Below, one piece after another: positions 1 through 64,000 of a stretch of 64,000 bases of DNA; the stretch's first letter is position 1, and the number at the start of each line of letters is the position of its first letter. Below the pieces are notes generated by a model. The model was not told the origin of the DNA and did no database searches. It saw nothing but the letters and a program-made list of their open reading frames with translations. The stretch is from Candidatus Woesearchaeota archaeon (GTDB lineage: Archaea > Nanobdellota > Nanobdellia > Pacearchaeales > GW2011-AR1). The stretch is from NCBI GenBank assembly GCA_964366325.1, contig CAYITD010000001.1, positions 41,922 through 105,921 of the forward strand. The letters are read 5' to 3'. The translations under genes and the position numbers were made by a program.

Positions 1-265
1 CGCAGGGCTACGCGATTTAGTTTCTACAGGGTACGTTTACGCCAAAGATAATAAGTTTTATTCAAAAATAGATATAGAAAAAGAATTGTCTAAGGTAGAA
101 AAGTTCATTGTACACCATTCTAGGTTGTTGGGGAGCACCCGTTTATGTGATGTTTTAAGACAGACTGCAAGCGATGAAAATAAATTGAAAAGACTTGATG
201 ATTTATTTGAGCCAGAAACAGTTAGAAATGTTGCAAGGCTTGTTCTTGAAGGACTTTCTAGTTAG
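1..265 (+). CDS. 3' end of an unidentified CDS entering from the left edge (about 87 codons)
   Basis: Frame 2 is open from the window edge to TAG at 263-265 (...ETVRNVARLVLEGLSS*). No family was recognised. Confidence 0.35.
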   Translation, partial: AGLRDLVSTGYVYAKDNKFYSKIDIEKELSKVEKFIVHHSRLLGSTRLCDVLRQTASDENKLKRLDDLFEPETVRNVARLVLEGLSS

Positions 266-421
266 AGGTGTATTTTTTGAATTAAATGCATACTTGAGGT
301 ATAGAAACCTTTATTAAAATTAAAATTAGGATCAAACCAATGGATGCGGCGAAAGGGTATATTACTGGAAATTCATGTGGAAATGGGAAATTGGAGATTC
401 CTGTTTAATAAATAGAATCAG

Positions 422-1039
422 ATGGAGGAAGAAAGAAAATACATGGACAAAAACAATATACTTGCTGATATGGGCAATTTTTCAATATTAAAGGAAGAGA
501 TAGAAAGAATGGCAAAAAAAGCAGACTACGAAATAGAGCATAGTCACATGCTTTCTGTTTTCGAGTGGGTGTTAAGACTGAAACCCGATGCGGATCTAGC
601 TCTAAAAATAGCTGCGTTGGGACACGATATAGAAAGATATGATGAAAACAAAGTAAAAAGAGAAAATTTTGATAGTTATGAGAAATTTAAAAGAGCACAT
701 GCACAAAGATCTGCAACTATAACCAGCAACCTAATGAATCAATATGGTTTTAATGAGCAAATTATTCAAAAGACTGCTTTTTTAATAGCCAATCATGAAG
801 TAGGGGGAGAGGGCGACGTAGAAATAATTAAAGATGCAGACAGCTTATCATTCTTTGACAATAACGTTTATAGTTATTGGAAAACACACAGCTCTTTTTT
901 TAAAGATAAGATCATGTTTATGTACAGTAGGTTATCGACAAGAGGAAAGACTCTCTTTAAAGAAATATTTTTCAAAGATAAAATAATAGAGGAAGAAATA
1001 AATAAAATAGTCCAAGAGTACGAAAAGACAACCTCTTAA
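422..1039 (+). CDS. HD-domain metal-dependent phosphohydrolase
   Basis: The H..HD..H..D pattern is present: EHSHM, LGHDIERYD, IANHEVGG, IKDADSLSFFD. Confidence 0.6.
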   Translation: MEEERKYMDKNNILADMGNFSILKEEIERMAKKADYEIEHSHMLSVFEWVLRLKPDADLALKIAALGHDIERYDENKVKRENFDSYEKFKRAHAQRSATITSNLMNQYGFNEQIIQKTAFLIANHEVGGEGDVEIIKDADSLSFFDNNVYSYWKTHSSFFKDKIMFMYSRLSTRGKTLFKEIFFKDKIIEEEINKIVQEYEKTTS

Positions 1040-1048
1040 AAATTACTA

Positions 1049-1984
1049 TTAAGAACTTCTATTTTTTTCATAATATTCAACAGTGCGCGATATTCCCTCA
1101 TCCAAACTCACCTTGGGTTCCCATCCAAGATCTCTCGTGCTTCCCGAGTCAGCATAAAAGTTTACAGTGCCCACATTCTTATGGTGTTGTGGAGGGCTCA
1201 TTGCTTCTGTTTCCATTCCAGGCACCTTTTCTCTAAGTATTTCAATCAGATCTGCGAATTTTACAGGGCCTCTTCCAACATTATACACTCCACCTTTTTC
1301 ACCATAGGAGATTAAAGTCTTGCAAGCTTCTACAGCATCTTCTACATAAATAAAGTCTCTTATAAAATCTCCATTATTATATACTTTAATTTTTTCACCT
1401 TTTACTGCACAGCCAATCATCCAATCAAAAGCTCCCTTTTGCTTACTAGCATTAATGTCACCAGGTCCAAAAACATTTGTAAACCTAGCTATTACGGTAT
1501 CTAGACCATAAGTTCTACCATAAATTTGACACATATTCTCAGCACACAATCTAGTAGCCGCATATAAACTCAAAGGGTTAGTCGGGGAGTCTACCGTAGC
1601 AGGAAGGGTGTCCAAATTACCATAAACAAAAAAAGTGCTCCCAAAAAGAATCCTCGGTTTTGTCGCTGATAATCTGCATGCCTCTAGGAGGGCTTGAGTT
1701 CCAAGACAATTGATTTCAGCATCTCTGAAAGGCTCGCGGTTTTCAACAGCATAATTATCGACCGTTCCTGCAAGGTGATATACATGATGAGATCCTTCCA
1801 CATCCTCAGGAGAGATATCTCTAACATCTTTCAAGACAACTTTCACAGATCCAACAATATCGCTTATATTCTCTTTCTTGTCAGATCGCGAGAGAAGGGT
1901 TACATCATGTCCAGCCCGTACTAGGTTTCTAGCAAGATGGCTTCCTATAAACCCCATTCCTCCAGTTATAAGTGCTTTTTCCAT
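1049..1984 (-). CDS. NAD-dependent sugar epimerase/dehydratase (extended SDR)
   Basis: It has an N-terminal Rossmann motif TGGMGFIGSHL and GSTFFVYG. The catalytic Tyr motif reads YAATR, with Arg where the YxxxK Lys is expected. The gene is visibly more GC-rich than its neighbours. Confidence 0.8.
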   Translation of the reverse strand: MEKALITGGMGFIGSHLARNLVRAGHDVTLLSRSDKKENISDIVGSVKVVLKDVRDISPEDVEGSHHVYHLAGTVDNYAVENREPFRDAEINCLGTQALLEACRLSATKPRILFGSTFFVYGNLDTLPATVDSPTNPLSLYAATRLCAENMCQIYGRTYGLDTVIARFTNVFGPGDINASKQKGAFDWMIGCAVKGEKIKVYNNGDFIRDFIYVEDAVEACKTLISYGEKGGVYNVGRGPVKFADLIEILREKVPGMETEAMSPPQHHKNVGTVNFYADSGSTRDLGWEPKVSLDEGISRTVEYYEKNRSS

Positions 1985-2127
1985 TTATTCGTGTAAAGGG
2001 TTCGTTTTATATACTTTTGTATAAGTCTCTACACAATCCATAAAGTAGAAAACTAACTTTAACTATTGATATAACTTTAAGAAATAATATTTAGCAAGTT
2101 TAATTTTTTAATCCTTATAATTGTACT

Positions 2128-2403
2128 TTAACTATTATTAGACATCAGGCTAAATCTTTTAACTCTTTGTCCAGCTTTGTAAACTTTTCCATTAATTTCA
2201 ATATCTTTATCAAATTCTTTTTCTCCAAGAAAATCTTCCAGGCTCCTTACCCAGATAGTTCCTTTTGGAGTTTCTGATCTGTAAAGCTGTTTGTAAACCA
2301 CTGCTCTTTCAACACCATTATCACAATCTCTGCCAACAGCAATTATCTCGTATTCTCCACCTTTAAAATGTAAATATTTTTCCCCAGTTTTTGGTTCTTC
2401 CAT
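2128..2403 (-). CDS. DUF1653-like small protein
   Basis: The pattern YLHFKGGEYEIIAVG...VVYKQLY...IWVRSLEDF is typical of DUF1653. The gene lies 11 nt downstream of the TPM gene on the same strand. Confidence 0.55.
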   Translation of the reverse strand: MEEPKTGEKYLHFKGGEYEIIAVGRDCDNGVERAVVYKQLYRSETPKGTIWVRSLEDFLGEKEFDKDIEINGKVYKAGQRVKRFSLMSNNS

Positions 2404-2414
2404 TCTTCAAAAGC

Positions 2415-3152
2415 CTACCTTCCAGCGCCCCCACCACCAAAACCGCCTCCTCCGAATCCTCCCCCTCCAAAACTACTTCCGCCACCAAAACCTCCAGAGC
2501 TTCTTCCAGAAGGCAAGAACAAGGGAAGAAGCCAGAATCTACTTCCTCTTCTAGTAATAAAACGAATTATCATCCAGAGAATAATAAATAATATGATATA
2601 GCTAATAAAACCAAGCTTGTCTTGTGTTCTTCCAGCCTGTCCAGATAAAACTTCTTCTTTGTTATCATAAATAACTTGAGCAACAGATTCACTAAAAGAG
2701 ATAATTCCCTGAGATAAATTTCCAGAGTCTCTTAATGGAACATAATTCTCATCAAGCAATCTTCCAACTTTTGAATCTGGCAGTATTCCTTCAAGTCCAT
2801 ATCCAGTTGACACCCATATTCTATTTATGTCCTTAACGTACAAAATAACGAGTCCATTATCTTTATCAGCTTTTCCGACTTTCCAACTGCTTCCTAGTTC
2901 AATAACGTATTGACTTATATCTTCTCCATTTATAGTATCCAAACTAACAAATACAACTTCCGCAGTAGTTTCTTGATCAACATTATAAAACAGAGTTCTC
3001 AATCCTTCGACTTGTAAAGAATCTAAAACTCCAGCAAAATCATTAACATATTTATCCTGATAGCTAGGAATTTCTTGTCCACTCGCGTTTCCAGAAACTA
3101 AAATAAAAATTAAAAATAAACTTAAAATTCCGATAAGAAAGACCTTTTTCAT
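2415..3152 (-). CDS. TPM-domain (YgcG-like) membrane protein with a Gly-rich C-terminal tail
   Basis: It has a signal/TM N-terminus. TPM motifs are YVNDFAGVLD, AEVVFVSLDT and DNGLVILYV..RIWVSTGYGLEGILPD. A TM segment follows, then a GGFGGGSSFGGGGFGGGGFGGGG tail. Confidence 0.75.
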   Translation of the reverse strand: MKKVFLIGILSLFLIFILVSGNASGQEIPSYQDKYVNDFAGVLDSLQVEGLRTLFYNVDQETTAEVVFVSLDTINGEDISQYVIELGSSWKVGKADKDNGLVILYVKDINRIWVSTGYGLEGILPDSKVGRLLDENYVPLRDSGNLSQGIISFSESVAQVIYDNKEEVLSGQAGRTQDKLGFISYIILFIILWMIIRFITRRGSRFWLLPLFLPSGRSSGGFGGGSSFGGGGFGGGGFGGGGAGR

Positions 3153-3182
3153 ACAAATAACTGGAAACAGGCATTAATAATT

Positions 3183-3254
3183 TTTGCTAAATTTGCTAAG
3201 TTGTGTAAGACTAGGACATATGTCCTGAACCCATACACACTAAATTTGCTAAGT
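3183..3254. promoter_or_regulatory. direct repeats flanking a perfect palindrome in a divergent promoter region
   Basis: CTAAATTTGCTAAGT occurs at 3187-3201 and again at 3240-3254. A third TTTGCTAA half-site lies at 3183-3190. The perfect 14-bp palindrome AGGACATATGTCCT at 3213-3226 lies between them. Confidence 0.45.
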
Positions 3255-3322
3255 CGTATATTATGATTTTATCTGCAGTTATATTTGCAAAGGCTTAAAT
3301 AGAGAGAATTTTCGAGTCCTTT

Positions 3323-3874
3323 ATGAAAAACCTTTTGACAAAAGGATATTTAGCCATAGACGAAACTATCATGAAGGGAGTTAACTTAGCTGTGCGTGCT
3401 TACAACTGGACAACTGGAGACACTAAAGCAGGGTTGGCTAATACTTGTTTAGCGCTGAGCGTAGTTTCAGCCTCTATGTATCCTTTAGTTCAAGAAAAGA
3501 ATAATTATTTTGCAGCATCTATAGTTGGTGCTTTTCTTGGTTCAGTGTTTTATTTACAAGCTAGAGGAAATAGGGAAATGGAGAACCTAGAAATCAAAGC
3601 TAGAAATGATGATCTGTTAAATTCTGTAGTAGAGGAAGATAGAGTAAGGAATATGGTTCATGGGCCAATTATTTCTGCAATACCTTTTGCATCTGAGATA
3701 GCAAATCCAGATCTTGGATTTTTACCTATTCGAGTAGGAGCTTTACTATATGGTTCATCCTTATATGTAATGCGAGCCGATTCTCCTGCCACTAGAAAAG
3801 ACTTCGTTTCAAGAGGAGTAGAGAATATACTATTAGCTTACGAAGAAAATAAAAGATCGAAACAATTAGGCTAA
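3323..3874 (+). CDS. hypothetical membrane protein
   Basis: This is a 183-aa ORF with hydrophobic segments. A TATA-like box at 3293-3302 lies about 25 nt upstream of the ATG. No family was recognised. Confidence 0.5.
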   Translation: MKNLLTKGYLAIDETIMKGVNLAVRAYNWTTGDTKAGLANTCLALSVVSASMYPLVQEKNNYFAASIVGAFLGSVFYLQARGNREMENLEIKARNDDLLNSVVEEDRVRNMVHGPIISAIPFASEIANPDLGFLPIRVGALLYGSSLYVMRADSPATRKDFVSRGVENILLAYEENKRSKQLG

Positions 3875-3912
3875 ACTAAAAAAATAATTCTCAATGCTTA
3901 TAAAACAGCCAA

Positions 3913-4767
3913 TTATAATATCTCAATACTCAAAACATTATTATTCACCTGTCCCTGTTTGTTTTTAATTTCAAACAAAATTGTGTGTTTTCCAGGAGTG
4001 TAGTAAGATCTAAGGAAACAGCTATTCTTGTTTTTCAACCAAGAGCAGATAACCTTGCTTTTCTGGTTATCTTTAGAATAACTTATAGTGTAAAAATTCG
4101 GATCTTTAATTATGAAAAAATAATCTACATATCTTCCAGAAATTTTGTACGAAAAGTTATAATTCGAGTCTGTAACGGAGTTATTAGTTCCTGTAACATT
4201 AGTTTGATTCGCAACATTACTAGAATTGTTACTTGCAGGACTTGTGCTGTTAGTTTGATTTATTTGATTTGGCAGAGTAGTGTTAATGATTACAGAATTT
4301 CTATTTTTACCAAGATCTAAAGTATAATACATAGAGTTTCCAGCATAGTAAACTCCTAAGCCTGCATCTGCAAAATTGGGAGAAATCATATTCTTATAAT
4401 GGCCTGGGCTGCTTTTCCACATACTAAAAATTTTGTTTGCTTCTGCAAATCCAGTATGGTATCCTATGTTTTCTCCCAGAGCGCGATAATCTGTATAATT
4501 TGCTGCAACTATCCTATTTACGAAAGTACGACCATCTAAGGATGTATGGCTGAAATAATGGTTTTCACCCATATCTTTAGAATGAAGATAAGCCGCATTT
4601 TTTAATTGAGGATTATTTGACAGAGCAGAAACATTCAAAGACTGTCTTTCTTGGTTTAATAAGTTGAAGAAATCAGATTCAACAGACGCAGAAACAATTG
4701 TTAAAATATTTAAAATAATCATTGTTCCTACAATAAATGAATAAACCTTTTTCCTTTCTTTTTCCAT
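3913..4767 (-). CDS. CAP/SCP (PR-1-like) domain extracellular protein with an Asn-rich stalk and a C-terminal domain
   Basis: It has an N-terminal TM segment. CAP motifs are HSKDMGENHYFSHTS.DG, LGENIGY and MWKSSPGHYKNM. A sequon-dense linker and an unknown C-terminal domain follow. Confidence 0.8.
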   Translation of the reverse strand: MEKERKKVYSFIVGTMIILNILTIVSASVESDFFNLLNQERQSLNVSALSNNPQLKNAAYLHSKDMGENHYFSHTSLDGRTFVNRIVAANYTDYRALGENIGYHTGFAEANKIFSMWKSSPGHYKNMISPNFADAGLGVYYAGNSMYYTLDLGKNRNSVIINTTLPNQINQTNSTSPASNNSSNVANQTNVTGTNNSVTDSNYNFSYKISGRYVDYFFIIKDPNFYTISYSKDNQKSKVICSWLKNKNSCFLRSYYTPGKHTILFEIKNKQGQVNNNVLSIEIL

Positions 4768-4864
4768 AAGAAGTTTTCAGATTTAACCTATTTAAACACG
4801 CGTTATAACTTTGTTCCAGTTCCAACTTTGTGGATATTTTTCCATTATTACATAATATAGATAC

Positions 4865-4872
4865 TTTTATAA
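4865..4872 (+). promoter_or_regulatory. TATA-like box upstream of tRNA-Arg
   Basis: TTTTATAA is centred about 28 nt upstream of the tRNA 5' end at 4897. Confidence 0.5.
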
Positions 4873-4896
4873 GAAAATCTTTTTTAAGTTTAAAAT

Positions 4897-4971
4897 GCAT
4901 CCGTAGCTCAGCCCGGATAGAGCATTGGGGTCCTAACCCAAGGGTCGAGGGTTCAAATCCTTCCGGATGCG
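4897..4971 (+). tRNA. tRNA-Arg (anticodon CCU)
   Basis: Hand-folded cloverleaf: acceptor GCATCCG/CGGATGC, D stem GCTC/GAGC, anticodon stem TTGGG/CCCAA with loop GTCCTAA, T arm GAGGG-TTCAAAT-CCTTC, discriminator G. No CCA is encoded. Confidence 0.85.
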
Positions 4972-4992
4972 TTAAAGCAAAGAGTAAAAACC

Positions 4993-5000
4993 TTTTTAAG
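4993..5000 (+). promoter_or_regulatory. TATA-like box upstream of tRNA-Gly
   Basis: TTTTTAAG is centred about 27 nt upstream of the tRNA 5' end at 5024. Confidence 0.45.
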
Positions 5001-5023
5001 CCCTTAAGTAGCTAATTTATCAA

Positions 5024-5095
5024 GCGCTGTTAGTTTAGTGGTTAGAATGGCCGGTTTCCACCCAGTCGACGGGGGTTCGATTCCCCCACAGCGCA
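5024..5095 (+). tRNA. tRNA-Gly (anticodon UCC)
   Basis: Hand-folded cloverleaf: acceptor GCGCTGT/ACAGCGC, T arm GGGGG-TTCGATT-CCCCC, anticodon loop TTTCCAC, discriminator A. The anticodon stem GCCGG/CCAGT has one C-A mismatch. No CCA is encoded. Confidence 0.85.
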
Positions 5096-5260
5096 TAGTA
5101 CAGTTTGGAGACATTAGGCTGAGAAAAGATGTAGAAGCAACGGATATAGCAGCCTATGTGTACATTTCTATTTGCATTGTTAGTTTCTTCTAAGGAGGAA
5201 TTATTTAAGTTTCAAAAAGAAATCAACAAATTTTAAATAGTTCTAAATTCTTGTAAAATT

Positions 5261-5641
5261 ATGAAAGAACATCAAACACACGAAGAATTAATTAAAGAGT
5301 TAGCCGAGCACCTTAAAGATATTTTTGAAGGCTCTGCGCAATCAGTTTATCTTTTTTTAGATGACTCGAATAAAGTTTGCAATAAGAAATTCTCTTCTCT
5401 TCTCGGCTATAGTTCTCCAGAGGAATGGTCAAAAATAAAAGAGCCATTTACAAAGGCCTTTGTTGATGAAAATAGCCAGGAGACTTTAGTATCTGCTTAT
5501 CAAGACGCGATGGAAAATCTTGCAGGAAGTAGCATAAATATAGAATGGAAGAAAAAATCGGGTGGAAAGGTAAAATCTAAAGTGATTCTAGTTCCATTTC
5601 CATTTAATAACCATTTATTTGCGCTCCACTTTATTTCTTGA
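5261..5641 (+). CDS. hypothetical protein (possibly a PAS-like fold)
   Basis: This is a 126-aa ORF with the TATA-like box TTTTAAATA at 5231-5239, 26 nt upstream. The family assignment is only a weak impression. Confidence 0.45.
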   Translation: MKEHQTHEELIKELAEHLKDIFEGSAQSVYLFLDDSNKVCNKKFSSLLGYSSPEEWSKIKEPFTKAFVDENSQETLVSAYQDAMENLAGSSINIEWKKKSGGKVKSKVILVPFPFNNHLFALHFIS

Positions 5642-5714
5642 AGATCCATATTCTATTCCAAATAGATGTTCTCAACAATCAAAATAATTATAAGATTGAA
5701 TTCTGAAGAATAGT

Positions 5715-5987
5715 ATGGTTTCAGAAGAGGAAAAAAGAGGTCATATTCGAGGAAAGGTTTTAGAAATAATAGTTGCCGTCGCTCCAGATGCAGATTTAAC
5801 AAACTTAAAAGACGGTGAAAGGCTAAGGGATCAATTAGATTTAGATTCGATGGATTTTCTAGATATTGTTATGGAATTAAGAAAAAGATATCAGATCGAA
5901 GTTCCTAAAGAAAAATACACCGAGCTAGCTACACTAAATAGCACAGTAGATTATTTGTTACAGCAATACGAAAAATTCGGCCAATAA
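5715..5987 (+). CDS. acyl/peptidyl carrier protein (phosphopantetheine-binding)
   Basis: LDLDSMDFLDIVMELRKRYQIEVPKEKY matches the carrier-protein helix II motif (D-S-hydrophobic with the attachment Ser). At 90 aa the size is typical. Confidence 0.7.
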   Translation: MVSEEEKRGHIRGKVLEIIVAVAPDADLTNLKDGERLRDQLDLDSMDFLDIVMELRKRYQIEVPKEKYTELATLNSTVDYLLQQYEKFGQ

Positions 5988-6021
5988 CAAACTTTAAAAC
6001 CCTTTATTTTAGTATATTTGA

Positions 6022-6918
6022 ATGAGTTTAGAGCAACAGAACACACATCATAAAAACTGGTATGACAAATATTACAAGGCTCTGCTTTTAATTCCAATAG
6101 CTATACTATTAATCAGCCTAATTTATTTAATCGGTTTCTATAAATCAACAGGCAACTTGTTCTTAAGAGATTCCAGTTTATCTGGCGGAACAACTATAAC
6201 TTTACAAGGAGATTATGATCATCTCGAGTTAGAATCAAGACTAAAAGAAACTTTCAAAGATGTTAGAGTCAGGACAATCAGCGATAGATCAACTTCAAAA
6301 AATTTAGCGCTAATAATAGACTCTTCAGCCAATTCAGAAGAACTAAAAAGCAGTGTTGAAAATATTTTAGGTATAAAAATAGATGAAAAAAACGCAAACA
6401 TAGAATTCAGCGGAGCATCATTAAGCAACAGTTTTTACAAACAATTAATAATTGCCCTTATAATTTCTTTCATCCTAATGTCTTGCGTTATATTTTTTCT
6501 ATTCAGGACGTTTATTCCTAGTTTAGCAGTAATCTTTGCAGCCTTTGCGGATATAATTATGCCTCTAGCAGTGATAAATTACTTTGGAATCGCAGTCTCA
6601 GCAGCTGGAATTGCAGCATTTTTAATGCTCATAGGTTATTCAGTTGACACAGATATCTTATTGACAACTCGTGTTTTGAAAAAGAAAGAAGGAACAGTAA
6701 ACGACAGAATATATAGTTCTTTCAAAACTGGAATGTTTATGACTATAACAGCCTTGCTCGCAGTTATTCCAGCTTTCGTTTTGGTAACTACACTTCCAGA
6801 TTCTTTCAGGCAGATATTTCTCATACTCTCCTTAGGTTTATTTGCAGATATAGTTAATACTTGGTTGACAAATGCAAGCATAATTAAATGGTATGCTGTA
6901 AAAAAGAGGTTGAGTTAA
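6022..6918 (+). CDS. secF: protein-export membrane protein SecF
   Basis: It has an N-terminal TM segment, an extracytoplasmic loop and a C-terminal TM bundle with the motif LIGYSVDTDILLTTRVLKKKEG. It is adjacent to secD with a 1-nt spacer. Confidence 0.85.
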   Translation: MSLEQQNTHHKNWYDKYYKALLLIPIAILLISLIYLIGFYKSTGNLFLRDSSLSGGTTITLQGDYDHLELESRLKETFKDVRVRTISDRSTSKNLALIIDSSANSEELKSSVENILGIKIDEKNANIEFSGASLSNSFYKQLIIALIISFILMSCVIFFLFRTFIPSLAVIFAAFADIIMPLAVINYFGIAVSAAGIAAFLMLIGYSVDTDILLTTRVLKKKEGTVNDRIYSSFKTGMFMTITALLAVIPAFVLVTTLPDSFRQIFLILSLGLFADIVNTWLTNASIIKWYAVKKRLS

Positions 6919-6919
6919 A

Positions 6920-8437
6920 ATGGTCAAATTAACTTTAAGAATCTACATATTAATTATTGTTCTTATTTTAGCTCTGCTTATGATCTCTCCTAAGTTTACT
7001 ACAAGTATAATAGTAAAAGAAGTAAAGACAAATTCAACATCCTACAATCAAGGAATTAGAGCAGGCATGGTTATTCAAGAGTTTAATTCAAAGCCGATCA
7101 AAAGTATAGAAGATTACACCAGTGCAGTCACAGAAACGTTTTCATCAGGCTCAGAATCAAGAGTAGAAATAAAAGCAGATAATCAAGATTTTGTATTTTT
7201 TGCAACAAACATTTCAGAGATAAATGTAGAAAGTGAACCCTCTACAAAGATAAAAACAGGTCTAGATTTAAGTGGAGGGATTCGTGCGGTATTAAAACCT
7301 GCAAATGTTTCTTTATCTGATTCAGATATACAAGATCTAGTAGACATAACTTCTCAAAGGCTAAATGCTTTCGGAGTCAAAGATATTTCTGTAAGATCGA
7401 CAAAGGATCTTCAGGGAAACAACTTTATGGTTGTTGAGGTTGCAGGAGCTTCTTCAAAGGACATAATTGATCTCTTAGGCAGTCAAGGAAAATTTGAAGC
7501 GAAAATAGGAAATCAAACAGTCTTTGAAGGTGGAAACAAAGACATAAGCGATGTTTGTAGATCAGATGCCTCTTGCTCCGCAGTTACGGGGTGTTTTCCT
7601 GCAGAAGGTGGATATGCTTGTAACTTTCAGTTTGCAGTTTATCTTAGGGAAGAAGCAGCAAAGAAACATGCAGACATTACAAGAAACCTTTCCTTAGATC
7701 AAACTGGTAAATATCTTTCAGAGAAATTATATCTTTATGTAGATAATAATGAAGTCGACTCTCTTTTAATCAGTAGCGGTTTAAGAGGACAGACTACTAC
7801 GCAAATATCTATTCAAGGATCTGGTTCTGGAGTGACTCAAGATGAGGCGGTAAAACAAGCCAGAATCCAAATGAACAAGTTACAGACAATTTTATTGACA
7901 GGTAGTTTGCCCTACAAACTAGAGATAGTTAAGTTAGATACTATCTCTCCGACATTGGGAAAAGAATTTAGCAGAAGTATATTTCTTTTAGGGATATTGG
8001 TATTCATAATAGTCTCTTTGGCTATTTTCGTAAAATACAGAAAAATAAAGATTACCTTAGCAGTCATTTTAACTATGTTTTCTGAAGTGTTTATTACTCT
8101 AGGTATAGCTGCATTGATTAAGTGGAATCTTGATGCTCCAAGTATAGCAGGGATAATTGCAGGTATTGGAACTGGAGTAAACGATCAGATAGTTATAATT
8201 GATGAATCTGTTTCTGATAAAGCTAACAACTCCAGTAGTATAAAAGAAAGGATCAAGAGAGCTTTATTCATAATAGTTGGAGCATTCTTAACAATAGTAG
8301 CTGCCATGATTCCTCTATTTTGGGCTGGAGCTGGTCTTCTTCGTGGTTTCGCCCTTACAACAATAATAGGAGTGAGCGTAGGCATCTTGGTAACAAGACC
8401 TGCTTTCGCAGACATGCTGAAAAAAATAGAAGCTTAA
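6920..8437 (+). CDS. secD: protein-export membrane protein SecD
   Basis: A large extracytoplasmic domain is followed by a TM bundle with the motif GIGTGVNDQIVIIDE. The secF-secD order matches the archaeal arrangement. Confidence 0.85.
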   Translation: MVKLTLRIYILIIVLILALLMISPKFTTSIIVKEVKTNSTSYNQGIRAGMVIQEFNSKPIKSIEDYTSAVTETFSSGSESRVEIKADNQDFVFFATNISEINVESEPSTKIKTGLDLSGGIRAVLKPANVSLSDSDIQDLVDITSQRLNAFGVKDISVRSTKDLQGNNFMVVEVAGASSKDIIDLLGSQGKFEAKIGNQTVFEGGNKDISDVCRSDASCSAVTGCFPAEGGYACNFQFAVYLREEAAKKHADITRNLSLDQTGKYLSEKLYLYVDNNEVDSLLISSGLRGQTTTQISIQGSGSGVTQDEAVKQARIQMNKLQTILLTGSLPYKLEIVKLDTISPTLGKEFSRSIFLLGILVFIIVSLAIFVKYRKIKITLAVILTMFSEVFITLGIAALIKWNLDAPSIAGIIAGIGTGVNDQIVIIDESVSDKANNSSSIKERIKRALFIIVGAFLTIVAAMIPLFWAGAGLLRGFALTTIIGVSVGILVTRPAFADMLKKIEA

Positions 8438-8454
8438 AAAAGTTGAAATTTCTT

Positions 8455-8733
8455 TTAAACAAAGCTAAACAAACCCTTTCCAATTAATAGAAATGTAAAA
8501 AGCCATAATAAAAATATAGGTAAATTAAGAAATAAAGATATCAGTAGCATTAGTCCTGAGATTAAATCTATAAAACTTAGAAAGTCACCAGTAAAAATAA
8601 ACAAGCTCTTTATAAAAAGCAAAACAATGCAAAAAATAAAGAATACAGGAAAAACTTTTACGCCAAAAATAATCATAAGAAAAGCTATTGCTGATACTAA
8701 GTCAATTCCTCCTAATATTTTCATTAAAAACAT
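8455..8733 (-). CDS. small hypothetical membrane protein (about 3 TM)
   Basis: This is a 92-aa, almost entirely hydrophobic ORF. The shared TATATAAA box at 8754-8765 lies about 25 nt upstream of its start. Confidence 0.5.
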   Translation of the reverse strand: MFLMKILGGIDLVSAIAFLMIIFGVKVFPVFFIFCIVLLFIKSLFIFTGDFLSFIDLISGLMLLISLFLNLPIFLLWLFTFLLIGKGLFSFV

Positions 8734-8753
8734 ATTCTCTTTTTTATGTAAAA

Positions 8754-8765
8754 CTATATAAATTT
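8754..8765. promoter_or_regulatory. bidirectional TATA-like box between divergent genes
   Basis: CTATATAAATTT lies about 25 nt from the minus-strand start at 8733 and about 29 nt from the plus-strand start at 8788. Confidence 0.45.
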
Positions 8766-8787
8766 AATCAATTTAAGATCCTATAAA

Positions 8788-9228
8788 ATGATACCTAAAA
8801 AACTAATGGAAGAAGTCACTTATTTCGGCGGACCTGCTTTTTATTTATTCATTTGCAGCCTTCTATTATTCCAAGGTAATTTTTTATTATTCAAACTGAC
8901 TTTTTTGAGTTTGATCCTAATTTATCTGATAACTTTTGCAATAAGGTTTATTTATTATAAGCCTCGCCCAAAAAAACAAAGTCATAAGAATCTTTTAGAA
9001 AAATTAGATGCTTCATCTTTTCCAAGTATGCATTCAGCAAGGATAACTTTGTTATGCCTAATCTTCACTAGTGTTTATCTAAACTTATACTCTGTCCTGC
9101 TTTCTGCCTTGCTTATTTTATTAGTATCTTACTCAAGAATTTATCTTAAAAAGCATTATTTCTCAGATTTAGTTGGAGGAGTTATCCTTGGAATTTTAGT
9201 TTACTTTTTCATGAATTATTTTAATTGA
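8788..9228 (+). CDS. PAP2-family phosphatase (polyprenyl/dolichyl-diphosphate or lipid phosphatase type)
   Basis: All three PAP2 motifs are present: YKPRP (KxxxxxxRP), FPSMHSA (PSGH) and SRIYLKKHYFSD (SRxxxxxHxxxD). Confidence 0.85.
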   Translation: MIPKKLMEEVTYFGGPAFYLFICSLLLFQGNFLLFKLTFLSLILIYLITFAIRFIYYKPRPKKQSHKNLLEKLDASSFPSMHSARITLLCLIFTSVYLNLYSVLLSALLILLVSYSRIYLKKHYFSDLVGGVILGILVYFFMNYFN

Positions 9229-9297
9229 CAAATTTTTGTGTTACATCATAAAAACATTCTTTTCAATAATTTTAAAACTAGTAAAAATATCATTTTG

Positions 9298-9396
9298 TTG
9301 CTCGAACTGAGTTCAACAATCCGCATATTGCTGCGACAGTCTCAGTTTGAGGCTTAAAAATACCACTAGCAGCTTGCTGTAATTGGGATTTTTATT
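9298..9396. repeat. dispersed intergenic element, long copy (hairpin plus T-tract)
   Basis: The 5' arm TTGCTCGAACTGAGTTCAACA and 3' arm CCAC..AGCTTGCTGT..TTTTTATT recur at 63262-63315. This copy contains an 11-bp stem CTCGAACTGAG/CTCAGTTTGAG with a 29-nt loop. Confidence 0.6.
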
Positions 9397-9500
9397 GTAT
9401 TATTTAATCTCTGAAAGTTCAGCTAATGTCAGGGAATTTGACAAGCAATGATTATCATTTCAAATACAAATTTTTTTAAATACAAATATAATTTAATATT

Positions 9501-10493
9501 GTGCATAAAGAAAGAATAATAGTTACGGGTGGAGCAGGTTTTATAGGAAGCAATTTTATAAACTACATGGTTAAGAAGTATGCTGATTATTTGTTTATTA
9601 ACGTAGACAAACTTACATACTCCGGAAATTTAAACAATTTGAAAGAATTAGAATACGCCAAAAACTATCAGTTCATTAAGGCTGACATATGTGAGTCTGA
9701 AGAAATGTCTAAAATACTCAAAGAAGGAGATATATTAGTCAACTTTGCAGCAGAGTCACACGTGGATAACTCTCTTCTGGATCCCTATATATTCATAAAA
9801 ACAAACGTAGTCGGAACTCAAAACCTGCTTGATATCTCTAGAAAAAGTAAAGTTAAAAAATTTATACAAATATCAACAGATGAGGTTTATGGCTCTTTAA
9901 GCTTTGATGCGCAATCATCCAAAGAGAACCACATTTTAAAGCCTTCATCTCCTTATAGCGCTTCAAAGGCTGCGGCAGAAATGTTATGTTTGGCTGCAGT
10001 CCACACACATAATCAATTTATAACTATCACGCGTTCATCCAACAACTTCGGCCCATATCAATTTCCAGAGAAAGTAATACCTCTTTTTGTAACAAATTTA
10101 ATTCTAGGTAAGAAAGTACCGCTTTATGGGTCTGGGAAAAATGTAAGAGACTGGCTCTTTGTTTTAGACAATTGCGAGGCTATAGATATGATAATTCATA
10201 AAGGAAATTCAGGAGAGGTTTACAATATTGGAGGCGGAAACGAAGTGCAAAATATTGATTTAACAAACAAGATATTGATAAAGATGGGCAAAGATCATTC
10301 ATCCATAGAGTATGTTGAAGATAGAAAAGGACACGATTTGCGTTACTCTATAGACTGTCTAAAGATAAAATCTTTAGGTTGGACACCAAAGCATAATTTC
10401 GATAGTGCTCTTGAGAAAACAATTAATTGGTACAAGGAAAATGTTTGGTGGTGGGAACCTTTAAAAAATACAAAAGGAAAAAGAACCTCATGA
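9501..10493 (+). CDS. rfbB: dTDP-glucose 4,6-dehydratase
   Basis: It has VTGGAGFIGSNF, ISTDEVYG, the YSASK catalytic motif and a C-terminal NIDW-YKEN..WW-like tail. The start codon is GTG. Confidence 0.9.
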   Translation: MHKERIIVTGGAGFIGSNFINYMVKKYADYLFINVDKLTYSGNLNNLKELEYAKNYQFIKADICESEEMSKILKEGDILVNFAAESHVDNSLLDPYIFIKTNVVGTQNLLDISRKSKVKKFIQISTDEVYGSLSFDAQSSKENHILKPSSPYSASKAAAEMLCLAAVHTHNQFITITRSSNNFGPYQFPEKVIPLFVTNLILGKKVPLYGSGKNVRDWLFVLDNCEAIDMIIHKGNSGEVYNIGGGNEVQNIDLTNKILIKMGKDHSSIEYVEDRKGHDLRYSIDCLKIKSLGWTPKHNFDSALEKTINWYKENVWWWEPLKNTKGKRTS

Positions 10494-10638
10494 GAAATAG
10501 ATATTTAGTTTTAGGAAATAGATTGATTGGGCAAGAAATTTATCTAGAAAATCTAGGGATAGAAATTCAGAGTATCAAAGTGACTGTCAGAAGAGGCATA
10601 CAAAGTTATTTAAGTTCGAGTCTTCAAGAGGAAGCAAC

Positions 10639-11499
10639 ATGAAGGGAATAATTTTAGCAGGAGGTTCAGGAACGAGATTGCATCCAATAACGCATGTTAT
10701 AAGCAAGCAGATAATTCCTGTTTATGACAAACCAATGATATACTATCCTCTGTCAACTTTAATGCTTACAGGCATAAGAGAGATTTTGATAATCTCAACA
10801 CCCTATGATTTGCCACTATTCAAAAAACTTTTAGGAGATGGTTCACATCTAGGGATGCATTTTGAATATGCAGAGCAACCTTCTCCAAAAGGAATAGCTC
10901 AGGCGTTTATAATAGGTGAGCAATTTATAGGCAATGATAATGTTGCTTTGATACTTGGAGACAACTTGTTCTATGGCACAGGTCTAGGGAGAAAATTAGA
11001 AGAACTTCCTAGGATGGACAAAGCTTTAATATTTGCTTATTCGGTTTCAAATCCAGAAGGCTACGGAGTTGTTGAGTTTGATGAAAATTATAACGCAATC
11101 TCAATAGAGGAAAAACCAAAGCAGCCCAAATCAAATTATGCTGTTCCAGGGCTTTATTTTTATGATAATAAAGTAATAAATATAGCAAAATCATTAAAGC
11201 CAAGCGCAAGAGGAGAACTAGAAATAACTGATGTAAATAAAGAATATCTTAAAAGGGGAAATTTAAAAGTATCAGTTTTAGGCAGAGGAACAGCGTGGCT
11301 TGACACGGGTAGTTTTGACAGTCTTATCCAAGCTTCACAGTTTGTTCAGATAATTGAAAAGAGACAAGGCCTAAAAATAGGATGCATAGAGGAGATTGCC
11401 TATAGAAAAGGTTTCATTTCAAAAGAGCAGTTAAATGAATTAGCGGAAAAATTGATGAACAGTGGTTATGGTAAATATTTACTTTCAGTAATAGTTTAA
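10639..11499 (+). CDS. rfbA: glucose-1-phosphate thymidylyltransferase
   Basis: It has [47 protein letters not shown] and GTAWLDTG. Confidence 0.9.
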
Positions 11500-11517
11500 C
11501 AAAAAATATGTCCTCCT

Positions 11518-12525
11518 CTATTTTTTAATCTGCTTAAAATGATCATTCTTAATTTCTTTATAATTTCGAAGAGCCTTAATTAATTGTCCAGGAAATACAG
11601 ATATTCTCTCTAGAAATTTTTTGTGAAAATGAACGTTTAAAAATCCATGTTTTGCAGAAGTATCTTTTCTAGTCATAATTGCACGAAGCAGCTGTCTTGG
11701 CGGACTAAGTATCTTTTCTTTAAAGTTTCCATGTCTAAAGTTAAATATCATCTGACCATATATTTGTTCCTTAAATAAAAAGGTTTTTGTAAAGTTAGAA
11801 GTGTAGGAAAAACTCCCAAAATGAATTGATTTTGAAAGACCACAAAAAACAACTTTAAAACCTGCTTTTCTGCTTCTTAAACAAAAATCAATATCATCAG
11901 GACCATAAAAAAAGTTTTCATCAAGTCCGCGCACTTTTCCAATAACATTTTTTTTAATGAGCATATTTCCTCCAGGAACTGCATCGGCCTCGATCACAAA
12001 ATCATATTGGCCTTGATCTTTGCTGTACTTCTCATCATACCATCTCTTTCGTTCAGGATAATCCTTTGAGAAAAAAAGAGATTGAAGTCTATTTTGATAA
12101 TCAATAAGTTTATTTGCACATATTCCAAGATTTTTATCTTTCTCAAGTTCTTTAACCATTAAAGTTAGCCAACCTCCTTGAATAGTTATTATATCATTAT
12201 TCATATCGCAAATGTAATCAGGTTTATAATTTTTAAAAGCATAAGACCATCCAGTGTTAGTTCCTTTGGTAAACCCTATATTTTCTTTTAAACAAAGAAC
12301 ATCTATTTGTTTATATTTATTTTTTATTTTTTCATGACTGGAGTCTTTAGAACCATTATCTACAAGGATTATTTTATAATTTTTGTAAGTGGTCTTTTTA
12401 ATAAGTGAGCTGACACATTTCAAAACTTTTTCTCCACCATTCCAATTAGTTATAATTATACAAACAAAAGGCTCTTCTTTTTTCATCTTTATACCGTTTG
12501 TTTTCCAGTTAAAAAACCTTTCCAA
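11518..12525 (-). CDS. glycosyltransferase family 2
   Basis: It has VCIIITNWNG...VDNGSKDSS, and the DxD region GPDDIDFCLRSRKAGFKV. Confidence 0.8.
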   Translation of the reverse strand: MERFFNWKTNGIKMKKEEPFVCIIITNWNGGEKVLKCVSSLIKKTTYKNYKIILVDNGSKDSSHEKIKNKYKQIDVLCLKENIGFTKGTNTGWSYAFKNYKPDYICDMNNDIITIQGGWLTLMVKELEKDKNLGICANKLIDYQNRLQSLFFSKDYPERKRWYDEKYSKDQGQYDFVIEADAVPGGNMLIKKNVIGKVRGLDENFFYGPDDIDFCLRSRKAGFKVVFCGLSKSIHFGSFSYTSNFTKTFLFKEQIYGQMIFNFRHGNFKEKILSPPRQLLRAIMTRKDTSAKHGFLNVHFHKKFLERISVFPGQLIKALRNYKEIKNDHFKQIKK

Positions 12526-13289
12526 AACCCAAACATATAATAGAAATGATCAATAATAGAGGTGATGATATATAAAGAAAATAAAAATCTTCCTTTAGAG
12601 AAAGGGTAACTTAAACCATAAATTATAATCCCAATAAGAGGCATTGCTTTTATTATTCCAACATACCAACGAGTCATTCTTATACCGTGAATTCTTACTA
12701 GCGCACCATATCCATTAGCATATTGATAGTTTTTCCTCAATCTATTTTTAAAATTAGTAGAATGATAATGAATTACTTTAGCGTTTGGATAAGCAATTTT
12801 TCCTAAATCTTTAATTTTTATATATGCATCATAATCCTCTCCAGCCGTTCTAAAATTCTTTTCATCAAACCAATCAATAGATTTCATAATCTTTTTTCTA
12901 TATGCGCTGCCTTTTCCATCGAGTGTAGGAGTTATTGTTCCTGCTTCTTTAATCATAATCGCTTTTGTTAAGAGGCTAAAATTATCCCAAATTTCATCGG
13001 GAAGTTGCACTTTAGATACAGATGCAATTACTCTTTTGTCTTTTAAAGGATATACAAGTTTTTTTAGCCAATATTTGTCTGCAGGAATACAGTCTTGTGG
13101 CAACATAACTACTATTTCATATTTAGACTTCTTCATTCCAATATTCATCTGAGCAGCTAAGCCTCTATTTTTATCTATTATAAGTAGTTCAAATTTATTA
13201 TCAAATTTCTGTTCTTTTACAGCTTTAATAATTCTAGCGAGAATCTTTTTATCTGGGTTATAAATAGGCATTACAATAGACACATTCAT
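12489..13289 (-). CDS. glycosyltransferase family 2 with C-terminal TM segments
   Basis: It has VSIVMPIYNPDKKIL...AVKEQKF and AGEDYD. It overlaps the downstream GT2 gene by 37 nt. Confidence 0.7.
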   Translation of the reverse strand: MNVSIVMPIYNPDKKILARIIKAVKEQKFDNKFELLIIDKNRGLAAQMNIGMKKSKYEIVVMLPQDCIPADKYWLKKLVYPLKDKRVIASVSKVQLPDEIWDNFSLLTKAIMIKEAGTITPTLDGKGSAYRKKIMKSIDWFDEKNFRTAGEDYDAYIKIKDLGKIAYPNAKVIHYHSTNFKNRLRKNYQYANGYGALVRIHGIRMTRWYVGIIKAMPLIGIIIYGLSYPFSKGRFLFSLYIITSIIDHFYYMFGFWKGFLTGKQTV

Positions 13290-13349
13290 ATTCTCTTAAC
13301 AGAGAAAGTGTTTAAATAACCTCTCTTCAATTAATAATATATATTAATA

Positions 13350-14555
13350 TTATCGTGTACGTGCTTCTAAAAATTCGTTCAATATGCGATAATAATCTTT
13401 CCTTTGATCTTCAGGCATACCCCAAGAAGGAACAAATAGAGCTCTTTCTTCTATACAATCGCCAATTGGGAAACTATTTCCATAAAGAGAAAGCCACTCT
13501 GCTCTTCCAAAAGGTTTTTGTTTTGTAATATTTCCACACATTATAGGTCTTACCTCTACATTATTCTCTGCGAGATATTGAGCAAAGTCAGACCTATTAA
13601 AAGAAGAACCGCCTTTAATAGCCAAAGGATATGAAAACCAGCTGGGGTCCGATTTTGAATGGGTTTGAGGAAGATGAAAAATTCCATATTGCTGGAACAG
13701 TTCTGTCATTTCATTAAATTGTTTTTTTCTCTCTTCAACAAATTTGGGCAATCTGTCAATTTGTTTTAATCCAAATGCAGCTTGCAAAGCAGTCATCTGA
13801 CTATCTGTGCCGAGTGTTTTGTATTCATATCTTTTTAAAAAATCATCGTTTGAGTGACTAAAATCCCTTCCCCAGAAAATCAAACTTTTAAGAATACGGC
13901 CTAGATCGCCATCTTTCGTCGCCACCGCGCCACCTACTCCCCCAGTAGTAATATGATGAGATCCATAAAAACTATACGCAGCCACATCTCCATATGAGCC
14001 TACGTGTTTGCCACTATATTTACTTCCTAATGTATCGCAACAATCTTCTAGGAGAAATCTCGATTCTCCTAAACTTTCTAAAATCCCTTCTAAATCTGAG
14101 ACATTTCCTAATAAGTGTGGTAAAATCATTCCCTTTATATCAGGGTATTTTCTTACAGCCGCAGACACTTGTTCTGGGTCAGCAACATAGGTATGAGGTT
14201 CAGTTTCAATAAATACCGGAACTAAGCCTAAATTAATTGCTGAAGAAATGCTTGTTGCGAATGTAGTAACAGGATGAAGGACCTTATCTCCAGGCATCCA
14301 ACGACCAGAGTGCTTTAAAGCTAATAAGCCATTTTCTATAGCCGCTGAGCCGCTATTTGTTAGATGAACGTGTGGAATTCCTGTGAAGTCAGACAACTTG
14401 CCTTCAAGCCTTTTATTTGGGTCTCCATATCCAAACCAATCACTTTGAAACACACTCTCTAAGGCTTGCTTTTCCTCTTCCCCCCATTGAATTCTATTCA
14501 TAAGATGAGGGTCTCCAGCTTTTTCCCACTTTTTCCAAGATAGTCTTTCAGTCAC
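13350..14555 (-). CDS. PLP/PMP-dependent NDP-4-keto-6-deoxyhexose 3-dehydratase (ColD/RfbH-E1/SpnQ branch of the DegT family)
   Basis: It has the DegT-family fold motifs. At the Schiff-base position the sequence reads YSFYGSHHITTGGVGG, with His where aminotransferases carry Lys, as in ColD (SFYSHHI.T.EGG). EVRPIMCGN is also present. The start is GTG, with TTTTAAATA (minus-strand sense TATTTAAAA) 25 nt upstream. Confidence 0.7.
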   Translation of the reverse strand: MTERLSWKKWEKAGDPHLMNRIQWGEEEKQALESVFQSDWFGYGDPNKRLEGKLSDFTGIPHVHLTNSGSAAIENGLLALKHSGRWMPGDKVLHPVTTFATSISSAINLGLVPVFIETEPHTYVADPEQVSAAVRKYPDIKGMILPHLLGNVSDLEGILESLGESRFLLEDCCDTLGSKYSGKHVGSYGDVAAYSFYGSHHITTGGVGGAVATKDGDLGRILKSLIFWGRDFSHSNDDFLKRYEYKTLGTDSQMTALQAAFGLKQIDRLPKFVEERKKQFNEMTELFQQYGIFHLPQTHSKSDPSWFSYPLAIKGGSSFNRSDFAQYLAENNVEVRPIMCGNITKQKPFGRAEWLSLYGNSFPIGDCIEERALFVPSWGMPEDQRKDYYRILNEFLEARTR

Positions 14556-14575
14556 ATGAACTCATTCCTAAAGTC

Positions 14576-14584
14576 TTTTAAATA
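14576..14584 (-). promoter_or_regulatory. TATA-like box for the 3-dehydratase gene
   Basis: TATTTAAAA on the minus strand is centred about 25 nt upstream of the GTG at 14555. Confidence 0.45.
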
Positions 14585-14877
14585 GTTTATGTCATTAGAA
14601 AACATATTGTAGCCTATAATAATTATTACAACTTCTCTAAAACATTATTTCTATCTTTACTTTACCAGTTAATAATAAAACAACAATTTAAATCTATAAA
14701 TAGGAGCAAGAAAATTCTTCATGGATGAATCTGCACTATATTTTGGATCCCAGAAGAATAAATAGAGAAACAGTGAGATTTGTAAATCACAACTTTAATT
14801 AACACTTTGAACAAGTCAAAACTCAATAGACTATTAATCTGAGGTTTAAGATTTACACATAACTGTGGTGTCAACTA

Positions 14878-15735
14878 TTAAAACAACACAGGAGTCACGA
14901 ACACTTCCAGCAAAGCAGCAAGGAACAATACTACGATTGCAAGAATAATCAAGTTTAAAGAGTCCTGTAGAACTTCCCAGAATTTTTCAGTACCTATTTC
15001 ATGTCTTATTACAGCAACAGAAACTATTCCTCCGGCAAGTGCAACTATAAAGTAAGCAGCTATCTCAGGCAGACCATGAATAAAAAACCGCCCTATAGCC
15101 AAAGGCAAAGCTGACAGCTTATATCCTGAAAAGATGCTCATTGCAGCACCTATAACTGTTGCGTTCCAAGCCAAGACAAATATCGCTCCTGCTCCAAATA
15201 TCAGAGAAAAAACCAAGGTAAAAAGAAGAACATAAATATTGTTTGTAAATATTAAAAATAATCTTTCTTTTGTGGTTAAAGAGGGAGTTATCAAAGATAC
15301 GCCCTTTATGCCATATTGAGTTACACATTCGTTAAAATTTGAAGGCTTATTTATCATGCAATATGTTTCTATCTGGGTGTTAAAGCTGCTAGTAGTCGGC
15401 AAAACACTATACCATACAGAAAAAGCTATGCTGAACCCAATGAAAAGCCACAGAAAACAAAATATTGCATGCCTATGTTCTTCCAGCAAAGCCAGATATC
15501 CTTGACCTCTCCTTATCTTTTTCTCTTCCAATCTCAAAGTATAATAAATAAAAGGAAGAGAGAATATGACTGTAAATAACACAACTAAAATTCCAGAATG
15601 CTTAACCAAAACACTATCCTTTGAAAAAACCCAAGTCACAAGAAGAACAGATAAACTAGCATACAAAAACCCTACAAAAAACATCTCCCATGGATGCCTT
15701 TCAGCTTTCTTTGGGTTAATAAGCATCTCTAACAT
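14878..15735 (-). CDS. SpoIIM/DUF95-family integral membrane protein
   Basis: It is a multi-TM protein. The C-terminal FIHGLPEIAAYFIVALAGG motif is typical of the stage II sporulation protein M family. Confidence 0.55.
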   Translation of the reverse strand: MLEMLINPKKAERHPWEMFFVGFLYASLSVLLVTWVFSKDSVLVKHSGILVVLFTVIFSLPFIYYTLRLEEKKIRRGQGYLALLEEHRHAIFCFLWLFIGFSIAFSVWYSVLPTTSSFNTQIETYCMINKPSNFNECVTQYGIKGVSLITPSLTTKERLFLIFTNNIYVLLFTLVFSLIFGAGAIFVLAWNATVIGAAMSIFSGYKLSALPLAIGRFFIHGLPEIAAYFIVALAGGIVSVAVIRHEIGTEKFWEVLQDSLNLIILAIVVLFLAALLEVFVTPVLF

Positions 15736-15780
15736 TATGTGTCACCTTTAAGACTACTTATCCTAATAGTTTAAATAGTT

Positions 15781-16251
15781 TTGTCTGTTTTTATTAAAGT
15801 GTTAGTCAAAGAAGAGGTTTTAATCGCATCAGACCACGCAGGTTTCAAGACAAAGGAAAAGCTAAAATCATTTCTAGAAAAACTAAATATACAATACAAA
15901 GACCTTGGTCCATTTTCTTTCAAAAAAGAAGACGACTATCCAGACTATGCTTTCAAGCTTGCAGAAGCAGTTGTAAAAAATAACTCTAAAGGCCTACTAC
16001 TTTGCGGTTCTGGTTCTGGAATGTCGATAGCTGCAAACAAAGTAAAAGGGGCAAGAGCAGTACAAATATACGATTCCTATTCAGCCAGAACTTCAAGAGC
16101 AGATAACAATGCAAACATCGCCTGTCTTCGTTCAAGGAATTTTTCATTTGAAAAGGTAAAACAATTAATAAAAACCTGGCTCAGCACAGAATTCAGCAAA
16201 GAAAAAAGGCATATAAGAAGAATAAATAAAATACACAATTTTGAAAAATAA
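15781..16251 (+). CDS. rpiB: ribose-5-phosphate isomerase B (RpiB/LacAB family)
   Basis: It has ASDHAGFKTKE, DYPDYA and LLCGSGSGMSIAANKVKGARA. GTG at 15799 is the more likely start, because the TATA-like box GTTTAAATAG at 15769-15778 lies 25 nt upstream of it. Confidence 0.85.
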   Translation: MSVFIKVLVKEEVLIASDHAGFKTKEKLKSFLEKLNIQYKDLGPFSFKKEDDYPDYAFKLAEAVVKNNSKGLLLCGSGSGMSIAANKVKGARAVQIYDSYSARTSRADNNANIACLRSRNFSFEKVKQLIKTWLSTEFSKEKRHIRRINKIHNFEK

Positions 16252-16294
16252 ATAACTAGAAAAGTATATATACTAGTGATACACAAGTATATAC

Positions 16295-16510
16295 ATGGCA
16301 GTTCAAGTAAATTTAAAGAGATGGGGTAATTCCTTAGCTGTGATAGTTCCAAGTAAAATAATAGAAGAAAAAAATTTAAAGGAGAATGATGCAATATTTG
16401 TTGAAGTTGTTAAAAAAGCAGATCTTTCTAAAATCTTCGGTACAATTAAGAAAAGGAAAATGACCGGACAAGAATTTAAAGATATGGTTAGAGAAGGATG
16501 GAGCAAATAA
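16295..16510 (+). CDS. vapB: AbrB/SpoVT-fold antitoxin (VapB/MazE-like)
   Basis: VNLKRWGNSLAVIVPSKIIEEKNLKENDAIFVEV is a swapped-hairpin AbrB-type motif. It overlaps the PIN gene by 13 nt. Confidence 0.7.
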   Translation: MAVQVNLKRWGNSLAVIVPSKIIEEKNLKENDAIFVEVVKKADLSKIFGTIKKRKMTGQEFKDMVREGWSK

Positions 16511-16875
16511 ATATTTTCTTTTTTGATAGTTACGCTTTATTTGAAATAGCAAACGGCAATCTAGCCTATGAACCTTATACAAAAAATGTATCGATAATAA
16601 CCACAAAGCTTAATTTGATGGAGTTGCATTATGGCTTGCTTAGAACAGAAGGAAAAGACAGAGCAGACGAACTATATGAAAAATATCTAGAATATACCAT
16701 TGAGTTTTCAGATGAGGATATAAAATTAGCAAATAAATTCAGGCTAGAACAAAAAAAACAGGATTTATCCTATATAGACTGTCTTGGGTATATCTTAGCA
16801 TGTAAAAGAGGAATAAAATTCCTAACAGGTGACTCAAAATTCAAGTATCTAGATAACGTAGAGTTCATGGAATAG
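16498..16875 (+). CDS. vapC: PIN-domain toxin (VapC-like)
   Basis: It has an N-terminal FFFDSYALFE acidic residue, mid-protein E/D residues and a C-terminal YIDCLGY. Size and pairing with an AbrB antitoxin fit VapC. Confidence 0.7.
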   Translation: MEQINIFFFDSYALFEIANGNLAYEPYTKNVSIITTKLNLMELHYGLLRTEGKDRADELYEKYLEYTIEFSDEDIKLANKFRLEQKKQDLSYIDCLGYILACKRGIKFLTGDSKFKYLDNVEFME

Positions 16876-16934
16876 CTTTTAAATGAAAGAGTGAGAACAT
16901 TTATAGAGTTGATATCAATTATTAGGGGAGGTTA

Positions 16935-17585
16935 TTGTGTATAGGAAAAATGAAAATAATACCTACAGTCTTTGCAACATCAAAAAAAGAATTTATTTCT
17001 AAATTTAATACTTTAAAAGACATCTCAAGAGATTTGCAGATAGACTTAATGGATGGAAAATTTGTGAAGAACAAGTCAATTAATGTTTCTAGTATACCAA
17101 ATCTAAAAAAATACAAAAATAATTTTGAAGCTCACCTCATGGTTTTTCATGCCGAGAAATACCTTAAAAGTTTGAAGGAAAAAGGATTTAAAAAAATAAT
17201 CTTTCATTATGAATCCACAGAAAACAAAGATAAAATTATCGAATTAATTAAAAAAATCCAGAGTTTAAGTATGGATCCCTGTTTAGCTATAAATCCAGAA
17301 ACAAGTATCAAGGACATAGGGCAATTTCTAAACAAAATAAATGCAATCTTAGTAATGGGAGTTCATCCTGGGAAAGAACATCAGTCCATTATTCTTAATA
17401 CTTACAAAAAAATAAGAGAAATAAGAAAGTTAAATAAAAAAATAAGAATTCAGATAGATGGCGGTGTAAATGAAAAAACTGCTGGCAAATTAAAAAAATC
17501 AGGAGCAGTTATATTAAATTCAGGCTCATTTATTTCAGATTCGGCTAGTCCAAAAAAATCTCTTGAAAAACTAAGGAAAATCTAA
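16935..17585 (+). CDS. rpe: ribulose-phosphate 3-epimerase family protein (divergent)
   Basis: It has QIDLMDGKFVKN, AHLMV, IIFHYES, LVMGVHPGKEHQ and IQIDGGVN. The first metal-ligand His is replaced by Gln. ATG at 16950 (MKIIPTVFA) is the more likely start. Confidence 0.7.
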   Translation: MCIGKMKIIPTVFATSKKEFISKFNTLKDISRDLQIDLMDGKFVKNKSINVSSIPNLKKYKNNFEAHLMVFHAEKYLKSLKEKGFKKIIFHYESTENKDKIIELIKKIQSLSMDPCLAINPETSIKDIGQFLNKINAILVMGVHPGKEHQSIILNTYKKIREIRKLNKKIRIQIDGGVNEKTAGKLKKSGAVILNSGSFISDSASPKKSLEKLRKI

Positions 17586-17624
17586 AACCTATATCTTTTT
17601 AACAACAAAATTTTTAGAAGATAA

Positions 17625-17954
17625 ATGGTAGAATTAAACGGAGAAGATGAATATGAGTTGCTTTTTTTAGAGGATGAATTGGCTAAGATAAGGGCAAGCA
17701 TTACAGAATACAATTACCATATTAGGCGCTCGCTTTTAGACGCAATAGTATCAGGAGAAGCCGAAAGAACAGGTGTTGACACAATGAAAGCAATCAAATT
17801 AGGCAGTTTATCAATTCTAGAAAGAGAAAGAGGCGAAAGAAATGGAGATGTTTTCTATTTTGACAGGTGTTTTAGACATCATGGTCAACTTTATCCACTC
17901 GACTCATTGTTTAACCTTCCTCCATCTTCTGCTCAATATGCTCACTTAGAGTGA
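17625..17954 (+). CDS. hypothetical protein
   Basis: This is a 109-aa ORF with no competing frame. No family was recognised. Confidence 0.45.
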   Translation: MVELNGEDEYELLFLEDELAKIRASITEYNYHIRRSLLDAIVSGEAERTGVDTMKAIKLGSLSILERERGERNGDVFYFDRCFRHHGQLYPLDSLFNLPPSSAQYAHLE

Positions 17955-18102
17955 AAATATGTGACTAGGTATACATTTCGCAGTCTCAAAATATTTATTG
18001 TCAAATTGGGTTTAATACATCATCAGTTTACTGTGGGGTAGCTCACAGCATAGACGAAAAAAAACTAATCATTTTAGAAGCCGTTGGCACACACAAAATT
18101 TA

Positions 18103-18255
18103 CTAATACTCAAATTCAACTATTTTTCCTTCTTTTATATTCTTCTCGCTTTCTAGAATCTGCTCCATCATTTCTGGATCTTGAAGAATCTCTATAGTTT
18201 CCTTCATGCCTTCATATTCTCTTAATGATATTGCTATCATTTTTCCTTCCATCAT
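18103..18255 (-). CDS. short Phd/YefM-like antitoxin fragment (50 aa), orphan
   Basis: This ORF is not in the supplied track. Hand translation gives MMEGKMIAISLREYEGMKETIEILQDPEMMEQILESEKNIKEGKIVEFEY*. The pattern IS..EYE....ET.EIL.DPE resembles the Phd/YefM family. No intact toxin ORF lies downstream. Confidence 0.4.
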   Translation of the reverse strand: MMEGKMIAISLREYEGMKETIEILQDPEMMEQILESEKNIKEGKIVEFEY

Positions 18256-18373
18256 TTAACGCAGTATTTTGTATTTATAATCTTTTGTTTTCTCTCGTTA
18301 AATCGATATTAAACCAATTAAAGAAAGATATATATATATATGATTTTATTTAATACAAATTATAAGTCTTTAG

Positions 18374-21300
18374 ATGAAAAATAAAAAAAGAGGATTCCGT
18401 ACAAAGAACAACAAACTTGTTCTTGAAAGTTCACAAAGCAAAATAGTTTTTTCTTTTGTTGTTTTAGCGCTTGCTGTTTTGATTGCGACTTCTATGGCTC
18501 AAATTGTTAGTTATAATGTTGTAAGATTGAGTCCAAGTGATGGAGGCTCGGTTGTTTTGCAGGAAATAAAAGTTCCTTCTAAAACAAGATTGTATAATTA
18601 TAGAGAGCTTACCTCTGTTGGTGTTGAAAGCAAAGAACTAATAAATAAAAAAGAATGGTCTGATTTTAAGAGGATATATGGAGATAAATGGAGTGTGAAG
18701 TGGAATTTAGAAACCAAAACTCCAACAAGTATTATTGGAAGTAATATACAAACATCTGTTTTTGGAGTTCAATCTGTTAATGTAGAGAACATAGACATTT
18801 TAGCTAAAAGTTTTATGAGCTCAAATAAAGAATTATTAAAGATAGAAACTTCCAATTTAAAAGTTATTAAGAAACAAGATAATGATAAATTAAAAATAAT
18901 TTCTTATCAACAAAATTACAATAATATTCCAGTATTTGGAAGTTACGTTTTGTTAGCTACAAAAAGTGATAAAATTGTTATGCTTAAGTCAAACTACTTT
19001 TCAGATATATACATATCTACCGTGCCGAAAATAACAGAAAAAGAAGCAAATAGAGTGTCTAAAAATTTCTTTAATGTTAAAGACAATTTTGACCTTTTTC
19101 CTAAATTGATAGTATATCCTTTAAAAAATGGAAAATATGTTCTAGCTTACAAAATTGACTTTCCAGTTATTAAAAACAACATCCAAGACAATGAACAACC
19201 AATTATTAAACCAAGTATTTTCATTAATGCAGAAAATGGGGGAATAATAGATTATTATGATAACATCAAATATGATGATTTATCTGGAACTGTGAATGGG
19301 CCAATTTATCCCGTATTTAGTGATGATCGTCAAATTGGTGTCCCTTTTAGAGATGAATGGGTTTATGGAAATGGTATACAAACAAAAACAACAAAACTAG
19401 GTTATTATCAAATTAGCAACTTAAGCGGAAATGTAAATCTTAATGCACATTTAGAAGGGCCTTGGGCTAACGTATCTAATGTGCAACAAAGTAGAGCAAA
19501 TTATTCAATGAATTTAATTGCTCCTACAACACACAACTGGAATTGGATAGACTTTGATAATTCTTACAAACAAGAAGAATCTAATGCATTTTATCACACA
19601 AATATTATTCATGATTATATCACTAAGACTTCTTTGAATGTTAGTGAAATGAATTTGCAGATGAAAGTGAATGTTAATTTACCTTATAGTTGCAATGCTT
19701 ATTATGATGGAAGTTCTATTAACTTTTTTATGGCTAATCCAGAGCGAAATTGCGAGAGCTCTGCATTAGATGCTGGAGTAATTTATCATGAGTATGGCCA
19801 TGGAATTAATAAAGGTTTAGTTGAGGTAAATTGGCCAAACGTGTGTGAAACTGGAAACATGAATGAAGGTTTAGCAGATTATTGGTCATGCACTATCAAG
19901 GATGACTCTTGCGAGTCCTATTTCACTGGTTCATGTGCTAGACCATGTGATAATAACAACAGATATCCTCAAGATTATACTTGTGAAGAACATTCTGGTG
20001 CACAGATAGTTTCAGGTGCTTTTTGGGATATAAGAAAGATTTATGGGGCAGAATATACTGATAAACTTGCTGTTGATGCTTTAAGATTACAACCAATGTC
20101 CTTCTCTGAACTTTTAGAGAACACCTTAATAGCCGATGACGACAATGAAGATTTAAGCGATGGAACCTCCAATATTGAGAATATTTGTTCTGCGTTCTGG
20201 GATAATCATGGAATATATAATCCGTTTTGTATAAATCGTACTTTGACAGGAATTGCTGTCATAATCTCGCCAAAAATAGAGTCAAATAATTTATTTAAAG
20301 GTAATTCTATTTTAGAGATAAAGGGAATTGTAAGCGGAACATCTTCTCAACCATTACGAAATTATGTTTTAGAGTTTAGTTCAAATAACGAAAACTGGTT
20401 TAGTGATGGAATTTCACTTACTGAAGGGGAAATAATTGATGGAGTATTGGGTTATTGGAATATGAGCAATTTAGATAATGGAATTTATACACTTAGATTA
20501 ACAGTTAATTATGGGGCAAATCAACATTCTACTTTTTTTGTCAGGGTAATAAAAGACAGTAATATTAGAAAAGGATGGCCTGTAAAAGAACCTTACGGAC
20601 ATTGGCTTGGTTCTTCACCAACGTTATCAGATTTAGATCATGATAACAATAACGATGTTGTTTTGGGGGGCTGGTCTAAAATTTTCATTCTAAATTATTC
20701 AGGAGGAGAGCTCTTTTCTGCAGGTTTGTTTACTATCACATCAAAACCATCTATTGGAGATCTAGAGGGTGATGGCAATTTTGAAGTTGTTTTTAATGAT
20801 AATTACGGAATTATTACTGTATTCAACAATATAGGACAGGTTTTATGGCAGAAAAATGCGGGCGATTCATCTAATATGTATGGTTCTACCACATTAACAG
20901 ACTTAAATGGAGATGGAAAATTAGAGATAGTTGTTGGTAATGATAATGGAAGATTAAGGGTTTTTGATTTTCAAGGAAACATTTTATGGTTAAATCAAAC
21001 AATTGGCAGCATAAGTGGTGTTTCAGTAGGGGATCTGGATAATAATGGAAATTTGGAAATTGTGGTACCTTCATATAATCATGAAACAGGCAAGTTTAGG
21101 ATTTATATTTATGATAAAGATGGAAATTACTTAATAAACCCCATAGATGTACAATTAATAAATCCGTATGATGATTATGGCAGTTCCAGTTGGCAATATG
21201 GGTCATCTCCTATCCTATCCGATATAAACAATGATGGATATAAAGAAATTATTATCGGTTTACCTGATGGTTCATTAGGAGTTTGGAATCATAATGGTAG

Positions 21301-22204
21301 TTTATATTGGAAACAAGAATTAAAACCAGGATATAGAACGAGATCTCCTGCAATAGGGGATTTAGATAATAATGGAAATTTGGAAATTGTGGCTTCATCT
21401 GGCAATGGCGTCTATGCACTATATTATAATAGCTCTTTAGTAAGCGGATTCCCTGTTTATCCAAATGAATATGATGATCATATATTGCTCTCTTCTCCTA
21501 TTTTAGCAGATATCGATAACGATAGTTATCTTGAAGTCTTGATTTCTTCAAATGATAAAGTTAAGATTTATAGACTTGATGGAAGCGAAATTTATATTAA
21601 TTCATTTTTTACAGGAAATAATTATGGAACAGTTGGAGTTGGGGATCTGGATAATAATGGAAAGACAGATATTGTTGTAGCTTCTTTTGGCTCTTATATT
21701 TATGCGTGGGAGTTAAACACTGCGTTAGGAACAACAAATAAGGGTTGGCCTGAGTGGCATTATGATAACAGAAATACTGGGTGCTACAAATGTCCAATCT
21801 GCGGAAACTCCATCATCGAAACAGGAGAACAATGCGACGATGGAAACCTAAACAATCCTGACGGCTGTTCATCAACATGCCAGATTCAAACTTATTTTGA
21901 ATGCTCTGGGCAACCAAGTATATGCAAAGCAATTTGTACAGACAGCGATGGAGGGGACAAACCATACAGAAAAGGTATAGTGAACATAGAAGCTTATAGA
22001 ATAAATGTTCAAGACGCATGCTTCAATTCGACAATGGTAAGAGAATATATCTGTGACTGGGATGCTGTAAGAAATGAAACTATCGCTAATTCAAAAGTGC
22101 AATCTTGCAACACCTGGTGCACAGACGGATATTGCACCTCTTCCCCATTAGGTGGACCAATTCCTACGAAAGTGCCTAGAAATCCAGCCAGCAATATTCA
22201 ATAG
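18374..22204 (+). CDS. large secreted multidomain protein: propeptide-like region, M36 (fungalysin)-like zinc metalloprotease, FG-GAP/VCBS beta-propeller repeats, Cys-rich C-terminal modules
   Basis: It has an N-terminal TM/signal segment (FSFVVLALAVLIATSMA) and an HExxH site VIYHEYGHGI, with NMNEGLADYW downstream. Repeated GDLDNNGNLEIVV, DLNGDGKLEIVVG and DINNDGYKEIIIG blades follow. The C-terminus carries CGNSIIETGEQCDDGNLNNPDGCSSTC (a myxococcal-type Cys-rich repeat) and a CTDSDGG module. Confidence 0.7.
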   Translation: MKNKKRGFRTKNNKLVLESSQSKIVFSFVVLALAVLIATSMAQIVSYNVVRLSPSDGGSVVLQEIKVPSKTRLYNYRELTSVGVESKELINKKEWSDFKRIYGDKWSVKWNLETKTPTSIIGSNIQTSVFGVQSVNVENIDILAKSFMSSNKELLKIETSNLKVIKKQDNDKLKIISYQQNYNNIPVFGSYVLLATKSDKIVMLKSNYFSDIYISTVPKITEKEANRVSKNFFNVKDNFDLFPKLIVYPLKNGKYVLAYKIDFPVIKNNIQDNEQPIIKPSIFINAENGGIIDYYDNIKYDDLSGTVNGPIYPVFSDDRQIGVPFRDEWVYGNGIQTKTTKLGYYQISNLSGNVNLNAHLEGPWANVSNVQQSRANYSMNLIAPTTHNWNWIDFDNSYKQEESNAFYHTNIIHDYITKTSLNVSEMNLQMKVNVNLPYSCNAYYDGSSINFFMANPERNCESSALDAGVIYHEYGHGINKGLVEVNWPNVCETGNMNEGLADYWSCTIKDDSCESYFTGSCARPCDNNNRYPQDYTCEEHSGAQIVSGAFWDIRKIYGAEYTDKLAVDALRLQPMSFSELLENTLIADDDNEDLSDGTSNIENICSAFWDNHGIYNPFCINRTLTGIAVIISPKIESNNLFKGNSILEIKGIVSGTSSQPLRNYVLEFSSNNENWFSDGISLTEGEIIDGVLGYWNMSNLDNGIYTLRLTVNYGANQHSTFFVRVIKDSNIRKGWPVKEPYGHWLGSSPTLSDLDHDNNNDVVLGGWSKIFILNYSGGELFSAGLFTITSKPSIGDLEGDGNFEVVFNDNYGIITVFNNIGQVLWQKNAGDSSNMYGSTTLTDLNGDGKLEIVVGNDNGRLRVFDFQGNILWLNQTIGSISGVSVGDLDNNGNLEIVVPSYNHETGKFRIYIYDKDGNYLINPIDVQLINPYDDYGSSSWQYGSSPILSDINNDGYKEIIIGLPDGSLGVWNHNGSLYWKQELKPGYRTRSPAIGDLDNNGNLEIVASSGNGVYALYYNSSLVSGFPVYPNEYDDHILLSSPILADIDNDSYLEVLISSNDKVKIYRLDGSEIYINSFFTGNNYGTVGVGDLDNNGKTDIVVASFGSYIYAWELNTALGTTNKGWPEWHYDNRNTGCYKCPICGNSIIETGEQCDDGNLNNPDGCSSTCQIQTYFECSGQPSICKAICTDSDGGDKPYRKGIVNIEAYRINVQDACFNSTMVREYICDWDAVRNETIANSKVQSCNTWCTDGYCTSSPLGGPIPTKVPRNPASNIQ

Positions 22205-22347
22205 AGAACTTTGCAAAATCGCTCAAAATTCTCTAACGATAAGTTTGAAACGCTGAAACTCTTCTATTTTTTAGACTGAAGATTTCAGACAAGTATTAAT
22301 TCAAACTTCTCAATAAAACTCTTACAGTATAAACCGAAAACATAAGG

Positions 22348-22354
22348 TTTAAAA
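22348..22354 (+). promoter_or_regulatory. TATA-like box for the ABC operon
   Basis: TTTAAAA is centred 26 nt upstream of the ATG at 22377. Confidence 0.4.
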
Positions 22355-22376
22355 CCTCTCCTATGTCTCAATTTTT

Positions 22377-23093
22377 ATGACAACCTTGATAGAACTAGAC
22401 AATGTAGAAAAGCATTACCAAATGGGAGAAAACTTAGTGAAAGCCGTAGACGGAATTTCAATAAAAATAGAAAAAGGAGATTTTGTAGCGATAATGGGTC
22501 CTTCTGGATCAGGAAAATCAACATCTATGAATTTAGTGGGTTCTTTAGACTTACCAACACATGGAGAAATATATCTAGACAACAAAGATATTGCTCATTT
22601 AGACGAATCACAATTAGCTCAAATAAGAGGAAAGAAAATAGGGTTTATCTTCCAAGGCTTTAATTTAATACCTAACTTAACAGCAAAAGAAAATGTTATG
22701 CTTCCAATGCTCTTTCAAGGTCTAGATTCCGAGCATAGAGAACAGAAAGCGGAGGAATTGTTAGCTCTTGTTGATTTAAGTGAGCGAATAGACCATTACC
22801 CTGGACAATTATCAGGCGGACAACAGCAAAGAGTAGCTATCGCTCGTTCGTTAGCTAACGATCCAGAAGTTATTCTAGCTGATGAACCAACAGGTAATTT
22901 AGACACAAAAACAGGGGAGAAAGTATTAGGTTTTCTTGAAGATTTAAACAAGAAAGGAAAAACAATAATCATGGTAACTCATGATCCTAACTTAGCTCAA
23001 ACACATGCAAAAACAATTTATTGGATCAAGGATGGTAAAGTGGAAAAGCTTACAAAAAGAGTGAAAGGCGTTTGGAAAGAGATAAAAGGTTAA
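22377..23093 (+). CDS. ABC transporter ATP-binding protein (MacB/LolD/FtsE-type)
   Basis: It has Walker [10 protein letters not shown], the signature [13 protein letters not shown], Walker [13 protein letters not shown] and the H-loop VTHD. Confidence 0.9.
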
Positions 23094-23156
23094 TTGTAAC
23101 CCTTGTTAAGTTACCACAAAACAAACATTTTTAAATCAATAAAATCTAAGATAAAC

Positions 23157-24041
23157 ATGGAAAAAATAGGAATAAAAATATCTACAGCATTGGTTTTTTT
23201 AGTCTTAGCTATCTCTCTTTCCTCAGCAGTTACTTTAAATTCAGTAGACGTTGATCCCATGTCACCTGGAAAAGAAGGGTCAATAAGGATGGAAATAGAA
23301 AATATTCTAAATGAAGATGTTGAAGACGTTTCAGTTTCTCTTAAATTTATAAATACACCATTTATACCTATTGGAAGTTCAGACGATTCAGTAGATGAAA
23401 TAAATGAAGATGACGAAGAAAGTTTTGTATTCAGAATAAAAGCTTCAAATAATATTTTACCTGGAGATTATGAAATTCCTTACACAATCACATATAGGCT
23501 AAAAAACTCTGATAATCAACTTACAAAATCAGGTTCGATCGGGATCAAAGTAATTTCAAATCCAGAGCTATCATTCACAATTAATGTAGAAAATCCTGTT
23601 GAAAACCAAAAGGGAAAAATATCTATAAAAATAGTAAACAAAGGTTTTTACGAAGCAAGGTTCGTTTCAATAAAGGTTCTTCCTACATCATTTACTTTAC
23701 TTTCAGATCCTGAAATATACATAGGGAGCGTCGACTCTGACGATTTTGAAACAGCAAACTTTGACGTCATTTTCAAGAAATCAGGCAACTCTAATGTTGA
23801 GGCAACCGTTGATTACATAGATTTTGAGAATAAAAAACAGACAAAAAGCTTAGATCTTCCAATATCAGTTTATTCACAGGAAAAAGCTCTTGAGCTAGGA
23901 ATAATCCAAGCAAATCGTGTTCCACTTTACTTAGGTTTGTTGGTAGGCTTAATTGTTTTAATCTTCGTAATAAGATACATAAGAAGACGCATGCGTTTGA
24001 GGAAAAGCATGCAGGCAAGAAATACCAACGGAGGTAAATAA
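23157..24041 (+). CDS. exported beta-rich protein with a C-terminal TM anchor (CARDB/COG1361 S-layer-domain-like)
   Basis: It has a signal peptide MEKIGIKISTALVFLVLAISLSSA and two repeated beta-sandwich-like segments (PGDYEIPYTITY). The C-terminal anchor is LYLGLLVGLIVLIFVIRYIRRR. The track start at 23103 is a TTG; ATG at 23157 is preferred. Confidence 0.6.
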   Translation: MEKIGIKISTALVFLVLAISLSSAVTLNSVDVDPMSPGKEGSIRMEIENILNEDVEDVSVSLKFINTPFIPIGSSDDSVDEINEDDEESFVFRIKASNNILPGDYEIPYTITYRLKNSDNQLTKSGSIGIKVISNPELSFTINVENPVENQKGKISIKIVNKGFYEARFVSIKVLPTSFTLLSDPEIYIGSVDSDDFETANFDVIFKKSGNSNVEATVDYIDFENKKQTKSLDLPISVYSQEKALELGIIQANRVPLYLGLLVGLIVLIFVIRYIRRRMRLRKSMQARNTNGGK

Positions 24042-24042
24042 A

Positions 24043-24363
24043 ATGGAAGATGAAAGTCTTTTAGTTATAAGCGTTAAAAGAGTAGTAAAAGAAGAGAGCA
24101 GACTTGAACAAATATATGCTGGTCCAGGCACTATTGGAGACTGGGAGGACTTCGTTCCTGCAGGATATAAAAGAGAAGCAGAGTATAGAATTCTAAATAT
24201 TTTCAGATCTGTCACACCCAATAGACTAGATGTTGAAGACTATGCTGCTAAAAGGGTAGCACATGGAAAATATAATGTTCATTCTCATCAACGTATTAAC
24301 CTATTTGGTTCAGACATAGATCATTTAGTTAGATTTTTACGACCTAAAGGAGAGAGAAGATAA
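24043..24363 (+). CDS. small soluble protein, paralog A1 (unknown family)
   Basis: This 106-aa protein starts after a 1-nt spacer from the upstream stop. It shares Y.G.G...W.D..P, Y.I..F, RV, LV.FL and a C-terminal RR with the next ORF. Confidence 0.6.
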   Translation: MEDESLLVISVKRVVKEESRLEQIYAGPGTIGDWEDFVPAGYKREAEYRILNIFRSVTPNRLDVEDYAAKRVAHGKYNVHSHQRINLFGSDIDHLVRFLRPKGERR

Positions 24364-24364
24364 A

Positions 24365-24691
24365 ATGGAAAAAGAAACAGGCACAGAGCCAAATGGGGTA
24401 AGAAAAGAATTTTTCATAACTGATCCAAATGGAGAAGTTGTTTATGAAGGAAATGGCAGTTTTTTTAACTGGAGAGATTTAATTCCAAACGAACATAGAG
24501 GTAGCGAAAGCTATGTTATAACTAGTTTTCATTCAGACGAATCTGACAGTATATTTTTAGAAAATTGGCGAGCTCATAGAGTAAGTGATAATTTTTATGC
24601 TACAGACATTCAACAAACTTCAACTTTAAGTGCACCTATTCTTAGTAGACTAGTCTCATTCTTAGCAAGAGTAAATTCAGATAGGAGGTAA
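24365..24691 (+). CDS. small soluble protein, paralog A2 (unknown family)
   Basis: This 108-aa protein starts after a 1-nt spacer and is collinearly similar to A1. Confidence 0.6.
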   Translation: MEKETGTEPNGVRKEFFITDPNGEVVYEGNGSFFNWRDLIPNEHRGSESYVITSFHSDESDSIFLENWRAHRVSDNFYATDIQQTSTLSAPILSRLVSFLARVNSDRR

Positions 24692-24697
24692 ATCTCC

Positions 24698-25915
24698 ATG
24701 ATAAAAGATTACATAGTTCTAGCTCTAAGAAACCTAAGAAAAAGGGGAATAAGGTCCTGGCTTACAATGTTAGGCGTTTTCTTAGGAATAGCCGCAGTTG
24801 TCTCTCTAATTTCCCTAGGTCAAGGCCTTAGAGAAGCAATAACAGGACAATTCTCAAATCTTGCTCCTGATTTATTAACTTTCACTTCAGCAGAAACTGG
24901 CTTTGGTCCTCCAGGAAGCACAGCAGTCCATAGATTAACAGATCACGATCTAGATTTAGTAAAATCAATTCAGGGAGTAAAAAGAGCAATCCCTAGGATA
25001 ATTAGGGTTGTAAAAGTGGAATTTAACAATGTAGCTAATTTCGACTATATTGGAAGTCTTCCAGAAAATCAGGAAGATGTAGACTTTATTTATCACACTT
25101 TTAATGTGGAAGCATCGGAAGGCCGATTGTTAGACGCAAAAGAATACGGTAAAGTAATCTTAGGAGACGATTTCAAAAGAGAAAATCAATTTGAAAAAAA
25201 GATAAAAATCGGAGACAGGATAAACATTCAGGGAAAAGATTTTGAAGTCATAGGCTTCATGAAAAGAGCAAGTACATTTACAATTAATTCCGTAGTTTTA
25301 ATGTCAGAAAAAGATCTCAAAGATATATTAAACATTAAAGATGAAATAGATTTAATAGCTATCCAAGTTCAAGATAAAGACATAGTTGAACAGGTTGCAA
25401 AAGATATAGGAAGAAAGTTTAGAAAAGACAGAAATGAAGAAGAAGGAGAAGAAGATTTTTCAATCCAAACTCCTGTCCAATCGCTTGAATCAATAAACAC
25501 TATCTTAAATGTAATAAATATTGTAGTTGTAGGTATTGCAATTATCTCTCTATTTATAGGTGGAATAGGCATAGCAAATACAATGTTCACTTCTGTTTTA
25601 GAGAGAAGAAAAGAAATAGGGGTGATGAAAGCAATCGGAGCGAAAAACAAAGACATTCTTTCTATTTTCGTTACAGAATCCGCTCTTTTAGGCCTAGTAG
25701 GAGGAATTATAGGAGCCATAATTGGTCTTCTCCTCGCCCTTGGAGTTTCTTCGATAGCAAACGCAGCATTCAATGATGAAATCCTAAAAGTTTCAATTTC
25801 TTGGCCTCTTTTATTCGCATCAATTTCCTTCTCTTTAGTAATCGGAATTCTTTCAGGAATTATTCCAGCCTATCAGGCTTCTCGCTTAAATCCCGTGGAG
25901 GCGCTTAGAAAATGA
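24698..25915 (+). CDS. MacB/FtsX-type ABC permease with an extracytoplasmic MacB_PCD-like domain
   Basis: It has N-terminal LRKRGIRSWLTMLGVFLGIAAV, a large loop, and an FtsX module with GGIGIANTMFTSVLERRKEIGVMKAIGAKNKDI. The C-terminus is NPVEALRK. Confidence 0.85.
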   Translation: MIKDYIVLALRNLRKRGIRSWLTMLGVFLGIAAVVSLISLGQGLREAITGQFSNLAPDLLTFTSAETGFGPPGSTAVHRLTDHDLDLVKSIQGVKRAIPRIIRVVKVEFNNVANFDYIGSLPENQEDVDFIYHTFNVEASEGRLLDAKEYGKVILGDDFKRENQFEKKIKIGDRINIQGKDFEVIGFMKRASTFTINSVVLMSEKDLKDILNIKDEIDLIAIQVQDKDIVEQVAKDIGRKFRKDRNEEEGEEDFSIQTPVQSLESINTILNVINIVVVGIAIISLFIGGIGIANTMFTSVLERRKEIGVMKAIGAKNKDILSIFVTESALLGLVGGIIGAIIGLLLALGVSSIANAAFNDEILKVSISWPLLFASISFSLVIGILSGIIPAYQASRLNPVEALRK

Positions 25916-26349
25916 GCCTAGTATCCGAAAAAAACAGAAATCTAAGAAGCGTAGCTACAGCATTAAAATATTCTGGAATAGAAACGCCGGAAGAAAGAAG
26001 ACAAGTTATTAAGAGAATTAATTTTTACGCTAATCCAAGTCTGTCAGTTGCACAATCTTTCGTAATTCTTTCAGTATCTGAGCTTATTATTACATACTTA
26101 GAAAGAATAAATTCACAACCTTATTCTCATGCATTAGCCTGTTGTTTATCTTTTATATCTGCACTCCATGGACTTAACAATTTTAATAAATCTTTCTATC
26201 TAGTAAAAAATGCAAAAGAAATTGTCTCAGAGCAAAGAAGAAGACTAAGTAAAGATTATGTTCAAGATAACAGATCAGATGGAGAAACAGACTTATCAAC
26301 TTATTTAGACAAAGCGAAATCTTTTGGCTTAGGAGGAATTTTAAGATGA
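25912..26349 (+). CDS. small 2-TM-like protein, paralog B1 (unknown family)
   Basis: This 145-aa protein has an ATGA overlap with the permease stop. It has an EERRQVIKR motif, two hydrophobic segments and a C-terminal GLGG. Confidence 0.55.
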   Translation: MSLVSEKNRNLRSVATALKYSGIETPEERRQVIKRINFYANPSLSVAQSFVILSVSELIITYLERINSQPYSHALACCLSFISALHGLNNFNKSFYLVKNAKEIVSEQRRRLSKDYVQDNRSDGETDLSTYLDKAKSFGLGGILR

Positions 26350-26756
26350 AAGTTTCAAAAAGAATTACAGATTTGATAGGCACTATTAGAAATTTAAGAG
26401 ATTTAAATTTATATGACAGAGAGGAAAGAAGAGAGATAGTAAATAGGTTTTATCGAGCACAAAGGATTAGCGGAAACTCAACTAAAAATTCTCGCCTTGC
26501 AGAAATATCAAATAATTTAGTTTGCCTGTTGCAAAGTTATGTAATAATCTCTTTTGATTTACCCATTGCCTATTTTTGTTTACCTGTTGCTTCATATTGG
26601 TTTAGTAATAAAATGAGGATAAAGGGGTTAAACGATGATTTTATTTCAAAGGTCAATACAACCAGTTATCTTCAAAGACAAATAATGTCTGGCGAATCCA
26701 TAAGCGAACGAAGTAATAATTATGGTCTAGATAAACTACTAGGAGGCTCACAATGA
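26346..26756 (+). CDS. small 2-TM-like protein, paralog B2 (unknown family)
   Basis: This 136-aa protein has 4-nt overlaps on both sides. It has an EERREIVNR motif, two hydrophobic segments and a C-terminal LLGG. Confidence 0.55.
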   Translation: MKVSKRITDLIGTIRNLRDLNLYDREERREIVNRFYRAQRISGNSTKNSRLAEISNNLVCLLQSYVIISFDLPIAYFCLPVASYWFSNKMRIKGLNDDFISKVNTTSYLQRQIMSGESISERSNNYGLDKLLGGSQ

Positions 26757-27961
26757 TCACCGACTTCATAAAAATTTCCATAAAAAACATAAAGAAAAGA
26801 AAGCTTAGGTCAGCACTAACTCTTCTAGGAATATTAATATCAATAGCAACCGTTTTTACTCTAATAAGCATCTCTCTAGGTTTACAAAAGGCAGTTGAAG
26901 AGCAATTCAAACTTCTAGGTTCAGACAAATTCTTTATTCAACCAAGAGGCCAACTAGCAGGTCCTGGAACAGGAGGAGCAGTTTCACTAACAGAAAAAGA
27001 TGTAGACTTAATCAAAAAAGTTACAGGAGTTAAAGAACTATCTGCCTGGTCGGCAACAAGCGCTAAAATCGAACATGATAAAGAAATAAGATTCGTTGCA
27101 GTAGTTGGAATAGATCTAGATACCTCTGATTTATTTATTGAAACTGGAGCATACAAGGCAGAACAAGGTAGAGTGATAAAAAAAGGCGATACAAAAGATA
27201 TAATGGTCGGTTCACAATATAGCGAAAGTTTCTTTAAAAAACCAATCAAGATCGGAGACACTTTGAAAATAAACGATGAAGAATTTAAAGTTCGTGGGAT
27301 TTTGAAAACAATAGGAAATCCACAAGATGATCGTCTTATTTATATGCCTGAACCAGAATTCAGAGTTTTATTCAATGTCCCAGATAGGATAGATACAATA
27401 GTTGTCCAAGTTGTCGAGCAAGATAATTTGAAAGAAGTAGCTGATAGAGTTGACAGAAAGTTAATGAATTTCAGGAAGGTAGATGAAAAAACAAAAGACT
27501 TTACTATTCTAACTCCAGAAGAACTTCTTGAAAGTTTCGGAACTATTTTATCAGTAATAACTTCGTTTCTTTTAGGTGTAGCTGCAATATCTTTGCTAGT
27601 AGGCGGAATAGGGATAGCCAATACAGTCTACACTTCTGTTTTAGAGAGAACAAGAGAAATAGGAGTGATGAAAGCAATCGGGGCAAAAAACAAAGATGTT
27701 CTTTCAATATTTTTAATAGAGTCCGGAATTTTAGGTCTAATTGGAGGAATAATCGGAATATTATTAGGGTTGACAGTAAGCAAAACAATTGAATATATAG
27801 CAGTCAATCAATTAGGTACCACCCTGCTTCAAGCATCTTTTCCAGCCTACTTAATAATAGGCTGTCTCGTATTCTCAGTAGTCGCAGGAACGGTCTCAGG
27901 AATTTGGCCGGCTTGGAAAGGTTCAAAAATAAGGCCAGTTGAAGCTCTAAGATATGATTAG
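26753..27961 (+). CDS. second MacB/FtsX-type ABC permease
   Basis: It has the same architecture as 24698-25915, with GGIGIANTVYTSVLERTREIGVMKAIGAKNKDV and a C-terminal RPVEALRYD. Confidence 0.85.
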   Translation: MITDFIKISIKNIKKRKLRSALTLLGILISIATVFTLISISLGLQKAVEEQFKLLGSDKFFIQPRGQLAGPGTGGAVSLTEKDVDLIKKVTGVKELSAWSATSAKIEHDKEIRFVAVVGIDLDTSDLFIETGAYKAEQGRVIKKGDTKDIMVGSQYSESFFKKPIKIGDTLKINDEEFKVRGILKTIGNPQDDRLIYMPEPEFRVLFNVPDRIDTIVVQVVEQDNLKEVADRVDRKLMNFRKVDEKTKDFTILTPEELLESFGTILSVITSFLLGVAAISLLVGGIGIANTVYTSVLERTREIGVMKAIGAKNKDVLSIFLIESGILGLIGGIIGILLGLTVSKTIEYIAVNQLGTTLLQASFPAYLIIGCLVFSVVAGTVSGIWPAWKGSKIRPVEALRYD

Positions 27962-27989
27962 CTAAGATAATAAGCTAAATTTTATATAG

Positions 27990-29138
27990 ATGATTCATCA
28001 ATTAAAAAACATGAGAATACTCGAGTTAACTAATTTTTCAGCAGGGGGTTGCGGAGTATTTGCAAGAGTAAAAGAAGAGTCTTTAAGACTATCCAACTTA
28101 GGTCACACAGTTAAGATATTTTCTTCAAATTTAGAGAAAGGCACTTGGAAAATAGTTGCAGAAAATGAAAAGATAGGGCGCGTGTCTATAACTAGGTTTA
28201 AGGCAAAAAGGTTAGGGGGAGAAAGTTATATTCGCTGGAATTTTGAAGAAGAAGCTCTAAGATTTAAACCAGATATAATAATAGCCCATGGATACCGACA
28301 CATACACACCCTCAAAGCAATTAAATTAAAAAATAAATTAGACTGCAAAGTAATTTTGGTGACTCATGCACCATTTGGTAGAAATAAAACTAGAAGCCAA
28401 TTAGAAAATACCGTTGTCTATCTATTTGATAATTTAATAGGAAGAAAAACGATAAATAAATTTGATAGAGTAATAGCAATAACAAAGTGGGAAATGCCAT
28501 TTCTAAAAGAAATTGGATTGAAAGAAGACAAGACTTTGTACATTCCAAATGGCATAAGAGAAAACTTTTTCAAAGATAAAAAAATAAGCAAAGAGCAAAA
28601 TAAGCTCATCTATACAGGAAGAATAGTTTCAATAAAAGATTTAGAAGTGGTTATAGAAGCTTTTGAATATCTAAAAGATAAAAAAATAATCTTTGAGTTG
28701 TTAGGCCCTGCAGATGTAAAATATCTTTTAAGCTTGATAGAGCTAGTAAAAGCCGAAGGCTTAGAGAATAAAGTTTTTTTTAATAACAGAGGATACAACA
28801 TAAAAGAGCAAATTAAGTTTTTAGATTCAGGAAAGATTTTTGTTTTACCTTCAATAAGTGAGGGGATGCCCCAAGTGTTAATAGAAGCAATGGCTAGGGG
28901 AAAGATAGTTATCTCAAGTGATAATCCTGGGTCGAAAGATTTAATTCAAAATGGAAAAAATGGTTACTTATTTAAAATAGGGGATGCGAGAGATTTAGCT
29001 GATAAAATAAACTTGGTTTCCTCAAAGAATAATACGCTTATGAAAGAAAATGCAACAAATTCCGTAAAAATCTACAGCTGGGATAAAGTAATAGAAAGTA
29101 TAGAGAAAATGCTTAATCAACTTATGAAAAAACAGTAA
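27990..29138 (+). CDS. glycosyltransferase family 4 (GT-B, GT1/4 type)
   Basis: It has SEGMPQVLIEAMARGKIVISSDNPGSKDLIQNGKNGYLF. ATG at 28011 (MRILELTNFSAGG) is the more likely start, because the TATA-like box AATTTTATATA at 27978-27988 lies 27 nt upstream of it. Confidence 0.8.
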   Translation: MIHQLKNMRILELTNFSAGGCGVFARVKEESLRLSNLGHTVKIFSSNLEKGTWKIVAENEKIGRVSITRFKAKRLGGESYIRWNFEEEALRFKPDIIIAHGYRHIHTLKAIKLKNKLDCKVILVTHAPFGRNKTRSQLENTVVYLFDNLIGRKTINKFDRVIAITKWEMPFLKEIGLKEDKTLYIPNGIRENFFKDKKISKEQNKLIYTGRIVSIKDLEVVIEAFEYLKDKKIIFELLGPADVKYLLSLIELVKAEGLENKVFFNNRGYNIKEQIKFLDSGKIFVLPSISEGMPQVLIEAMARGKIVISSDNPGSKDLIQNGKNGYLFKIGDARDLADKINLVSSKNNTLMKENATNSVKIYSWDKVIESIEKMLNQLMKKQ

Positions 29139-29192
29139 ATTTTTTGCTCAACTCAACAAAAGATTTATAATTTGACAACTTAGTCTACTAAA

Positions 29193-30335
29193 GTGGATCT
29201 ATATTACGAATTAAGAAGATATAAGGCTAAATTAATAAAAGTATTAAGAACTTTTACCTATTATTTTGAGTATCTGTTTTGGTTGATTTTTTCATTCTCA
29301 AAGTTTAAAAAATATCCAAAAATAGTAAAAAGTATCCTTGTAATTAATCATGGAGCCCTAGGAGATATTTTTTGCTCATTAAAAACAATTTACAATTTAT
29401 CTCTAAATAACCCTAAAATAAATTTATCATATCTAGTAGAGGAGCCTTTTCATCAAAACTTTAGGTTTTTAGAAAAATTAATGAAAATAAAAATAATAAC
29501 AACTAAAGAGCTTAGTGAAAAAAATTTCGATCTAACTATAATCTTTAACAGTTTTCAAAATTTAAGCAAACACCGTGATAATTTAGGTTTTTGTATAGGA
29601 AACGAGTATTCTGGAGCTAAAGGGGCGTTTTATTCTATAAGAGACTTGTTCATTAATAGAAAACAAAAACCATTGTATAGGCATAAATTAAAACAAGAAA
29701 TAGAAATAGTAAAACTTGCCGGGTTAAAAATTGGAAACACTTTGAAGGGTTTCAATAAAATTAATAATGAAAAAGTTGATAGTTTATTGAAGAAAAATAA
29801 AATAAAAGATTTTGCTATTATTCATCCTTCTGGAAGAAATTTTGCTGATATTTTAAAACAAGGCAAAATTCCTAACCTTGCATGGCCCTTTGAACGGTTC
29901 TCAGAAATAGCCGATTATTTAGCTGAAAATTATGGTTACGATGTAATTATCAGTGGGAGCAAGGAAGAAAAATTTATTGGAGACATACTGATAAACAAAT
30001 GCAAAAATAAGAAAAAAGTAATAAACTTTTCTGGAAAATTAAATATTGAAGAGCTTGCAAGTTTAGTGTCCAGAGCAAAATTAGTTTTAAGTGTGGATAC
30101 TGCAACTGCGCACATCTCTGAGTTTTTTGATGTTAAAACTGTGACTTTGTTTGGGCCGACATTTTTAGAAGAAGTCAGACCTTATGGGAGTAAAGATAAA
30201 TTTATTTCAATATGTCATCCTGAAAAATGCATTCAGGATAGAAGAAAAGGATATTGTCATGGAGACAGAAACATATGCATGGAGTCTATTAGTGTAGCCG
30301 AAGTCAAAAAAGCTATTAATAACTTAAATATTTGA
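29193..30335 (+). CDS. glycosyltransferase family 9 (heptosyltransferase-like)
   Basis: It has ILVINHGALGDIFCSL, a WPFERF region, GKLNIEELASLVSRAKLVLSVDTATAHIS and TLFGPT. The start codon is GTG. Confidence 0.7.
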   Translation: MDLYYELRRYKAKLIKVLRTFTYYFEYLFWLIFSFSKFKKYPKIVKSILVINHGALGDIFCSLKTIYNLSLNNPKINLSYLVEEPFHQNFRFLEKLMKIKIITTKELSEKNFDLTIIFNSFQNLSKHRDNLGFCIGNEYSGAKGAFYSIRDLFINRKQKPLYRHKLKQEIEIVKLAGLKIGNTLKGFNKINNEKVDSLLKKNKIKDFAIIHPSGRNFADILKQGKIPNLAWPFERFSEIADYLAENYGYDVIISGSKEEKFIGDILINKCKNKKKVINFSGKLNIEELASLVSRAKLVLSVDTATAHISEFFDVKTVTLFGPTFLEEVRPYGSKDKFISICHPEKCIQDRRKGYCHGDRNICMESISVAEVKKAINNLNI

Positions 30336-30342
30336 AATAAAC

Positions 30343-31224
30343 TTATCTGATATTTTTGTTTAAATAAATCTTGTTGAAGATGCCTTGTGTTGTTCCAAAA
30401 TAACGAACAGATATGAAGATCAACATCCAAGGTAGTAATTTAAGATACTTGTTTCTGTAGCACTTTTTAATTGATAAAAAAATTATTATTAATGGAGAAA
30501 AAAGTATTAAAAATAACGGGGCGATAAATTTTAAAATTTTAAATTTTAAAATTTTATTTTCTATAGACGCACCTATCCATATGCTTTGCTTATAGACTTC
30601 TTTAAGAGTTTCTGGGTTTTTATGATAGCAAACAGTGCCTTTAGCAATGTATGGGAGCAATTTGTATTTGATCCAAAAAGTTTGGTCATCTGCATATCCA
30701 TATTTTTGGTCAAATCCACCAAGTTTGTCAAAAACTACTTTCTTTATAGCTCTAAAAATTACAAGATCTGAAGAGTAATCTTCCTTTTGATTTGGAAGTC
30801 TTTGAACTCTAATTCTCCCCCATAGTTTTGACCAGATATTATTAACATTTGTTGCAATTTCATAACTATGTGTGGTTCCATTTAGTGCTTTGTCTAATAT
30901 AATTGGAGAGACGAGGTTGTTTATGTAGTTTTTATCAAATTCCATATCTGCATCTACAAATACTAGGATTTTTCCAGAAGATTTTTTCGCTCCAAGATTT
31001 CTTGAAAAACCAGGTCCTTTATGTTCTCCTTTTATTAGTTTTACTTTTTTTGATTTTTGTGTAAAAGATTTTACAATATCAAGAGTTTTATCTATGGAAC
31101 CATCATCAACAATGATGATTTCATACTCCTTATATGACTGTTGAAAAAGAGAAATAATACATTTTTCTATACAATTTTCCTCATTATAGGTAGGAATAAT
31201 TATGGAAACTTTTGAATTTTTCAT
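30343..31224 (-). CDS. glycosyltransferase family 2 with C-terminal TM segments
   Basis: It has VSIIIPTYNEENCIEKCI, VDDGSIDKT and VFVDADMEF. It contains a perfect 15-nt tandem duplication (KILKFKILKF). Confidence 0.8.
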   Translation of the reverse strand: MKNSKVSIIIPTYNEENCIEKCIISLFQQSYKEYEIIIVDDGSIDKTLDIVKSFTQKSKKVKLIKGEHKGPGFSRNLGAKKSSGKILVFVDADMEFDKNYINNLVSPIILDKALNGTTHSYEIATNVNNIWSKLWGRIRVQRLPNQKEDYSSDLVIFRAIKKVVFDKLGGFDQKYGYADDQTFWIKYKLLPYIAKGTVCYHKNPETLKEVYKQSIWIGASIENKILKFKILKFIAPLFLILFSPLIIIFLSIKKCYRNKYLKLLPWMLIFISVRYFGTTQGIFNKIYLNKNIR

Positions 31225-31502
31225 TGACTTACTTAGTTATACTCAGATTAATAAGACTTTTGTTTGCAAAATATTTTATGACTTAAAGATATTATGAATT
31301 TAAGAGGGTTGCTGATGCTTTTATAAATAAGTTTCAGTAACTACAAGGTAAAATTTCATTATAGACAATTTCGTGGCTTATATGACTCAAATCGAAATTG
31401 CCTTATTAGAGAATTCTGGCTAAAATGTCATATCTCCTCCAGAATTATCTATAGAAATAGTTAACTTCTAGATGACTTTGATAACTATTAGTTCCTCTTC
31501 TT

Positions 31503-32198
31503 TCAAAATTCCTTATATTTAGTTTTATCTTCCACATTCGCCCAATAAAATCCTTCTTTTCTAAGCATGCAAGCCAAACAAGTTCCACAATGTTTTTCAG
31601 AAGAAGTGTAACAGCTGCAGGTTTTTTCTAAATTAACTCCTAATTTTTTACCCAAAAGGATTATATCTTCTTTATCTTTTTTTATTAAAGGTGCAATTAC
31701 TTTATACTTTCCAAAAGTAGATTCATAGCTTATTTTGTTTATTAAATTAACAAATTTTTGTGTTGCATCAGGGAAACATTCTTTTCCATCATTTTTAAAA
31801 CCCGTGAATATATCATATTTATTTTTCTCTCTTATATCCAGAGATTCAGCCAATGCCAGAGAATAGGATAAGAAAATAAGGTTTCTACAAGGAACATACC
31901 AATTTTTACTTTCTTCCTTTGTATTTTTTAAATCTTCTTTTTCAAGTTTTTTATGCGCAATTTCAACGTTTATTAGAGAATTTGAAATGTTAGATATTTC
32001 TTTAATATCAATTTCAATGAAATTAGCATTTAATTCTTCTGCGCATAATTTAGAAGCTTTTCTTTCAGGCTTTAAGCTTCTCTGTCCATAATTAAAGAAT
32101 AATATCTTAAGTTTTTCATAGTTTCTTAATTTTTTAACATAAAAGGCTGTAACCACACTGTCCATTCCACCAGAGCATAAAATTATAGCATTTTTCAT
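31503..32198 (-). CDS. queC: 7-cyano-7-deazaguanine synthase
   Basis: It has the PP-loop ILCSGGMDSVV and the C-terminal zinc motif CYTSSEKHCGTCLACMLR. Confidence 0.85.
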   Translation of the reverse strand: MKNAIILCSGGMDSVVTAFYVKKLRNYEKLKILFFNYGQRSLKPERKASKLCAEELNANFIEIDIKEISNISNSLINVEIAHKKLEKEDLKNTKEESKNWYVPCRNLIFLSYSLALAESLDIREKNKYDIFTGFKNDGKECFPDATQKFVNLINKISYESTFGKYKVIAPLIKKDKEDIILLGKKLGVNLEKTCSCYTSSEKHCGTCLACMLRKEGFYWANVEDKTKYKEF

Positions 32199-32248
32199 CT
32201 ATTGGTTAAACTAACAAACTTTAAAAGTTTGCTTTTTCTACTTTTAAA

Positions 32249-32446
32249 ATGAAAAAGAAAGCAATAGACCTGAAGAAAGGCGATAAAATTATAGTTGCAG
32301 GAAGGAAGTTTAAAATAGAGGAGATAGAAGTCTCAGATATAGGAAAACAAGGTACTAAAAAAGTAAGACTCGTCGCAATTTCAGACTTGGGAGAAAAAAT
32401 TGTTTTAATAAGGCCTGAAGAATATACTTTTGAAACAGAAAAATGA
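32249..32446 (+). CDS. aIF5A N-terminal-domain-like mini-protein (65 aa)
   Basis: LKKGDKIIVAGRKFKIEEIEVSDIGKQGTKKVRLVAISDLGEK aligns by eye to aIF5A LK.G.yv.idg.Pc.I..i.vSKpGKHG.AKaRv.g..iF. The GK.G lysine is retained. The C-terminal OB domain is absent. Confidence 0.4.
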   Translation: MKKKAIDLKKGDKIIVAGRKFKIEEIEVSDIGKQGTKKVRLVAISDLGEKIVLIRPEEYTFETEK

Positions 32447-33348
32447 TTGATATAATTATAACTTCTTATAAAGAACCCAAAGCTACCCTAAATGCAGTGA
32501 GATCAATCTACAATCAAAAAATAACAACAAAGTTCAGAGTGATCGTTGTTGACCCTTTTCCAGAAACTGAGAAATTCTTAAAAAAGAATATAAAAAATAA
32601 AAACTTTGTTTTCTCTCTCGATCCTGGAGAAGGCAAAAGCTATGCTTTAAATTTGCTTTTTCAAGAATATGGATCAGCAAATGAAAATGATATTTTTATA
32701 TTAACTGATGGGGATGTTAAAATATCCGAGAATTCAGTTTCAGAAATATTAAAAATTTTTAAAGATAAAAAAGTAGGGTGTGTTACAGGAAAGCCAGTTT
32801 CTATAGACTCAAGGAGTACAAAATATGGTTATTGGTCCCATTTTCTATTTTCAGGCATAGATAGAGCAAGAAGAAATTTAGCTGAAAATAAGAAGTTTTT
32901 TGAATGTTCTGGCTACCTTTTTGCATTAAGAAAAGGCTTGATTTTAGATTTTCCTCTTGAAACTTCAGAGGATTCTATAATTCCTTACATAATATGGGAA
33001 AAAAAGTATAATATTGATTATGCTGATAAAGCAGAAGTTTATGTTAAAAATCCCTCAAATTGGAAAGACTGGGTTAATCAAAAAGTAAGAAATATAAAAG
33101 CACATGAAAATTTGAATAAATTAGCCCCAGACATGCCCAGAACAAAATCTTTTTTCAATGAGATTAAAAAAGGATGGTTTTTTCTTTTTATCTATCCAAA
33201 AAATGTAAAAGAAGTATATTGGACGATCCAACTATATTTCGCTCGTATTTATGTCTATTTTAAAGCATTTTACGAAATGAAATTAGATAAGAAGTATAGA
33301 GATGGATGGCGAGAAATTGAAACACCTTCTACCAAACCGTTAGATTGA
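32443..33348 (+). CDS. glycosyltransferase family 2
   Basis: It has IDIIITSYKEPKATLNAVRSI and LTDGDVKI. It has an ATGA overlap with the upstream mini-ORF. Confidence 0.7.
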   Translation: MIDIIITSYKEPKATLNAVRSIYNQKITTKFRVIVVDPFPETEKFLKKNIKNKNFVFSLDPGEGKSYALNLLFQEYGSANENDIFILTDGDVKISENSVSEILKIFKDKKVGCVTGKPVSIDSRSTKYGYWSHFLFSGIDRARRNLAENKKFFECSGYLFALRKGLILDFPLETSEDSIIPYIIWEKKYNIDYADKAEVYVKNPSNWKDWVNQKVRNIKAHENLNKLAPDMPRTKSFFNEIKKGWFFLFIYPKNVKEVYWTIQLYFARIYVYFKAFYEMKLDKKYRDGWREIETPSTKPLD

Positions 33349-33412
33349 TTGGTCTTTAACCTAAAAAACAAATCTATGAAATAATTAAAAACCCTTTACT
33401 TTTAATATTCCA

Positions 33413-34426
33413 ATGGACAATATTTTAGTTATAAAACTCGGAGCTTTAGGAGATGTAGTAAGAACTTTATCAGTTGTGAAGGCTATAAAGCAGTCAAATA
33501 AAGGTTCAAAAATTACTTGGGTAGCTAAAGAGGAATCTAGAGAGCTTCTAGAGAATGTTAATTTCATAAATTCAGTTCATAGTTACCCTTTCAAAAAAGA
33601 TATGCATTTTGACTTTCTCTACAATTTTGATATTGAAGATTCAGCAACAGAATTAGCAAGTAAAATAAATGCTGGCAAAAAGTATGGATTTTACAAAAAG
33701 GATGGTTTTTTACAATCTTTCAACCTTGGCTCCGAGTATTATCTAAACACAGTATTTGATGATGAACTAAAAAAATCAAATAAAAAAACTTACCAGGAAA
33801 TGATGTTTGAAGTTGCTGAGTTAAAGTATAAAAAAGAATTGGTTGAAATATCTGTACCAGAAAAATACAAAAAATATTCCTCCGATTTTATTAAAAGAAA
33901 CAATATAAAAAAGGGTAATTTAATAGGTATTCACACAGGTGCTTCAATAAGATGGCCTTCCAAGTCTTGGGCAGAAAATAAAATAATAGAATTTATAAAA
34001 AAATTAAAAAATAGTGGTTATCAAGTTTTACTTTTTGGTGGTTTTAATGAAGTAGAAAGAAACAGAAGAATAGAGATAGAGTTAAATAATTCAGGGATAT
34101 CTATTTATAAGAACGATCCAAATAATTCTTCTCTTGAATTTATTTCTCTTGTCAGTTTGTGCAAATTCATGGTTTGTGCTGATAGTTTTGCTCTTCATGT
34201 AGCTTTGGCACTAAGAAAGTCTACAATAGGTTTATTTTTTTGTACTTCTCCAAAAGAAGTAGAGTCTTACGGCCTATTAAAAAAATTAATCTCTCCAAAG
34301 TTAAATGATTTTTTCCCTGCAAGAATGAACGAATATGACGAAGATTTAACAAATAGTATTTCAGTAGATGAGGCATTTAAAGCAATAATCAATTTAAATG
34401 GTAGTTCAACTGGTAAGTCTACCTAG
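33413..34426 (+). CDS. glycosyltransferase family 9 (heptosyltransferase-like)
   Basis: It has ILVIKLGALGDVVRTL, IRWPSKSW and LVSLCKFMVCADSFALHVALAL. Confidence 0.7.
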   Translation: MDNILVIKLGALGDVVRTLSVVKAIKQSNKGSKITWVAKEESRELLENVNFINSVHSYPFKKDMHFDFLYNFDIEDSATELASKINAGKKYGFYKKDGFLQSFNLGSEYYLNTVFDDELKKSNKKTYQEMMFEVAELKYKKELVEISVPEKYKKYSSDFIKRNNIKKGNLIGIHTGASIRWPSKSWAENKIIEFIKKLKNSGYQVLLFGGFNEVERNRRIEIELNNSGISIYKNDPNNSSLEFISLVSLCKFMVCADSFALHVALALRKSTIGLFFCTSPKEVESYGLLKKLISPKLNDFFPARMNEYDEDLTNSISVDEAFKAIINLNGSSTGKST

Positions 34427-34511
34427 GGCAGAAAAAGTTATCAAGAATTAAAAAAATGTCTATAAAATATAGAGTATAAATATTCTAAATTCTCAAAAAG
34501 ACAAAACAGTG

Positions 34512-35447
34512 CTATAGAGATTCTCTGTATACTTGAACGGTTTTTTTAATTCCCTCTTCCAGATAAGTTTTAGCTTTAAACCCAAACTCTTTATCTGCTT
34601 TTGAAGTATCCAAACACCTTCTAGGTTGTCCGTTTGGTTTTGAAGTATCCCAAACAATTTTTCCTTTAAATCCAACTATCTCTGCAATCATTTTTGCCAG
34701 ATCCTTAATTGAAATCTCTATACCTGAACCAAGATTAACTGGTTCAACTTTTTCATATTTCTCTGTTGCTAAAATAACGCCTTCAGCAGCATCTTCAACA
34801 TAAAGAAATTCTCTAGTGGGCGTGCCATCTCCCCAAAGAACAATACATTCTTCCTTATTTTCTATAGCCTCAAAACATTTCTTTATCAAAGCAGGTATAA
34901 CGTGGCTAGATTCAGGATTGAAGTTGTCTCCAGGACCATAAAGGTTAACAGGGAGTAAAAAAATAGAATTAAAACCATATTGTTTTTTGTATGCCTGACT
35001 CTGAACTAAGAGCATTTTTTTTGCCAGCCCATAAGGCGCATTCGTTTCTTCAGGATAACCATTCCATAAATCTTCTTCTTTAAATGGGATAGGTGTAAAT
35101 TTTGGATATGCGCAAATGGTCCCCACTGCCACAAATTTTTCTACCCCGTTTTTTCTAGATTCTTCTATTAACTGTACACCCATCAATAAATTATCATAAA
35201 ACAAAGATCCAGGGTTGTTCAGGTTATATCCTATTCCTCCAACATTTGCAGCTAAGTGAATTATAATATTAGGAGAAAAATGTTTAAACAGCTTTTTTAT
35301 GTCCTCAATATTTCTTAAATCATAATCTTTTTTTCTTGGTATAAAAATCATTTCCTTTTTTATTCCTCTTTCAATCAATTTTTTTACAACAAAGTTTCCT
35401 AAGAAGCCACCACCACCAGTAACAATTATTTTTTTATTTTCAAACAT
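34512..35447 (-). CDS. fcl: GDP-L-fucose synthase family (GDP-4-keto-6-deoxymannose 3,5-epimerase/4-reductase; a ColC-type function is also possible)
   Basis: It has [23 protein letters not shown] (YxxxK), NLYGPGDNF and [10 protein letters not shown]. Confidence 0.8.
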
Positions 35448-35451
35448 TTTA

Positions 35452-36507
35452 CTAATACACCATTTTTTTATTTTTTAATGTATCTAGATCAGACTCTACC
35501 ATTAATTTTACTAGTTCTTTGAATTTTGTTTTAGCCTTCCAGCCAAAAAGCTTATTAGCTTTACTTGAATCTCCACAAAGGTATTCCACCTCCGTAGGCC
35601 GAAAATATTTTTTATCTATCTCTATTATAATTTTTCCGCTATCAACATCTATTCCTTTTTCGTCTGGCCCTTTACCTTCCCATTTTAAAGTTATCCCAAG
35701 GTTTTTTGCAGATTCTTCTACAAAATCCCTTACACTATGTGCTTCTCCAGTAGCAATTACATAATCATCTGGTTTGTCTTGCTGCAACATTAGCCACATT
35801 GACTCAACATACTCTTTTGCATATCCCCAATCTCTGTTCGCATCAATATTTCCTAAGAACAATTTTTCTTGTAGACCTAATTTAATCTTACATAAACCAA
35901 TAGTTATTTTTCTAGACACAAAAGTTTGTCCTCTTCTTGGAGACTCGTGGTTGAACAAAATACCATTACAAGTAAAAATCTTATAAGCTTCTCTATAATT
36001 TTTAGTTATCCAGTGCCCATATAATTTAGCAGCTGCATAGGGGCTTCTAGGGTTAAACTGAGTATTTTCATTTACTGCATGGTTATAAATGCCCCCATAC
36101 AATTCGGAAGTAGAAGCTTGATAGAATTTAACTTTGCTTGTCATTTCTAAGATTCTTATAGCTTCCAAGACTCTTAATACTCCCAAGGCGTCAGCATTTG
36201 CAGTGTATTCTGGAGTCTCGAAAGAAACTTTAACATGGCTTTGAGCTCCTAAGTTATAAATTTCATCGGGACGCACTTCTTGTAGTATTCTAATTATATT
36301 AGTAGAATCAGTTAAGTCTCCATAATGAAGATAGAAATGTTTGCTCTGATGAATGTCATTATATAAATGATCTATTCTCCAAGTATTGAATGTACTTGCT
36401 CTTCTTATCATTCCGTGAACTTCATAACCTTTTTCAAGTAAAAATTCAGCTAGGTAAGACCCATCTTGTCCAGTTATCCCTATAATCAATGCCTTTTTTT
36501 TATCCAT
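35452..36507 (-). CDS. gmd: GDP-mannose 4,6-dehydratase
   Basis: It has [57 protein letters not shown] and RDWGYA. Confidence 0.9.
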
Positions 36508-36658
36508 AATTACTCTTCAAGGAACAGATTTAAAAATATATCCATATTTCAGTTACTTGCAAATAAAGGTTTTAACTTTTATTTTTAAACAAATTATTTT
36601 AATTTTTGGTAAAAAAACACAAACCTTAAGAATCGATCATTATTGGTATTCATAATGT

Positions 36659-38197
36659 TTGCAGGGACAAAAAGCAAGATATTCTAAATCAACAATGGAT
36701 GTTAAAGAAGAGAAAAAAATACAAGATAGGAAAGAAAATATAAAGAATTGGTTGAAAAACCCTCATAATCTTGCTTTAGTTGGAATTGTTATTTTCGCAT
36801 TTTTAATCAGACTTTATTATTTTATTCAAACTAGTGGTCAGACTCTATGGTGGGATGAAGCAGAATATGGATCAACAGCAAAAAATTGGGCATTAGACAC
36901 ACCTTATGACTACAATCCGCAAAGACCACCTTTATTTCAATTTATATGGTCTTTATTAATATCTTCAGGTTTACAAGAAAACGCAATAAAGTTTTTTATA
37001 ACAGTTATACCTGCGGTCTTTTTAGTATTTACAATTTATTTACTAGGTAGAGAAATGTTCAGTAAAGAAATTGGCTTAATAGCTGCCTTTTTATCTTCAG
37101 TTAGCTGGACACTTGTTTTTTGGGCTTCTCGTATTCAGCCAGATTTTATTTCTATGAGCTTCCAAGTTTTATCAATTTTTTTCATGTGGAAACATTGGAA
37201 AAAAACAAGTGCAAAATTTGTTTTTTTAGCAGCATTTTTTGCAGGACTAGGATTTTACTTTAAAGTTTCCGCTCTACTAGTGCCGATGATTTTTATTGTG
37301 TTTCTATTAATAAAAGAAAGATTTGGAGCATTCACAAATAAACACAACTACTATTTTGCTTTTATTTTCCTTCTTACCTTGGCGCCTTATTTTATCTGGT
37401 CCCAATTGACATTTGATAATCCATTAGGCTTTCGTGTTGGATATGTAGATGCACCTACGGACTTTCCAATTGGTTGGTACAATTTGAGGTTTTACCATTT
37501 CCTTACAGAAGGTCTATTATTTATTTTGTTTATTGTTGGAGTTTTATTAGCGTTTAGATTTTTATTATATTTTGATTTGATGATAAAAGAAAAACAGCGT
37601 TGTTTTGATCCTAAATTATTTAGTTTAATTTCACTTGCATTCATTTCTGTTTTCTATATTTTTTATATCCGAAATACAGATGATAGATGGGTTTTCCTGT
37701 GGTTACCATTTATTTTCTATATTATTGGATTAGCAGTTATGTTTGTGTACGAGTTTCTTAAAAAATATAAAAGAACAATTGCTATTATAATTTCAGTAGG
37801 CTTAATTGCATTTTCAGGATATGAGCAGTTAACTCATGCTAATAGCCTCATAGATTTAAAAAAAGATAGTTATATGCCTGTTAAATTAGGCGGAGAATGG
37901 ATAAAAGAAAATTCTGAAATAAACGATAAGTTGCTTTCAATTTCATACACACAAAGTGTTTACTATAGCGAAAGAAATGTAAGCACTTACGCAACTATTA
38001 AAAATAATTCAGAATTTGATAATTATCTTGATGGAAATAAGCCAAGATTTTTACAGGTTTCTATGTTTGAACCCCACCCTCCATGGGTTAATGATTGGAT
38101 CAATAAGAATGGAGAAAAATTAAGACCAGTGCAAGCTTATTTTGCAGATGCAGAGAAAAAGCAGCCAGTTTTAATAATTTATGAGATAAATTACTAG
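36659..38197 (+). CDS. GT-C fold membrane glycosyltransferase (ArnT/PMT, GT39/GT83-like)
   Basis: It has more than 10 TM segments and a first-loop WWDEAEYG acidic motif. ATG at 36695 is an alternative start. Confidence 0.6.
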   Translation: MQGQKARYSKSTMDVKEEKKIQDRKENIKNWLKNPHNLALVGIVIFAFLIRLYYFIQTSGQTLWWDEAEYGSTAKNWALDTPYDYNPQRPPLFQFIWSLLISSGLQENAIKFFITVIPAVFLVFTIYLLGREMFSKEIGLIAAFLSSVSWTLVFWASRIQPDFISMSFQVLSIFFMWKHWKKTSAKFVFLAAFFAGLGFYFKVSALLVPMIFIVFLLIKERFGAFTNKHNYYFAFIFLLTLAPYFIWSQLTFDNPLGFRVGYVDAPTDFPIGWYNLRFYHFLTEGLLFILFIVGVLLAFRFLLYFDLMIKEKQRCFDPKLFSLISLAFISVFYIFYIRNTDDRWVFLWLPFIFYIIGLAVMFVYEFLKKYKRTIAIIISVGLIAFSGYEQLTHANSLIDLKKDSYMPVKLGGEWIKENSEINDKLLSISYTQSVYYSERNVSTYATIKNNSEFDNYLDGNKPRFLQVSMFEPHPPWVNDWINKNGEKLRPVQAYFADAEKKQPVLIIYEINY

Positions 38198-38245
38198 GAA
38201 AGCATTTTAGATAAATTTATTAACACTTTTTTAATTTCATCTAAC

Positions 38246-39112
38246 ATGGAGTGTATAGTTTGTAAGGGTAAATCTTTTAAGAAGCTTCTTTTCATACATG
38301 AAGTTTCAAGATATACAAAAAAGGCATACTCTCTGTTTAAATGTCAAAAATGTGGTCTAATAAGGCCAAATCCCTTGCCTTATAAAGATGAAAATAAAAA
38401 TGATATTTATGATTCAGCAGATAATATAAAGTTCTATAACAAAGAAACAGAAAAATTCGATGAAAATAGCTATGAATATAAATTTTATTTCAATGGATTT
38501 AAAGCGTATCCGCTCATTATAGATGATTACAATATCTCTGGCAAGGCAATCGATATAGGCTGTGGAGCCGGGCATCTTATGTCCTTATTAACTAATAAAG
38601 GAATCAATGTAGAGGGGATGGAAATAAGTCCTTTATTAGTTAAGGCTATTAATAAAAAATTTAAAGTTTATTGTTGTGAAATAGGCAGTAAAAAAATTAA
38701 AAGAAAAAATTATAATTTAGCGACTTTTAATCATGTACTTGAGCATGTAGAAGATCCACAAAAATTCTTGGTAGAGGTTAATAAAATACTAATAAACGGA
38801 GGGCACCTGATTTTTGCGGTTCCATATTTACACGGATTGGTTCCAAGAATATTAAGAACTAAATGGTATGGTCTAGGATATGGGCAGCATTTAAATTTTT
38901 TCTCAAAAAAAAGTTTGGAAATCTTACTAAAAAACGCAGGGTTCAAAATATGCGAGTTTAGGGTTTTAAGTGTAAATTATGATCATCCTAAGTTTCCTAG
39001 AGTAGTTAATTTATTCGCCAATTTTCTAAGTAATTTGATCGTCCTAATTGGATTTGGAGACAATCTATTCACTATCGCTAAAAAAAATAGAGAGGTAGGA
39101 GAGCAAGAATGA
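38246..39112 (+). CDS. class I SAM-dependent methyltransferase with an N-terminal zinc ribbon
   Basis: It has the Cys pairs CIVCKG...CQKCG, the SAM motif IDIGCGAGHL, and VLEHVEDP. Confidence 0.75.
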   Translation: MECIVCKGKSFKKLLFIHEVSRYTKKAYSLFKCQKCGLIRPNPLPYKDENKNDIYDSADNIKFYNKETEKFDENSYEYKFYFNGFKAYPLIIDDYNISGKAIDIGCGAGHLMSLLTNKGINVEGMEISPLLVKAINKKFKVYCCEIGSKKIKRKNYNLATFNHVLEHVEDPQKFLVEVNKILINGGHLIFAVPYLHGLVPRILRTKWYGLGYGQHLNFFSKKSLEILLKNAGFKICEFRVLSVNYDHPKFPRVVNLFANFLSNLIVLIGFGDNLFTIAKKNREVGEQE

Positions 39113-39804
39113 ATTTTGGCCAATTATTATCTAGAGCATTTGAAAAAATTCCAGAATGGTCTATAAAAAACGATATAAGGTATTTTTTGGCTTTCAATAA
39201 ATTAGTTCCAAAATTTATTCAAGATATTTCCCCAGTAAAGGGCTATGAGTTGCATTATAATCTTAAACCTGGAGATATTGTAGTTGATGCTGGAGCGTAC
39301 CCTGGGGATTATGCTGTTTTTGCATCTAGAAAAGTTGGGAAAAATGGAAAAATAATATGTTTTGAACCAGATGAAAATAATAGAAAAATTCTCAGGAAAA
39401 ACCTTGAGCATGAGAGAAATAATAATTTTATAATAATCTCAAAAGGATTATGGGACAAAAATACTAAGCTCACTTTTAAGAGCTTAGACGGCCTGCATTC
39501 AACATTATTTTCTAATAATGGAAAAAGTGAAATAGAAGTAGTTAGACTTGATGATGAATTAAAAGGGTTAGGCATAAACAAAGTTGATGTTATTAAAATG
39601 GATATAGAAGGGGCAGAGATAGAAGCAATTCAGGGAGCTGTTAGAACTTTAAAAAATAATGACACTAAAGTCATGATTGCTTCTTATCACATAGTTAATG
39701 GTAAAAAGACAGCTCATTTTCTAGAAAATTTCTTGTCTTCCTTAGGTTACAAAACACTCTCAGACTTCCCAAAACATCTCACTACCTTCGGCTGGAAAAA
39801 TTAA
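39109..39804 (+). CDS. FkbM-family methyltransferase
   Basis: It has VVDAGAYPGDY, FEPDENN and IKMDIEGAEIEAIQGA. Confidence 0.75.
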   Translation: MNFGQLLSRAFEKIPEWSIKNDIRYFLAFNKLVPKFIQDISPVKGYELHYNLKPGDIVVDAGAYPGDYAVFASRKVGKNGKIICFEPDENNRKILRKNLEHERNNNFIIISKGLWDKNTKLTFKSLDGLHSTLFSNNGKSEIEVVRLDDELKGLGINKVDVIKMDIEGAEIEAIQGAVRTLKNNDTKVMIASYHIVNGKKTAHFLENFLSSLGYKTLSDFPKHLTTFGWKN

Positions 39805-40784
39805 AACTTAGTTTTAATAAAAGCAAGAATATATGACATAGTGGTAAAACACGATAAAAACGGGTGAAGCAACCAAGCTTTATTATTATATTTAATTAAC
39901 ATTTTCAATGAGACAAAAAAAGCAGGTACAAATAATAGATTATATAATATTTCATAACTAAATCTTATTTTGCCAAATTTTCCAAACAATCCGCCAGACC
40001 ATTTAAATTCTCTAACAAGTGAAGGGTTATTAAAATAATAACTTGCCCATTTGATTTTTTTCCTTAGAAATTCAGACGTGCTCTTAGTCATTAAATGGTG
40101 CATATGTGCTTCTTTTGGGATGGCTAGAGTAGACAGTCCTTCTTTAGCTAATTTATAAATTACATCAACATCTCTAGTATATCCTCCTATTTTTTTAAGA
40201 GTTTCCTTTCTAAATGACAGGTAATACCCTCCAGCTATAAAGTAATTTTTCAAATCATTTTTATATTGATAGTATTTGCCCTTATCTTCTAGTTTGAGGT
40301 TCCCAAAAGTTATTTGAGGATCAATAGAGCAGTAAATGGCAAACGGATCAGTACCAACAAAACTAAGGTATTGGTTAATCAAAGGATCGCTTTTTACAAC
40401 AGCCATTCTAGATATGCAGAAAGTTATGTTTTTATCTAGCATTAAGGGGTAGATTGTTTTTTTTATCCAATCTTTTTCAACAAGTGCGTTATCTGAGTCT
40501 ATGGTGACAATTATCTCCCCTGTAGCTTTAGAGCATCCAATTGATTTTGGCATGCCCTTTCCTTCCATATAGCCCCTAATTTTAGTTAAAATGAGTTTGC
40601 AGCCATACTTCTTTACCATCTCGATAGTTCCATCGTTAGAGTAACTATCGACAACCAATATCTCTATTTTATTTTTAGGATAATCTTGTTTTTTTATACT
40701 TTTAATACATCTTTCCGCATAATCTTTACAATTTAAAGTACATATTACAAAACTTACTTTAGGCTCTTTCATTTTTCTTCCCAA
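39801..40784 (-). CDS. glycosyltransferase family 2
   Basis: It has VSFVICTLNCKDYAERCIKSI, VVDSYSNDGT and TIDSDN. Confidence 0.8.
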   Translation of the reverse strand: MGRKMKEPKVSFVICTLNCKDYAERCIKSIKKQDYPKNKIEILVVDSYSNDGTIEMVKKYGCKLILTKIRGYMEGKGMPKSIGCSKATGEIIVTIDSDNALVEKDWIKKTIYPLMLDKNITFCISRMAVVKSDPLINQYLSFVGTDPFAIYCSIDPQITFGNLKLEDKGKYYQYKNDLKNYFIAGGYYLSFRKETLKKIGGYTRDVDVIYKLAKEGLSTLAIPKEAHMHHLMTKSTSEFLRKKIKWASYYFNNPSLVREFKWSGGLFGKFGKIRFSYEILYNLLFVPAFFVSLKMLIKYNNKAWLLHPFLSCFTTMSYILAFIKTKF

Positions 40785-41691
40785 TTCTAGATATTAAACC
40801 CTTTATAAAACCAGCACCGTAACTCAAGTGAATAATAAAAAATATTAGTAATAGCAAAGGTATTGATGATAAATTTTTATTTTTAATTCCCGCATAAACA
40901 GAAAAAACGATATCGGATAATATGTAAATTATTAATGGCAAAATAAATAATAGACTTATCAGGGAAAGGGGGGGCAAAATGAGTATATATAAAAGAAAAG
41001 CACTAGGGACTATGAAAGAAGGGTTATTAAAAATTTCTTCAGATATTCTCTCAGATGATCTAACGCAACCATAATCAAAAATTTGTTTTATTAAACTCTT
41101 CACAGTTGGCCTTCTTCTGTGGTAGATAAATATTTCTGGAGAATAAGCAATATTAAGTTTGTTTATTTTTGCCAGATTAACAAAGTTAGTATCATCTCCT
41201 GGATAGAAAGTTCTATCGAATTTTATTTTTTCAAAGACTTTCTTTTTACAGGTTAAATTGGCTCCACTAGTGTAGTTGCTGTTTGCTTCTAAGTTTAGTG
41301 GAGCTTTAGTATATCTTCTAAACATTTGACCGGTAGCAAACCTACTTCCCAAGGCATAACCACTAACTTTACCAAAAAATGAGTCATCGTGGGGCGTCAG
41401 CTGAGGCCCACCAAGAATATCTACTTTAGGATATTTTTTAAAGAAGGAATCTACTTTCCTAAGAAAGTCTTTTTCTATAACTCCATCATCATCTAAAAAA
41501 ACTATAAACTGCCCATTAGCTTCAAGAGCTCCGTTATTTCTATTATCAGATACATTAAGGCCTTTTTTTATTATGACTTCAAATTTTCTCTTTGGATAAT
41601 CTAAATTTTTTATAGAACTTAAAATTTCTGCATCTCTCCAAGGAGCCAAAGCGATTACAATAGAAAACTCAGGTTTTTGTTTTTTTTTCAT
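40759..41691 (-). CDS. glycosyltransferase family 2 with C-terminal TM segments
   Basis: It has FSIVIALAPWRD and FLDDDG. An A9 tract follows the ATG directly. Confidence 0.7.
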   Translation of the reverse strand: MKKKQKPEFSIVIALAPWRDAEILSSIKNLDYPKRKFEVIIKKGLNVSDNRNNGALEANGQFIVFLDDDGVIEKDFLRKVDSFFKKYPKVDILGGPQLTPHDDSFFGKVSGYALGSRFATGQMFRRYTKAPLNLEANSNYTSGANLTCKKKVFEKIKFDRTFYPGDDTNFVNLAKINKLNIAYSPEIFIYHRRRPTVKSLIKQIFDYGCVRSSERISEEIFNNPSFIVPSAFLLYILILPPLSLISLLFILPLIIYILSDIVFSVYAGIKNKNLSSIPLLLLIFFIIHLSYGAGFIKGLISRIGKKNERA

Positions 41692-42461
41692 TTTGGCATA
41701 AATCCTAAAAATTTATCATATATCCTTACAAATCTTCTAAGCGGAGAATTTATTATTCTCAACCTTAAAACCGCTAGAAACATAATAGGCGCAGATCTTA
41801 CAAAATTTATTGTTGAATATTCTTTATCAACCCAAATAGTCGGTATATCGATTATCCTTTTTTTCATCTTTTTTAACATATATAACATCTCAACATCGAA
41901 GGCCCACTTAGTCATGCCTAATTTAGGTAAAAGTTTTTCAATAACTTTTCTTCTGAATATCTTTGCACCGCATTGTGTGTCAGTATATGGAATAAATAAG
42001 AAAAATCTCACAATTAGATTAAAAATTCTTCCCGAGACAATTCTCCTAAAAGTAATAGGTGGGTAAACTTTAGAGCCAGGTAGATATCGATTAGCTATAA
42101 TTCCATCAAATTTATCTATCCCTTTTATTAACTTAAAATATTCTTCTGGCGATGTAGCCATATCCGCATCAACAAAGCCAATTAAATCATTTTCTCTCTT
42201 AAGTCCTTCTTTAAATCCTTCTATTACTGCGTAACCTTTTCCACCCTTAGGTAAATTTAGATAACTAATTCTTTGATTAATATTGCTAAATTTTTTGACG
42301 ATTTCCTCAGTTTTATCTTTTGTATTGTTTATAGAAACAAGTATTTCATAATCAATTTTTTCTTTCATTCTAATATTTTCAAAATAATCAGAGTAAGCCT
42401 CAAGAGTTTTTCCAATACGTCTTTCTTCATTATATGCAGGGATTACTATAAAAGCTTTCAT
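41688..42461 (-). CDS. polyprenyl(dolichyl)-phosphate glycosyltransferase, GT2 (Dpm1/AglD/AglJ-like)
   Basis: It has IVIPAYNEERRIGKTLE, GFVDADMATSPEE and TQCGAKIFRR. Confidence 0.8.
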   Translation of the reverse strand: MKAFIVIPAYNEERRIGKTLEAYSDYFENIRMKEKIDYEILVSINNTKDKTEEIVKKFSNINQRISYLNLPKGGKGYAVIEGFKEGLKRENDLIGFVDADMATSPEEYFKLIKGIDKFDGIIANRYLPGSKVYPPITFRRIVSGRIFNLIVRFFLFIPYTDTQCGAKIFRRKVIEKLLPKLGMTKWAFDVEMLYMLKKMKKRIIDIPTIWVDKEYSTINFVRSAPIMFLAVLRLRIINSPLRRFVRIYDKFLGFMPK

Positions 42462-43663
42462 TTATTTAATAGTGCTACAGAGGTTATTAAAAATATCGCT
42501 GATGCACACAATAAAGCATAGCAAAAGCTTAAAATATCGCTGGAGAAATAAATAGTTAAAAATAATTGAATTGGAATAATCAACACAAATCCTAAATAGT
42601 TTTTAGTTTTATTTTGTGATAATTTATAAGAAATTATTAAATTAGATAAAGAAAGAAGACTTACACTAAGGCCCAAAATAAAAATAACAGGTATGATTTC
42701 TTTTATGATTCTCCCAGTAAATATTCTTACAACAATCTCAGGAAAAATTAATATTACACAAAGAATAGGAATAATAATAAGAAAAAACATCAGTAGTGAA
42801 TTTAAAAACAGATTGCTTGACTTTTTTACTTTTATGTTAGAGGCAGACAAAGGAAATAAAGCCTTGCCTAGTGGATGGCTTATCATAAATATAGATTTGC
42901 TAATTACAGAGGCTATGGCATATATACCAGTAGTTTCTGGAGAGAACAAAACTTTTGCAATTATTATATCTAAACTTAAAAATAATATTATAATTAGATT
43001 TGTAACAAAAACTGGTTTAGAGTACTTGTATATATCCAATGTTTTTGCTATTTTTTCTTTTTTAGCTCTAATTTTTTTAAGTTTAATAAAAGTGTAAAAA
43101 AAGGCAATTACATTACTTAATATTATCCCAAATATCGCTCCAACAACTTTAAAACCAACAAATATTAAAATCAAAGACAGAAATAGTTTGGATAATCCTT
43201 CCACTACAAGGCTCATACCCAGAGGTAAAAAGAATTTTTTCCCTAGCAATAGGCCTCTTGTAACAGGCATTAGAAAAGCTGAAAAAATCATAGGTCCTGC
43301 AAGTGCAAGTAGATAATAATCGATCTTGAGTAAAAAAGAAAGAGGAATTGCGAATAGTAGATATATTAAAAATATTACAAAGGCTAATTTAAAAGACTTT
43401 CTCATTGATTTATTAAGTATGTTTTTTATCTTAGAATCATTTTTTTCTTTAGATACATATTTAGCGATAATTGTTTGTATAGATTCATTAAATACCGCGA
43501 AGATTATTATTATATACAATATAACAACAAGTGTGCCGTAATCAACTATACTTAAAAATCGAGTCATAAAAATCTGAAATAAAAAATTTAACAAATTGAA
43601 GACATTAACCGTAAAAAGCAAAACAATGCTACCCCCTACTAAATTTCTATCAATTTTTACCAT
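42458..43663 (-). CDS. MOP-superfamily oligosaccharide flippase (Wzx-like)
   Basis: This 401-aa polytopic membrane protein sits in the agl operon. The family is inferred from topology and context. Confidence 0.55.
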   Translation of the reverse strand: MVKIDRNLVGGSIVLLFTVNVFNLLNFLFQIFMTRFLSIVDYGTLVVILYIIIIFAVFNESIQTIIAKYVSKEKNDSKIKNILNKSMRKSFKLAFVIFLIYLLFAIPLSFLLKIDYYLLALAGPMIFSAFLMPVTRGLLLGKKFFLPLGMSLVVEGLSKLFLSLILIFVGFKVVGAIFGIILSNVIAFFYTFIKLKKIRAKKEKIAKTLDIYKYSKPVFVTNLIIILFLSLDIIIAKVLFSPETTGIYAIASVISKSIFMISHPLGKALFPLSASNIKVKKSSNLFLNSLLMFFLIIIPILCVILIFPEIVVRIFTGRIIKEIIPVIFILGLSVSLLSLSNLIISYKLSQNKTKNYLGFVLIIPIQLFLTIYFSSDILSFCYALLCASAIFLITSVALLNK

Positions 43664-43664
43664 T

Positions 43665-44678
43665 TTAGATGAATATACCTTTATAGAAAATTAAGAATCC
43701 TAAAACGATTATAAAAATCTGAAATAACCATATAGCTAAAACAACCTTCTTTTCATTCGCTTTTCCATTATATTTATTTATTAGATATATTGCTAAATGA
43801 TTAAGGCTGTAAATTTTATCGTATTCAAGTTCAAGAAAATTATCTTTTTTTGGCCTTCCAAAAGAGTATTTTTTTAGACCTCCTCTTAGCTTAAGTATTG
43901 TTTCAATTAGGTAAGGTATAAAGAAAAACATCGCTATTTTTTCAAAGTTGCCTAATATGGCCATTATAGCAATCATCGCACCAATAGGATAGGTCAGAGA
44001 ATCTCCGGGGAAAATTTTTGCAGGATAAAAATTGAAAATTAAAAATGCTAACAAAGAAGCAATCATACATATAGCGATAAAAGCAAGCCAAGTATGTCCA
44101 GTTAAATAGGCTACAATGCTTAAAGCACTCAAAATAAATATTCCCTGTCCAGCCTCTAGGCCATTAAACCCTGCCAGAAAGTTAAAAGTTGTTGTAGTGC
44201 CAGTTATTGCCAAAGGTATTAAAAAAAGAGGATAAATTAAACCTAAATCAACGTTTCCAATTAAAGGTAGTAAAATAGAGCTTTTACCAGCATTTATCAC
44301 AACCAAAGGTATTGATGATAAGGCGACAAGAACAATTCTTGTTCGTTTAGATAAACCTCCCTTTCTCCAGCCAAGTAAATCATCAATAAAACCTAAACCT
44401 CCAACTAAAAGAATAACAGTTAATAAAGAAAACATTTCTATAAGGTTATTGTTTTCTTTTAAATAAAAAACGAGAAGACCAATATATAAAAGAATTCCAA
44501 TAACAAAGCCAACAAGTGTAGATATTCCTCCAGATCCAGCAACTTTAAGTTTAGATAATTTATTCATATCTTCCCACATCAAATCTATTTGGTGAGCTTT
44601 TTTTATCCAAGAAGGTATTATAAAAAATGTTACTATAAAAGTGACTAATACAGGCAAAACTAAAATATGTTCTATCAT
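43665..44678 (-). CDS. dolichyl-phosphate hexose/HexNAc-1-phosphate transferase (MraY/WecA/AglH family)
   Basis: It has GFIDDLLGW, FNFLAGFNGLEAGQG and FPGDSL, and is polytopic. Confidence 0.8.
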   Translation of the reverse strand: MIEHILVLPVLVTFIVTFFIIPSWIKKAHQIDLMWEDMNKLSKLKVAGSGGISTLVGFVIGILLYIGLLVFYLKENNNLIEMFSLLTVILLVGGLGFIDDLLGWRKGGLSKRTRIVLVALSSIPLVVINAGKSSILLPLIGNVDLGLIYPLFLIPLAITGTTTTFNFLAGFNGLEAGQGIFILSALSIVAYLTGHTWLAFIAICMIASLLAFLIFNFYPAKIFPGDSLTYPIGAMIAIMAILGNFEKIAMFFFIPYLIETILKLRGGLKKYSFGRPKKDNFLELEYDKIYSLNHLAIYLINKYNGKANEKKVVLAIWLFQIFIIVLGFLIFYKGIFI

Positions 44679-44680
44679 TT

Positions 44681-47386
44681 TTAAGATGGGGGTACAACCT
44701 TCTTAGGGGAAGTTTCAAGGTAATCCTTGTTAACTTTTATGTTGCTCGGATAATTGATCTTCCATATCCTAATTGGTCCTCTGAATCCTTCATAAAAAAC
44801 TATATCTTCAGAAAGATATCCCTGATTTTTCAACTGAGCTACAAAAAAATCATCTTCACTATGCTCTAATTCAAAATATGGATCTCTTTCTTTATATAAA
44901 TATAGTCTAGTCAATTGAGACTTAACCGTTCTATTGCTTAAGTAAATCATAGCGCCATCTGTCTCGATTTGTCCACTGCCGCTTCCAGTAGAAGTAACTT
45001 TTGGAAATATAAAGAATCCAGAACTCACACCAACTCCATAATCTTTAAACTCTTTATCAAAAGAGTATCTTAATGGAATATTGTACTGTTTATTTTGATA
45101 CACAAAGATTCCAGTTGGTTGCGTTACAATTTTGTTAGTATTTTTATCTCTCTCGATAACCACTGCCCCTATTCCTGCCTTCTGCTTAGGTAAAAATATC
45201 CTAGTATTGTTTTCAACATAGGTTATATCTTCATCCAAAACCGTGCCTCCTAAATAGATGAATTGTGTACTATTCTTTTTTTCTTGGGTCTGTTTAGTGT
45301 CTTTTGTAAATATGGGAAGCCAGCTATAGTGATCATAATTCTCATCACTTCCTATACTAGAGAATGCAGGATACTTTCCTATGTCTGAAGAGTCTATTAA
45401 AAAGTGAGTTGTGTTATGGCTGTATAAAAATTCGAGAGCTTCCTTATCGTTTGTGCCTGTTAAAGCATACCTACCCATAAAGTAATTCCAGTAAGAAATA
45501 GCATTCCCACCGTCTAAAACAGTCGCCCTCTCGCCAATTGATTGTACCCAGTAGCCATAATCCCACCAATGCCCAAAAACAGCGTTCTCAGGTGTGTTTT
45601 CACGTACCCAAGACATAGCTTTTTGCCATTGTTGGTTATAAGCAGAAGGAATAAAAGATTGTGCAGTAGCAATACTGGATTGGTAAAAGTAATATCCAGA
45701 ATAAGCCAACAAAAATACAACAAACACACTAGCCACAATATAAACAGTTTTCTTAGTGCTTTTGTGCATAGTGTAACCACTTTTTATTAAAGAAACAGCA
45801 AAATATGAAACAATTATTGAACACGGTGGAACAAGCATCATTATCAGCCTTACTGCTCCTCTAGCAGATACAATACTAAAAAAGAAGAACGAGAATAGCA
45901 TAATTTTTCCAAAATCTATTTCTTTAAACTTATCAATCTTACCAGCTTTGTAATATTTATAATAATAATATCCAAAAGATCCAACAAAGAAAATAACTCC
46001 AAAAAGGTAAAATGCTATACTCACAGTATTTGTTCCATTAAATGTGGTATTCTCAGAATATCTACTAAATATTATAGCTATAAGAAAAATAAAGTAAGAA
46101 AAAGTGTTTACAATTCTTTCTTTTGTTTTGTCAAAAACAACCATCATCTTATAATACAAAAAGATTGATGCAAAGAAAAATAGCCAGAAAAATATAGGAA
46201 CTCCATGGAAGAATGGCCCAAAGCTCCCAGTCCATTCGTTAAAGAAAGGTTGTCTGTTTTCAGCGACAGTTACATTTAATCTATCTGTAACAGGCGTTAT
46301 TAAGACTTTGGCAATGCCTCTTATTTTGTCTATTAAAAAATTAGGTCCTCCATATATAGAGCCTAAAACAATTGCTAAAACAACAGTAACACACAAAGAG
46401 ATGATCTGTTTAGGCAACTTAATATTATGTAATTTATTGAAATATTTTCTCAACTTGCTATCAAATAAAATATAGTTAACAATAAACAAAAGCAATATTC
46501 CCAAAGGTATTAAAATTACTGTAGAATTAAAAAACTCTGAAAAGGTATACCTTAAGGAGAAAATGTGAGCTATAAACAACGTAAAAAAAAGCCACAATGA
46601 ACTAACAATTATTTTATTTTTATCCATTTTTAAGAGAAAGAAGGCAATTAATATGGTTAACGAGAGAATAACATAAATATAAACAACTCCTCCCCATATA
46701 AGGGCCGTCAAGGCAGTAGAAGCACCCGAAAATACAGCAAGTAGGAATTGTTTTTTTGTGCTTTTATTTTCCAGTAAAGCAGCCAAAAATAAATAAAAGG
46801 CAAGAAACATAAATAAAAAGGATCCTGCTTCCTTCTCAGGAATTCCAGCAATAGTTCTAGGAAGATAAACAGGAATAACAGCCATAAAAAAAGTAGCTAT
46901 AACTGCTATAGATCCAGCCCAAAATTTTCCCATTCTTTCAGAGAACATTTTTCTTGTAAGTAAGAAATAACAGAAAAGACCAAAGGAGAAAATTATAGCT
47001 GGAAATAGTGCAGCAGATTGCTCAACTGAAGTAGAACCAAAGATAACGGCTATTTTATGAAACCAAGCTATTAAGTATGGGAGAAAGATTAATTCATATT
47101 TGGTATAAAAACCAAGTGGCACATATCTCATGTAGTCTACATCCATAAGGCTTCCATGAGTTACTATATATTTAGCCCATCTCAAAAAAAGAAAGGGATC
47201 CAGATCAGGGCCTAGGGTCCAACCGCCGGTAGTAATATCTCTAAGCCCAGATAAGTTTCTAGTTCTTATCCATAAAGAAACGAAGAAAACAACAAGCAAC
47301 AAAATATAGACCAAATAATGTCTATTCCTAATAATTAAATTTTTAATTTTTTCTTCTCTAACCTTTATCTCATGTTCATCCATCAT
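44681..47386 (-). CDS. aglB: archaeal oligosaccharyltransferase AglB (STT3 family)
   Basis: This 901-aa protein has a 13-TM-type N-terminal half and the catalytic motif HWWDYGYW, followed by a soluble C-terminal domain. Confidence 0.85.
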   Translation of the reverse strand: MMDEHEIKVREEKIKNLIIRNRHYLVYILLLVVFFVSLWIRTRNLSGLRDITTGGWTLGPDLDPFLFLRWAKYIVTHGSLMDVDYMRYVPLGFYTKYELIFLPYLIAWFHKIAVIFGSTSVEQSAALFPAIIFSFGLFCYFLLTRKMFSERMGKFWAGSIAVIATFFMAVIPVYLPRTIAGIPEKEAGSFLFMFLAFYLFLAALLENKSTKKQFLLAVFSGASTALTALIWGGVVYIYVILSLTILIAFFLLKMDKNKIIVSSLWLFFTLFIAHIFSLRYTFSEFFNSTVILIPLGILLLFIVNYILFDSKLRKYFNKLHNIKLPKQIISLCVTVVLAIVLGSIYGGPNFLIDKIRGIAKVLITPVTDRLNVTVAENRQPFFNEWTGSFGPFFHGVPIFFWLFFFASIFLYYKMMVVFDKTKERIVNTFSYFIFLIAIIFSRYSENTTFNGTNTVSIAFYLFGVIFFVGSFGYYYYKYYKAGKIDKFKEIDFGKIMLFSFFFFSIVSARGAVRLIMMLVPPCSIIVSYFAVSLIKSGYTMHKSTKKTVYIVASVFVVFLLAYSGYYFYQSSIATAQSFIPSAYNQQWQKAMSWVRENTPENAVFGHWWDYGYWVQSIGERATVLDGGNAISYWNYFMGRYALTGTNDKEALEFLYSHNTTHFLIDSSDIGKYPAFSSIGSDENYDHYSWLPIFTKDTKQTQEKKNSTQFIYLGGTVLDEDITYVENNTRIFLPKQKAGIGAVVIERDKNTNKIVTQPTGIFVYQNKQYNIPLRYSFDKEFKDYGVGVSSGFFIFPKVTSTGSGSGQIETDGAMIYLSNRTVKSQLTRLYLYKERDPYFELEHSEDDFFVAQLKNQGYLSEDIVFYEGFRGPIRIWKINYPSNIKVNKDYLETSPKKVVPPS

Positions 47387-47404
47387 ATGTTTAAAAATAA
47401 AGGC

Positions 47405-47413
47405 TATATAAAT
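47405..47413 (-). promoter_or_regulatory. TATA-like box for the aglB operon
   Basis: ATTTATATA (minus-strand reading of 47405-47413) lies 23-26 nt upstream of the tandem ATGATG start at 47381-47386. Confidence 0.45.
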
Positions 47414-47576
47414 TTTTCAATTTTGTTTATGCAGCATAATTTAAATACAATTCATCATATCATCAAAGATGGGGAGAAATAGGCCAAATTCAAGCAGAGA
47501 TAATGAATTCTCTAATTTGGATAAACCTCATAATTATTCAAATTTAAAATAAAATTACAATAACCAAAATAATATA

Positions 47577-49148
47577 ATGAAAGAAGATAACAGTTTAGAA
47601 ATAAGAGAGTCCTTGAAATTAATAGCGAAAACTTCAGTAATAGTTTTTTTAAGTATTGTTTTTTCGAAGATAGTCGGATACATTTATAGAATATTGATTG
47701 CAAGATATTACGGACCAGAGATTTATGGTGTTTTTCTAATTTCTTTAATGGTCGCGGGCTGGTTTGGCGCTTTTTTTTCACTCGGTTTGTTAGAAGGTGT
47801 TGTAAGGTTTATCTCAATATTTCGTGGAAAGAAACAATTCAATAAAATAAAATACCTATACAATTTTTCATCACTAGTTTTGCTAACCACCGGATTATTA
47901 GGCGGAATTGTGATGTTTCTAACTGCGGATACGATTGCTATAAAGCTATTTCATAACCCAGAACTAACAATATTCATTAAACTATTAGGTTTGATTATGC
48001 CTATTTCTCTAATCTCTAACCTATTTCTTTCAATACTCAGAGCTTTTGAGAAAATTTATTGGTATTCTTTTATTTTCAATATAATACAAAATCTAACAAA
48101 AATTTCTTTGTTAGTGATTTTTATTATTTTGAGTGTGAATAGCTCAGCAGTAATACTTTCCCATATTTTAGCGGTAATACCCACATTAATCTTGTCTTAT
48201 ATAATTTGCAAGAAAGGGATAAAATTTTTATTTAAAAATGAATCAAAATTGAGAGAAACAAAGCTAATGAGGAAAGACTTAATTTATTACTCTCTACCTG
48301 TGATGTTCCATACAATTCTTTCTTCATTTTTCTTCTGGATAGACACTTTTTCAATTGGTTTAATCAATGGAGCGCTAGAAGTAGGAATTTATAATGCTGC
48401 AGTACCCATAGCCACATTGTTAGTTTTTGTGCCTGAAATTTTTATGCAACTTTTTTTCCCAATGATAAGTAAAAAATTATCACAAGGTAAAATTAACAAT
48501 GTGGAAGAATTGAGCAAAACAGTCTCAAAATGGATTTTAATATTAAACTTACCTATTTTTTCAATAATGTTCTTCTTTCCAGGAATAATAATAAATACAC
48601 TATTTGGCAGCAATTATTTAGCAGCCGCAGATTCATTAAGAATCCTTTCTATAGGTATGTTTTTCTCTTCTTTTTTCATAGTCTCAAATAACCTTCTATC
48701 AGCAGCAGGAAAATCAAAAACTATATTATTTGATATAGTACTTGCAGGTTTACTTAATCTAGTTTTAAATCAGGTTCTTATTCCAGTTTATGGGATAAAA
48801 GGAGCAGCATACTCAACCACTTTATCTTTAATATTGTTAAACCTGCTTTTCTTCTACCAATCTTACAAATACACTAAAGTTTTTCAATTAAGAAGAAAGA
48901 TGTTAGGGATAGTTTTAGTGGCCTGTATATCTGCTATCTCTCTTATAATTATAAGAAGTTTTCTTTTAGTAAATCTTTATACTTTAATATTTGCAGGCTT
49001 AGTTTATGGTTTAGTTTACATGGCCCTAATATTTTTAACCAGATCTCTGGACAGTCAGGATTTATTTATAATAAAGACATTCTCTTCCTCATTATTTAAA
49101 AAATCAAATAAAATCTACCAGAAGATCTCTTCAAATCATAGAGTTTAG
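47577..49148 (+). CDS. MOP-superfamily polysaccharide flippase (Wzx/MurJ-like)
   Basis: This 523-aa protein has about 14 TM segments and the typical N-terminal region VIVFLSIVFSKIVGYIYRILIARYYGPEIYG. Confidence 0.7.
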   Translation: MKEDNSLEIRESLKLIAKTSVIVFLSIVFSKIVGYIYRILIARYYGPEIYGVFLISLMVAGWFGAFFSLGLLEGVVRFISIFRGKKQFNKIKYLYNFSSLVLLTTGLLGGIVMFLTADTIAIKLFHNPELTIFIKLLGLIMPISLISNLFLSILRAFEKIYWYSFIFNIIQNLTKISLLVIFIILSVNSSAVILSHILAVIPTLILSYIICKKGIKFLFKNESKLRETKLMRKDLIYYSLPVMFHTILSSFFFWIDTFSIGLINGALEVGIYNAAVPIATLLVFVPEIFMQLFFPMISKKLSQGKINNVEELSKTVSKWILILNLPIFSIMFFFPGIIINTLFGSNYLAAADSLRILSIGMFFSSFFIVSNNLLSAAGKSKTILFDIVLAGLLNLVLNQVLIPVYGIKGAAYSTTLSLILLNLLFFYQSYKYTKVFQLRRKMLGIVLVACISAISLIIIRSFLLVNLYTLIFAGLVYGLVYMALIFLTRSLDSQDLFIIKTFSSSLFKKSNKIYQKISSNHRV

Positions 49149-49165
49149 ATGATGCAAAAGACAGC

Positions 49166-49672
49166 TCATTTCTTAATAACTCTCAATCTAACAACTAAAT
49201 CAATAGCCGGAAAAATATAAGCGAGGTTTTTCTCATAAAAAATAGGGTTTATCTTTGCCAAATATTTAACAAAAAACCTTATATGTGGAAATGTCAGTTC
49301 TTGTTTTTCAACTTTAAACATAGTCGAGACATTTGAATTAGTGAATGTTACAGTATTAAATCCACGTTTATGTTGTAAATCTCCCCAAGCATTATTACTG
49401 GAAAAATGAGGAGTTCTTATTAAAACAATAGAATTATTTTTACATATTCTATATATTTCTCTCATAATTTGATATGGATCATTGAGATGCTCAAGTATAT
49501 TTTGCATAATCACTTCGCTAAATTGGTTGTCTTTAAACGGATAAGGCAGTTTATTCAAGTCATAAAATAAATCTACGCCTTTAAATTTTTCAAAATCTAA
49601 ATTTAAATAACCCTTTTTTATATCGTTTCCACAACCAAGGTTCAATTTATCATATTTTTCAATAATTTCCAT
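49166..49672 (-). CDS. class I SAM-dependent methyltransferase
   Basis: It has LNLGCGNDIKKGYLNLD and MQNILEHLNDP. Confidence 0.65.
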   Translation of the reverse strand: MEIIEKYDKLNLGCGNDIKKGYLNLDFEKFKGVDLFYDLNKLPYPFKDNQFSEVIMQNILEHLNDPYQIMREIYRICKNNSIVLIRTPHFSSNNAWGDLQHKRGFNTVTFTNSNVSTMFKVEKQELTFPHIRFFVKYLAKINPIFYEKNLAYIFPAIDLVVRLRVIKK

Positions 49673-49812
49673 TTTTCCAAAATAACTGCTTCATTAATAA
49701 AACTTTCTTTTGCAAGATATGGTTACTTTAACGTCACTTTTATAAGTACAATATCTTAGCATGCATAGAAATTTAAACCAACAGTTATTAAAATTAGAGA
49801 AATTTATTTACT

Positions 49813-51261
49813 ATGAAAAGAGAAATTGTTATTTTAGGAGCCGGACCTGCGGGAATGTCCTGCGCTATGGAGCTTTTTAAATCCGGTAAAAATGTAACTA
49901 TAATTGAAAAAGAGTCACAAGTAGGGGGTTTGGCCACTACATTAAAGTTCAAGGAGGGCAATTTTTTGTTTAGAACAGATCTAGGGCCCCATAGATTTTT
50001 TTCCAAAAATCCCTACTTATACAGTTTTATTGAAGATCTTCTAAACGAAAAATGGATTAAGGTAAAAAGGCAGACGAGACAATATATAGATGGTAAGTTC
50101 TATGATTACCCAATAAAAGCTATACAGGCTTTTAAAAATATTGGATATACAAGATCAATTTCTATGGGGTTTTCATATATAATAGGAGTGACTAAATATA
50201 AAATATTAAAGAAAAGTATCAAGACATTTGAGGATTATATAATTGCTAATTTTGGGAAAAAACTTGGTGAATTTAATATGTTAAATTACACAGAAAAGCT
50301 ATGGGGTCAGCCTTGTAGTACTTTACATCAAGACTGGGCTAAGCAAAGAATAAAAGGTCTTAATTTTATTTCGGCATTAAAAAATGCAGTTTTTTCTAAA
50401 AAAGATCTCAATGAACCAAAAAGTTTAGTGGACATGTTCTATTACCCTCAATATGGGACTGGCTTGATATATGAAGCAATTGCTCAAAAAATAAAAAAAG
50501 ACAGTAAAATTTATCTCAATAGTTATCCTGTTAAAATAAATCTTAGAAAAAATGAAATTCAAAGTGTAGACTGTATCATAGGAGGGAAGAGAAAAACAAT
50601 TTATCCTACGTGGTGTGTTAGCTCCATTCCGATAACTCAATTTTTTAAATTAATCAACCCTGCTCCTCCCAAAGAGGCAATAAAATCAGCGAGTAAACTA
50701 AAATGGAGGTCTCAAGTTTATCTGTTTATTACATTGGATAGGGAATCTGTCACTAAGGATAACTGGATTTATTTTCCAAATAAAGAGATTCCATTTGGAA
50801 GAATTTCAGAAATGAAGAACTTTAGCCAAGATATGAGTCCTAAAAATAAAACTTCAATATTTGTGGAATTTTTTGTGGATGAAGGAGACAAAATTTGGAA
50901 TATGGAGAAAGATGATCTGTTTAATCTAGCTATGCCTTTTTTTGAGAAACTAGAATTCTTCAAAAGAAGTGAAGTTAGAAATTATTACTTGCTGAAAAAG
51001 AAAAATGTTTATCCAGTTTATGATCTTACTTATCAAAAACACCTTGAAGTTGTTAAAAACTACTTAGACAAAATTCATAACCTCTCTTACATTGGCAGAC
51101 CCGGTCGATTTAAGTATAACAATCAAGACCATAGTCTAGAAATGGGCATGTTAGCTGCTAAAAGTATTATTGAAGGAAAAAAATATGATTTAGAAGAAAT
51201 TGGTTCTGAAGAGGAGTATTTTGAAAAGGGATACTTAAAAGATGGTAGTAAAAAAATTTAA
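49813..51261 (+). CDS. FAD-dependent oxidoreductase (amine-oxidase / UDP-galactopyranose-mutase-like fold)
   Basis: It has the dinucleotide motif VILGAGPAGMSCA..E, IIEKESQVGG, YTEKLWG and YYPQYGTG. Confidence 0.65.
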   Translation: MKREIVILGAGPAGMSCAMELFKSGKNVTIIEKESQVGGLATTLKFKEGNFLFRTDLGPHRFFSKNPYLYSFIEDLLNEKWIKVKRQTRQYIDGKFYDYPIKAIQAFKNIGYTRSISMGFSYIIGVTKYKILKKSIKTFEDYIIANFGKKLGEFNMLNYTEKLWGQPCSTLHQDWAKQRIKGLNFISALKNAVFSKKDLNEPKSLVDMFYYPQYGTGLIYEAIAQKIKKDSKIYLNSYPVKINLRKNEIQSVDCIIGGKRKTIYPTWCVSSIPITQFFKLINPAPPKEAIKSASKLKWRSQVYLFITLDRESVTKDNWIYFPNKEIPFGRISEMKNFSQDMSPKNKTSIFVEFFVDEGDKIWNMEKDDLFNLAMPFFEKLEFFKRSEVRNYYLLKKKNVYPVYDLTYQKHLEVVKNYLDKIHNLSYIGRPGRFKYNNQDHSLEMGMLAAKSIIEGKKYDLEEIGSEEEYFEKGYLKDGSKKI

Positions 51262-51661
51262 ATCTATTTTGTATATCTTTTTATCTAGAAATTTTTTCTT
51301 ATATTTGATCTTTGCAGGTGTCGCAACTCTTTTTGATTGGAGTACTTTTTATGCTAGTGTTTACGCACTTGGATATCATTATCTTCTAGGAACCATTTTT
51401 GGATTTTTAATAGGGAGTGCAATAAACTTTTCATTAAATAAATATCTTAATTTTAAGAATAAATATCAAATCATAAAAAACCAATTTGCTTTATTTTTAG
51501 TTGTTGCAGCAGTCGGATTAACTCTTTCTCTTTTAATTATGTTGTTCTTTGTAGGTTTTATTCATATTAACAAAATGGTTTCTAGAATAATCACGACTGG
51601 AATTGTTTTAATGTACAACTTTTTAGGACATAAATATTTAACTTTTAAAATTTTAAAATAA
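51242..51661 (+). CDS. GtrA-family membrane protein
   Basis: This 139-aa protein has 4 TM segments, with AGVATLFDWSTFY, NFSLNKYLNFKN and GHKYLTFK. It overlaps the FAD gene by 20 nt. Confidence 0.75.
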   Translation: MVVKKFKSILYIFLSRNFFLYLIFAGVATLFDWSTFYASVYALGYHYLLGTIFGFLIGSAINFSLNKYLNFKNKYQIIKNQFALFLVVAAVGLTLSLLIMLFFVGFIHINKMVSRIITTGIVLMYNFLGHKYLTFKILK

Positions 51662-51759
51662 TTTTTTTGATATACAAAGCAGGATAATGGGGGTCCAATC
51701 TAAGAATTAAATTATTCGGACGGCATCTTTATAAGCTAATATCTATTAGAAGATGATAG

Positions 51760-53436
51760 ATGGTTTTGCAAATTGCTCATTCTTTTAATGAAATCAAACA
51801 ACGTTTTAACAAGATTAATCCTTTTCTTGTGGCAGTTATTTTTTTTATTCTTATTTTTTTTATTCTTATTCTTTTTAATAGAGATATGCCGAGTGGCGAT
51901 GCGTCTGAATATTGCAATAATGCCTATCGCTTTTTTAAAGGAGACCTGCCATATAAGGATTTCTGGCTTATGTTTCCTCCAGGAGAACTATATTTTCCTG
52001 CGCTAATTTTCTTTTTTTTTGGTTTTAAGTATCAGGCATTGTTCATGTTTCTTATGTTCTCGAGTGCATTAATTGGTTTTCTTTCTTTCTTTCTTGCACG
52101 CAGATTTACTAGAGACAATTTTTGGGCGATGATTATCGCGATAATTGTTCAATTCTCAGGGGTTCCGCAATTTTATGGGCCAAATGATGGAGCTCATATT
52201 TATTTATTATTTTTGTTAGTTGCTGCCTTATTTTTTTTTAAAGACAAATATGAAATGCGTCCATTGCTTATGTTTTTTGCTGGAGCATTCATTGGGCTGG
52301 CTTCTCTTTGCCGTTTTTTCGAGACCGGTGCTTTTGGGTTATCTCTTCTTTGCACAACTTTCTGGAGAGCCTATATAACCAAGGCAGATTTTAAAAGAGT
52401 TATCCAAGGGCTTTTTTATCTCTTTGCTGGTGTATTCTTTTTATTATTTTTTGCTTATCTACCTCTTAGAAGTGTGTTCAATTCGGCTTTCGAAGAAATA
52501 ATTATTCATTCTATTAGGCATGGAACTTCTGGAGTATTCAATCTTCCTTATTTTTATACAACTAGCGTTTTTCTAGAAACTTTAGTTGATATTTTTTACG
52601 CTCCGAATATATTTGATTTATCTTGGATAACTAGTTTAGCAGGAATCACCTGGAGGCTTCTTTTTAATGTTATCTATCAATTACTTATTCCCTTAGCAAT
52701 TATTGCACTAATTGTTTTATTTATTAAATTTAAAGTTTTATCTGAATTTGAGTTTGCACTTCTTTTTTTTGTTCTTTGGGGCATATTCAGTTTTCCAAAA
52801 GGGTATGCTATTCCAGACAGAGCACACTTGTCTGTTGCAGTAACTCCTTTACTTTTTGGATTTGTTTTATTTGTAAAAAGGTATTGCAATTTTAAAACAG
52901 ATAGGGCTAAAGTTTTGCAAAATATTGTCTGTTTTTTAGCTTATCTATCAGTAATATTGTTATTAATCTCCACACCATTATTCATTGGTGTTTCTCTCAT
53001 TAATGGTTTTTCATCGAATCAATATGAAATAAATGCTCCAGAAGAAAAAATTTTTATAAATAATAAAGAGCGAGCGGCAGAATCCAATTTGTTAATAAAA
53101 TTTGTAGAGGACAATTCTGAAAAAGGAGATTACATTTTTGTTTCACCGTTTGACACTCCTCCTTTATACATGTTTACTCAAAGAAAAAACCCAACGTATT
53201 ACGATTCAACTATCGATCTTTTAACAAATGATTCGAGTTCGGAGGAGAAGCAAAAAAATATTTGCGATGATATATCTTCAAAGAAAACAAAATTGATTAT
53301 TCATTCTGATTGCCTGTTAGAAATGTGGGGTAAATGCAAATCTAATTTGCCAATCCTAGAAAGATGCATAAACGAATCATATTCTCTAAACAGATCTTAT
53401 GGAAAATATAAGTTATATTTGCCTAGAAAGGGTTGA
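51760..53436 (+). CDS. polytopic membrane protein, probable GT-C-like glycosyltransferase
   Basis: This 558-aa protein has many TM segments. Its first loop is DASEYCNNAYRFFKGDLPYKDFW..FPPGE. The TATA-like box CTTTATAAGC lies 28 nt upstream. Confidence 0.4.
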   Translation: MVLQIAHSFNEIKQRFNKINPFLVAVIFFILIFFILILFNRDMPSGDASEYCNNAYRFFKGDLPYKDFWLMFPPGELYFPALIFFFFGFKYQALFMFLMFSSALIGFLSFFLARRFTRDNFWAMIIAIIVQFSGVPQFYGPNDGAHIYLLFLLVAALFFFKDKYEMRPLLMFFAGAFIGLASLCRFFETGAFGLSLLCTTFWRAYITKADFKRVIQGLFYLFAGVFFLLFFAYLPLRSVFNSAFEEIIIHSIRHGTSGVFNLPYFYTTSVFLETLVDIFYAPNIFDLSWITSLAGITWRLLFNVIYQLLIPLAIIALIVLFIKFKVLSEFEFALLFFVLWGIFSFPKGYAIPDRAHLSVAVTPLLFGFVLFVKRYCNFKTDRAKVLQNIVCFLAYLSVILLLISTPLFIGVSLINGFSSNQYEINAPEEKIFINNKERAAESNLLIKFVEDNSEKGDYIFVSPFDTPPLYMFTQRKNPTYYDSTIDLLTNDSSSEEKQKNICDDISSKKTKLIIHSDCLLEMWGKCKSNLPILERCINESYSLNRSYGKYKLYLPRKG

Positions 53437-53741
53437 TGTTTTTTAAGATGATCAATCAAAGATTTGTAGAGGTAATGTTGGTAAATATATTGTTCACATG
53501 CACTTATTCCAGCTTCAATACACATTATCTTGGAAAAATAGTCACCTCATACTAGGCCGCCAAAGAAAGCAGAAAAGAAGAACTCAGCATTATCTCTATT
53601 TTTGCAAACTCTTTGAATATCTTTAAGAAATTTATAATTCTGATATAAGTGTAAATATATCAGAGGAATAGGGCCATTAATTTATTACAGTTTTTGCCCA
53701 AACGATAATAAAGATTAAATATGGACAGGTGATAAATTTTT

Positions 53742-56453
53742 ATGTATAATTTAAAGAAATTTAAATTTCAAGTTGCTGGAATAATAATAGTTACAGCTCT
53801 TTTTTTCTACATAGAGTTATTGCACCCGTATAATTTTTTGAAAGATGATAATTTCACGCAATTTTTACCAGTTATTCTAGATGGAATGAAACAGCTTTTC
53901 AATGGTGGTTTTCCTTTTCTTGATTTACATCAATATACAGGTACAAAAATTTTTGAATCTGGCATATATGCAGTTTTATACCCTATTACAATCATCTCTT
54001 ATATAATTTCCCACTTTATTTTTAAAAATGACTTCTTTCTTCTTGAAATCTTTGTTTTAATACACATCATACTAGGTTTTCTAGCAACATATTACTTTTT
54101 AGCAAACAAGATAAAAAAATTAGTATCTCTGTGCGCAAGCATTGCGTTCGTCTTTTCCGGATATGTGCTAATTGCGACAAGTTTTTGGTATTATGTCATT
54201 CCAACCATAGTTTTTCTGCCTTTAATGCTAATCTTTCAAGATAAAATAAGCAGTAGTAAGCAGGATTATTTTAAAATATTTCTTTTTGGTATAACGAGAG
54301 GTGTTTATTTTTATTCTGGAAATGTGCAATATTTCTTATTTTCATGTATGTTTGAAGCACTTTATTTCATTTTAATTTCTTATCAAAATGATTGGAAGAA
54401 TTTTTCAAAAAATTTCGAGAAATATATCCTATCGCTATTTATAACTTTAATAATAATCTTTCCTTTATTCCTCTCTCAGCTTGCAGCGGTTAAGTTGTCA
54501 CATAGAGACAGCCCAGGCAATATTAATTATATTTTAAGTGCCTCATCTGCGCCACGCGAAATAATACTTGGTTCTTTGTTTGTATATCCAATTGTAAAAG
54601 GCGCCAATGCTTTTGCGTATGCACCTTCATCTTACATACATCTTTATTATTCAGGCACCCTTTTTTCATTGTTATTCTTTTTAGGCGGATTTTATTATCT
54701 AAAAAAATATAAATCAAAATCTCTTAGAAATATATCTCCTCTTTTCTGGTTGGGATCTTTATCGATCATACTAAGCTTGGGATACGTCGGAGGCATATAC
54801 CTCATAGGAGTTTTAATACCTATAATAAAAAACTTTTCAGGCCCATTTAAGTTTACTTTGTTCACAAATTTCTTTACAATCACATTTGGTGCTTTAATTT
54901 TGTCAAATATAAAAAATATAAACTATAAAAAGACAATACATCTAATTATATTGCTCTTCAGTCTTTTGATTTTGTATCATATTTATATTTGTAGTGTAAC
55001 TTCTGCATCTTATTATGGCGATAATTTTCCATTAAATTCAACTAAATATGATAAATTGAAATTAGAAGGATATAGAAGCATAAGCGTTTTTACTAACAGC
55101 ACTAATAATCCTCAATTAGTAAAATTCTCTACAAATAAGAAAAATTTTGCAGAGTCTTCGTATGTCGCTCATAATTTTGCTTCGTATTATAATGTAGACC
55201 ATATTTCAGGATATGAAACATTTAATGATTATCTGACTAATGAAAAAATATCTATTGGAAGATTTGGCCTAACAAATGTAAAGCTTAATCTTACTACATT
55301 AAAAGAATATGGCGTAAAATATATATTCATTCCTAAAGATAGTCTGATTTACCATACAGAACTAAATAACTTGTCAATAAAATATGAAGAGGATGATCTG
55401 TTAATACTAGAAATGCCAGATCCTAAAGGTTACGTATTCTATGGCTCTGGAAACATAGGTTACAAAAATAAAAATAATCGTATTTATTTTTCTACGAATT
55501 TTACAGAAAACCAAAATGTCACTTTAAATTTTCTTTTCAAGGAAGGATATCATGTTAAAATAAGTGGAGTTAAAAAAGAAATTTACCAAGACACTTTTGG
55601 AAGAATGTATCTTCAAGTCCCTGCTGGGAAACATGAAATTGTGCTATATTATTATTCTAAACCTTTAATCTTTGGAATTATTTTAGCAATTGCATTTACA
55701 TTATTAGTATTATTTTTTATTAGATACAAAGAAAAAGCTTACCAAATAATTAATAAGACAATATTAAGTAAAAATAAATATTTTGATAAATTTTATAATT
55801 TTAAATATATTAAAGCGATTTTGTTAATTTTATTAGTAATCATAATTTTATTTTCTTTTACAATTATATTTAAATCTTTCACTTCCACTGATCAGATGGA
55901 AAAAATATTTTATAGCAGAATTGGACTAAAAGTAAGTATTGACAAATCTCATTTGCGTTTAACTAATGGAAAAATTGAATTGGAAAAAGTAGCGCTCTAT
56001 AATGAGGCAAACGAAATATTTTATTCTGAAATCATAAATTTTGATGTTGATTATATACAAAGTATAAAGGAATCAATTTCTAATAAAATGCCAATAATTG
56101 AATTTAGCGATATAAAATTTACCAATCTACATTTTAATACAGGCGAAAAAAATAACACCAAAGTTTGTTTAACACAATTAATCGTCAAAACTGATAAATC
56201 ATACCTCAATAAGTCTTTTTACTCTGATGAAATAACTTTGTCAAATGCTTCACTCAAGGTCCCTAATAAAGCCAAATTTGATATCGGAAGGGGAGAAGTT
56301 TTAGTTGAAAATAAAAGTTTAAAGCTAAGTGGTGAAATTCTCATTGAAAAATACATACATGGAAATGTTACACTGGGAGAAAATTCTAACTATGTAGAAA
56401 ATAGATGCATAAGTCTTCCAATTGAAAAGAATAATTTGTTTTATAGCTCTTAA
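53742..56453 (+). CDS. large polytopic membrane protein, YfhO-like GT-C glycosyltransferase (tentative)
   Basis: This 903-aa protein has an N-terminal LKDDNFTQFLPV..L..GGFPFLD..QYTG motif resembling the YfhO family. About 14 TM segments, a soluble domain, one more TM segment and a C-terminal domain follow. Confidence 0.45.
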   Translation: MYNLKKFKFQVAGIIIVTALFFYIELLHPYNFLKDDNFTQFLPVILDGMKQLFNGGFPFLDLHQYTGTKIFESGIYAVLYPITIISYIISHFIFKNDFFLLEIFVLIHIILGFLATYYFLANKIKKLVSLCASIAFVFSGYVLIATSFWYYVIPTIVFLPLMLIFQDKISSSKQDYFKIFLFGITRGVYFYSGNVQYFLFSCMFEALYFILISYQNDWKNFSKNFEKYILSLFITLIIIFPLFLSQLAAVKLSHRDSPGNINYILSASSAPREIILGSLFVYPIVKGANAFAYAPSSYIHLYYSGTLFSLLFFLGGFYYLKKYKSKSLRNISPLFWLGSLSIILSLGYVGGIYLIGVLIPIIKNFSGPFKFTLFTNFFTITFGALILSNIKNINYKKTIHLIILLFSLLILYHIYICSVTSASYYGDNFPLNSTKYDKLKLEGYRSISVFTNSTNNPQLVKFSTNKKNFAESSYVAHNFASYYNVDHISGYETFNDYLTNEKISIGRFGLTNVKLNLTTLKEYGVKYIFIPKDSLIYHTELNNLSIKYEEDDLLILEMPDPKGYVFYGSGNIGYKNKNNRIYFSTNFTENQNVTLNFLFKEGYHVKISGVKKEIYQDTFGRMYLQVPAGKHEIVLYYYSKPLIFGIILAIAFTLLVLFFIRYKEKAYQIINKTILSKNKYFDKFYNFKYIKAILLILLVIIILFSFTIIFKSFTSTDQMEKIFYSRIGLKVSIDKSHLRLTNGKIELEKVALYNEANEIFYSEIINFDVDYIQSIKESISNKMPIIEFSDIKFTNLHFNTGEKNNTKVCLTQLIVKTDKSYLNKSFYSDEITLSNASLKVPNKAKFDIGRGEVLVENKSLKLSGEILIEKYIHGNVTLGENSNYVENRCISLPIEKNNLFYSS

Positions 56454-56635
56454 AGATTCGGATTAAATGTTTTTAAATGAATTAAGTAAAATTCTAATTT
56501 TTCACTAATTTTAAATTTTTATTTTGAGATTCAAACAGTGCTACAATTGCCCAGAGTTTCTTAGACAATCTCTTCATTAATAATGTTCTAATTTTCCAAT
56601 TATCAGTATATTTTTATTAGTTATAAAAATCTAGG

Positions 56636-57271
56636 TTATGGTTTTTCTAATTTTATTACTCCAGATTCTTCCCAAATTTGGGCATTATTTTGTGAAGTCA
56701 TAACTGCATCCAGCTTAAAGTTTAATTCTTTAATTTTTTTTATGTATTCTGGGATCTCTTGTGGCCTCCCCCATCTTTCAGGGCATACAAGACAGGACTT
56801 GAATGGCCTAATTTTCTCTATAACTGAATAGTTTAACGGAAGTAATGTATTGGTGTCTATCCATATCCATTCAACAAGAGTCTTGCCTTTTACAATTTGT
56901 GCTTCAGCCATTTCTATCGGTTCTGCTTCGCTATATCGGATAGCAATTTTGTTAAAATTCTCTCTTCTTGTAGAGCTGTAAATAAAAGGAAATTCAGCAT
57001 CCAGGATAAAGTAGTTATTTATGTTATATTTTTTAGCCAAAAGGATTATATCTTTTTCATAGCCGGCTTCTTTAACATTAAAGATTATAAAGGCATGCTT
57101 AAAGTTTTTTAAATATTCTTCTAATTCCTCATATTTCAAACCATCTCTCACTACATCATGGCTTAGAAGAATTTTACTTCCAAATCCTCTCACGTCCACT
57201 TCTACACCATATTTTTCAGGTATCCTTCTTAACTTTTCTATTTCATTTACTCTATGAATTATTACAGGCAT
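56636..57271 (-). CDS. PLC-like/GDPD-superfamily phosphodiesterase-like TIM-barrel protein
   Basis: VIIHRVNE...GVEVDVR...ILLSHD matches the HR / E.D / HD catalytic pattern of glycerophosphodiester phosphodiesterases. It is the last gene of the operon. Confidence 0.4.
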   Translation of the reverse strand: MPVIIHRVNEIEKLRRIPEKYGVEVDVRGFGSKILLSHDVVRDGLKYEELEEYLKNFKHAFIIFNVKEAGYEKDIILLAKKYNINNYFILDAEFPFIYSSTRRENFNKIAIRYSEAEPIEMAEAQIVKGKTLVEWIWIDTNTLLPLNYSVIEKIRPFKSCLVCPERWGRPQEIPEYIKKIKELNFKLDAVMTSQNNAQIWEESGVIKLEKP

Positions 57272-57990
57272 TATAGGTTTAACCTCTTTTTTAAATCAAA
57301 AGTGAATTTAATTGTTCTTTTTATGAACTTTATTTTAGATGCTAAGTTGTTATTCCATGCGCTATGGCCATAAATTCTTTTCTTAAAAAGAACAGGGAAC
57401 CTCAGGATTTTATATCCTTCTTTTTTTGCGGTATAGTATATATACAGATCAAATGAAAAATCTGATGGCGGGTCTTTAATTAATCCAATAAATGAATTAT
57501 GGAATAAATTTGGCTGGGCGTTAATATCATAAAGAGGTTTTCCAAGAATTAGAGTTTCAAAGACTGACATTCCAAATGTAAAAAAACTATCTGAAAGTGG
57601 TCTTCCATATCTCTTGCCCTTGACAAAAACTTTTTCATCACTATTTTTTTGAATTATGTTTAAGGCTCTAATTGTATCTTTCGGATCAGTTTGCAAATCT
57701 GCATGCGTCCAGCAGATAAATTTCCCCCTTGCAAATTTTAGCCCGCTGTATAATGATAAACCATAACCTCTTTCATTAATTAAAAGCGCTTTAACAAAAG
57801 TATATTTTCTTGAGAATTTTTTTATTACTTCTCTAGTTTTGTCAGTACTTCCAGTATCTTCGACAAATATAACTTCAATGTTTTTAACTTTTGTCAATTT
57901 TAGATACTCTGCAACAACTAGAGGAATATTCTGCTCTTCATTAAATACCGGTAAAACTATGGAAAGTTCAGGTTTCAATTTCTTAAGCAT
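57271..57990 (-). CDS. polyprenyl-phosphate glycosyltransferase, GT2 (GtrB/Dpm1/ArnC-like)
   Basis: It has LSIVLPVFNEEQNIP, VEDTGSTDKT and WTHADLQ. Confidence 0.75.
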   Translation of the reverse strand: MLKKLKPELSIVLPVFNEEQNIPLVVAEYLKLTKVKNIEVIFVEDTGSTDKTREVIKKFSRKYTFVKALLINERGYGLSLYSGLKFARGKFICWTHADLQTDPKDTIRALNIIQKNSDEKVFVKGKRYGRPLSDSFFTFGMSVFETLILGKPLYDINAQPNLFHNSFIGLIKDPPSDFSFDLYIYYTAKKEGYKILRFPVLFKKRIYGHSAWNNNLASKIKFIKRTIKFTFDLKKRLNL

Positions 57991-58802
57991 TTTCTAAAAT
58001 AATCCTCCCATAAAATTATTTCTTTTTCATCTAGGGGAATTTCCTTTAAGCTTTTAAATTTGTAAAAATACAATATTTTTTCAAATTCGTGAAATTCCTC
58101 AGGAGTTCCCCAGCCAATTAATAAATCTACGTCAAATATGCAACTCTTTTTATTAAGTAATTTTAAAGCTTTTGGAAGGTTATCCAAGTAATATTCGTTA
58201 TTAGTTTTTATCTGTTTCTCCATCATAATCCTGATAGCTTCAAAAAGCGTTTTCTTAGATTTAAGCCAAAAAGTTGCAGCAACAGCATGATCATTTAAGG
58301 GATTATCTGAAATGGGTATTTTTACACTCATGTCTTTTATTGTTTTATTATCTTCTTCTAATAAAGTATACCCCCAAGCTCGAGGGTTGTTCTGGATTCT
58401 CTTGTCTTTAGTAAATGTCCAGAGGATACAATCATAATTACTTTTTTTTAATTCCTCAAATTTTTTTTTATTATAAACAAATCCCATGTCGCACCCAGTT
58501 ACAATTACTTCCTCCTCCTCATTCAAATATTGCTCTGTACAAAAAATACTTGCTCCGCCCAGTAAGTCTTTATCTACTGTAATAATTGCTTTAGGAATTT
58601 TTCTTTTAATAACTTGATCAATACCAAATTGATCAATATGCTCTTGTTTCACGACAAATATCCATTTATCGCTAGGAGGTAAACAATTTATAACTTTCCA
58701 GATCATAGGCTCTCCATCAATTGGAAGTAAAGGTTTTGGCAACAAGTATCCTTCATCTGAAAATCTTTTCCCTTTTCCAGCCATCGTAATTATATTAGCC
58801 AC
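57975..58802 (-). CDS. sugar-phosphate nucleotidyltransferase (NTP_transferase fold)
   Basis: It has ITMAGKGKRFSDEGYLLPKPLLPIDGEPMI, which matches the G.G.R...PK.L signature. Confidence 0.6.
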   Translation of the reverse strand: MANIITMAGKGKRFSDEGYLLPKPLLPIDGEPMIWKVINCLPPSDKWIFVVKQEHIDQFGIDQVIKRKIPKAIITVDKDLLGGASIFCTEQYLNEEEEVIVTGCDMGFVYNKKKFEELKKSNYDCILWTFTKDKRIQNNPRAWGYTLLEEDNKTIKDMSVKIPISDNPLNDHAVAATFWLKSKKTLFEAIRIMMEKQIKTNNEYYLDNLPKALKLLNKKSCIFDVDLLIGWGTPEEFHEFEKILYFYKFKSLKEIPLDEKEIILWEDYFRKCLRN

Positions 58803-58834
58803 AAACTCCGAAAGGAAAGTTATCTTTAAGAATT

Positions 58835-59530
58835 TTATGCTTGTCCGTAATAGCTTTTTGAACCATGCTTCCTGGAAAAATGTTTTTCTATCAAAATTGG
58901 ATCTAAGGGAGGAGTTCTAGGATTCAATGCGAGCGTGGCGAAATTGATTCTAGCTATTTCCTCTAAAGCTATCGCCACTTCGAGTGTTTCTTTAACACTT
59001 CGCCCCCACAAAAATACTCCATGCCCTGGGATTAAACAAGCAGGCACATCCATTGGCGAAATTAGGTTAGTATTAAAAAACTCTACTATTGCCTTACCCG
59101 TGTTAGTTTCATAATTTGTTTGCACTTCTTCAGTCCTTAATGTTCTTACTACCGGAACTGAACCTTTAAAAAAATCTGCATGTGTTGTTCCAAAGCACTC
59201 AATCGGCTTAAGCGCCTGAGCGTGGGCAGTAGCATAGGGAGAATGAGTATGGATAACAGACCCTATTTCAGGAAATCCATTATAAAGTTCTAGGTGTGTT
59301 GGAAAGTCAACGCTAGCCCTATCATATTTGCCTTTATGTTTTATTTCTCCAGAGGTGTCCAAGTAAATAATATCTTGATCTTCCAACGCACTAAAATCAA
59401 CTCCGCTAGGTTTTATTCCAATAATTCCATCTCTTCTATCAATTGCGCTAAGGTTACCAAAATTCAACTTCACTAAGTTTTCAGTAGCCAACCTTTGATT
59501 ACCTCTTCTTATAACCGCATTTTCTATCAT
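58835..59530 (-). CDS. araD: L-ribulose-5-phosphate 4-epimerase (class II aldolase fold)
   Basis: It is collinear by eye with E. coli AraD, sharing GNLSAIDR, IKPSGVDF, FPTHLELY, VIHTHSPYAT, GTTHADFF, LEE and KHGSKSYYGQ. Confidence 0.85.
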   Translation of the reverse strand: MIENAVIRRGNQRLATENLVKLNFGNLSAIDRRDGIIGIKPSGVDFSALEDQDIIYLDTSGEIKHKGKYDRASVDFPTHLELYNGFPEIGSVIHTHSPYATAHAQALKPIECFGTTHADFFKGSVPVVRTLRTEEVQTNYETNTGKAIVEFFNTNLISPMDVPACLIPGHGVFLWGRSVKETLEVAIALEEIARINFATLALNPRTPPLDPILIEKHFSRKHGSKSYYGQA

Positions 59531-60141
59531 TTTAACTTGAATTTCTTTACTAGTAAATTCGATTGCGAAATATTATATAAAGATATATGATCTAGAAAAT
59601 AACTTTCTTTCATATCATTTTTTTCAATCACATCAAAAACTCGTTTAAATTTATTTTCTTCTATAGAAGCCAAAGTAATATGTGGGATCCAATTATCTTC
59701 TATATAAGGAAAGCCATATTCTTTAATCTTCTCTCTCTCTTGTTCATTAAATTTCAGATAATCTTTAGAATTTATCAAGATCGATTTTTTTGTGTTAAAT
59801 TTGTCTATTTTTTTTATTAGGTCAATTTGAAAATTTCTTAGTTTTTTCAAGCTATTTTGGTCAAATGAACAAACTAAAGTATTATTATCAGTTAGTACGT
59901 CTTTAAAAAAAACATTAAGTCCAGTGATATTTAACTTAATCTTTTCTGTAATTAAGCTGATTTTTTCAATTTCATCTAAGAGCTCAGCTATAGATTCAGA
60001 AGTCAAAACAATTAATGTCGTATGAGGTTCTTCAGATAGATATTTTTGATCTCCAATTAGATTCCTTATGAAAGATTTTTTACTATTTATTAAATTTTTC
60101 AGTTTCAATTCAGGTTCCAAGGCTATAAAGTACTTATCCAT
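59527..60141 (-). CDS. 2H phosphoesterase superfamily protein (LigT / cyclic phosphodiesterase-like)
   Basis: It has two HxTx motifs, EPHTTLIVL and IPHITLASI, about 115 aa apart. Confidence 0.6.
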   Translation of the reverse strand: MDKYFIALEPELKLKNLINSKKSFIRNLIGDQKYLSEEPHTTLIVLTSESIAELLDEIEKISLITEKIKLNITGLNVFFKDVLTDNNTLVCSFDQNSLKKLRNFQIDLIKKIDKFNTKKSILINSKDYLKFNEQEREKIKEYGFPYIEDNWIPHITLASIEENKFKRVFDVIEKNDMKESYFLDHISLYNISQSNLLVKKFKLK

Positions 60142-62653
60142 TTTTGAATTGTTTTAAAACTTCTCTAATCTGTTCACTACTTAGATCTATATATAATTTG
60201 CCATCCTTCTTTAAAAAAAATTTAAATTGTTCTAAGTGCGGAACAGTTATTTTATACCATTCCTTTTTAGGTATTCTTAAGCTGAGTCCGATTAATATCC
60301 TTAGTACTACATTATGTGTGCAAACGGCTATGTTTCTTTCTTCTCGTACATTTATATCTGCTAAAAAAGAGTTCATTCTATTCATTACATCAAGATAATT
60401 TTCTCCTTGTGGAAACTTTGGATCTTCTCCAAGTTCCCAAGCTTTTAGCATAAACGGGTGCTTTTGCTTGATGTAATTCGGATCTTTCCCATCAGCTAAT
60501 CCATAATCTATTTCCTTTAGCCTAGAATCTAGGTTTATTTTATTAAAACCTAATTCCTTTAAAGTCCCCAAACATCTGCTCAATGGCGAAGAGACTACAA
60601 AATTAGGCTCTCCAACTATCTCTTTAAATTTATTAATTGTTTTTTTATCAAGTTTAGTTATGTTAGGATTTTGTCTTTGACCAATAAAAAGATTTTTTTT
60701 ATTTAATTTAGTCTTGGCATGTCTGAAAAAAATAATCTCTTTTGAACTATCATTAAAGTAATTCTTAAATTGAAATTCAAAGTCTTTTATAAATAATTCA
60801 AGGTTTTTCTTTATAGGTTGGAAACTTTCATAAGTATTTTTCTTTTTCATTTTTTCTAATTTTTTTATGAAGATTTCATGTTTAATTCTATTTTTTGGAA
60901 ATAATCTAAAATATAGCTTCATTGTTTTTCTTAAATCATGTCTTTTATTTTCTTTAAAGTATAATTTTAAAAAATTAGACATAAGAAAATTTGCAATGTG
61001 GTATGAAAATTCAATCTTATCCTTAACATTAGCTAATTTATATTTTTTTTCTTCTAAAATTTTATCTTTGTCAAACAAGTACTCTCTGTAGGAGATTTTA
61101 TCTGCCAATACATCAGAAAGGTATTCACTTGCGCTTCTTCTAGTATTGAAGAAATCACTTGGTTGGATCATTCTCACCTTATAAATTTCAGCCATTGATT
61201 TTTTTACAAATATAGGTGATCTTTGCCAGTCAAAACATGTAAAGGGGCTTTTCTGACAATGTTGTTTATGCAGTTGTTTATCGTAAATCATCAAGTGGAA
61301 AACTATGTTTCTTTCGTTAAATTTTAGAGGACCAAATGTATTATTAATATATATTTTATATCCATATTTTGACTCCAGTTGAGTTTTCTTCTTATTAAAA
61401 CATTCAATAATAAACTCGTATTTATCTTTTGTTAGGCTGTCAGCTATAATTACTATATCTATATCACTAATTCCTTCAAGAGAATTGCTTTCTGCAAAGC
61501 TGCCTACTAACGTTCCAGATTCAACAAAATCAATAGAGTTAATAGTTTCTTTGATACCTTCAATTATGTCTTTTCTAAGTTCATCCCTTATGTCTCTATA
61601 TCTAGCGCTAGTTTTTAATTCCATAAAAGATTTAATTGGATTGTCTGAAGAAAATAAACTTGAAGCTGCTACGATATATTTTGCAGAGATTTGTGGTATA
61701 TTTGTAGGTTTTACTCCACCATCAAAGATTATATCAAATGAATGAGTCTTCTGCAACTCTCTTAGTTCTTTAAGTTTGTCTAGTGCAGATACTTCAAGGC
61801 CTTGTCCAGATTTCCCTAGGGTTTTTATTCCCATAACCTGCACAAATTCGATATTTTTTATATAAGGCATCAAATCTTTAATTTTTGATTCATAGCCCAA
61901 GATAATGCCGCATTTTTTCTTATTGATCTTACAAAATTCAATAATTTCATTTAAATTATCCTCAATTTCTAAATGGAACAAAATTATGTCAACATAAGGG
62001 TAAACTTTTTTTATCCATTCAAAAGGTTTTTTAGACATAACATGAAACATTTTTTTTAATGCCCAGGTTTTATTAATTTCTTTTATTAAAGACAAGTCAA
62101 CTTCACTACATTCCTTATTTATTGTTTCATCTACCAAGTCAATATGTATAAAATCGCAATAGTACTTGATTTTAGAGTAAGCTTCCTCAATTGATTGGTT
62201 CTTTGCTAGATAAATGGCTATACCTACATTTTTCATAAAATTAAAAGTTATTTTTCTATGCGCTAAATAACTAGCCATAAAAATTACAGAAGCAGTTGCA
62301 AATCTTAAGGTGGTGTAATCAACATTAAATTTTCGTGAAATCAATCCCATAATTATAAAATTCAAAATTAAAGAAATAGTAGATATTGTAGAAAATAAAG
62401 CAAATGTTCTAAGATTATTTTTTTTTGGCACTCTGAAGTTTAATCTTGAATTTAAAATATAACTTAGAAATAGACCTGACATAAAACCTATAGGGGCGCT
62501 GAAAATTAAAGAAACTCCAATTTTATTGAATTGACTTATTATTATTATTTCCAATAGTATCGAAAAGAAGCCAATTATTATGTAATTAAACAGATATCTA
62601 AACCTATAAATTAAAAAATTTATTCCTTTAACAATTGATTTTTTATTTACCAT
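60134..62653 (-). CDS. four-domain fusion protein: GtrA-like 4-TM module + ribulose-phosphate-3-epimerase-like TIM barrel + Pol-beta-type nucleotidyltransferase + histidine phosphatase (PGM-family)
   Basis: Residues 1-138 form the GtrA module (NSRLNFRV, AHRKITFNF). Residues 142-346 are Rpe-like (IHIDLVDE, FHVMS, VQVMGIKTLGKSGQ, IIFDGGV). Residues 375-465 are the NTase (GTLVGSFAE..GISDIDIVII). Residues 638-825 are the histidine phosphatase (IFFRHAKT, SSPLSRCLGT, EIDYGLADG, CTHNVVLR). It is a single uninterrupted 2520-nt ORF in roughly 20% GC DNA. Confidence 0.7.
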   Translation of the reverse strand: MVNKKSIVKGINFLIYRFRYLFNYIIIGFFSILLEIIIISQFNKIGVSLIFSAPIGFMSGLFLSYILNSRLNFRVPKKNNLRTFALFSTISTISLILNFIIMGLISRKFNVDYTTLRFATASVIFMASYLAHRKITFNFMKNVGIAIYLAKNQSIEEAYSKIKYYCDFIHIDLVDETINKECSEVDLSLIKEINKTWALKKMFHVMSKKPFEWIKKVYPYVDIILFHLEIEDNLNEIIEFCKINKKKCGIILGYESKIKDLMPYIKNIEFVQVMGIKTLGKSGQGLEVSALDKLKELRELQKTHSFDIIFDGGVKPTNIPQISAKYIVAASSLFSSDNPIKSFMELKTSARYRDIRDELRKDIIEGIKETINSIDFVESGTLVGSFAESNSLEGISDIDIVIIADSLTKDKYEFIIECFNKKKTQLESKYGYKIYINNTFGPLKFNERNIVFHLMIYDKQLHKQHCQKSPFTCFDWQRSPIFVKKSMAEIYKVRMIQPSDFFNTRRSASEYLSDVLADKISYREYLFDKDKILEEKKYKLANVKDKIEFSYHIANFLMSNFLKLYFKENKRHDLRKTMKLYFRLFPKNRIKHEIFIKKLEKMKKKNTYESFQPIKKNLELFIKDFEFQFKNYFNDSSKEIIFFRHAKTKLNKKNLFIGQRQNPNITKLDKKTINKFKEIVGEPNFVVSSPLSRCLGTLKELGFNKINLDSRLKEIDYGLADGKDPNYIKQKHPFMLKAWELGEDPKFPQGENYLDVMNRMNSFLADINVREERNIAVCTHNVVLRILIGLSLRIPKKEWYKITVPHLEQFKFFLKKDGKLYIDLSSEQIREVLKQFKNG

Positions 62654-63069
62654 TTTGAATTTTTAAAAGCTATAATTTTAGTCCCAAAAAAATTTATAAT
62701 TGTAAGAATAGGGAGCAAAATAAAATTGGCAAAAATAGGATTTAGGTTTAATAAATCAACAAATATTTTCAATAAAGTTATATTGAAAATTAGAGAGATT
62801 AGATAAACCAAAAAATATTTGGGAAGACTTTTATTTATTTTTTCGTTTGAGCTAAAAGTTAAAGTTTTATTGAAGCCAAAACCGAAAACAACTCCCGCCA
62901 TAAAGCCGATTCCTGCAGAAAGCAAATAATTTATGCTGAAAATCGCAAAAAATATAAGAAAAATCAGATAATTTAATACTGTACTAGTCAATCCTATTAA
63001 AACGAAAACCATGGCTTGTCTAGTTATTTCTCTTCTTAACAGCACTTTTACCATAAAAATCAATTCCAA
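62647..63069 (-). CDS. GtrA-family membrane protein
   Basis: It has 4 TM segments, with GLTSTVLNYLIF, FNKTLTFSS and TKIIAFKN. ATG at 63054 is the more likely start, with a TATA-like box 25 nt upstream. Confidence 0.75.
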   Translation of the reverse strand: MELIFMVKVLLRREITRQAMVFVLIGLTSTVLNYLIFLIFFAIFSINYLLSAGIGFMAGVVFGFGFNKTLTFSSNEKINKSLPKYFLVYLISLIFNITLLKIFVDLLNLNPIFANFILLPILTIINFFGTKIIAFKNSKW

Positions 63070-63072
63070 GTC

Positions 63073-63082
63073 TATTTATAAT
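63073..63082 (-). promoter_or_regulatory. TATA-like box for the GtrA-fusion operon
   Basis: ATTATAAATA (minus-strand reading of 63073-63082) is centred about 25 nt upstream of the ATG at 63054. Confidence 0.45.
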
Positions 63083-63261
63083 AATTATGATTATCTACTT
63101 CTTTCCAGTTTTACCTATTCAATAATTTCAATAATTAATGCTTTATATTTATACAGGATTCTTAAGAAAATTTAGAAGAAAAATACGTTGAAATTATGTG
63201 AAACTCGTAATTATTAAAATTAAACTAATTCAAATAAAATTTAGAAAATCTATCAAGTTTA

Positions 63262-63315
63262 TTGCTCGAACTAAGTTTAATACTCCACAGCTTGCTGTGT
63301 TTAGGGTTTTTATTT
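63262..63315. repeat. dispersed intergenic element, short copy
   Basis: TTGCTCGAACTAAGTTTAATACTCCACAGCTTGCTGTGTTTAGGGTTTTTATT matches both arms of the 9298-9396 element and lacks its central 40 nt or so. Confidence 0.6.
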
Positions 63316-63381
63316 AAAGGTATCAATCAGTTTTACTCAAGAAGCGAGAAAGCTTATGACGTCAAAGCAGATACTACAATT

Positions 63382-63495
63382 TCATTCAGCCTTTGTCTTA
63401 TTTGTTCTTAAGGCTCTAGACAATTTGCTCTTCTTCCATCCGCGCTTATACATCTTAGAAAGTGCGGATCTCTCTGTTTTCATATGCCTGCTCAT
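63382..63495 (-). CDS. possible 37-aa basic HTH-like mini-protein
   Basis: The inner ATG of track ORF 63382..63609 gives MSRHMKTERSALSKMYKRGWKKSKLSRALRTNKTKAE*. The TATA-like box CTTATATAG at about 63514-63522 is centred 25 nt upstream of it. Confidence 0.3.
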   Translation of the reverse strand: MSRHMKTERSALSKMYKRGWKKSKLSRALRTNKTKAE

Positions 63496-63573
63496 CACCA
63501 ATACCCATATTAAGACTATATAAGCATATTGTTTTAGCAAAAGATATTTAACGACAATTAAACTTGTCAAAAT

Positions 63574-64000
63574 ATGATAAACACCAATAAAATTGAAGAA
63601 GCGAAACAACTGATAAAAAATTCAACAAAGCCAATAATTATTAAAGCCAAAGATGATCTTTTCAACAGAAAAATTTTGGAATACGGAAAATTTGAGATTT
63701 TATTAGACATTGAATCAGGGGAAAGAAAAAGAAGTTTAAGAAATATTGATTCAGGAATGAATGAGTTTATCGCTTCAATTGCGGCAAAAAAAAATGTGGC
63801 TATAGGTATAGATTTAAACAGCTTGAGAGAATCTAACAATAAAGACAAGATAAAAAAACTAGAAGGAATTGCTCAAAATATAAAATTATGCAGAAAAGCA
63901 GGAGCAAAAATAAAAATTATTAATTATAAAGATAAAAAAAACGCATTAGCTTTTATGCTTTCTCTTGGCTCTTCTACAAAACAAGCCACAGAGGCCGTAG
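63574..64000 (+). CDS. RNase P protein component 3 (Rpp30/Rnp3-like), 3'-truncated by the window edge
   Basis: This ORF is not in the supplied track. It is open from ATG 63574 to the window end. DSGMNEFIASIAAKKNVAIGIDLNSL resembles Pyrococcus Rpp30 [26 protein letters not shown], and the later segment KLCRKAG..I..........LSLG....QA..AV is collinear. Confidence 0.55.
   Translation, partial: MINTNKIEEAKQLIKNSTKPIIIKAKDDLFNRKILEYGKFEILLDIESGERKRSLRNIDSGMNEFIASIAAKKNVAIGIDLNSLRESNNKDKIKKLEGIAQNIKLCRKAGAKIKIINYKDKKNALAFMLSLGSSTKQATEAV

Follow-up and report, generated by a model that had tools for sequence, protein, structure and literature searches.

The DNA at positions 22377 to 27961 of the window (the whole 64,000-nucleotide stretch analysed here) carries, judging by its sequence, an ABC operon of the MacB/FtsX type (type VII) with two distinct permease paralogs. 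Eight genes on the + strand follow one another in the order ATPase, CARDB protein, A1, A2, permease 1, B1, B2, and permease 2, exactly the gene order and junction coordinates given in an earlier sequence-only reading of this DNA. The explanation favoured here, with moderate confidence, is that the genes for the ATPase, the CARDB protein, and the two permeases form a four-gene type VII core, and that the small A and B genes are dispensable, translationally coupled accessory or hitchhiker cassettes. Their dispensability, rapid evolution, and varying copy number are the grounds for taking them to be cassettes rather than stoichiometric subunits.

The ATPase (22377 to 23093) is a protein of 238 residues with a nucleotide-binding domain of the MacB/LolD/FtsE-like type (Pfam ABC_tran, E 8e-35). 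Its best NCBIfam models are MacB, DarD, LolD, and FtsE, all scoring under their equivalog cut-offs. These Pfam and NCBIfam results agree with a type VII ATPase, for which a MacB/LolD/FtsE-like protein bearing the Walker A, Walker B, and signature motifs is expected. The CARDB surface protein (23157 to 24041; 294 residues) consists of an N-terminal signal peptide, two Ig-like domains (CARDB, Pfam E 3e-5, residues 158-238, and NPCBM_assoc-like, E 0.03, residues 54-131), a C-terminal transmembrane anchor, and a basic tail. Permease 1 (24698 to 25915; 405 residues) and permease 2 (26753 to 27961; 402 residues) both match MacB_PCD and FtsX in Pfam with E values of 1e-22 to 1e-27 (2e-27 and 1e-22 for permease 1), as the earlier assignment of an ATPase and two MacB/FtsX permeases had supposed. 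MacB_PCD spans residues 20-238 of permease 1 and 20-235 of permease 2, and FtsX spans residues 280-399 and 276-394, respectively. Each permease has the type VII build, in which an N-terminal transmembrane helix is followed by MacB_PCD as the large extracytoplasmic core and then by FtsX as a C-terminal module with three transmembrane segments; the two are 39% identical (BLASTP E 1e-78). Relative to the co-occurring strain L086, whose DNA is 96-99% identical to the window, dN/dS is 0.04 for the ATPase and likewise 0.04 for permease 1. Pfam finds no membrane-fusion (HlyD/MacA) adaptor domain in any of the eight operon proteins.

Spacers of 1 nt separate the CARDB gene from A1 (position 24042) and A1 from A2 (24364), a 6-nt spacer (24692-24697) separates A2 from permease 1, and ATGA overlaps join permease 1 to B1 (25912), B1 to B2 (26346), and B2 to permease 2 (26753). 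The junction sequences place the GGAG(G) Shine-Dalgarno sequence of each small gene within the 3' end of the gene before it, and the last two codons of A2, AGG AGG (RR), constitute the Shine-Dalgarno sequence of permease 1. Similarly, a 'GG' near the ends of B1 and B2 lies in or beside the GGAG(G) of the next gene. Because the 'terminal RR' of A1 and A2 and the GG of B1 and B2 sit in or beside these ribosome-binding sequences, such endings are no evidence of homology, and the terminal RR is withdrawn as a feature shared by A1 and A2. The longest open reading frame of the CARDB gene begins at TTG 23103; the public gene calls start at ATG 23157, the most likely start, 63 nt after the ATPase gene. 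Given this gap, the tightly coupled block extends from the CARDB gene to permease 2. The junctions fit the translational coupling proposed earlier, with the ATPase gene left outside the block, and in L005, L091, and L099 other genes lie between the ATPase and CARDB genes.

The sequence was also read for expression signals 5' of the first two genes. No GGAGG was seen 5' of the ATPase ATG, and no Shine-Dalgarno sequence ahead of ATG 23157. The TATA-like element TTTAAAA (22348 to 22354, + strand), ~23-29 nt 5' of the ATPase ATG, suggests a candidate archaeal promoter and a leaderless ATPase mRNA. A second TATA-like element, TTTTTAAAT (23128 to 23136, + strand), lies ~21-29 nt 5' of the CARDB-gene ATG and suggests a candidate internal promoter for a leaderless transcript running from CARDB to permease 2. 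None of the RNA runs contained the locus.

Permease 1 orthologs, with identities of 40-80%, were compared in 80 related DPANN loci, 74 of which have two permeases; the closest are from Woese-, Pace-, and Nanoarchaeota MAGs, which identifies the present genome as that of a DPANN archaeon. The unit conserved over the 80 loci is ATPase–CARDB–permease 1–permease 2, with small genes absent in most. A CARDB homolog is located 5' of permease 1 in 66 loci, and permease 1 precedes permease 2 in 67 of the 74. This conserved order, together with the paralogy of the permeases, makes a LolCDE-like heterodimer a reasonable expectation, in line with the heterodimeric transporter that the sequence-only reading had proposed. 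The fixed stoichiometry that it also read into the gene arrangement is not supported: in 60 of the 74 loci the permease genes overlap or are at most 60 nt apart, leaving no room for a gene, and A and B each occur in one to three copies. Gaps big enough for a gene are found between the permeases in 14 of 74 loci and between CARDB and permease 1 in 16 of 66. A and B are present in only one subclade of the permease 1 tree, are patchy inside that subclade, and are missing even from close operons with 60-63% permease 1 identity. Moreover, L085 and L087 have A without B, and L005 and L009 have B without A.

A1 (24043 to 24363; 106 residues) and A2 (24365 to 24691; 108 residues) are tandem paralogs, as had been claimed (BLASTP E 1e-9, 29% identity). 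Neither has a match in Pfam, NCBIfam, PHROGs, PADLOC, or PDB sequences. The AlphaFold2 model of A, composed of five strands and two helices (pLDDT 77, pTM 0.64), has no Foldseek match with E < 1e-3. By this model, A is predicted to be a soluble alpha/beta protein of ~100 residues that represents a new family. Members of the family, A1 and A2 included, have ~90-130 residues, the motif hhI..x..Y.G.G....W...L......Y, and the five-strand, two-helix fold; residues Y25, G29, W34, Y48, and Y77 are invariant when A1 and A2 are aligned with 15 other members. An exhaustive HMMER search over 1.84 billion representatives (E up to 1e-3) yielded 15 proteins: A1, A2, and P0006, all three in the query alignment, eleven further proteins of 91-112 residues, and a single repeat protein that is a spurious match.

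Between CARDB and permease 1, A genes are present in 10 distinct genomes in 1-3 tandem copies. Their dN/dS between orthologs is 0.23, versus 0.08 for permease 1, and pairwise A identity tracks permease 1 identity (Spearman 0.81, the pairs not being independent). As a counterpoint to the favoured explanation, A is overwhelmingly confined to a single junction in a single type of operon, and its divergence parallels that of permease 1; both features also fit a genuine, if dispensable, transporter partner. Divergent A-like genes are located directly 5' of groEL (L089, L095) and rpoB (L090). The first 11-15 nt of these genes are the same as the start of the downstream gene, an identity seen in 0 of ~690 unrelated adjacent gene pairs.

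B1 (25912 to 26349; 145 residues) is a basic small membrane protein (hydropathy; pI 9.5) with an N-terminal helix carrying EERR, hydrophobic segments at residues ~40-66 and 70-91, and a polar tail. B2 (26346 to 26756; 136 residues) has the same build, and its AlphaFold2 model is all-helical at low confidence (pLDDT 51). The family is defined by basic proteins of ~135-145 residues with an N-terminal L(R/K)..(I/L)....(E/D)RR and two hydrophobic segments, encoded between the permeases. B1 and B2 have no match in Pfam, NCBIfam, PHROGs, PADLOC, PDB sequences, or Foldseek libraries; thus, all four small proteins are as unrecognised as first described. B1 and B2 do have EERR and a pair of hydrophobic segments in common, but paralogy of the two is marginal: BLASTP gives E 3.4, a B2-like HMM fails to retrieve B1, and the hhalign match (P 5.8e-4) covers only the N-terminal 32 residues. 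B1 is tied to the family only by its N-terminal motif and via the L005 protein (hhalign P 3e-4), and B2 groups firmly with its homologs in L009, L088, and L086 (L086-Bb).

A word-indexed search located B in five species-level genomes (window/L086, L005, L009, L088), each time between permease 1 and permease 2 and in 1-3 copies where present. Strain L086 has three B genes, one more than the window. This extra gene, and the lack of small genes in most related operons, argue against an own duplicated accessory pair for each permease as a design principle, which had been suggested from the window. Between B1 and its L086 counterpart, dN/dS is 0.15 over codons 1-40 and 0.97 over codons 41-100, and codons 101-145 are near-identical, with one difference. 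The hypervariable core lies in a recombination tract in which the end of permease 1 has a dN/dS of 0.04.

The same junctions hold other genes in related genomes. Toxin-antitoxin modules occur there in the operon's orientation and tightly spaced: HEPN+nucleotidyltransferase in L058 and L067, MazEF in L091, and HicAB in L099. An HTH protein and a 23S_rRNA_IVP protein are found there too, as are small proteins of at least three further families, for which no relationship to A or B could be detected. Small membrane proteins with two segments but no detectable similarity to B lie at the permease 1→permease 2 junction in many genomes (L096, L011, L091, and L019), and their recurrence there is a hint that their role is connected with the permeases.

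Several known systems resemble parts of this operon. Members of the MacB family can work by mechanotransmission, an ATP-driven movement of extracytoplasmic domains without transport across the membrane (PMC8277102), and family membership makes this mode plausible here. Like LolCDE, the operon has one ATPase gene and two paralogous MacB_PCD/FtsX permeases, and by analogy a C-E-D2-like complex is plausible (PMC8277102). Unlike the Lol system, this one is archaeal, an outer membrane and LolA/LolB are absent, its CARDB protein and inserted small genes have no Lol counterpart, and the permeases do not reach the LolC/LolE equivalog level (NCBIfam lolCE, 95 and 88 bits; cut-off 362). MacAB-TolC shares the permease fold class (MacB_PCD + FtsX) and the ATPase type. 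However, MacB, a fused homodimer, depends on MacA and TolC, whereas the present operon encodes its ATPase and its permeases in separate genes, has two different paralogs as permeases, and includes neither adaptor nor outer-membrane channel.

The best functional analogy for B is the four-component YknWXYZ pump of Bacillus, in which a MacB-like ATPase/permease unit is joined by an additional small membrane protein, without which the pump does not protect against a peptide toxin (PMC8277102). YknW, however, has four transmembrane segments and YknX is a membrane-fusion adaptor, whereas B has two segments and no detectable similarity to YknW, and the present operon has two different permeases and no adaptor gene. 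No four-segment YknW (Yip1-like) protein is encoded by the B genes, both products having two segments and no Pfam match. In archaeal SalXY-like loci, a predicted antimicrobial-peptide-type ABC transporter is accompanied by multiple highly variable, lineage-specific membrane proteins, which their describers took for defence or conflict systems associated with the membrane (Makarova et al. 2014, 'dark matter islands', PMC4158269). Those loci are from Methanococcales, Pyrococcus, and Archaeoglobi and have arCOG01996/DUF95 beside the transporter (PMC4158269); in contrast, the variable genes here are inside the operon, belong to other families, and include a soluble one (A).

Under the favoured explanation, the core machine would comprise the ATPase, probably as a dimer, a heterodimer of the two permeases, and the membrane-anchored CARDB surface protein. 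ATP hydrolysis would move the extracellular permease domains, as the analogy with MacB, LolCDE, and FtsEX suggests. Within one Woese-/Pacearchaeota-like subclade, small genes would have built up at the CARDB→permease 1 and permease 1→permease 2 junctions, where A1/A2 and B1/B2 would be expressed by riding on the operon through the Shine-Dalgarno sequence in the end of the preceding gene. B would be a basic protein of ~140 residues with a two-segment membrane hairpin. Our best guess is that such hairpins may be variable specificity or immunity factors beside the permeases, like YknW or NukH with ABC pumps, and that A may belong to a mobile 'operon-junction' class and serve as a binding protein in the cytosol.

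An alternative, the model of the sequence-only reading, holds that A1/A2 and B1/B2 are dedicated transporter subunits, one duplicated pair per permease, kept in fixed ratios by translational coupling within a larger surface or host-interaction machine. The tight coupling at every junction is what such subunits would show, as are the adjacency of A to permease 1 in 10 genomes and of B to both permeases in five, the co-divergence and purifying selection of A, and the recurrence of small hairpin proteins between the permeases. It is nevertheless unlikely: most orthologous operons do without A and B, even at 60-63% permease 1 identity; copy number ranges from 0 to 3 and differs between near-identical strains; either family occurs without the other; A-like genes also adjoin groEL and rpoB; and toxin-antitoxin modules share the junctions. 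Furthermore, the giant protease/adhesin gene upstream, which had been mentioned along with the idea of such a machine, is no conserved neighbour, being absent within ~6 kb in the loci of other related species and recurring only on L001 (same genome).

Equally doubtful is the idea that A and B have nothing to do with transport and are instead selfish genes or parts of conflict systems, for example addiction modules, small membrane toxins with cognate immunity, or anti-virus factors. They would lodge directly 5' of conserved genes, and their loss would be hindered by the downstream ribosome-binding site in their 3' ends. The site at the end of A, the start identity at groEL and rpoB, the tandem arrays, the strain-level variation, and the recombination tracts are all consistent with it, and bona fide MazEF, HicAB, and HEPN-MNT modules share the junctions, orientation, and tight spacing of A and B. 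Unlike those modules, however, A and B have no similarity to toxin or antitoxin families and form no obligate pair; Pfam, NCBIfam, PADLOC, and PHROGs find no toxin, antitoxin, or defence domain in them, the residues conserved in A (Y, G, G, W, Y, Y) are glycines and aromatics rather than catalytic ones, and A has long resided with permease 1. A further reading of A, which we rate as quite improbable, is a new kind of mobile 'operon-junction' gene that would land directly 5' of well-expressed conserved genes (permease 1, groEL, rpoB), take the target's first 11-15 nt as its own start, and supply the target's ribosome-binding site from its own 3' end. Such a gene would be expressed yet difficult to delete and so become addictive through translational coupling, the ABC operon being a preferred site also for B hairpins and toxin-antitoxin modules.

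That the small open reading frames are spurious frames in long intergenic spacers, as the lack of annotation and family matches and the poor B2 model might suggest, is effectively refuted by homologs that keep full length and motifs at 20-30% identity in many genomes, by dN/dS (0.23 for A, 0.15 for the B1 N-terminus), by a Shine-Dalgarno sequence for each frame, and by the confident A model. Nothing that the sequence-only reading had named as telling against it was found, the small genes being real by dN/dS and of families without a known match.

DPANN archaea have tiny genomes, rely on cell-surface interactions, and have no assigned function for most of their lineage-specific genes. Together, the results define two new small-protein families with clear genomic addresses and an ATPase–CARDB–permease–permease operon common to many archaea, to which the new families look like add-ons in one group of tiny groundwater archaea. 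The operon's junctions are a hotspot where small genes, including toxin-antitoxin modules and hypervariable hairpins, pile up and vary between co-occurring strains. Should B hairpins modulate the pump, they would provide a way to study what the MacB-like systems of archaea recognise; should A be a hitchhiker that targets junctions, it would represent a new route by which genes persist in streamlined genomes.

The eight co-directional genes at window positions 22377-27961, in the order ATPase, CARDB gene (encoding a beta-rich surface protein), A1, A2, permease 1, B1, B2, and permease 2, were recovered by an ORF listing with exactly the coordinates and junctions given by the sequence-only reading. 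The source of the contig is Hainich groundwater, sampled at well H43 (0.1-µm fraction), and its nearest loci among species-representative genomes belong to Woesearchaeota, Pacearchaeota, and Nanoarchaeota MAGs. Pfam reveals an ABC ATPase domain in the operon's ATPase, MacB_PCD and FtsX in each of the two permeases, which are 39% identical, and a CARDB Ig-like domain (E = 3e-5) plus a weaker second Ig-like match in the CARDB-gene product, which also carries a signal peptide and a C-terminal anchor. The nearest NCBIfam models for the ATPase and permeases are MacB, LolD/LolCE, and FtsE/X, all far under equivalog cut-offs. By analogy with LolCDE and MacB (PMC8277102), we infer a heterodimeric type VII ABC system as the core, one that would work by mechanotransmission, with a CARDB surface partner.

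Elsewhere in the window, the sole Rfam/ARAGORN matches are the adjoining genes for tRNA-Arg(CCT) and tRNA-Gly(TCC), at 4896-5095. A giant secreted protein of 1276 aa is encoded at 18374-22204; it has faint M36 peptidase matches, FG-GAP/beta-propeller repeats, and a Cys-rich DUF4215 tail, and its gene contains an internal 42-nt repeat (21024-21065 and 21351-21392). The position of this protease/adhesin gene next to the ABC operon is not conserved: none of the other related loci has a homolog nearby.

Within the operon, each of the genes A1 through permease 2 has a GGAG(G) 6-15 nt upstream, embedded in the end of the gene before it, which supports the suggested translational coupling. Much of the similarity between the C-terminal endings of the paired proteins is explained by overlapping Shine-Dalgarno sequences. 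The RR that ends A2 (AGG AGG) is itself such a sequence, and others encode the G-E in the GERR ending of A1 and the GG close to the C-termini of B1 and B2. The likely CARDB start is the ATG at 23157, as in public gene calls. Both this ATG and that of the ATPase lack a Shine-Dalgarno sequence, and TATA-like boxes found by pattern lie ~21-29 nt upstream of the ATG (22348-22354 for the ATPase, 23128-23136 for CARDB). Together, these features suggest two putative leaderless transcription starts and a coupled block that would extend from CARDB to permease 2. The pattern is one of first genes that are leaderless and internal genes that are all Shine-Dalgarno-led, with GGAG(G).

Using permease 1 as the query, 80 related loci were retrieved and compared. 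Two full permeases are present in 74 of the 80, with permease 1 preceding permease 2 in 67 of these 74. The permeases overlap by 4 nt in 31 of the 74 loci and are separated by ≤60 nt in 29, leaving room for a gene in only 14. A CARDB gene is located upstream of permease 1 in 66 of the 80 loci, and the gap exceeds 150 nt in only 16 of the 66. Thus, the ancestral, common unit is ATPase–CARDB–permease 1–permease 2. In the closest other species (L005, 80% permease 1 identity), two genes lie between ATPase and CARDB (L005:3253-4987): a homolog of the window glycosyltransferase at 27990-29138 and a second glycosyltransferase-like ORF (compare window 27990-30335). The CARDB-permease block can thus occur apart from the ATPase gene.

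Where extra ORFs are present in related loci, they are heterogeneous. Some are classical toxin-antitoxin modules, co-oriented with the operon: MazEF (MazE-PemK, L091:2678-3255) and HicAB (HicB-HicA, L099:2191-2632) lie between the ATPase and CARDB genes, and nucleotidyltransferase-HEPN lies between CARDB and permease 1 (L058:4936-6004, L067:4882-6001). The space between permease 1 and permease 2 is occupied in some loci by an HExxH family of ~110-117 aa with no match in Pfam (L013:3022-3372, L034:7226-7579, L097:6498-6830; motifs HERAH, HEAAH, HEKSH, then ELGYSP/RGYSP), and in three genomes by a family of 150-160 aa sharing the motif EVLE.Y.P.QR.L.S (L019:7209-7661, L021:4850-5332, L026:6489-6962). 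Other extra ORFs encode a double-HTH protein (L018), a 23S_rRNA_IVP four-helix protein (L068), and a 164-aa family (L052, L057); many more are orphans. By hhalign, no further ORF in the place of A or B is a far-diverged member of either family. The L091 operon is much expanded, to 13 genes. Its CARDB and A genes are flanked by paralogous proteins of 256 and 264 aa (L091:3378-4148 and L091:5699-6493), both ending ...RCSFGVSETAEGGAP....

A1, A2, B1, and B2, which had not been recognised from sequence, match nothing in Pfam, NCBIfam, PHROGs, or PADLOC. The paralogy of the small soluble proteins A1 and A2 is significant (E = 1e-9). A word-indexed search found six A members, and a single-sequence search with A2 returned A2 itself as the sole match. 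HMMER, run exhaustively on 1.84 billion representatives, yielded 15 proteins at E up to 1e-3: 3 query members, 11 further small proteins of 91-112 aa, and a spurious 2438-aa repeat protein (P0016), a low-complexity artefact. Residues Y25, G29, W34, Y48, and Y77 are invariant.

The AlphaFold2 model of A is fairly confident (pLDDT 77, pTM 0.64), with five strands and two helices, and has no significant Foldseek match in PDB or BFVD. The top match, the AFV1 ORF157 nuclease (E = 0.065, TMq 0.53), is not significant, and none of the residues conserved in A is catalytic. A PDB profile match to 9rux, 'DISC1 homolog' (E = 9e-4), is an expression-tag artefact: the alignment begins in the 3C-protease tag EVLFQGPGS, a mimic of the A motif Y.G.G, and extends into a part that is helical, unlike the beta-rich A. 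Nor does A appear to have arisen as a third domain that separated from the longer CARDB proteins (~420 aa) present in other clades, since the A HMM has no match in those proteins.

In 10 distinct genomes (window/L086, L011, L019, L085, L087, L088, L091, L096, L097, and L099), one to three A genes in tandem separate CARDB from permease 1. A orthologs have a dN/dS of 0.23 versus 0.08 for permease 1, and A pairwise identity tracks that of permease 1 (Spearman 0.81, with non-independent pairs). A neighbour-joining tree built from permease 1 places A and B in a single subclade only, where loci with and without these genes intermingle.

Three divergent A members sit outside the ABC operon. One lies between groES and groEL (L089:103-378), another follows two unknown small genes and precedes groEL (L095:186-479, in L094/L095), and the third follows rpoH and three small genes and precedes rpoB (L090:959-1249). 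In all three cases, the first 11-15 nt are identical between A and the downstream groEL or rpoB (MAKQL/MAKQL, MAKHL/MAKQL, MTE/MTE), whose Shine-Dalgarno sequence is within the end of A. Among 692 adjacent co-directional gene pairs examined as a control, a start match of at least 11 nt occurs in 2, both of them permease 1/permease 2 paralog pairs, and in 0 of the ~690 unrelated pairs. These contexts, with their start-region duplication, favour the idea that at least part of the A family may be a mobile element. A second inserted ORF in L090, u58 (MTEK...), likewise mimics the RpoB start (MTEK...).

B1/B2 paralogy is marginal. BLASTP is not significant and a B2-like profile misses B1, but the architecture is shared, both proteins having a basic pI and two hydrophobic segments, and a profile-profile comparison detects a common N-terminal motif of 32 residues and nothing more (P = 5.8e-4). 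The AlphaFold2 model of B2 (pLDDT 51) was too low in confidence for a fold search. All B members lie between permease 1 and permease 2: B1 and B2 in the window, three in L086, and one each in L005, L009, and L088. Two-segment membrane proteins without detectable B similarity occupy this junction in L096, L011, L091, and L019.

L086, from neighbouring well H51, is 96-99% identical to the window in DNA, and its contig was the sole match in a metagenome scan with B2 alone. Its B genes (L086:3423-4680; compare window 25912-26756) encode 145, 138, and 136 aa, one B more than the window has. DNA contigs aligned on the region confirm two co-occurring strain variants; among RNA runs, no match to the locus was found. 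Mismatches are concentrated in two tracts, the first within the ATPase gene (22500-22800) and the second across the permease 1 3' end and B1 (25600-26250), which indicates recombination. Along the second tract, dS varies little (0.38-0.49), but dN/dS changes markedly: it is 0.04 at the permease 1 end, 0.15 in B1 codons 1-40, and 0.97 in the hydrophobic core (codons 41-100), where the L086 B1 protein is ~50% diverged. In L086, permease 2 and the glycosyltransferase genes downstream seem to be cut short, which may reflect assembly errors at low coverage.

The observations of the sequence-only reading were largely correct, and its interpretation finds partial support. Both A and B represent real genes, inserted at translationally coupled junctions, that are dispensable, evolve fast, and vary in copy number; their dispensability and copy variation, and the toxin-antitoxin modules collected at the same junctions, argue against fixed-stoichiometry subunits. 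Two readings fit the data: A and B may modulate the pump as optional factors, or they may be conflict genes that hitchhike. For B as an optional modulator, YknW with YknXYZ offers the closest analogy (PMC8277102); among archaea, the nearest parallel is found in the SalXY-like loci of archaeal 'dark matter', which have variable membrane proteins (PMC4158269). A and B are two new small-protein families inside a system of an already known kind, and the most interesting aspect is the phenomenon of insertion at operon junctions rather than a new machine architecture.

Follow-up and report, generated by a model that had tools for sequence, protein, structure and literature searches.

A conserved gene module of archaea and bacteria proposed to build a lipid-linked sugar from a ketopentose 5-phosphate

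The DNA analysed here (the window) is a 64,000-nt stretch of contig CAYITD010000001.1 from a Candidatus Woesearchaeota archaeon. It contains, at 56636-63069, an operon of seven minus-strand open reading frames (ORFs), all judged real. In 5' to 3' gene order neighbouring ORFs overlap by 7, 8, 4, 16 and 1 nt, and the sole intergenic gap, of 32 nt, lies between AraD and NT3; the coordinates thus bear out the packed, single-gap layout described in the initial annotation. The features are as follows.

63073..63080, minus strand: TATAAATA, a possible archaeal promoter motif some 20 nt before the ATG at 63054
62647..63069, minus strand: GtrA-family small membrane protein (PF04138, 7e-21); likely start at the ATG at 63054
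60134-62653, minus strand: 839-aa fusion of a GtrA transmembrane (TM) domain with Rpe-like, NTase and His_Phos_1 domains (Pfam)
62243..62584, minus strand: GtrA/DPMS-type N-terminal TM domain of the fusion, aa 24-137 (PF04138, 3.3e-13)
61652..62206, minus strand: Rpe-like (ribulose-phosphate 3-epimerase family) TIM barrel, fusion aa 150-334 (PF00834, 9e-19)
60746..61618, minus strand: ANT-like (Pol-beta fold) nucleotidyltransferase domain, fusion aa 346-636 (PF01909, NTP_transf_2, aa 377-431, 1.3e-5)
60236..60736, minus strand: histidine phosphatase (branch 1) domain, HisPhos, fusion aa 640-806 (PF00300, His_Phos_1, 2e-26)
59527..60141, minus strand: 2H phosphoesterase with two invariant H-x-T motifs (HTTL, HITL)
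58835..59530, minus strand: AraD-type L-ribulose-5-phosphate 4-epimerase, accessory (full-length alignment to E. coli AraD 1jdi, E 3.6e-55)
57975..58802, minus strand: NT3, sugar-1-phosphate-type nucleotidylyltransferase, GT-A fold (PF12804, NTP_transf_3, 3.8e-8)
57271..57990, minus strand: GT2 of the DPM1/GtrB/ArnC type without TM helices of its own (PF00535, 1.2e-18)
56636..57271, minus strand: U211 (211 aa), unannotated GDPD/PI-PLC-fold phosphodiesterase (fold match)
53742..56453, plus strand: 903-aa polytopic membrane protein, convergent to the operon (11 predicted TM segments)

The TATA-like box reported before the ATG at 63054 is present as an octamer, TATAAATA, but a promoter role gains nothing from its frequency, as the window contains 18 copies where chance predicts 15; the motif is compatible with a promoter without being evidence of one. 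Glycosylation genes are abundant in the window and include AglB/STT3, a GT4, several GT2s and flippases.

The small GtrA protein, whose family has hits in 79 of 84 related loci, would serve the GT2 as a polyprenyl-phosphate-binding membrane partner, a flippase or both. In the fusion, the N-terminal GtrA/DPMS-type domain anchors the Rpe-like barrel in the membrane, an arrangement found in almost every locus. The H-x-D, H-x-M and DGG motifs of the barrel line up with those of rice and human Rpe, and among 76 homologs they are conserved to 98% or more, so that the metal and catalytic residues of Rpe are kept and the earlier Rpe-like assignment stands. Because the domain scores under the NCBIfam equivalog (Rpe) cut-offs and its beta2-loop substrate residues differ from those of Rpe in the alignment, it may use another ketose phosphate. 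Large-genome bacteria probably own a housekeeping Rpe already; that the module has its own paralog, always anchored in the membrane, hints that the substrate differs and is possibly lipid-linked.

The ANT-like domain (AlphaFold pLDDT 91.7) is predicted to fold like aminoglycoside O-nucleotidyltransferases, its best PDB folds being ANT(9) 6xz0, ANT(3'')(9) 7uy4 and AadA. Across 85 homologs its GS...DxD motif does not vary, nor do about 30 other positions, and the domain may act as an O-nucleotidylyltransferase on a sugar. It shares one reading frame with HisPhos in nearly every locus (exceptions, L009 and L039). HisPhos residues R8-H9, R57, E78 and H144 are 100% conserved; its top NCBIfam match is the alpha-ribazole-5'-phosphate phosphatase CobC, and we propose that it would act as a pentulose-5-phosphate phosphatase.

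The 2H protein scores 23.2 bits against PF13563, under the gathering score of 27, and has weak matches to PF13563, DUF1045, TIGR02258 and TIGR03223; its profile matches YjcG, LigT and CPDase structures. Elsewhere it is fused to NTase–HisPhos, HisPhos, GT2 or U211, and it is a putative sugar cyclic-phosphate hydrolase. AraD was called bona fide from the start, and this was upheld by the full-length alignment to 1jdi: it is about 50% identical to the E. coli enzyme with all catalytic residues, and the Zn ligands and the equivalents of Asp119 and Tyr228 are invariant in the family (NF006047, 254 bits, cut-off 257).

The NT3 family profile matches 4evw (2.5e-16), GlmU, ManC, RmlA and GalU in the PDB, and GxGxR, K23, D105, K161 and ExYxD are invariant; NT3 is cast as the putative maker of an NDP-sugar. 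PDB matches of GT2 include PfDPMS, GtrB and ArnC, and its 'HADLQTDP' aligns with 'DADLQNPP' of ArnC, a DADLQ-like motif of the ArnC/GtrB type, which points to a polyprenyl-phosphate glycosyltransferase.

U211 has no sequence match in Pfam, NCBIfam or the PDB, and a profile search found no GDPD by sequence. The AlphaFold model (pLDDT 93.9) matches GDPD barrels with a TM-score of 0.72 (E 1.7e-5), so the earlier reading of a GDPD/PLC-like barrel holds at the level of fold; all the other domain calls of the initial annotation hold as well. Residues H6, R7, N9, E24, D26, R28 and H38 are invariant and, equated by fold and motif spacing rather than by residue-level structural alignment, probably correspond to GDPD catalytic residues. 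The family comprises about 1,107 clusters at 50% identity, elsewhere U211 occurs fused to 2H, NT, IMPase or GT61, and it is the best-conserved protein of the module. The roles of the 2H, HisPhos and GDPD-like proteins had been left unexplained in the initial annotation.

The convergent 903-aa protein has no Pfam match; 'PY.F..DN..QF.P' is invariant after TM1 in its family, and its homologs adjoin the module in loci L017, L046, L070 and L080. We consider it a candidate member of the module and a putative transferase of GT-C type, to which the lipid-linked sugar would be passed.

We identified 107 marker relatives in species-representative genomes and fetched 80 loci from about 20 phyla, counting full gene sets in the 51 loci flanked by 2.5 kb or more. 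Seven core functions, comprising the GtrA-anchored Rpe-like barrel, the ANT-like NTase fused to HisPhos, 2H, NT3, the ArnC/DPM1-like GT2 and U211, were all present in 46 of these 51 (median span 6.3 kb), and the clustering is therefore far above chance. The loci come from DPANN archaea, Halobaculum, Planctomycetota, Pelagibacter, Bacteroidota, Patescibacteria and others. This conservation across two domains of life very strongly favours the earlier proposal that the genes form one functional unit; the idea of an archaeal system gives way to a module whose instances are mostly bacterial, and AraD is an optional accessory present in 35 of the 51 loci.

Fusions join every part of the module. Besides GtrA–Rpe–NTase–HisPhos, they include 2H–NTase–HisPhos, NTase–HisPhos–2H, HisPhos–2H, NTase–HisPhos–NT3, NT3–GT2, GtrA–U211, GT2–2H, 2H–U211 and U211–NT. 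Catalytic motifs are all 90-100% conserved across module homologs, with NTase–HisPhos, 2H and U211 kept as strictly as NT3 and GT2; the 2H, HisPhos and GDPD-like U211 proteins and the ANT-like domain form the invariant, most distinctive core. The analysis establishes which parts make up the module, how they fold, that their active sites are intact and that they are co-conserved and fused with one another. A literature search found no description of the module, which is previously undescribed, and the operon is one copy of it rather than an oddity.

We give a probability of about 50% to the reading that the operon is the archaeal version, with some of its parts fused, of a conserved module that builds a sugar linked to a polyprenyl phosphate (here dolichyl phosphate) from a ketopentose 5-phosphate, and that a variable GT-C-type membrane transferase then uses this sugar outside the cell. 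In step 1 the anchored Rpe-like barrel, with AraD if present, would set the configuration of the pentulose 5-phosphate (D-ribulose-5-P to D-xylulose-5-P to L-ribulose-5-P). HisPhos would remove the 5-phosphate in step 2, since a 5-phosphorylated pentulose is unable to close a furanose ring. The fused ANT-like NTase would then add NMP to one of the free pentulose's hydroxyls, O1 being the most plausible (step 3); U211 would cut the phosphodiester to give a 1,2-cyclic phosphate, probably through attack by the neighbouring anomeric hydroxyl (step 4); and 2H would open it to the anomeric (C2) phosphate (step 5). NT3 could thereby form an NDP-pentulofuranose (step 6), which GT2, together with a GtrA-type membrane domain, would transfer to dolichyl phosphate (step 7). 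After flipping, the 903-aa protein would add the sugar to a surface glycan or protein (step 8).

We infer which substrates and which nucleotide are used, how steps 2 to 5 are ordered and what the acceptor is. An anomeric phosphate would be needed because NT3 is of the sugar-1-phosphate type, and the cellular cluster encodes neither a kinase nor a phosphomutase. NMP transfer, diester cleavage, cyclic-phosphate opening and a second NMP transfer appear to be the only linear order, among those we found, with matching product and substrate types. Step 4 is chemically demanding, with a nucleoside as leaving group. The earlier outline of a pentulose phosphate activated by a nucleotide, loaded on a lipid carrier and used for surface decoration fits NT3, GT2, the GtrA domains and the polytopic neighbours.

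Giant viruses carry a partial module of U211, a tandem NT3–NT3, GT61, a class II aldolase and a phosphoribulokinase-like kinase, the target of which would be O1 of a ketopentose phosphate. Two nucleotidyltransferases thus stand beside U211, as in the cellular module. Neither 2H nor HisPhos is detectable in the viral version, and their steps are therefore not universally required. The giant-virus set lends independent support to the proposed pathway.

Among the alternatives, the teichoic-acid-like or pentitol-phosphate idea of the initial annotation fares best, and we regard it as unlikely. NT3 would be an AbpA/TarI-like cytidylyltransferase making CDP-5-pentulose or CDP-pentitol, the Pol-beta domain a LicD/fukutin-like phosphotransferase that equips a glycan or lipid with pentulose- or pentitol-5-phosphate, and the phosphoesterases would trim or recycle. 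NT3 does fall in the MobA-like NTP_transf_3 family, viral homologs give weak IspD matches, LicD and fukutin possess the Pol-beta nucleotidyltransferase fold, and CDP-arabinitol synthesis in S. pneumoniae runs via CDP-D-xylulose. However, a reductase is absent from all loci; in the PDB the matches of the NT3 profile are all sugar-1-phosphate nucleotidylyltransferases, neither IspD nor TarI appearing at E < 0.01; the Pol-beta domain has the classical NTase motif and ANT enzymes as best folds; GT2 is of the glycosyl-transferring, not phosphotransferase, kind; and neither the invariant pairing of GT2 with GtrA nor the need for three different phosphoesterases is accounted for.

Somewhat less probable still is a lipid-linked aldopentofuranose (e.g. 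D- or L-arabinofuranose, or ribofuranose) analogous to decaprenyl-phospho-arabinose, with the Rpe-like barrel or another part as aldose-ketose isomerase and HisPhos acting late, after lipid transfer, like Rv3807c or CobC in the cobalamin nucleotide loop. The constant fusion of the Rpe-like domain to a GtrA-type domain that binds polyprenyl phosphate suggests that it works at the lipid or on it, CobC takes off the 5'-phosphate after condensation, and GT61, a partner in viruses and fusions, carries out pentosyl (xylosyl and arabinofuranosyl) transfer in plants. Yet the cluster lacks an isomerase family (SIS/KdsD, RpiA/B, AraA), a PRPP-dependent UbiA-type transferase and a DprE1/E2 homolog, the two Asp residues and the metal of the Rpe-like active site are still arranged as in an epimerase, and the ANT-like NTase, GDPD-like protein and 2H would have no role.

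We find it more doubtful that the phosphoesterase and NTase genes, instead of being biosynthetic, serve repair or salvage as a shunt that recycles an unstable NDP-furanose (by way of its spontaneous 1,2-cyclic phosphate), the product of NT3 acting on a sugar phosphate from enzymes encoded elsewhere. NDP-furanoses and UDP-apiose decay to 1,2-cyclic phosphates, which 2H enzymes cleave, and the absence of 2H and HisPhos from the viral version is expected of auxiliary parts; against this, NTase–HisPhos, 2H and U211 match NT3 and GT2 in conservation, U211, the most conserved of all, is retained even in the minimal viral set, and the cellular module encodes no other source of anomeric phosphate (kinase or mutase). 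Chance adjacency of an ordinary Rpe and AraD to unrelated genes of a glycosylation island, a thought prompted by the density of such genes in the window, is ruled out by the recurrence of the set in 46 of 51 well-flanked loci of Archaea and Bacteria and by the many fusions between components.

The proposed pathway from a ketopentose 5-phosphate to a dolichyl-phosphate-linked ketopentose for the cell surface would employ enzyme types not previously tied to sugar activation. For step 5 there is a precedent in PhnP, which reportedly converts 5-phosphoribosyl 1,2-cyclic phosphate to an anomeric 1-phosphate, and the 2H protein of the module has weak similarity to the DUF1045/Phn-operon 2H family. 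By a crude TM count, 17 of 47 loci have no adjacent polytopic protein and 30 have one, these neighbours belonging to many families. A variable polytopic neighbour beside the module resembles the logic of Gtr systems (GtrA/GtrB/Gtr(type)) and also that of ArnC/ArnT systems.

The seven minus-strand open reading frames (ORFs) of the operon lie exactly where the initial annotation placed them, with overlaps of 7, 8, 4, 16 and 1 nt, as calculated from their coordinates, and a single 32-nt gap between the gene for AraD and that for NT3, a nucleotidyltransferase of the sugar-1-phosphate type. Its domain calls were upheld by Pfam and NCBIfam, in which the 2H phosphoesterase (2H) was matched weakly and the 211-aa GDPD-like protein (U211) had no match to any family, including PF03009. 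By these searches, the 839-aa fusion protein is composed of a GtrA-type transmembrane (TM) domain, an Rpe-like barrel, a Pol-beta-type nucleotidyltransferase (NTase) and a branch-1 histidine phosphatase (HisPhos). A TATA-like TATAAATA is indeed present upstream of the ATG at 63054, but the octamer occurs in the window at the frequency expected by chance for its DNA (27-30% GC), which rules it out as evidence for a promoter. No public names were found for the proteins of the window, and the nearest homologs of the cluster proteins belong to Nano-, Pace- and Woesearchaeota, which makes a DPANN archaeon the most likely source of the window.

The operon is surrounded by an archaeal-type glycosylation island that contains AglB/STT3, a GT4, Wzx-like flippases, several GT2s, a PMT_2 protein and a GDP-mannose dehydratase. 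Features of the window include the following.

4896-5095: adjacent tRNA Arg(CCT) and tRNA Gly(TCC) genes; no further RNA gene was detected in the window
18374-22204: protein of 1276 aa that combines FG-GAP repeats with a segment resembling fungalysin (M36) peptidases and with DUF4215
39801-42461: three GT2 genes, part of an archaeal N-glycosylation island (39801-49148)
42458-43663: Wzx-like flippase, same island
43665-44678: GT4/AglH-like gene, same island
44681-47386: STT3/AglB oligosaccharyltransferase, 901 aa, same island
47577-49148: second flippase/MatE-like gene, same island
49813-51261: flavoprotein of 482 aa that matches amine oxidase and, in part, UDP-galactopyranose mutase (GLF)
51760-53436: ORF of 558 aa that belongs to no Pfam family and separates the GLF-like gene from the 903-aa polytopic protein
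53742-56453: 903-aa polytopic protein with 11 predicted TM segments, convergent to the operon
56636-63069, minus strand: seven-gene operon
62647-63069, minus strand: GtrA protein, first gene of the operon

The large 1276-aa protein is probably secreted or located at the surface, and hence a possible target of glycosylation. The GLF-like flavoprotein, a few kb from the operon, could be a furanose-forming mutase.

Homologs of the full-length fusion number more than 60 in DPANN archaea, with one more in Halobaculum sp. P14, and in many bacteria its C-terminal half (NTase and HisPhos, ~480 aa) stands alone as a protein of its own. The same genes are found in the corresponding neighbourhoods of Halobaculum, a planctomycete and another DPANN genome. 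Using a profile of the NTase~HisPhos half as a marker, we scanned one genome per prokaryotic species, found 107 relatives and fetched 80 loci. These loci belong to DPANN archaea and a Methanosarcinales MAG, as well as to many Planctomycetota (including the cultured Limnoglobus roseus PX52), Verrucomicrobiota, Patescibacteria, Pelagibacteraceae, Bacteroidota, Marinimicrobia, Armatimonadota, Spirochaetia, Gemmatimonadota, Acidobacteriota and others, so that the restriction to archaea first supposed was wrong. No homolog of the marker, and none of U211, was found in collections of plasmids and phages.

The six-frame ORFs of all 84 loci were searched with each component from the window, and co-occurrence was counted among the 51 loci flanked by 2.5 kb or more. 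In 46 of these 51, the seven core functions were all found together, with a median span of 6.3 kb, and the genes are thus clearly co-conserved, as the initial annotation had expected of a functional unit. AraD was found in only 35 of the 51, at varying positions and in varying orientations; it is lacking from the other 16 and from two DPANN loci (L003 and L004, JGI Ga0315274). At the level of the locus, these AraD-free copies may represent a second sugar variant, of the D-xylulose rather than the L-ribulose type.

An N-terminal GtrA-type TM domain is fused to the Rpe-like barrel at almost every locus. Further fusions at the loci comprise GtrA~Rpe~NTase~HisPhos, 2H~NTase~HisPhos, NTase~HisPhos~2H (also in protein P0100), HisPhos~2H, NTase~HisPhos~NT3, NT3~GT2, GtrA~U211 and GT2~2H, to which other proteins add 2H~U211 and U211~nucleotidyltransferase. 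Every component of the module is tied to others by such fusions. Catalytic signatures are kept at 90-100% in all components (51-85 homologs each), and because of this conservation all of them appear to be active enzymes.

At the start of the proposed pathway stand two candidate epimerases. The Rpe-like barrel retains the His-x-Asp, His-x-Met and Asp-Gly-Gly motifs when aligned to 1h1y and 3qc3, with H28, D30, H62, M64 and D169 conserved in at least 98% of homologs. It clears only the cut-off of the Pfam family; its scores against the curated NCBIfam models were 66 bits for TIGR01163 (cut-off 212.6) and 104.7 bits for NF004076 (cut-off 165). The barrel keeps the metal and catalytic residues of Rpe, and may act on another ketose phosphate. 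For the second protein, the assignment as AraD proved right: its alignment with E. coli AraD (1jdi; E 3.6e-55) covers the full length, and the zinc ligands (three His and an Asp), the equivalents of Asp120 and Tyr229, and the phosphate-binding Asn, Lys, Ser and Gly are all present. Across 51 homologs, residues N26, K40, S42, G43, S73, D75, H94, H96, D119, H170 and Y228 do not vary. It narrowly misses the cut-off of NF006047 (254.1 bits against 257) and scores 232 bits against TIGR00760 (cut-off 389).

The NTase domain, which shows the architecture of an NTase fold joined to a helical bundle, has a GS...DxD motif in which G38, S39, D51 and D53 are invariant, and it scores 25.9 bits against PF01909 (cut-off 21). 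A search of PDB sequences with the single sequence returned nothing meaningful, and fold comparison alone was productive: the model (pLDDT 91.7) is closest to ANT(9), ANT(3'')(9) and AadA at a TM-score of ~0.5. These enzymes transfer an NMP onto a hydroxyl group of a small molecule that resembles a sugar.

Within the module, U211 shows the highest conservation, with 55-68% identity among DPANN homologs, and its family comprises ~1,107 clusters at 50% identity. No GDPD in the PDB is found with either its single sequence or a family profile. The model (pLDDT 93.9) is a GDPD-type barrel for which Foldseek matched 7e2a and 7e0v (P. furiosus GDPD; TM 0.72, E 1.7e-5), followed by further GDPDs. In the model and its homologs, the invariant H6-R7-x-N9, E24-x-D26-x-R28 and H38-D39 are placed at strand ends, and in their spacing they resemble the GDPD signature of a catalytic His/Arg after beta1, Glu-x-Asp in beta2 and a second His, to which they may correspond. 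In a representative library, U211 is also fused to a phosphatase of the inositol-monophosphatase family (P0244) and to GT61 glycosyltransferases (P0280, P0306 and P0351); in some lineages, another phosphatase replaces HisPhos and a soluble transferase uses the donor.

The 2H protein carries the motifs H40-T-T42 and H154-I-T156, with H40, T42 and H154 conserved in 97-100% of 76 homologs. It scores 23.2 bits against PF13563 (gathering threshold 27) and in profile searches is weakly similar to YjcG, LigT, plant CPDase (1fsi) and the Phn-operon DUF1045 (TIGR03223).

The later components would belong to a lipid-linked sugar pathway. A family profile of NT3 matched only sugar-1-phosphate nucleotidylyltransferases in the PDB, namely 4evw (2.5e-16), GlmU, ManC, RmlA, GalU and inositol-1-phosphate cytidylyltransferase, with IspD and TarI absent. 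The nearest solved relatives of the GT2 include P. furiosus DPM synthase (PfDPMS), GtrB and ArnC, to which its N-terminal 120-134 aa align, and its invariant HADLQTDP aligns with DADLQNPP of ArnC. With 239 aa, it falls some 80 residues short of ArnC (322 aa) and has no counterpart of the C-terminal region of that protein. The GtrA protein matches PF04138, now named 'GtrA/DPMS transmembrane domain', at 7e-21, and a second GtrA domain lies inside the fusion. Judging from these sequences, the short GT2 fits an arrangement in which a GtrA-type protein supplies the membrane part.

A candidate consumer of the donor is the convergent 903-aa protein, which has no match in Pfam or NCBIfam even at E <= 10. 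An invariant 'PY-F-x-x-DN-x-x-QF-P' lies just past its first TM segment, as an acidic first-loop motif, and homologs adjoin the module in a Pacearchaeote, a Thermoguttaceae MAG and two Bacteroidota. In the Pacearchaeota homolog (L017:14085-16775), the C-terminal extracytoplasmic part is similar to DUF748/AsmA at 5.4e-6, below the cut-off, which hints at a lipid- or envelope-associated domain on a putative transferase. A polytopic protein of 500-900 aa directly abuts the module in 30 of the 47 loci with enough flank; 7 of 43 such proteins match PMT_2 or DUF6798. We rejected the idea that they form one family, as they split into many small unrelated groups. The Gtr, Arn and CsbB/YfhO systems likewise combine a conserved donor module with variable polytopic transferases, and by this analogy the adjoining proteins would be GT-C transferases.

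Collectively, the data support the overall logic of the initial annotation, from pentulose to nucleotide to dolichyl phosphate, and its interpretation as a whole is upheld in part. We consider that the conserved module probably yields a lipid-linked, pentulose-derived sugar, with a probability of roughly two in three (0.65-0.7). How the sugar is activated is a separate matter. An anomeric phosphate is required because NT3 is of the sugar-1-phosphate type, and neither a kinase nor a phosphomutase is encoded in the cellular module, either in the seven genes or at the related loci. The substrates of Rpe and AraD are acyclic ketopentose 5-phosphates. As a 5-phosphorylated pentulose is chemically unable to close a furanose ring, anomeric activation must wait for removal of the 5-phosphate.

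Invariant in the module are one phosphomonoesterase, one O-nucleotidyltransferase-like domain, one phosphodiesterase and one cyclic-phosphate hydrolase, and the phosphodiesterase superfamily of U211 often acts via cyclic phosphates. We infer a single linear order, the only one found in which the product type of each step is the substrate type of the next enzyme. The epimerases would set the configuration of the pentulose, HisPhos would release the free pentulose, and the NTase would make an NMP-O-pentulose diester, from which U211 would form a cyclic phosphate. The 2H enzyme would open this to an anomeric phosphate, NT3 would make the NDP-pentulofuranose, the GT2 together with GtrA would produce polyprenyl-phosphate-pentulose, and a GT-C enzyme would pass the sugar to its acceptor. 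There is precedent for the opening step in PhnP, which converts 5-phosphoribosyl 1,2-cyclic phosphate to the anomeric 1-phosphate. With AraD, as in the window, the sugar would be derived from L-ribulose, or from L-xylulose if the Rpe-like barrel follows AraD; without AraD, it would be derived from D-xylulose. The particular route from nucleotidylation through a cyclic phosphate to the anomeric phosphate is one that we put forward with low confidence.

A reduced form of the module is found in giant viruses, for example at L109:7362-9617, L102:5166-8603, L121:9310-10692, L125:11018-12019 and L108:1154-2782. Homologs of U211 (29-42% identity) are present on 51 IMG/VR contigs (L086-L136), many of them giant-virus MAGs (GVMAG), and the NTase~HisPhos marker was not found in viral contigs. 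A tandem NT3~NT3 protein is joined to U211 or lies beside it in 50 of the 51 loci; 45 of the 50 have two complete domains, both with G-x-G-x-R, the second being closer to the cellular NT3. The viral loci also hold a kinase whose best match is phosphoribulokinase (8.5e-56, compared with 4.6e-24 for uridine kinase), with a 200-aa N-terminal domain of no known kind, as well as a non-AraD class II aldolase, GT61 glycosyltransferases and an FkbM methyltransferase. In some of them, the gene for the NCLDV major capsid protein lies alongside, which points to a related sugar as a decoration of capsids; the donor would go to soluble GT61 enzymes and not to a lipid carrier. In this very different genetic background two features return, a pair of nucleotidyl transfers on either side of U211 and a reaction at O1 of a ketopentose phosphate, as an independent hint of the scheme.

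In a search of BFVD folds, the best match of U211 was a U211~glycosyltransferase fusion of Bodo saltans virus, and other mimivirus-like proteins were matched as well. Chlorovirus N-glycans contain xylulofuranose (PMC9614988); a link to chloroviruses is unsupported by this search, which returned none among its matches.

A general and so far unrecognised activation of ketopentofuranoses (xylulofuranose or ribulofuranose) could be drawn from both settings. A phosphoryl or nucleotidyl group would be placed on the primary O1 by the ANT-like NTase in cells, or by the phosphoribulokinase-like kinase and the first NT3 domain in giant viruses; U211 would form the 1,2-cyclic phosphate, its opening (by 2H in cells) would give the anomeric 2-phosphate, and NT3 would make the NDP-sugar. 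This would serve as donor for dolichyl- or undecaprenyl-phosphate-dependent GT-C transferases in ~20 prokaryotic phyla, including SAR11 and DPANN, and for GT61 Leloir transferases acting on giant-virus capsids. We regard this scheme, taken in its entirety, as rather unlikely.

Full-text searches of the literature found neither the module nor the fusion described, and no report on a nucleotide-activated xylulose; a survey of archaeal fusion proteins names other Rpe and HisPhos fusions, not this one (PMC11237513). Xylulofuranose occurs in several O antigens and capsules for which the activated donor and its genes are unknown (PMC7685785; PMC8707391); a 2019 review of E. coli O antigens describes the NDP-xylulofuranose donor as undemonstrated and the genes as unknown (PMC7685785). 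If our reading is right, the module supplies the missing biosynthetic genes for keto-pentose residues of surface glycans, installs an anomeric phosphate in a new way, by nucleotidylation, cyclisation and ring opening, and ties ANT-like, GDPD-like and 2H enzymes to sugar activation for the first time. A large family of 'hypothetical' proteins (U211) would also gain a function. The activation chemistry, if confirmed, would be categorically new, whereas lipid-linked sugar donor systems are as a kind already known.

Among the carriers are groups that are ecologically dominant or little understood (Pelagibacter/SAR11, Planctomycetota, DPANN archaea and Patescibacteria) and, in reduced form, giant viruses. 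Being widespread, the module would define a surface-glycan trait with a possible influence on phage and host recognition. The cultured carriers Limnoglobus roseus PX52, Halobaculum sp. P14 and a Pelagibacter strain make the idea directly testable.

Among known systems, the Gtr (GtrA/GtrB/Gtr(type)), ArnC/ArnE-F/ArnT and CsbB/GtcA/YfhO systems share with the module a GtrA-family membrane protein, a GT2 with a DADLQ-like motif, and a conserved donor-making part beside a variable adjoining polytopic protein, in the module a putative transferase. Unlike them, the module has a GT2 without TM helices of its own, a built-in six-enzyme block for sugar activation, and a 903-aa polytopic partner that belongs to no described family; its donor is almost certainly not glucose or L-Ara4N. 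The mycobacterial DPA pathway, with the GtrA-like Rv3789, places a pentose-phosphate-derived sugar on polyprenyl phosphate for GT-C enzymes, as is proposed for the module, with a GtrA-family protein and a phosphatase step. However, the module would set configuration on soluble ketopentose phosphates with Rpe- and AraD-type epimerases and has the nucleotide-sugar step of NT3, and no match to a PRPP-dependent UbiA-type transferase or to DprE1/DprE2 was found among the cluster proteins.

The CDP-ribitol and CDP-arabinitol pathways (TarI-TarJ; AbpA-AbpB) of teichoic acids and capsules, in which ribulose- or xylulose-5-phosphate is likewise the starting compound and a nucleotidyltransferase takes part, underlie the teichoic-acid-like, pentitol analogy of the initial annotation, and here that annotation was wrong. 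No dehydrogenase or reductase domain that could act on a pentulose 5-phosphate occurs in the seven genes or the conserved module, NT3 is not of the IspD/TarI type, and transfer falls to a GT2 glycosyltransferase instead of a TagF- or LicD-type phosphotransferase. In the activation of Kdo and sialic acid (KdsC or NANP phosphatase and a CMP-ketose synthetase), as proposed for the module, dephosphorylation of a keto-sugar phosphate is followed by anomeric nucleotide activation of the free ketose by a GT-A-fold nucleotidyltransferase; the module differs in having two nucleotidyltransferases of different folds along with the GDPD-like and 2H proteins, and its NT3 is nearer to sugar-1-phosphate enzymes than to KdsB or NeuA. 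PhnP/DUF1045 of the C-P lyase pathway, which yields ribose 1,5-bisphosphate, and yeast and plant CPDase, which acts on ADP-ribose 1'',2''-cyclic phosphate, both open a sugar 1,2-cyclic phosphate to a defined monoester. Theirs are catabolic or RNA-processing reactions, whereas the opening in the module would install an anomeric phosphate for glycan synthesis. The upstream half of the module is thus without a described counterpart; the downstream half, from NDP-sugar through polyprenyl-phosphate-sugar to GT-C, would by analogy work like the Gtr, Arn and DPA systems.

Follow-up and report, generated by a model that had tools for sequence, protein, structure and literature searches.

A four-domain GtrA fusion protein of a Pacearchaeales archaeon as a fused part of a conserved cassette, most likely for lipid-linked glycosylation

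The 839-aa protein encoded at 60134-62653 on the reverse strand of the window (the whole 64,000-nt stretch of Candidatus Woesearchaeota DNA that was analyzed) is real, neither an oddity nor a chimera, and sequence comparison indicates that it represents the fused archaeal (DPANN-type) form of two adjacent genes of a conserved cassette. Pfam, homologues, and an AlphaFold2 model describe it as a GtrA module followed by an Rpe-like barrel, an ANT-like nucleotidyltransferase, and a histidine phosphatase. The most likely role of the cassette is to convert a five-carbon sugar phosphate to a lipid-linked sugar with which the cell surface is decorated; we put at roughly 0.6 the probability that it is a glycosylation system of the three-component type with its own donor-synthesis line, the fusion being the archaeal form of two of its genes.

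The open reading frame starts with ATG, runs for 839 codons, and has a single stop at its end, as a sequence-only reading of this DNA had described; all four domains score above the Pfam gathering scores with their catalytic residues kept, and every motif quoted in that reading was located. At the base composition of the frame itself, 839 codons would be free of stops with a probability of about 10^-35.5, which excludes a chance origin, as had been argued, although the GC content is 27.2% in the frame and 31.1% in the window and not the 20% then assumed. That an assembly or frameshift artefact joined separate genes into one long frame could draw on bacteria and some archaea, where the parts are indeed separate (GtrA-Rpe and NT-HisPhos, or GtrA-Rpe-NT and HisPhos), but its chance is negligible. 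The identical protein lies on two contigs of separate sources, one of 12,454 nt in ENA and one of 190,082 nt in NCBI, Logan, and ENA, and over 60 homologues of 38-75% identity from independent assemblies or database entries keep the domain order unchanged. Separate samples yielded 26 further full-length homologues (827-858 aa) and 18 five-domain homologues (GtrA-GtrA-Rpe-NT-HisPhos, 938-1000 aa), all within the same range of identity. The AlphaFold2 model of the whole protein (mean pLDDT 91.4, pTM 0.83) appears compact and confident, with domain packing judged from pTM alone, and the junctions are predicted with high confidence, which would also speak against an artefact. The architecture is not unique, as these homologues already stand in public databases, though only under generic names such as “histidine phosphatase family protein” or “GtrA family protein”; our literature search found no published characterization of the fusion protein or the cassette.

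The N-terminal GtrA module (“R class,” residues 1-140; 62234-62653, reverse strand) matches Pfam GtrA_DPMS_TM at residues 24-137 (50.3 bits, cut-off 26.1), and its four transmembrane helices are modelled at residues 19-44, 49-71, 77-108, and 113-136. An N-in/C-in topology is suggested by the distribution of charge, with basic residues at the N-terminus and in the even-numbered loops. Only five residues separate the fourth helix from strand 1 of the barrel in the model, and this junction is itself conserved. The Pfam family takes its name from the same fold serving as the membrane domain of DPMS. A free GtrA gene (“F class,” 140 aa; 62647-63069, reverse strand; GtrA_DPMS_TM, 75 bits) opens the operon; it ends 7 nt inside the beginning of the fusion gene, and in the 955-1000-aa homologues its module is joined in frame to the fusion N-terminus. 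When the F and R classes are compared, 134 of 135 nearest neighbors are of the same class, and the two paralogue classes appear to be ancient and distinct. To our knowledge, flippase activity has never been demonstrated directly for a GtrA protein. Related flippase candidates likewise lack direct demonstration (Kelly et al., 2024; PMC11127046).

Next in the chain is a (beta/alpha)8 barrel similar to ribulose-phosphate 3-epimerase (residues 141-350; 61604-62233, reverse strand), recognized by Pfam (Ribul_P_3_epim, residues 150-334, 68.1 bits, cut-off 21.1) and by Foldseek (2fli, 3qc3, 1rpx; E 1e-11). It carries the motifs IHIDLVDE (169-176), FHVMS (203-207), VQVMG (271-275), GKSGQ (280-284), and FDGGV (310-314). 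H170, D172, H204, and D311, which align with the H-x-D, HxM, and DGG motifs of rice and human RPE, where the equivalent residues are presumably metal ligands, are at least 95% conserved within the family, and the phosphate-loop glycines are canonical. Housekeeping Rpe (2fli, 3ovp, 1h1y) shares the barrel (TM-score to target up to 0.83), the four ligand residues, and the phosphate-binding loops, however, identity is about 20-23%, and the barrel scores 66-105 bits against NCBIfam equivalog/subfamily cut-offs of 165-212. Unlike housekeeping Rpe, the barrel is membrane-anchored; of 76 complete frames, 74 have it joined to GtrA. One of the methionine “cushion” positions (M274) is not conserved in the fusion family, while Q272 is.

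The nucleotidyltransferase had been described as a “minimal” domain of some 90 aa, but this is actually the front of a two-domain module of about 290 aa, here NT-mid (residues 351-638; 60740-61603, reverse strand; Pfam and Foldseek), consisting of a Pol-beta core (G384 S385 ... D397 x D399) and a helical and beta-hairpin domain. Pfam NTP_transf_2 covers residues 377-431 (25.9 bits, cut-off 21), and the motifs VGSF (383-386) and SDIDIVII (396-403) are as reported, with a spacing from GS to SDID of 10 residues instead of 11. The stretch of about residues 466-637, previously unassigned, is part of NT-mid and the most highly conserved in the protein; NT-mid has 31 invariant columns across 18 distant members. 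No sequence relative in the PDB emerged from a profile search. The module modelled separately (pLDDT 89.6) has ANT(4') 6p01, AAD(9) 6xz0, ANT(3'')(9) 7uy4, and AadA as its best full-length Foldseek matches (E 4e-4 to 2e-2, TM 0.44-0.54), and its predicted structure resembles the aminoglycoside O-nucleotidyltransferases, which nucleotidylate hydroxyls on sugars and cyclitols. ANT(4'), ANT(9), and ANT(3'')(9)/AadA share the Pol-beta core and helical domain over about 300 aligned columns as well as the G-S ... D-x-D signature, but with 8-11% identity, an rmsd above 7 Å, and no sequence-level relationship. None of these enzymes is known to have an equivalent of the conserved His/Cys cluster (H462, H465, C473) or of R505/R506, and NT-mid, unlike them, is almost always joined to a histidine phosphatase. 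In the fusion protein this branch 1 phosphatase (residues 639-839; 60134-60739, reverse strand) follows without a linker, the modelled helix 611-635 leading directly into strand 637-644. It is identified by Pfam (His_Phos_1, residues 640-806, 93.3 bits, cut-off 21.7) and Foldseek (6s2q, 9mmh, 4qih, 3hjg; TM-score to target about 0.74); the motifs RHAKT (644-648), SSPLSRC (688-694), EIDYG (714-718), and CTHN (778-781) are present, as are R644, H645, R693, E714, and H780, the conservation of which was examined in the family.

The fusion gene is the second of a translationally coupled, seven-gene reverse-strand operon (GtrA, fusion, 2H phosphoesterase, AraD, sugar-1-phosphate nucleotidyltransferase, GT2, U205) with gene overlaps of 7, 8, 4, 16, and 1 nt. 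The 2H (LigT/CPDase-type) phosphoesterase (204 aa; 59527-60141), which overlaps the fusion stop by 8 nt, has two H-x-T motifs (HTTL at 40, HITL at 154) and weak profile matches, namely Pfam 2_5_RNA_ligase2 (23 bits) and DUF1045 (22 bits), both slightly under cut-off, and NCBIfam TIGR02258 and TIGR03223. An AraD-like L-ribulose-5-phosphate 4-epimerase follows (231 aa; 58835-59530; Pfam Aldolase_II, 143 bits; NCBIfam AraD subfamily, 254 bits against a cut-off of 257), then a sugar-phosphate nucleotidyltransferase of the GlmU/RmlA/HddC type, NTPtr (275 aa; 57975-58802; Pfam NTP_transf_3, 34 bits), with a MAGKGKRF loop, a match to the NCBIfam GlmU N-terminal domain (35 bits), and eIF2B-gamma and HddC as PDB matches. 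Two different nucleotidyltransferases within one pathway would be unusual, which counts against a glycosylation role. The GT2 glycosyltransferase (239 aa; 57271-57990; Pfam Glycos_transf_2, 68 bits) is small and soluble with a basic, amphipathic C-terminus. The operon ends with the conserved protein U205 (211 aa; 56636-57271), for which no match was found in Pfam, NCBIfam, or the PDB; its homologues form over 6000 clusters, all unnamed, and 44 residues are invariant across six distant members. Convergent to the operon lies a 903-aa polytopic membrane protein with about 11 transmembrane helices (53742-56453, forward strand), a candidate GT-C-type transferase. It has no Pfam match or family assignment itself, and the only matches of its homologues (37-45% identity) are to the C-terminal end of Pfam YfhO (31 bits) and to DUF748. 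By its locus tag, a Pacearchaeota homologue, KW787_01260, adjoins the U205 homologue KW787_01265.

The cassette comprises eight genes (free GtrA, GtrA-Rpe, NT-HisPhos, 2H, usually AraD, NTPtr, GT2, and the roughly 205-aa U205), and its gene set was found at 80 genome loci as well as in Halobaculum, DPANN, Planctomycetota, and Marinimicrobia. Of 185,579 species genomes, about 108 carry it, with DPANN, Halobaculum, Planctomycetota, SAR11, and Verrucomicrobiota among them, and the family forms 431 clusters among 1.84 billion representatives. Across 44 complete loci, HisPhos and NTPtr are each present in 44, Rpe in 43, GtrA, 2H, and U205 in 42, and GT2 in 41; AraD is present in 31 and absent from 13. 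A comparison of fused and split genes had been proposed: the order is kept fused in DPANN-type archaea, whereas in bacteria GtrA-Rpe and ANT-like NT-HisPhos are separate genes. Cassette members are also fused in other ways (GtrA-GtrA-Rpe-NT-HisPhos, 2H-NT-HisPhos, NT-HisPhos-NTPtr, HisPhos-2H, GT2-2H, GtrA-U205), which is Rosetta-stone evidence for the proposed glycosylation system. A polytopic membrane protein often adjoins the cassette (at least 7 transmembrane helices, within 4.5 kb) and was found at 45 of 72 loci and not at the other 27; these partners, for example PMT_2 in L002 and DUF6798 in L001, are not homologous to each other. The loci without AraD, those without such a neighbor, and the lack of homology among the partners count against the proposed glycosylation system.

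Several observations link the cassette to lipid-linked glycosylation. The solved relatives of the GT2 include P. furiosus DPMS (5mlz), GtrB (sll0501), and ArnC, all polyprenyl-phosphate glycosyltransferases, although these matches reach just 33-35 bits and a GT2 without known function scores higher. The polytopic neighbors (PMT_2, DUF6798, and the weakly YfhO-like family) point the same way, as does the rest of the window, where AglB/STT3, GT4, flippases, and GT2s form a glycosylation island. On our best reading, the fusion protein is a cytoplasm-facing multi-enzyme head on a pair of GtrA modules that would prepare a donor derived from a ketopentose 5-phosphate; we infer this ketopentose starting point as well as the identity of the sugar. 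The four-helix GtrA would keep three catalytic domains at the cytoplasmic face of the membrane, where the Rpe barrel and AraD could fix the configuration of a ketopentose 5-phosphate from central metabolism. In a probable order of steps, phosphate and nucleotide chemistry by NT-HisPhos, 2H, and U205 would then provide the substrate for the GlmU-type transferase, and the GT2 would load the nucleotide sugar onto dolichyl or polyprenyl phosphate. The presumed lipid-linked product would be carried across the membrane by the GtrA pair, the putative flippase, and used outside the cell by a GT-C-type enzyme. No aldose-ketose isomerase, reductase, kinase, or mutase was found among the cassette genes, which leaves the step from ketopentose 5-phosphate to an anomeric phosphate unexplained by known chemistry. 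The sequence-only reading had coupled sugar-phosphate chemistry to a membrane step, and this agrees with the conservation of the operon and with the many other ways in which its members are fused. Its further proposal of channelling straight into that step would bypass at least five more conserved enzymes encoded next door. Channelling between the domains of the fusion itself may occur.

Other roles have to be weighed against this. The Rpe-like barrel might act on a lipid-linked keto-sugar, with the fused GtrA as a polyprenyl-phosphate-binding platform as in P. furiosus DPMS; its phosphate site would then hold the lipid phosphate, and epimerization would come after loading, as with DprE1/E2 or ORF13. 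The near-constant fusion of GtrA to Rpe, the short conserved junction between them, the fold shared with the membrane domain of DPMS, and the separateness of the R-class paralogue from free GtrA would all suit such a role, and post-loading epimerization has been proposed for pentofuranose systems (Kelly et al., 2024; PMC11127046). We nevertheless consider it unlikely, as Rpe chemistry requires a free 2-keto group beside C3, which a glycosidically linked furanose does not have, while the canonical ligand residues and phosphate-loop glycines are those expected for a normal soluble substrate and AraD, the usual companion of the cassette, is a soluble ketopentose-5-phosphate enzyme. Teichoic-acid-like installation of a pentulose or pentitol phosphate through a phosphodiester bond is in our view quite improbable. 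Here, the GlmU-type enzyme would make CDP-5-pentulose, like known cytidylyltransferases acting on xylulose-5-P or ribulose-5-P, the ANT-like module would transfer the phospho-sugar to an acceptor like LicD or FKRP, and the trimming or recycling of phosphates would fall to HisPhos, 2H, and U205. NTP_transf_3 is indeed the best Pfam match of NTPtr, NT-mid has a helical domain as the partner of its nucleotidyltransferase fold, LicD, fukutin, and FKRP are of the same fold class, and three putative phosphoesterase-type activities per cassette would suit phosphodiester chemistry. But FKRP and LicD are absent among the 50 Foldseek matches listed for NT-mid, which ANT enzymes lead, and NTPtr is much nearer to sugar-1-phosphate transferases (GlmU, 35 bits; HddC) than to IspD/TarI (13.6 bits). 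Such a pathway would also leave a DPM1/GtrB-like GT2 and two GtrA modules without an obvious role, and the cassette has no pentitol reductase.

Rpe and AraD are also ordinary enzymes of pentose metabolism, and the pentose-phosphate pathway is often incomplete in DPANN genomes, such that unusual enzymes might be recruited. The fusion could accordingly be a membrane-anchored part of the central metabolism of pentoses or nucleotides, with no glycan role and coincidental neighbors; in a DPANN archaeon of reduced genome it might, for instance, interconvert pentose phosphates and salvage nucleotides. This is very improbable and already disfavoured: the same neighbors recur in 41-44 of 44 complete loci in unrelated phyla, the cassette is also found in large-genome Planctomycetota with normal central metabolism, the family is rare, and the Rpe domain scores 66 bits against a housekeeping Rpe equivalog cut-off of 212.

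Gtr-type and CsbB/GtcA/YfhO systems combine GtrA, a GT2, and a GT-C enzyme. With GtrA/GtrB/GtrC of Shigella and Salmonella phages and CsbB/GtcA/YfhO of Bacillus and Listeria, the cassette shares small membrane proteins of the GtrA family, a GT2 with GtrB, DPMS, and ArnC as relatives, and an adjoining large polytopic membrane protein in a single cluster. However, the donor in those systems is a ready-made cellular UDP-hexose, whereas the cassette adds five or six donor-making enzymes, has two distinct GtrA paralogues, one of them fused to the Rpe-like barrel, and has a GT2 without transmembrane helices.

In pentofuranose systems, a phosphatase and an epimerase accompany a lipid-sugar synthase (Kelly et al., 2024; PMC11127046). 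Those compared here, ORF12-15 of Citrobacter youngae (PMC11127046) and the pathway to decaprenyl-phospho-arabinose in mycobacteria (Rv3806c, Rv3807c, DprE1/E2, Rv3789), share with the pathway proposed for the cassette a pentose-derived lipid-linked donor, an auxiliary epimerase that sets the sugar, and a GT-C transferase. Both also have a dedicated phosphatase, joined to the synthase in ORF15, which is of the HAD or PAP2 type in contrast to the HisPhos of the cassette. A small flippase candidate is a further shared element (Rv3789), which we take to be GtrA-like. Rv3789 has been classed as an SMR-family transporter (Kelly et al., 2024; PMC11127046). The pentofuranose systems begin at PRPP with a UbiA-type phosphoribosyltransferase, which the cassette lacks; it enters through Rpe/AraD-type ketopentose-phosphate epimerases and would load the lipid by a nucleotide-sugar-dependent GT2, and its ANT-like nucleotidyltransferase, 2H, and U205 have no counterpart there.

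Two known proteins resemble the fusion in layout. PFKFB (6-phosphofructo-2-kinase/fructose-2,6-bisphosphatase), the phosphatase domain of which is among the structural matches of HisPhos, likewise joins an N-terminal nucleotide-using domain to a C-terminal histidine phosphatase acting on a ketofuranose phosphate, but its N-terminal domain is a P-loop kinase rather than a Pol-beta-type transferase and it is regulatory, not biosynthetic, so the likeness is an analogy only. P. furiosus DPMS (5mlz), whose catalytic domain is a sequence relative of the cassette GT2, also links a GtrA-type four-helix domain covalently to a cytoplasmic catalytic domain that handles sugars. The order differs, as the GtrA-type domain of DPMS comes after the GT2, whereas in the fusion protein GtrA comes before the Rpe barrel and the cassette has its GT2 as a soluble protein of its own.

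The 839-residue protein is encoded by a single open frame running from 62653 to 60134 on the minus strand, uninterrupted from its ATG start through 839 codons to one terminal stop, and the motifs quoted in the sequence-only reading are all found at the expected positions. Its proposal of four domains is upheld, as Pfam places GtrA, an Rpe-like barrel, a nucleotidyltransferase (NT) and a histidine phosphatase (HisPhos) above their curated cut-offs. The same reading held that so long a frame does not arise by chance, and this stands, with a no-stop probability of ~10^-35 given the base composition of the ORF itself; the GC content of roughly 20% quoted with it has to be corrected to 27.2% for the ORF and 31.1% for the window. 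Assembly chimerism is countered by an identical protein on separate contigs, namely a 12,454-nt ENA contig and a 190,082-nt contig (NCBI, Logan, ENA), and by homologues with the same domain order, which is kept at 38-75% identity in MAGs of Nanoarchaeota, Pacearchaeota and Woesearchaeota. Versions of 938-1000 aa, such as that of Halobaculum sp. P14, have a second N-terminal GtrA module, the counterpart of a free GtrA gene in the window. When the same order is set against split genes, the protein is fused in DPANN archaea and Halobaculum, whereas in bacteria it is mostly split into GtrA-Rpe and NT-HisPhos. The architecture had been thought undescribed, and no published description of it was found; however, it is not unique, with homologues in databases under generic names such as "histidine phosphatase family protein", "GtrA family protein" or "phosphoglycerate mutase". 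Literature on the domain combination, on xylulose or ribulose glycan biosynthesis and on epimerase-glycan links yielded no description of the surrounding gene set (the cassette), and a survey of archaeal fusions names other fusions of Rpe and of HisPhos, not this one (PMC11237513). The fusion is real, and its context is of more interest than the joining itself.

The barrel matches Ribul_P_3_epim (PF00834) over residues 150-334 (68.1 bits against a Pfam cut-off of 21.1), and Foldseek superposes its (beta/alpha)8 fold on the S. pyogenes Rpe 2fli (E 1e-11, target TM-score 0.83). Residues H170, D172, H204 and D311, at least 95% conserved across the family, align with the H-x-D, HxM and DGG motifs of rice and human RPE, at positions which we take to be those of the four RPE metal ligands; the GxSGQ, DGG and AASS loops are all present. 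The NCBIfam scores for orthology to the housekeeping enzyme fall short (TIGR01163, 66.4 against 212.6; NF004076, 104.7 against 165), and on such profiles the barrel is best classed as a divergent Rpe subfamily rather than a housekeeping Rpe. The C-terminal domain matches His_Phos_1 (PF00300) over residues 640-806 (93.3 bits against 21.7, Pfam) and keeps the branch 1 catalytic residues R644-H645 (in RHA), R693, E714 and H780. Its fold matches the small-molecule histidine phosphatases 6s2q, 9mmh and 4qih (Foldseek), and none of the named equivalogs (CobC, PspA, dPGM, GpmB and others) is reached, the best being TIGR03162 at 87.9 against 162.9 and the others lying far under their thresholds; the domain may be a phosphatase or a mutase. 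From their conserved residues both the Rpe and the phosphatase domains look catalytically competent.

The third domain had been described as a minimal nucleotidyltransferase. The nucleotidyltransferase assignment holds, with both a Pol-beta signature and a profile match, but the domain is not minimal, being part of a larger two-domain module (residues 351-638). NTP_transf_2 (PF01909) covers residues 377-431 at 25.9 bits against a Pfam cut-off of 21, a cut-off under which most homologues score. The hG[GS] x9-13 Dh[DE]h signature is present as V-G384-S385 ... S-D397-I-D399-I, and members hardly differ, if at all, at its G, S, D and D. Residues ~380-620 form the best-conserved stretch of the whole fusion, and 18 NT members, as distant as 32% identity, share 31 invariant positions, including G384, (S385), D397, D399, N437, GPLK 441-444, H453, M455, Y457, H462, H465, SPFT 469-472, W476, R505, R506, Y511, R523, H552, N560, K563, K603 and F621. 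A profile search of the PDB with the module gave no meaningful sequence match, and a Foldseek search with the whole 839-residue model returned matches confined to the Rpe and HisPhos domains, so that the NT module needed a separate model. Modelled alone (pLDDT 89.6, pTM 0.86), it finds its best full two-domain matches in ANT(4'), AAD(9), ANT(3'')(9) and AadA (E 3.7e-4 to 2e-2, TM 0.44-0.54, ~300 columns, identity 8-11%), with minimal MNT proteins and DNA polymerase beta ranking below the ANT enzymes. The model thus portrays a Pol-beta core with a predicted helical substrate-binding domain, the ANT likeness lying in layout only, with no claim to membership. Such a layout is typical of enzymes that nucleotidylate sugar hydroxyl groups. 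The module also contains a conserved His/Cys cluster, H462-x2-H465-C466-x6-C473 (residues 462-473; 61235-61270 in the window), followed by D475-W476; the cluster may bind a metal, and many bacterial members have Val instead of C466. The module is rare, with 431 clusters among 1.84 billion representative proteins in an exhaustive profile search, most of them 470-510 aa long and consisting of NT plus HisPhos.

The N-terminal domain matches GtrA_DPMS_TM (PF04138) over residues 24-137 (50.3 bits against 26.1, Pfam) and falls short of the NCBIfam gtrA_1 subfamily (13.9 against 50). Four helices are modelled at 19-44, 49-71, 77-108 and 113-136, with pLDDT mostly 86-95. A basic N-terminus and basic even-numbered loops suggest an N-in/C-in topology, which would put the catalytic domains in the cytoplasm. 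The AlphaFold model suggested by the sequence-only reading was built with AlphaFold2 from a 74-sequence alignment and covers all 839 residues (mean pLDDT 91.4, pTM 0.83); the fusion is predicted to be one compact object, with domain packing judged from pTM alone. In this model only five residues link the last GtrA helix to the first barrel strand, and the last helix of the NT module continues straight into the first phosphatase strand; the junction residues are conserved among family members.

On the minus strand, positions 63069 to 56636 form a tightly packed operon with the fusion as its second gene; neighbouring genes overlap by 7, 8, 4, 16 and 1 nt, with one 32-nt gap. The fusion is preceded by the free GtrA, which ends 7 nt inside the fusion start, and followed by a 2H phosphoesterase with two H-x-T motifs, an AraD-type L-ribulose-5-P 4-epimerase (254 bits against a cut-off of 257), a GlmU/RmlA/HddC-like sugar-phosphate nucleotidyltransferase of 275 aa (NTPtr), a small soluble GT2 of 239 aa and, as seventh and last gene, a 211-aa protein without family assignment at 56636-57271 (U205). 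This gene set recurs beside the homologue in Halobaculum, in DPANN genomes besides this one, in a planctomycete-like contig and in Marinimicrobia. When a single genome from each species was scanned for two signature peptides taken from the NT module, the cassette was located in ~108 of 185,579 species genomes. Its archaeal carriers include DPANN lineages, Thermoplasmatota and Halobaculum, and its bacterial carriers many Planctomycetota, including the cultured Limnoglobus roseus PX52, as well as Verrucomicrobiota, Pelagibacterales (SAR11), Marinimicrobia, candidate-phyla-radiation bacteria, Chitinophagia and others. We built an HMM for each component and scored every ORF of 88 loci; among the 44 loci with enough flank, HisPhos and NTPtr are present in all 44, Rpe in 43, GtrA, 2H and U205 in 42 each, GT2 in 41 and AraD in 31. 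The cassette is rare yet spans both prokaryotic domains. Six SAR11 loci, from single-cell and complete genomes and with Ca. Pelagibacter nBUS_28 among the carriers, hold the complete cassette, which is worth remarking given how streamlined these genomes are.

The components are joined in varied ways. Across 86 loci the gene containing the NT module is NT-HisPhos in 61, the four-domain GtrA-Rpe-NT-HisPhos in nine, the five-domain GtrA-GtrA-Rpe-NT-HisPhos in four and 2H-NT-HisPhos in another four; GtrA(-GtrA)-Rpe-NT, with HisPhos separate or fused to 2H, accounts for five, a single ORF with two HisPhos matches (NT-HisPhos-HisPhos) for two and NT-HisPhos-NTPtr for one. GT2-2H and GtrA-U205 joinings are seen as well. 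Because of these fusion states, the window protein is understood as a lineage-specific joining of two adjacent genes of one pathway, and the varied joinings are classic Rosetta-stone evidence that the enzymes work together; the alternative fusions can also serve to put the steps in order. Apart from two MAGs labelled as candidate phyla radiation, essentially all four- and five-domain forms are archaeal. The two MAGs, one Saccharibacteria-labelled and one Patescibacteria-labelled, have the archaeal-type fusion and not the bacterial split genes, for which a binning error or a horizontal transfer from one episymbiont lineage to another could be responsible.

GtrA is fused to the Rpe barrel in 74 of 76 complete ORFs. 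The GtrA modules themselves form two classes, one fused to Rpe and the other free or first of a tandem pair, with the nearest neighbour lying in the same class for 134 of 135 modules and identity of 34% within classes against 17% between them. Since both classes are kept side by side from bacteria to archaea and are at times tandem-fused, the pair suggests a hetero-oligomer, or else two roles, one as anchor or lipid-phosphate platform and the other as transporter. We know of no GtrA protein for which translocation of a lipid-linked sugar has been directly demonstrated, and an always-fused GtrA-Rpe together with two ancient classes offers a way into the actual role of these proteins.

Several features connect the cassette to glycosylation. 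DPMS, GtrB and ArnC load sugars onto polyprenyl phosphates. Solved relatives of the cassette GT2 include the dolichol-phosphate mannose synthase of P. furiosus, GtrB (sll0501) and ArnC, at a modest 33-35 bits and with a GT2 of unknown function scoring higher; the cassette enzyme is without their membrane helices. Two GtrA modules in the operon supply the GtrA-type component of a Gtr-type system. Of 72 evaluable loci, 45 have a polytopic membrane protein (400 aa or more, 7 TM or more) no further than 4.5 kb from the cassette; it is PMT_2 (GT-C) in one DPANN locus and DUF6798 in Halobaculum. In the window a 903-aa, ~11-TM protein at 53742-56453 on the plus strand converges on the operon and matches no family itself, while its homologues weakly match the C-terminal end of YfhO (31 bits, spanning only the last ~78 of 835 profile positions) and part of DUF748; the protein may belong to a diverged archaeal lineage of YfhO-like GT-C enzymes. 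A Pacearchaeota homologue has a locus tag numbered beside that of a U205 homologue. By BLAST the membrane partners are mostly non-homologous between loci, as would be expected if the acceptor-specific transferase can be exchanged, which seems to be the case for the GT-C partner.

Beyond the cassette, the window is a glycosylation island with several GT2s. An archaeal N-glycosylation island at 40759-49148, with two GT2s inside, encodes AglB/STT3 oligosaccharyltransferase (44681-47386, minus strand), a GT4 phosphosugar transferase (43665-44678) and two Wzx/MATE-type flippases (42458-43663 and 47577-49148), which fits a DPANN archaeon investing heavily in surface glycans. Directly adjoining the cassette is a second GtrA-linked trio (49813-53436, plus strand), composed of a 482-aa flavoenzyme with UDP-galactopyranose-mutase (GLF) and amine-oxidase matches, a 139-aa GtrA that overlaps the end of the flavoenzyme, and a 558-aa, ~9-TM protein with no Pfam match; the trio may be a separate furanose-type three-component module. 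The only Rfam and ARAGORN matches in the 64 kb are adjacent tRNA-Arg(CCT) and tRNA-Gly(TCC) genes at 4896-5095 on the plus strand.

U205 belongs to a family of more than 6000 clusters at 90% identity, all annotated "hypothetical", with 44 residues invariant across archaea and bacteria. A profile search of the PDB with its alignment gave no meaningful match, six members searched against Pfam at E values up to 10 gave nothing consistent, NCBIfam also gave nothing, and hhalign detected no relation to the whole fusion alignment. By eye its N-terminus (HR.NE ... ExDxR ... HD) resembled a GDPD-type phosphodiesterase, an idea dropped when hhalign against E. coli UgpQ returned a probability of 0.15 with different motifs aligned. 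A few members are fused to PterinBD-DUF4346 (PF14251), a domain without known function.

Taken together, we consider it reasonably likely (probability about 0.6) that the fusion is a multi-enzyme head, tethered to the membrane, of a pathway for a lipid-linked sugar of pentose type. The cassette would be a three-component-type glycosylation system carrying its own donor-synthesis line. Its starting material would be D-ribulose-5-P or D-xylulose-5-P, or L-ribulose-5-P by way of AraD, a ketopentose 5-phosphate being most likely because the entry enzymes, the Rpe-like barrel and the usual AraD, would both be specific to 2-ketopentose 5-phosphates. The end of the line looks conventional: the GlmU-type transferase would yield an NDP-sugar, GT2 would load it onto dolichyl or polyprenyl phosphate, the GtrA pair would handle the lipid-linked sugar at the membrane and a GT-C enzyme would transfer it outside the cell. 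For the middle of the line the cassette conserves the ANT-like NT fused to HisPhos, a 2H (cyclic-phosphate-type) phosphoesterase and U205, but no isomerase, reductase, kinase or mutase. Ring closure of a ketopentose 5-phosphate to a furanose requires removal of the 5-phosphate, so dephosphorylation would come first: HisPhos would free the 5-hydroxyl and allow ring closure, the fused ANT-like domain would nucleotidylate a sugar hydroxyl, a cyclic phosphate would form, perhaps through U205, and the 2H enzyme would open it to give an anomeric phosphate, and the GlmU-type enzyme would then make the NDP-sugar for GT2 to load beside a heteromeric GtrA flippase. This order gives each conserved gene one job and roughly matches bacterial gene order, and in DPANN and haloarchaea most of the line would be one membrane-tethered polypeptide. 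That an activated pentofuranose donor is made in this way, straight from a ketopentose 5-phosphate without PRPP, sugar kinase or mutase, is a speculative proposal to which we give low odds. Xylulofuranose, ribulofuranose or another ketopentofuranose may be the donor, and where bacteria obtain activated xylulofuranose is an acknowledged gap (PMC7685785). A betaproteobacterial copy of the cassette had no DNA-level match in 5,426 E. coli genomes, which neither supports nor firmly excludes a link to O95/O97 xylulofuranose, and a search for plasmid relatives returned nothing beyond generic histidine phosphatases.

Four other explanations were weighed. The obligatory GtrA-Rpe fusion would suit a barrel acting on a sugar already linked to lipid, for which GtrA would be the lipid-phosphate platform, as in DPMS; however, Rpe requires a free 2-keto group, and we find this unlikely. 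Somewhat less probable again is a teichoic-acid-like transfer of phospho-pentulose with the NT module acting in the manner of LicD or FKRP, as both are absent among the 50 structural matches listed and this reading would not account for the GlmU-like transferase, the GT2 or the GtrA pair. Plain central metabolism has very little in its favor in view of the rarity of the cassette, its conserved neighbours and the sub-threshold Rpe scores, and an assembly artefact is effectively excluded.

If the membrane-tethered pathway is correct, the cassette is a self-contained module that puts an unusual pentose-type sugar on cell surfaces and has spread horizontally among DPANN, haloarchaea, Planctomycetota, Verrucomicrobiota, candidate-phyla-radiation bacteria and SAR11. 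SAR11 is one of the most abundant groups of organisms in the sea, and its surface glycans are assumed to influence how it interacts with phages and grazers. The ANT-like NT module, the GtrA-Rpe fusion and U205 are all conserved and without a characterised homologue, therefore the chemistry may be new, and the hypothesis can be tested by experiment in two cultured hosts, Limnoglobus roseus PX52 and Halobaculum sp. P14.

Among known systems, those of the three-component kind (Gtr and CsbB/GtcA/YfhO) come closest, together with the pentofuranose systems described by Kelly et al. 2024 (PMC11127046) and the mycobacterial decaprenyl-phospho-arabinose pathway. With these the cassette shares a small membrane protein, and it would share a lipid-linked donor and a GT-C enzyme and, with the pentofuranose cases, also a dedicated phosphatase and an identity-setting epimerase. 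It differs in having no PRPP-dependent synthase, with entry through ketopentose-phosphate epimerases instead, in that its phosphatase is a HisPhos rather than a HAD or PAP2 enzyme, and in its two nucleotidyltransferases and 2H enzyme. It differs further in its two GtrA classes, one of them always joined to the epimerase, and in the abundant U205 family, which has no detectable relative; in part it is built from uncharacterised families.
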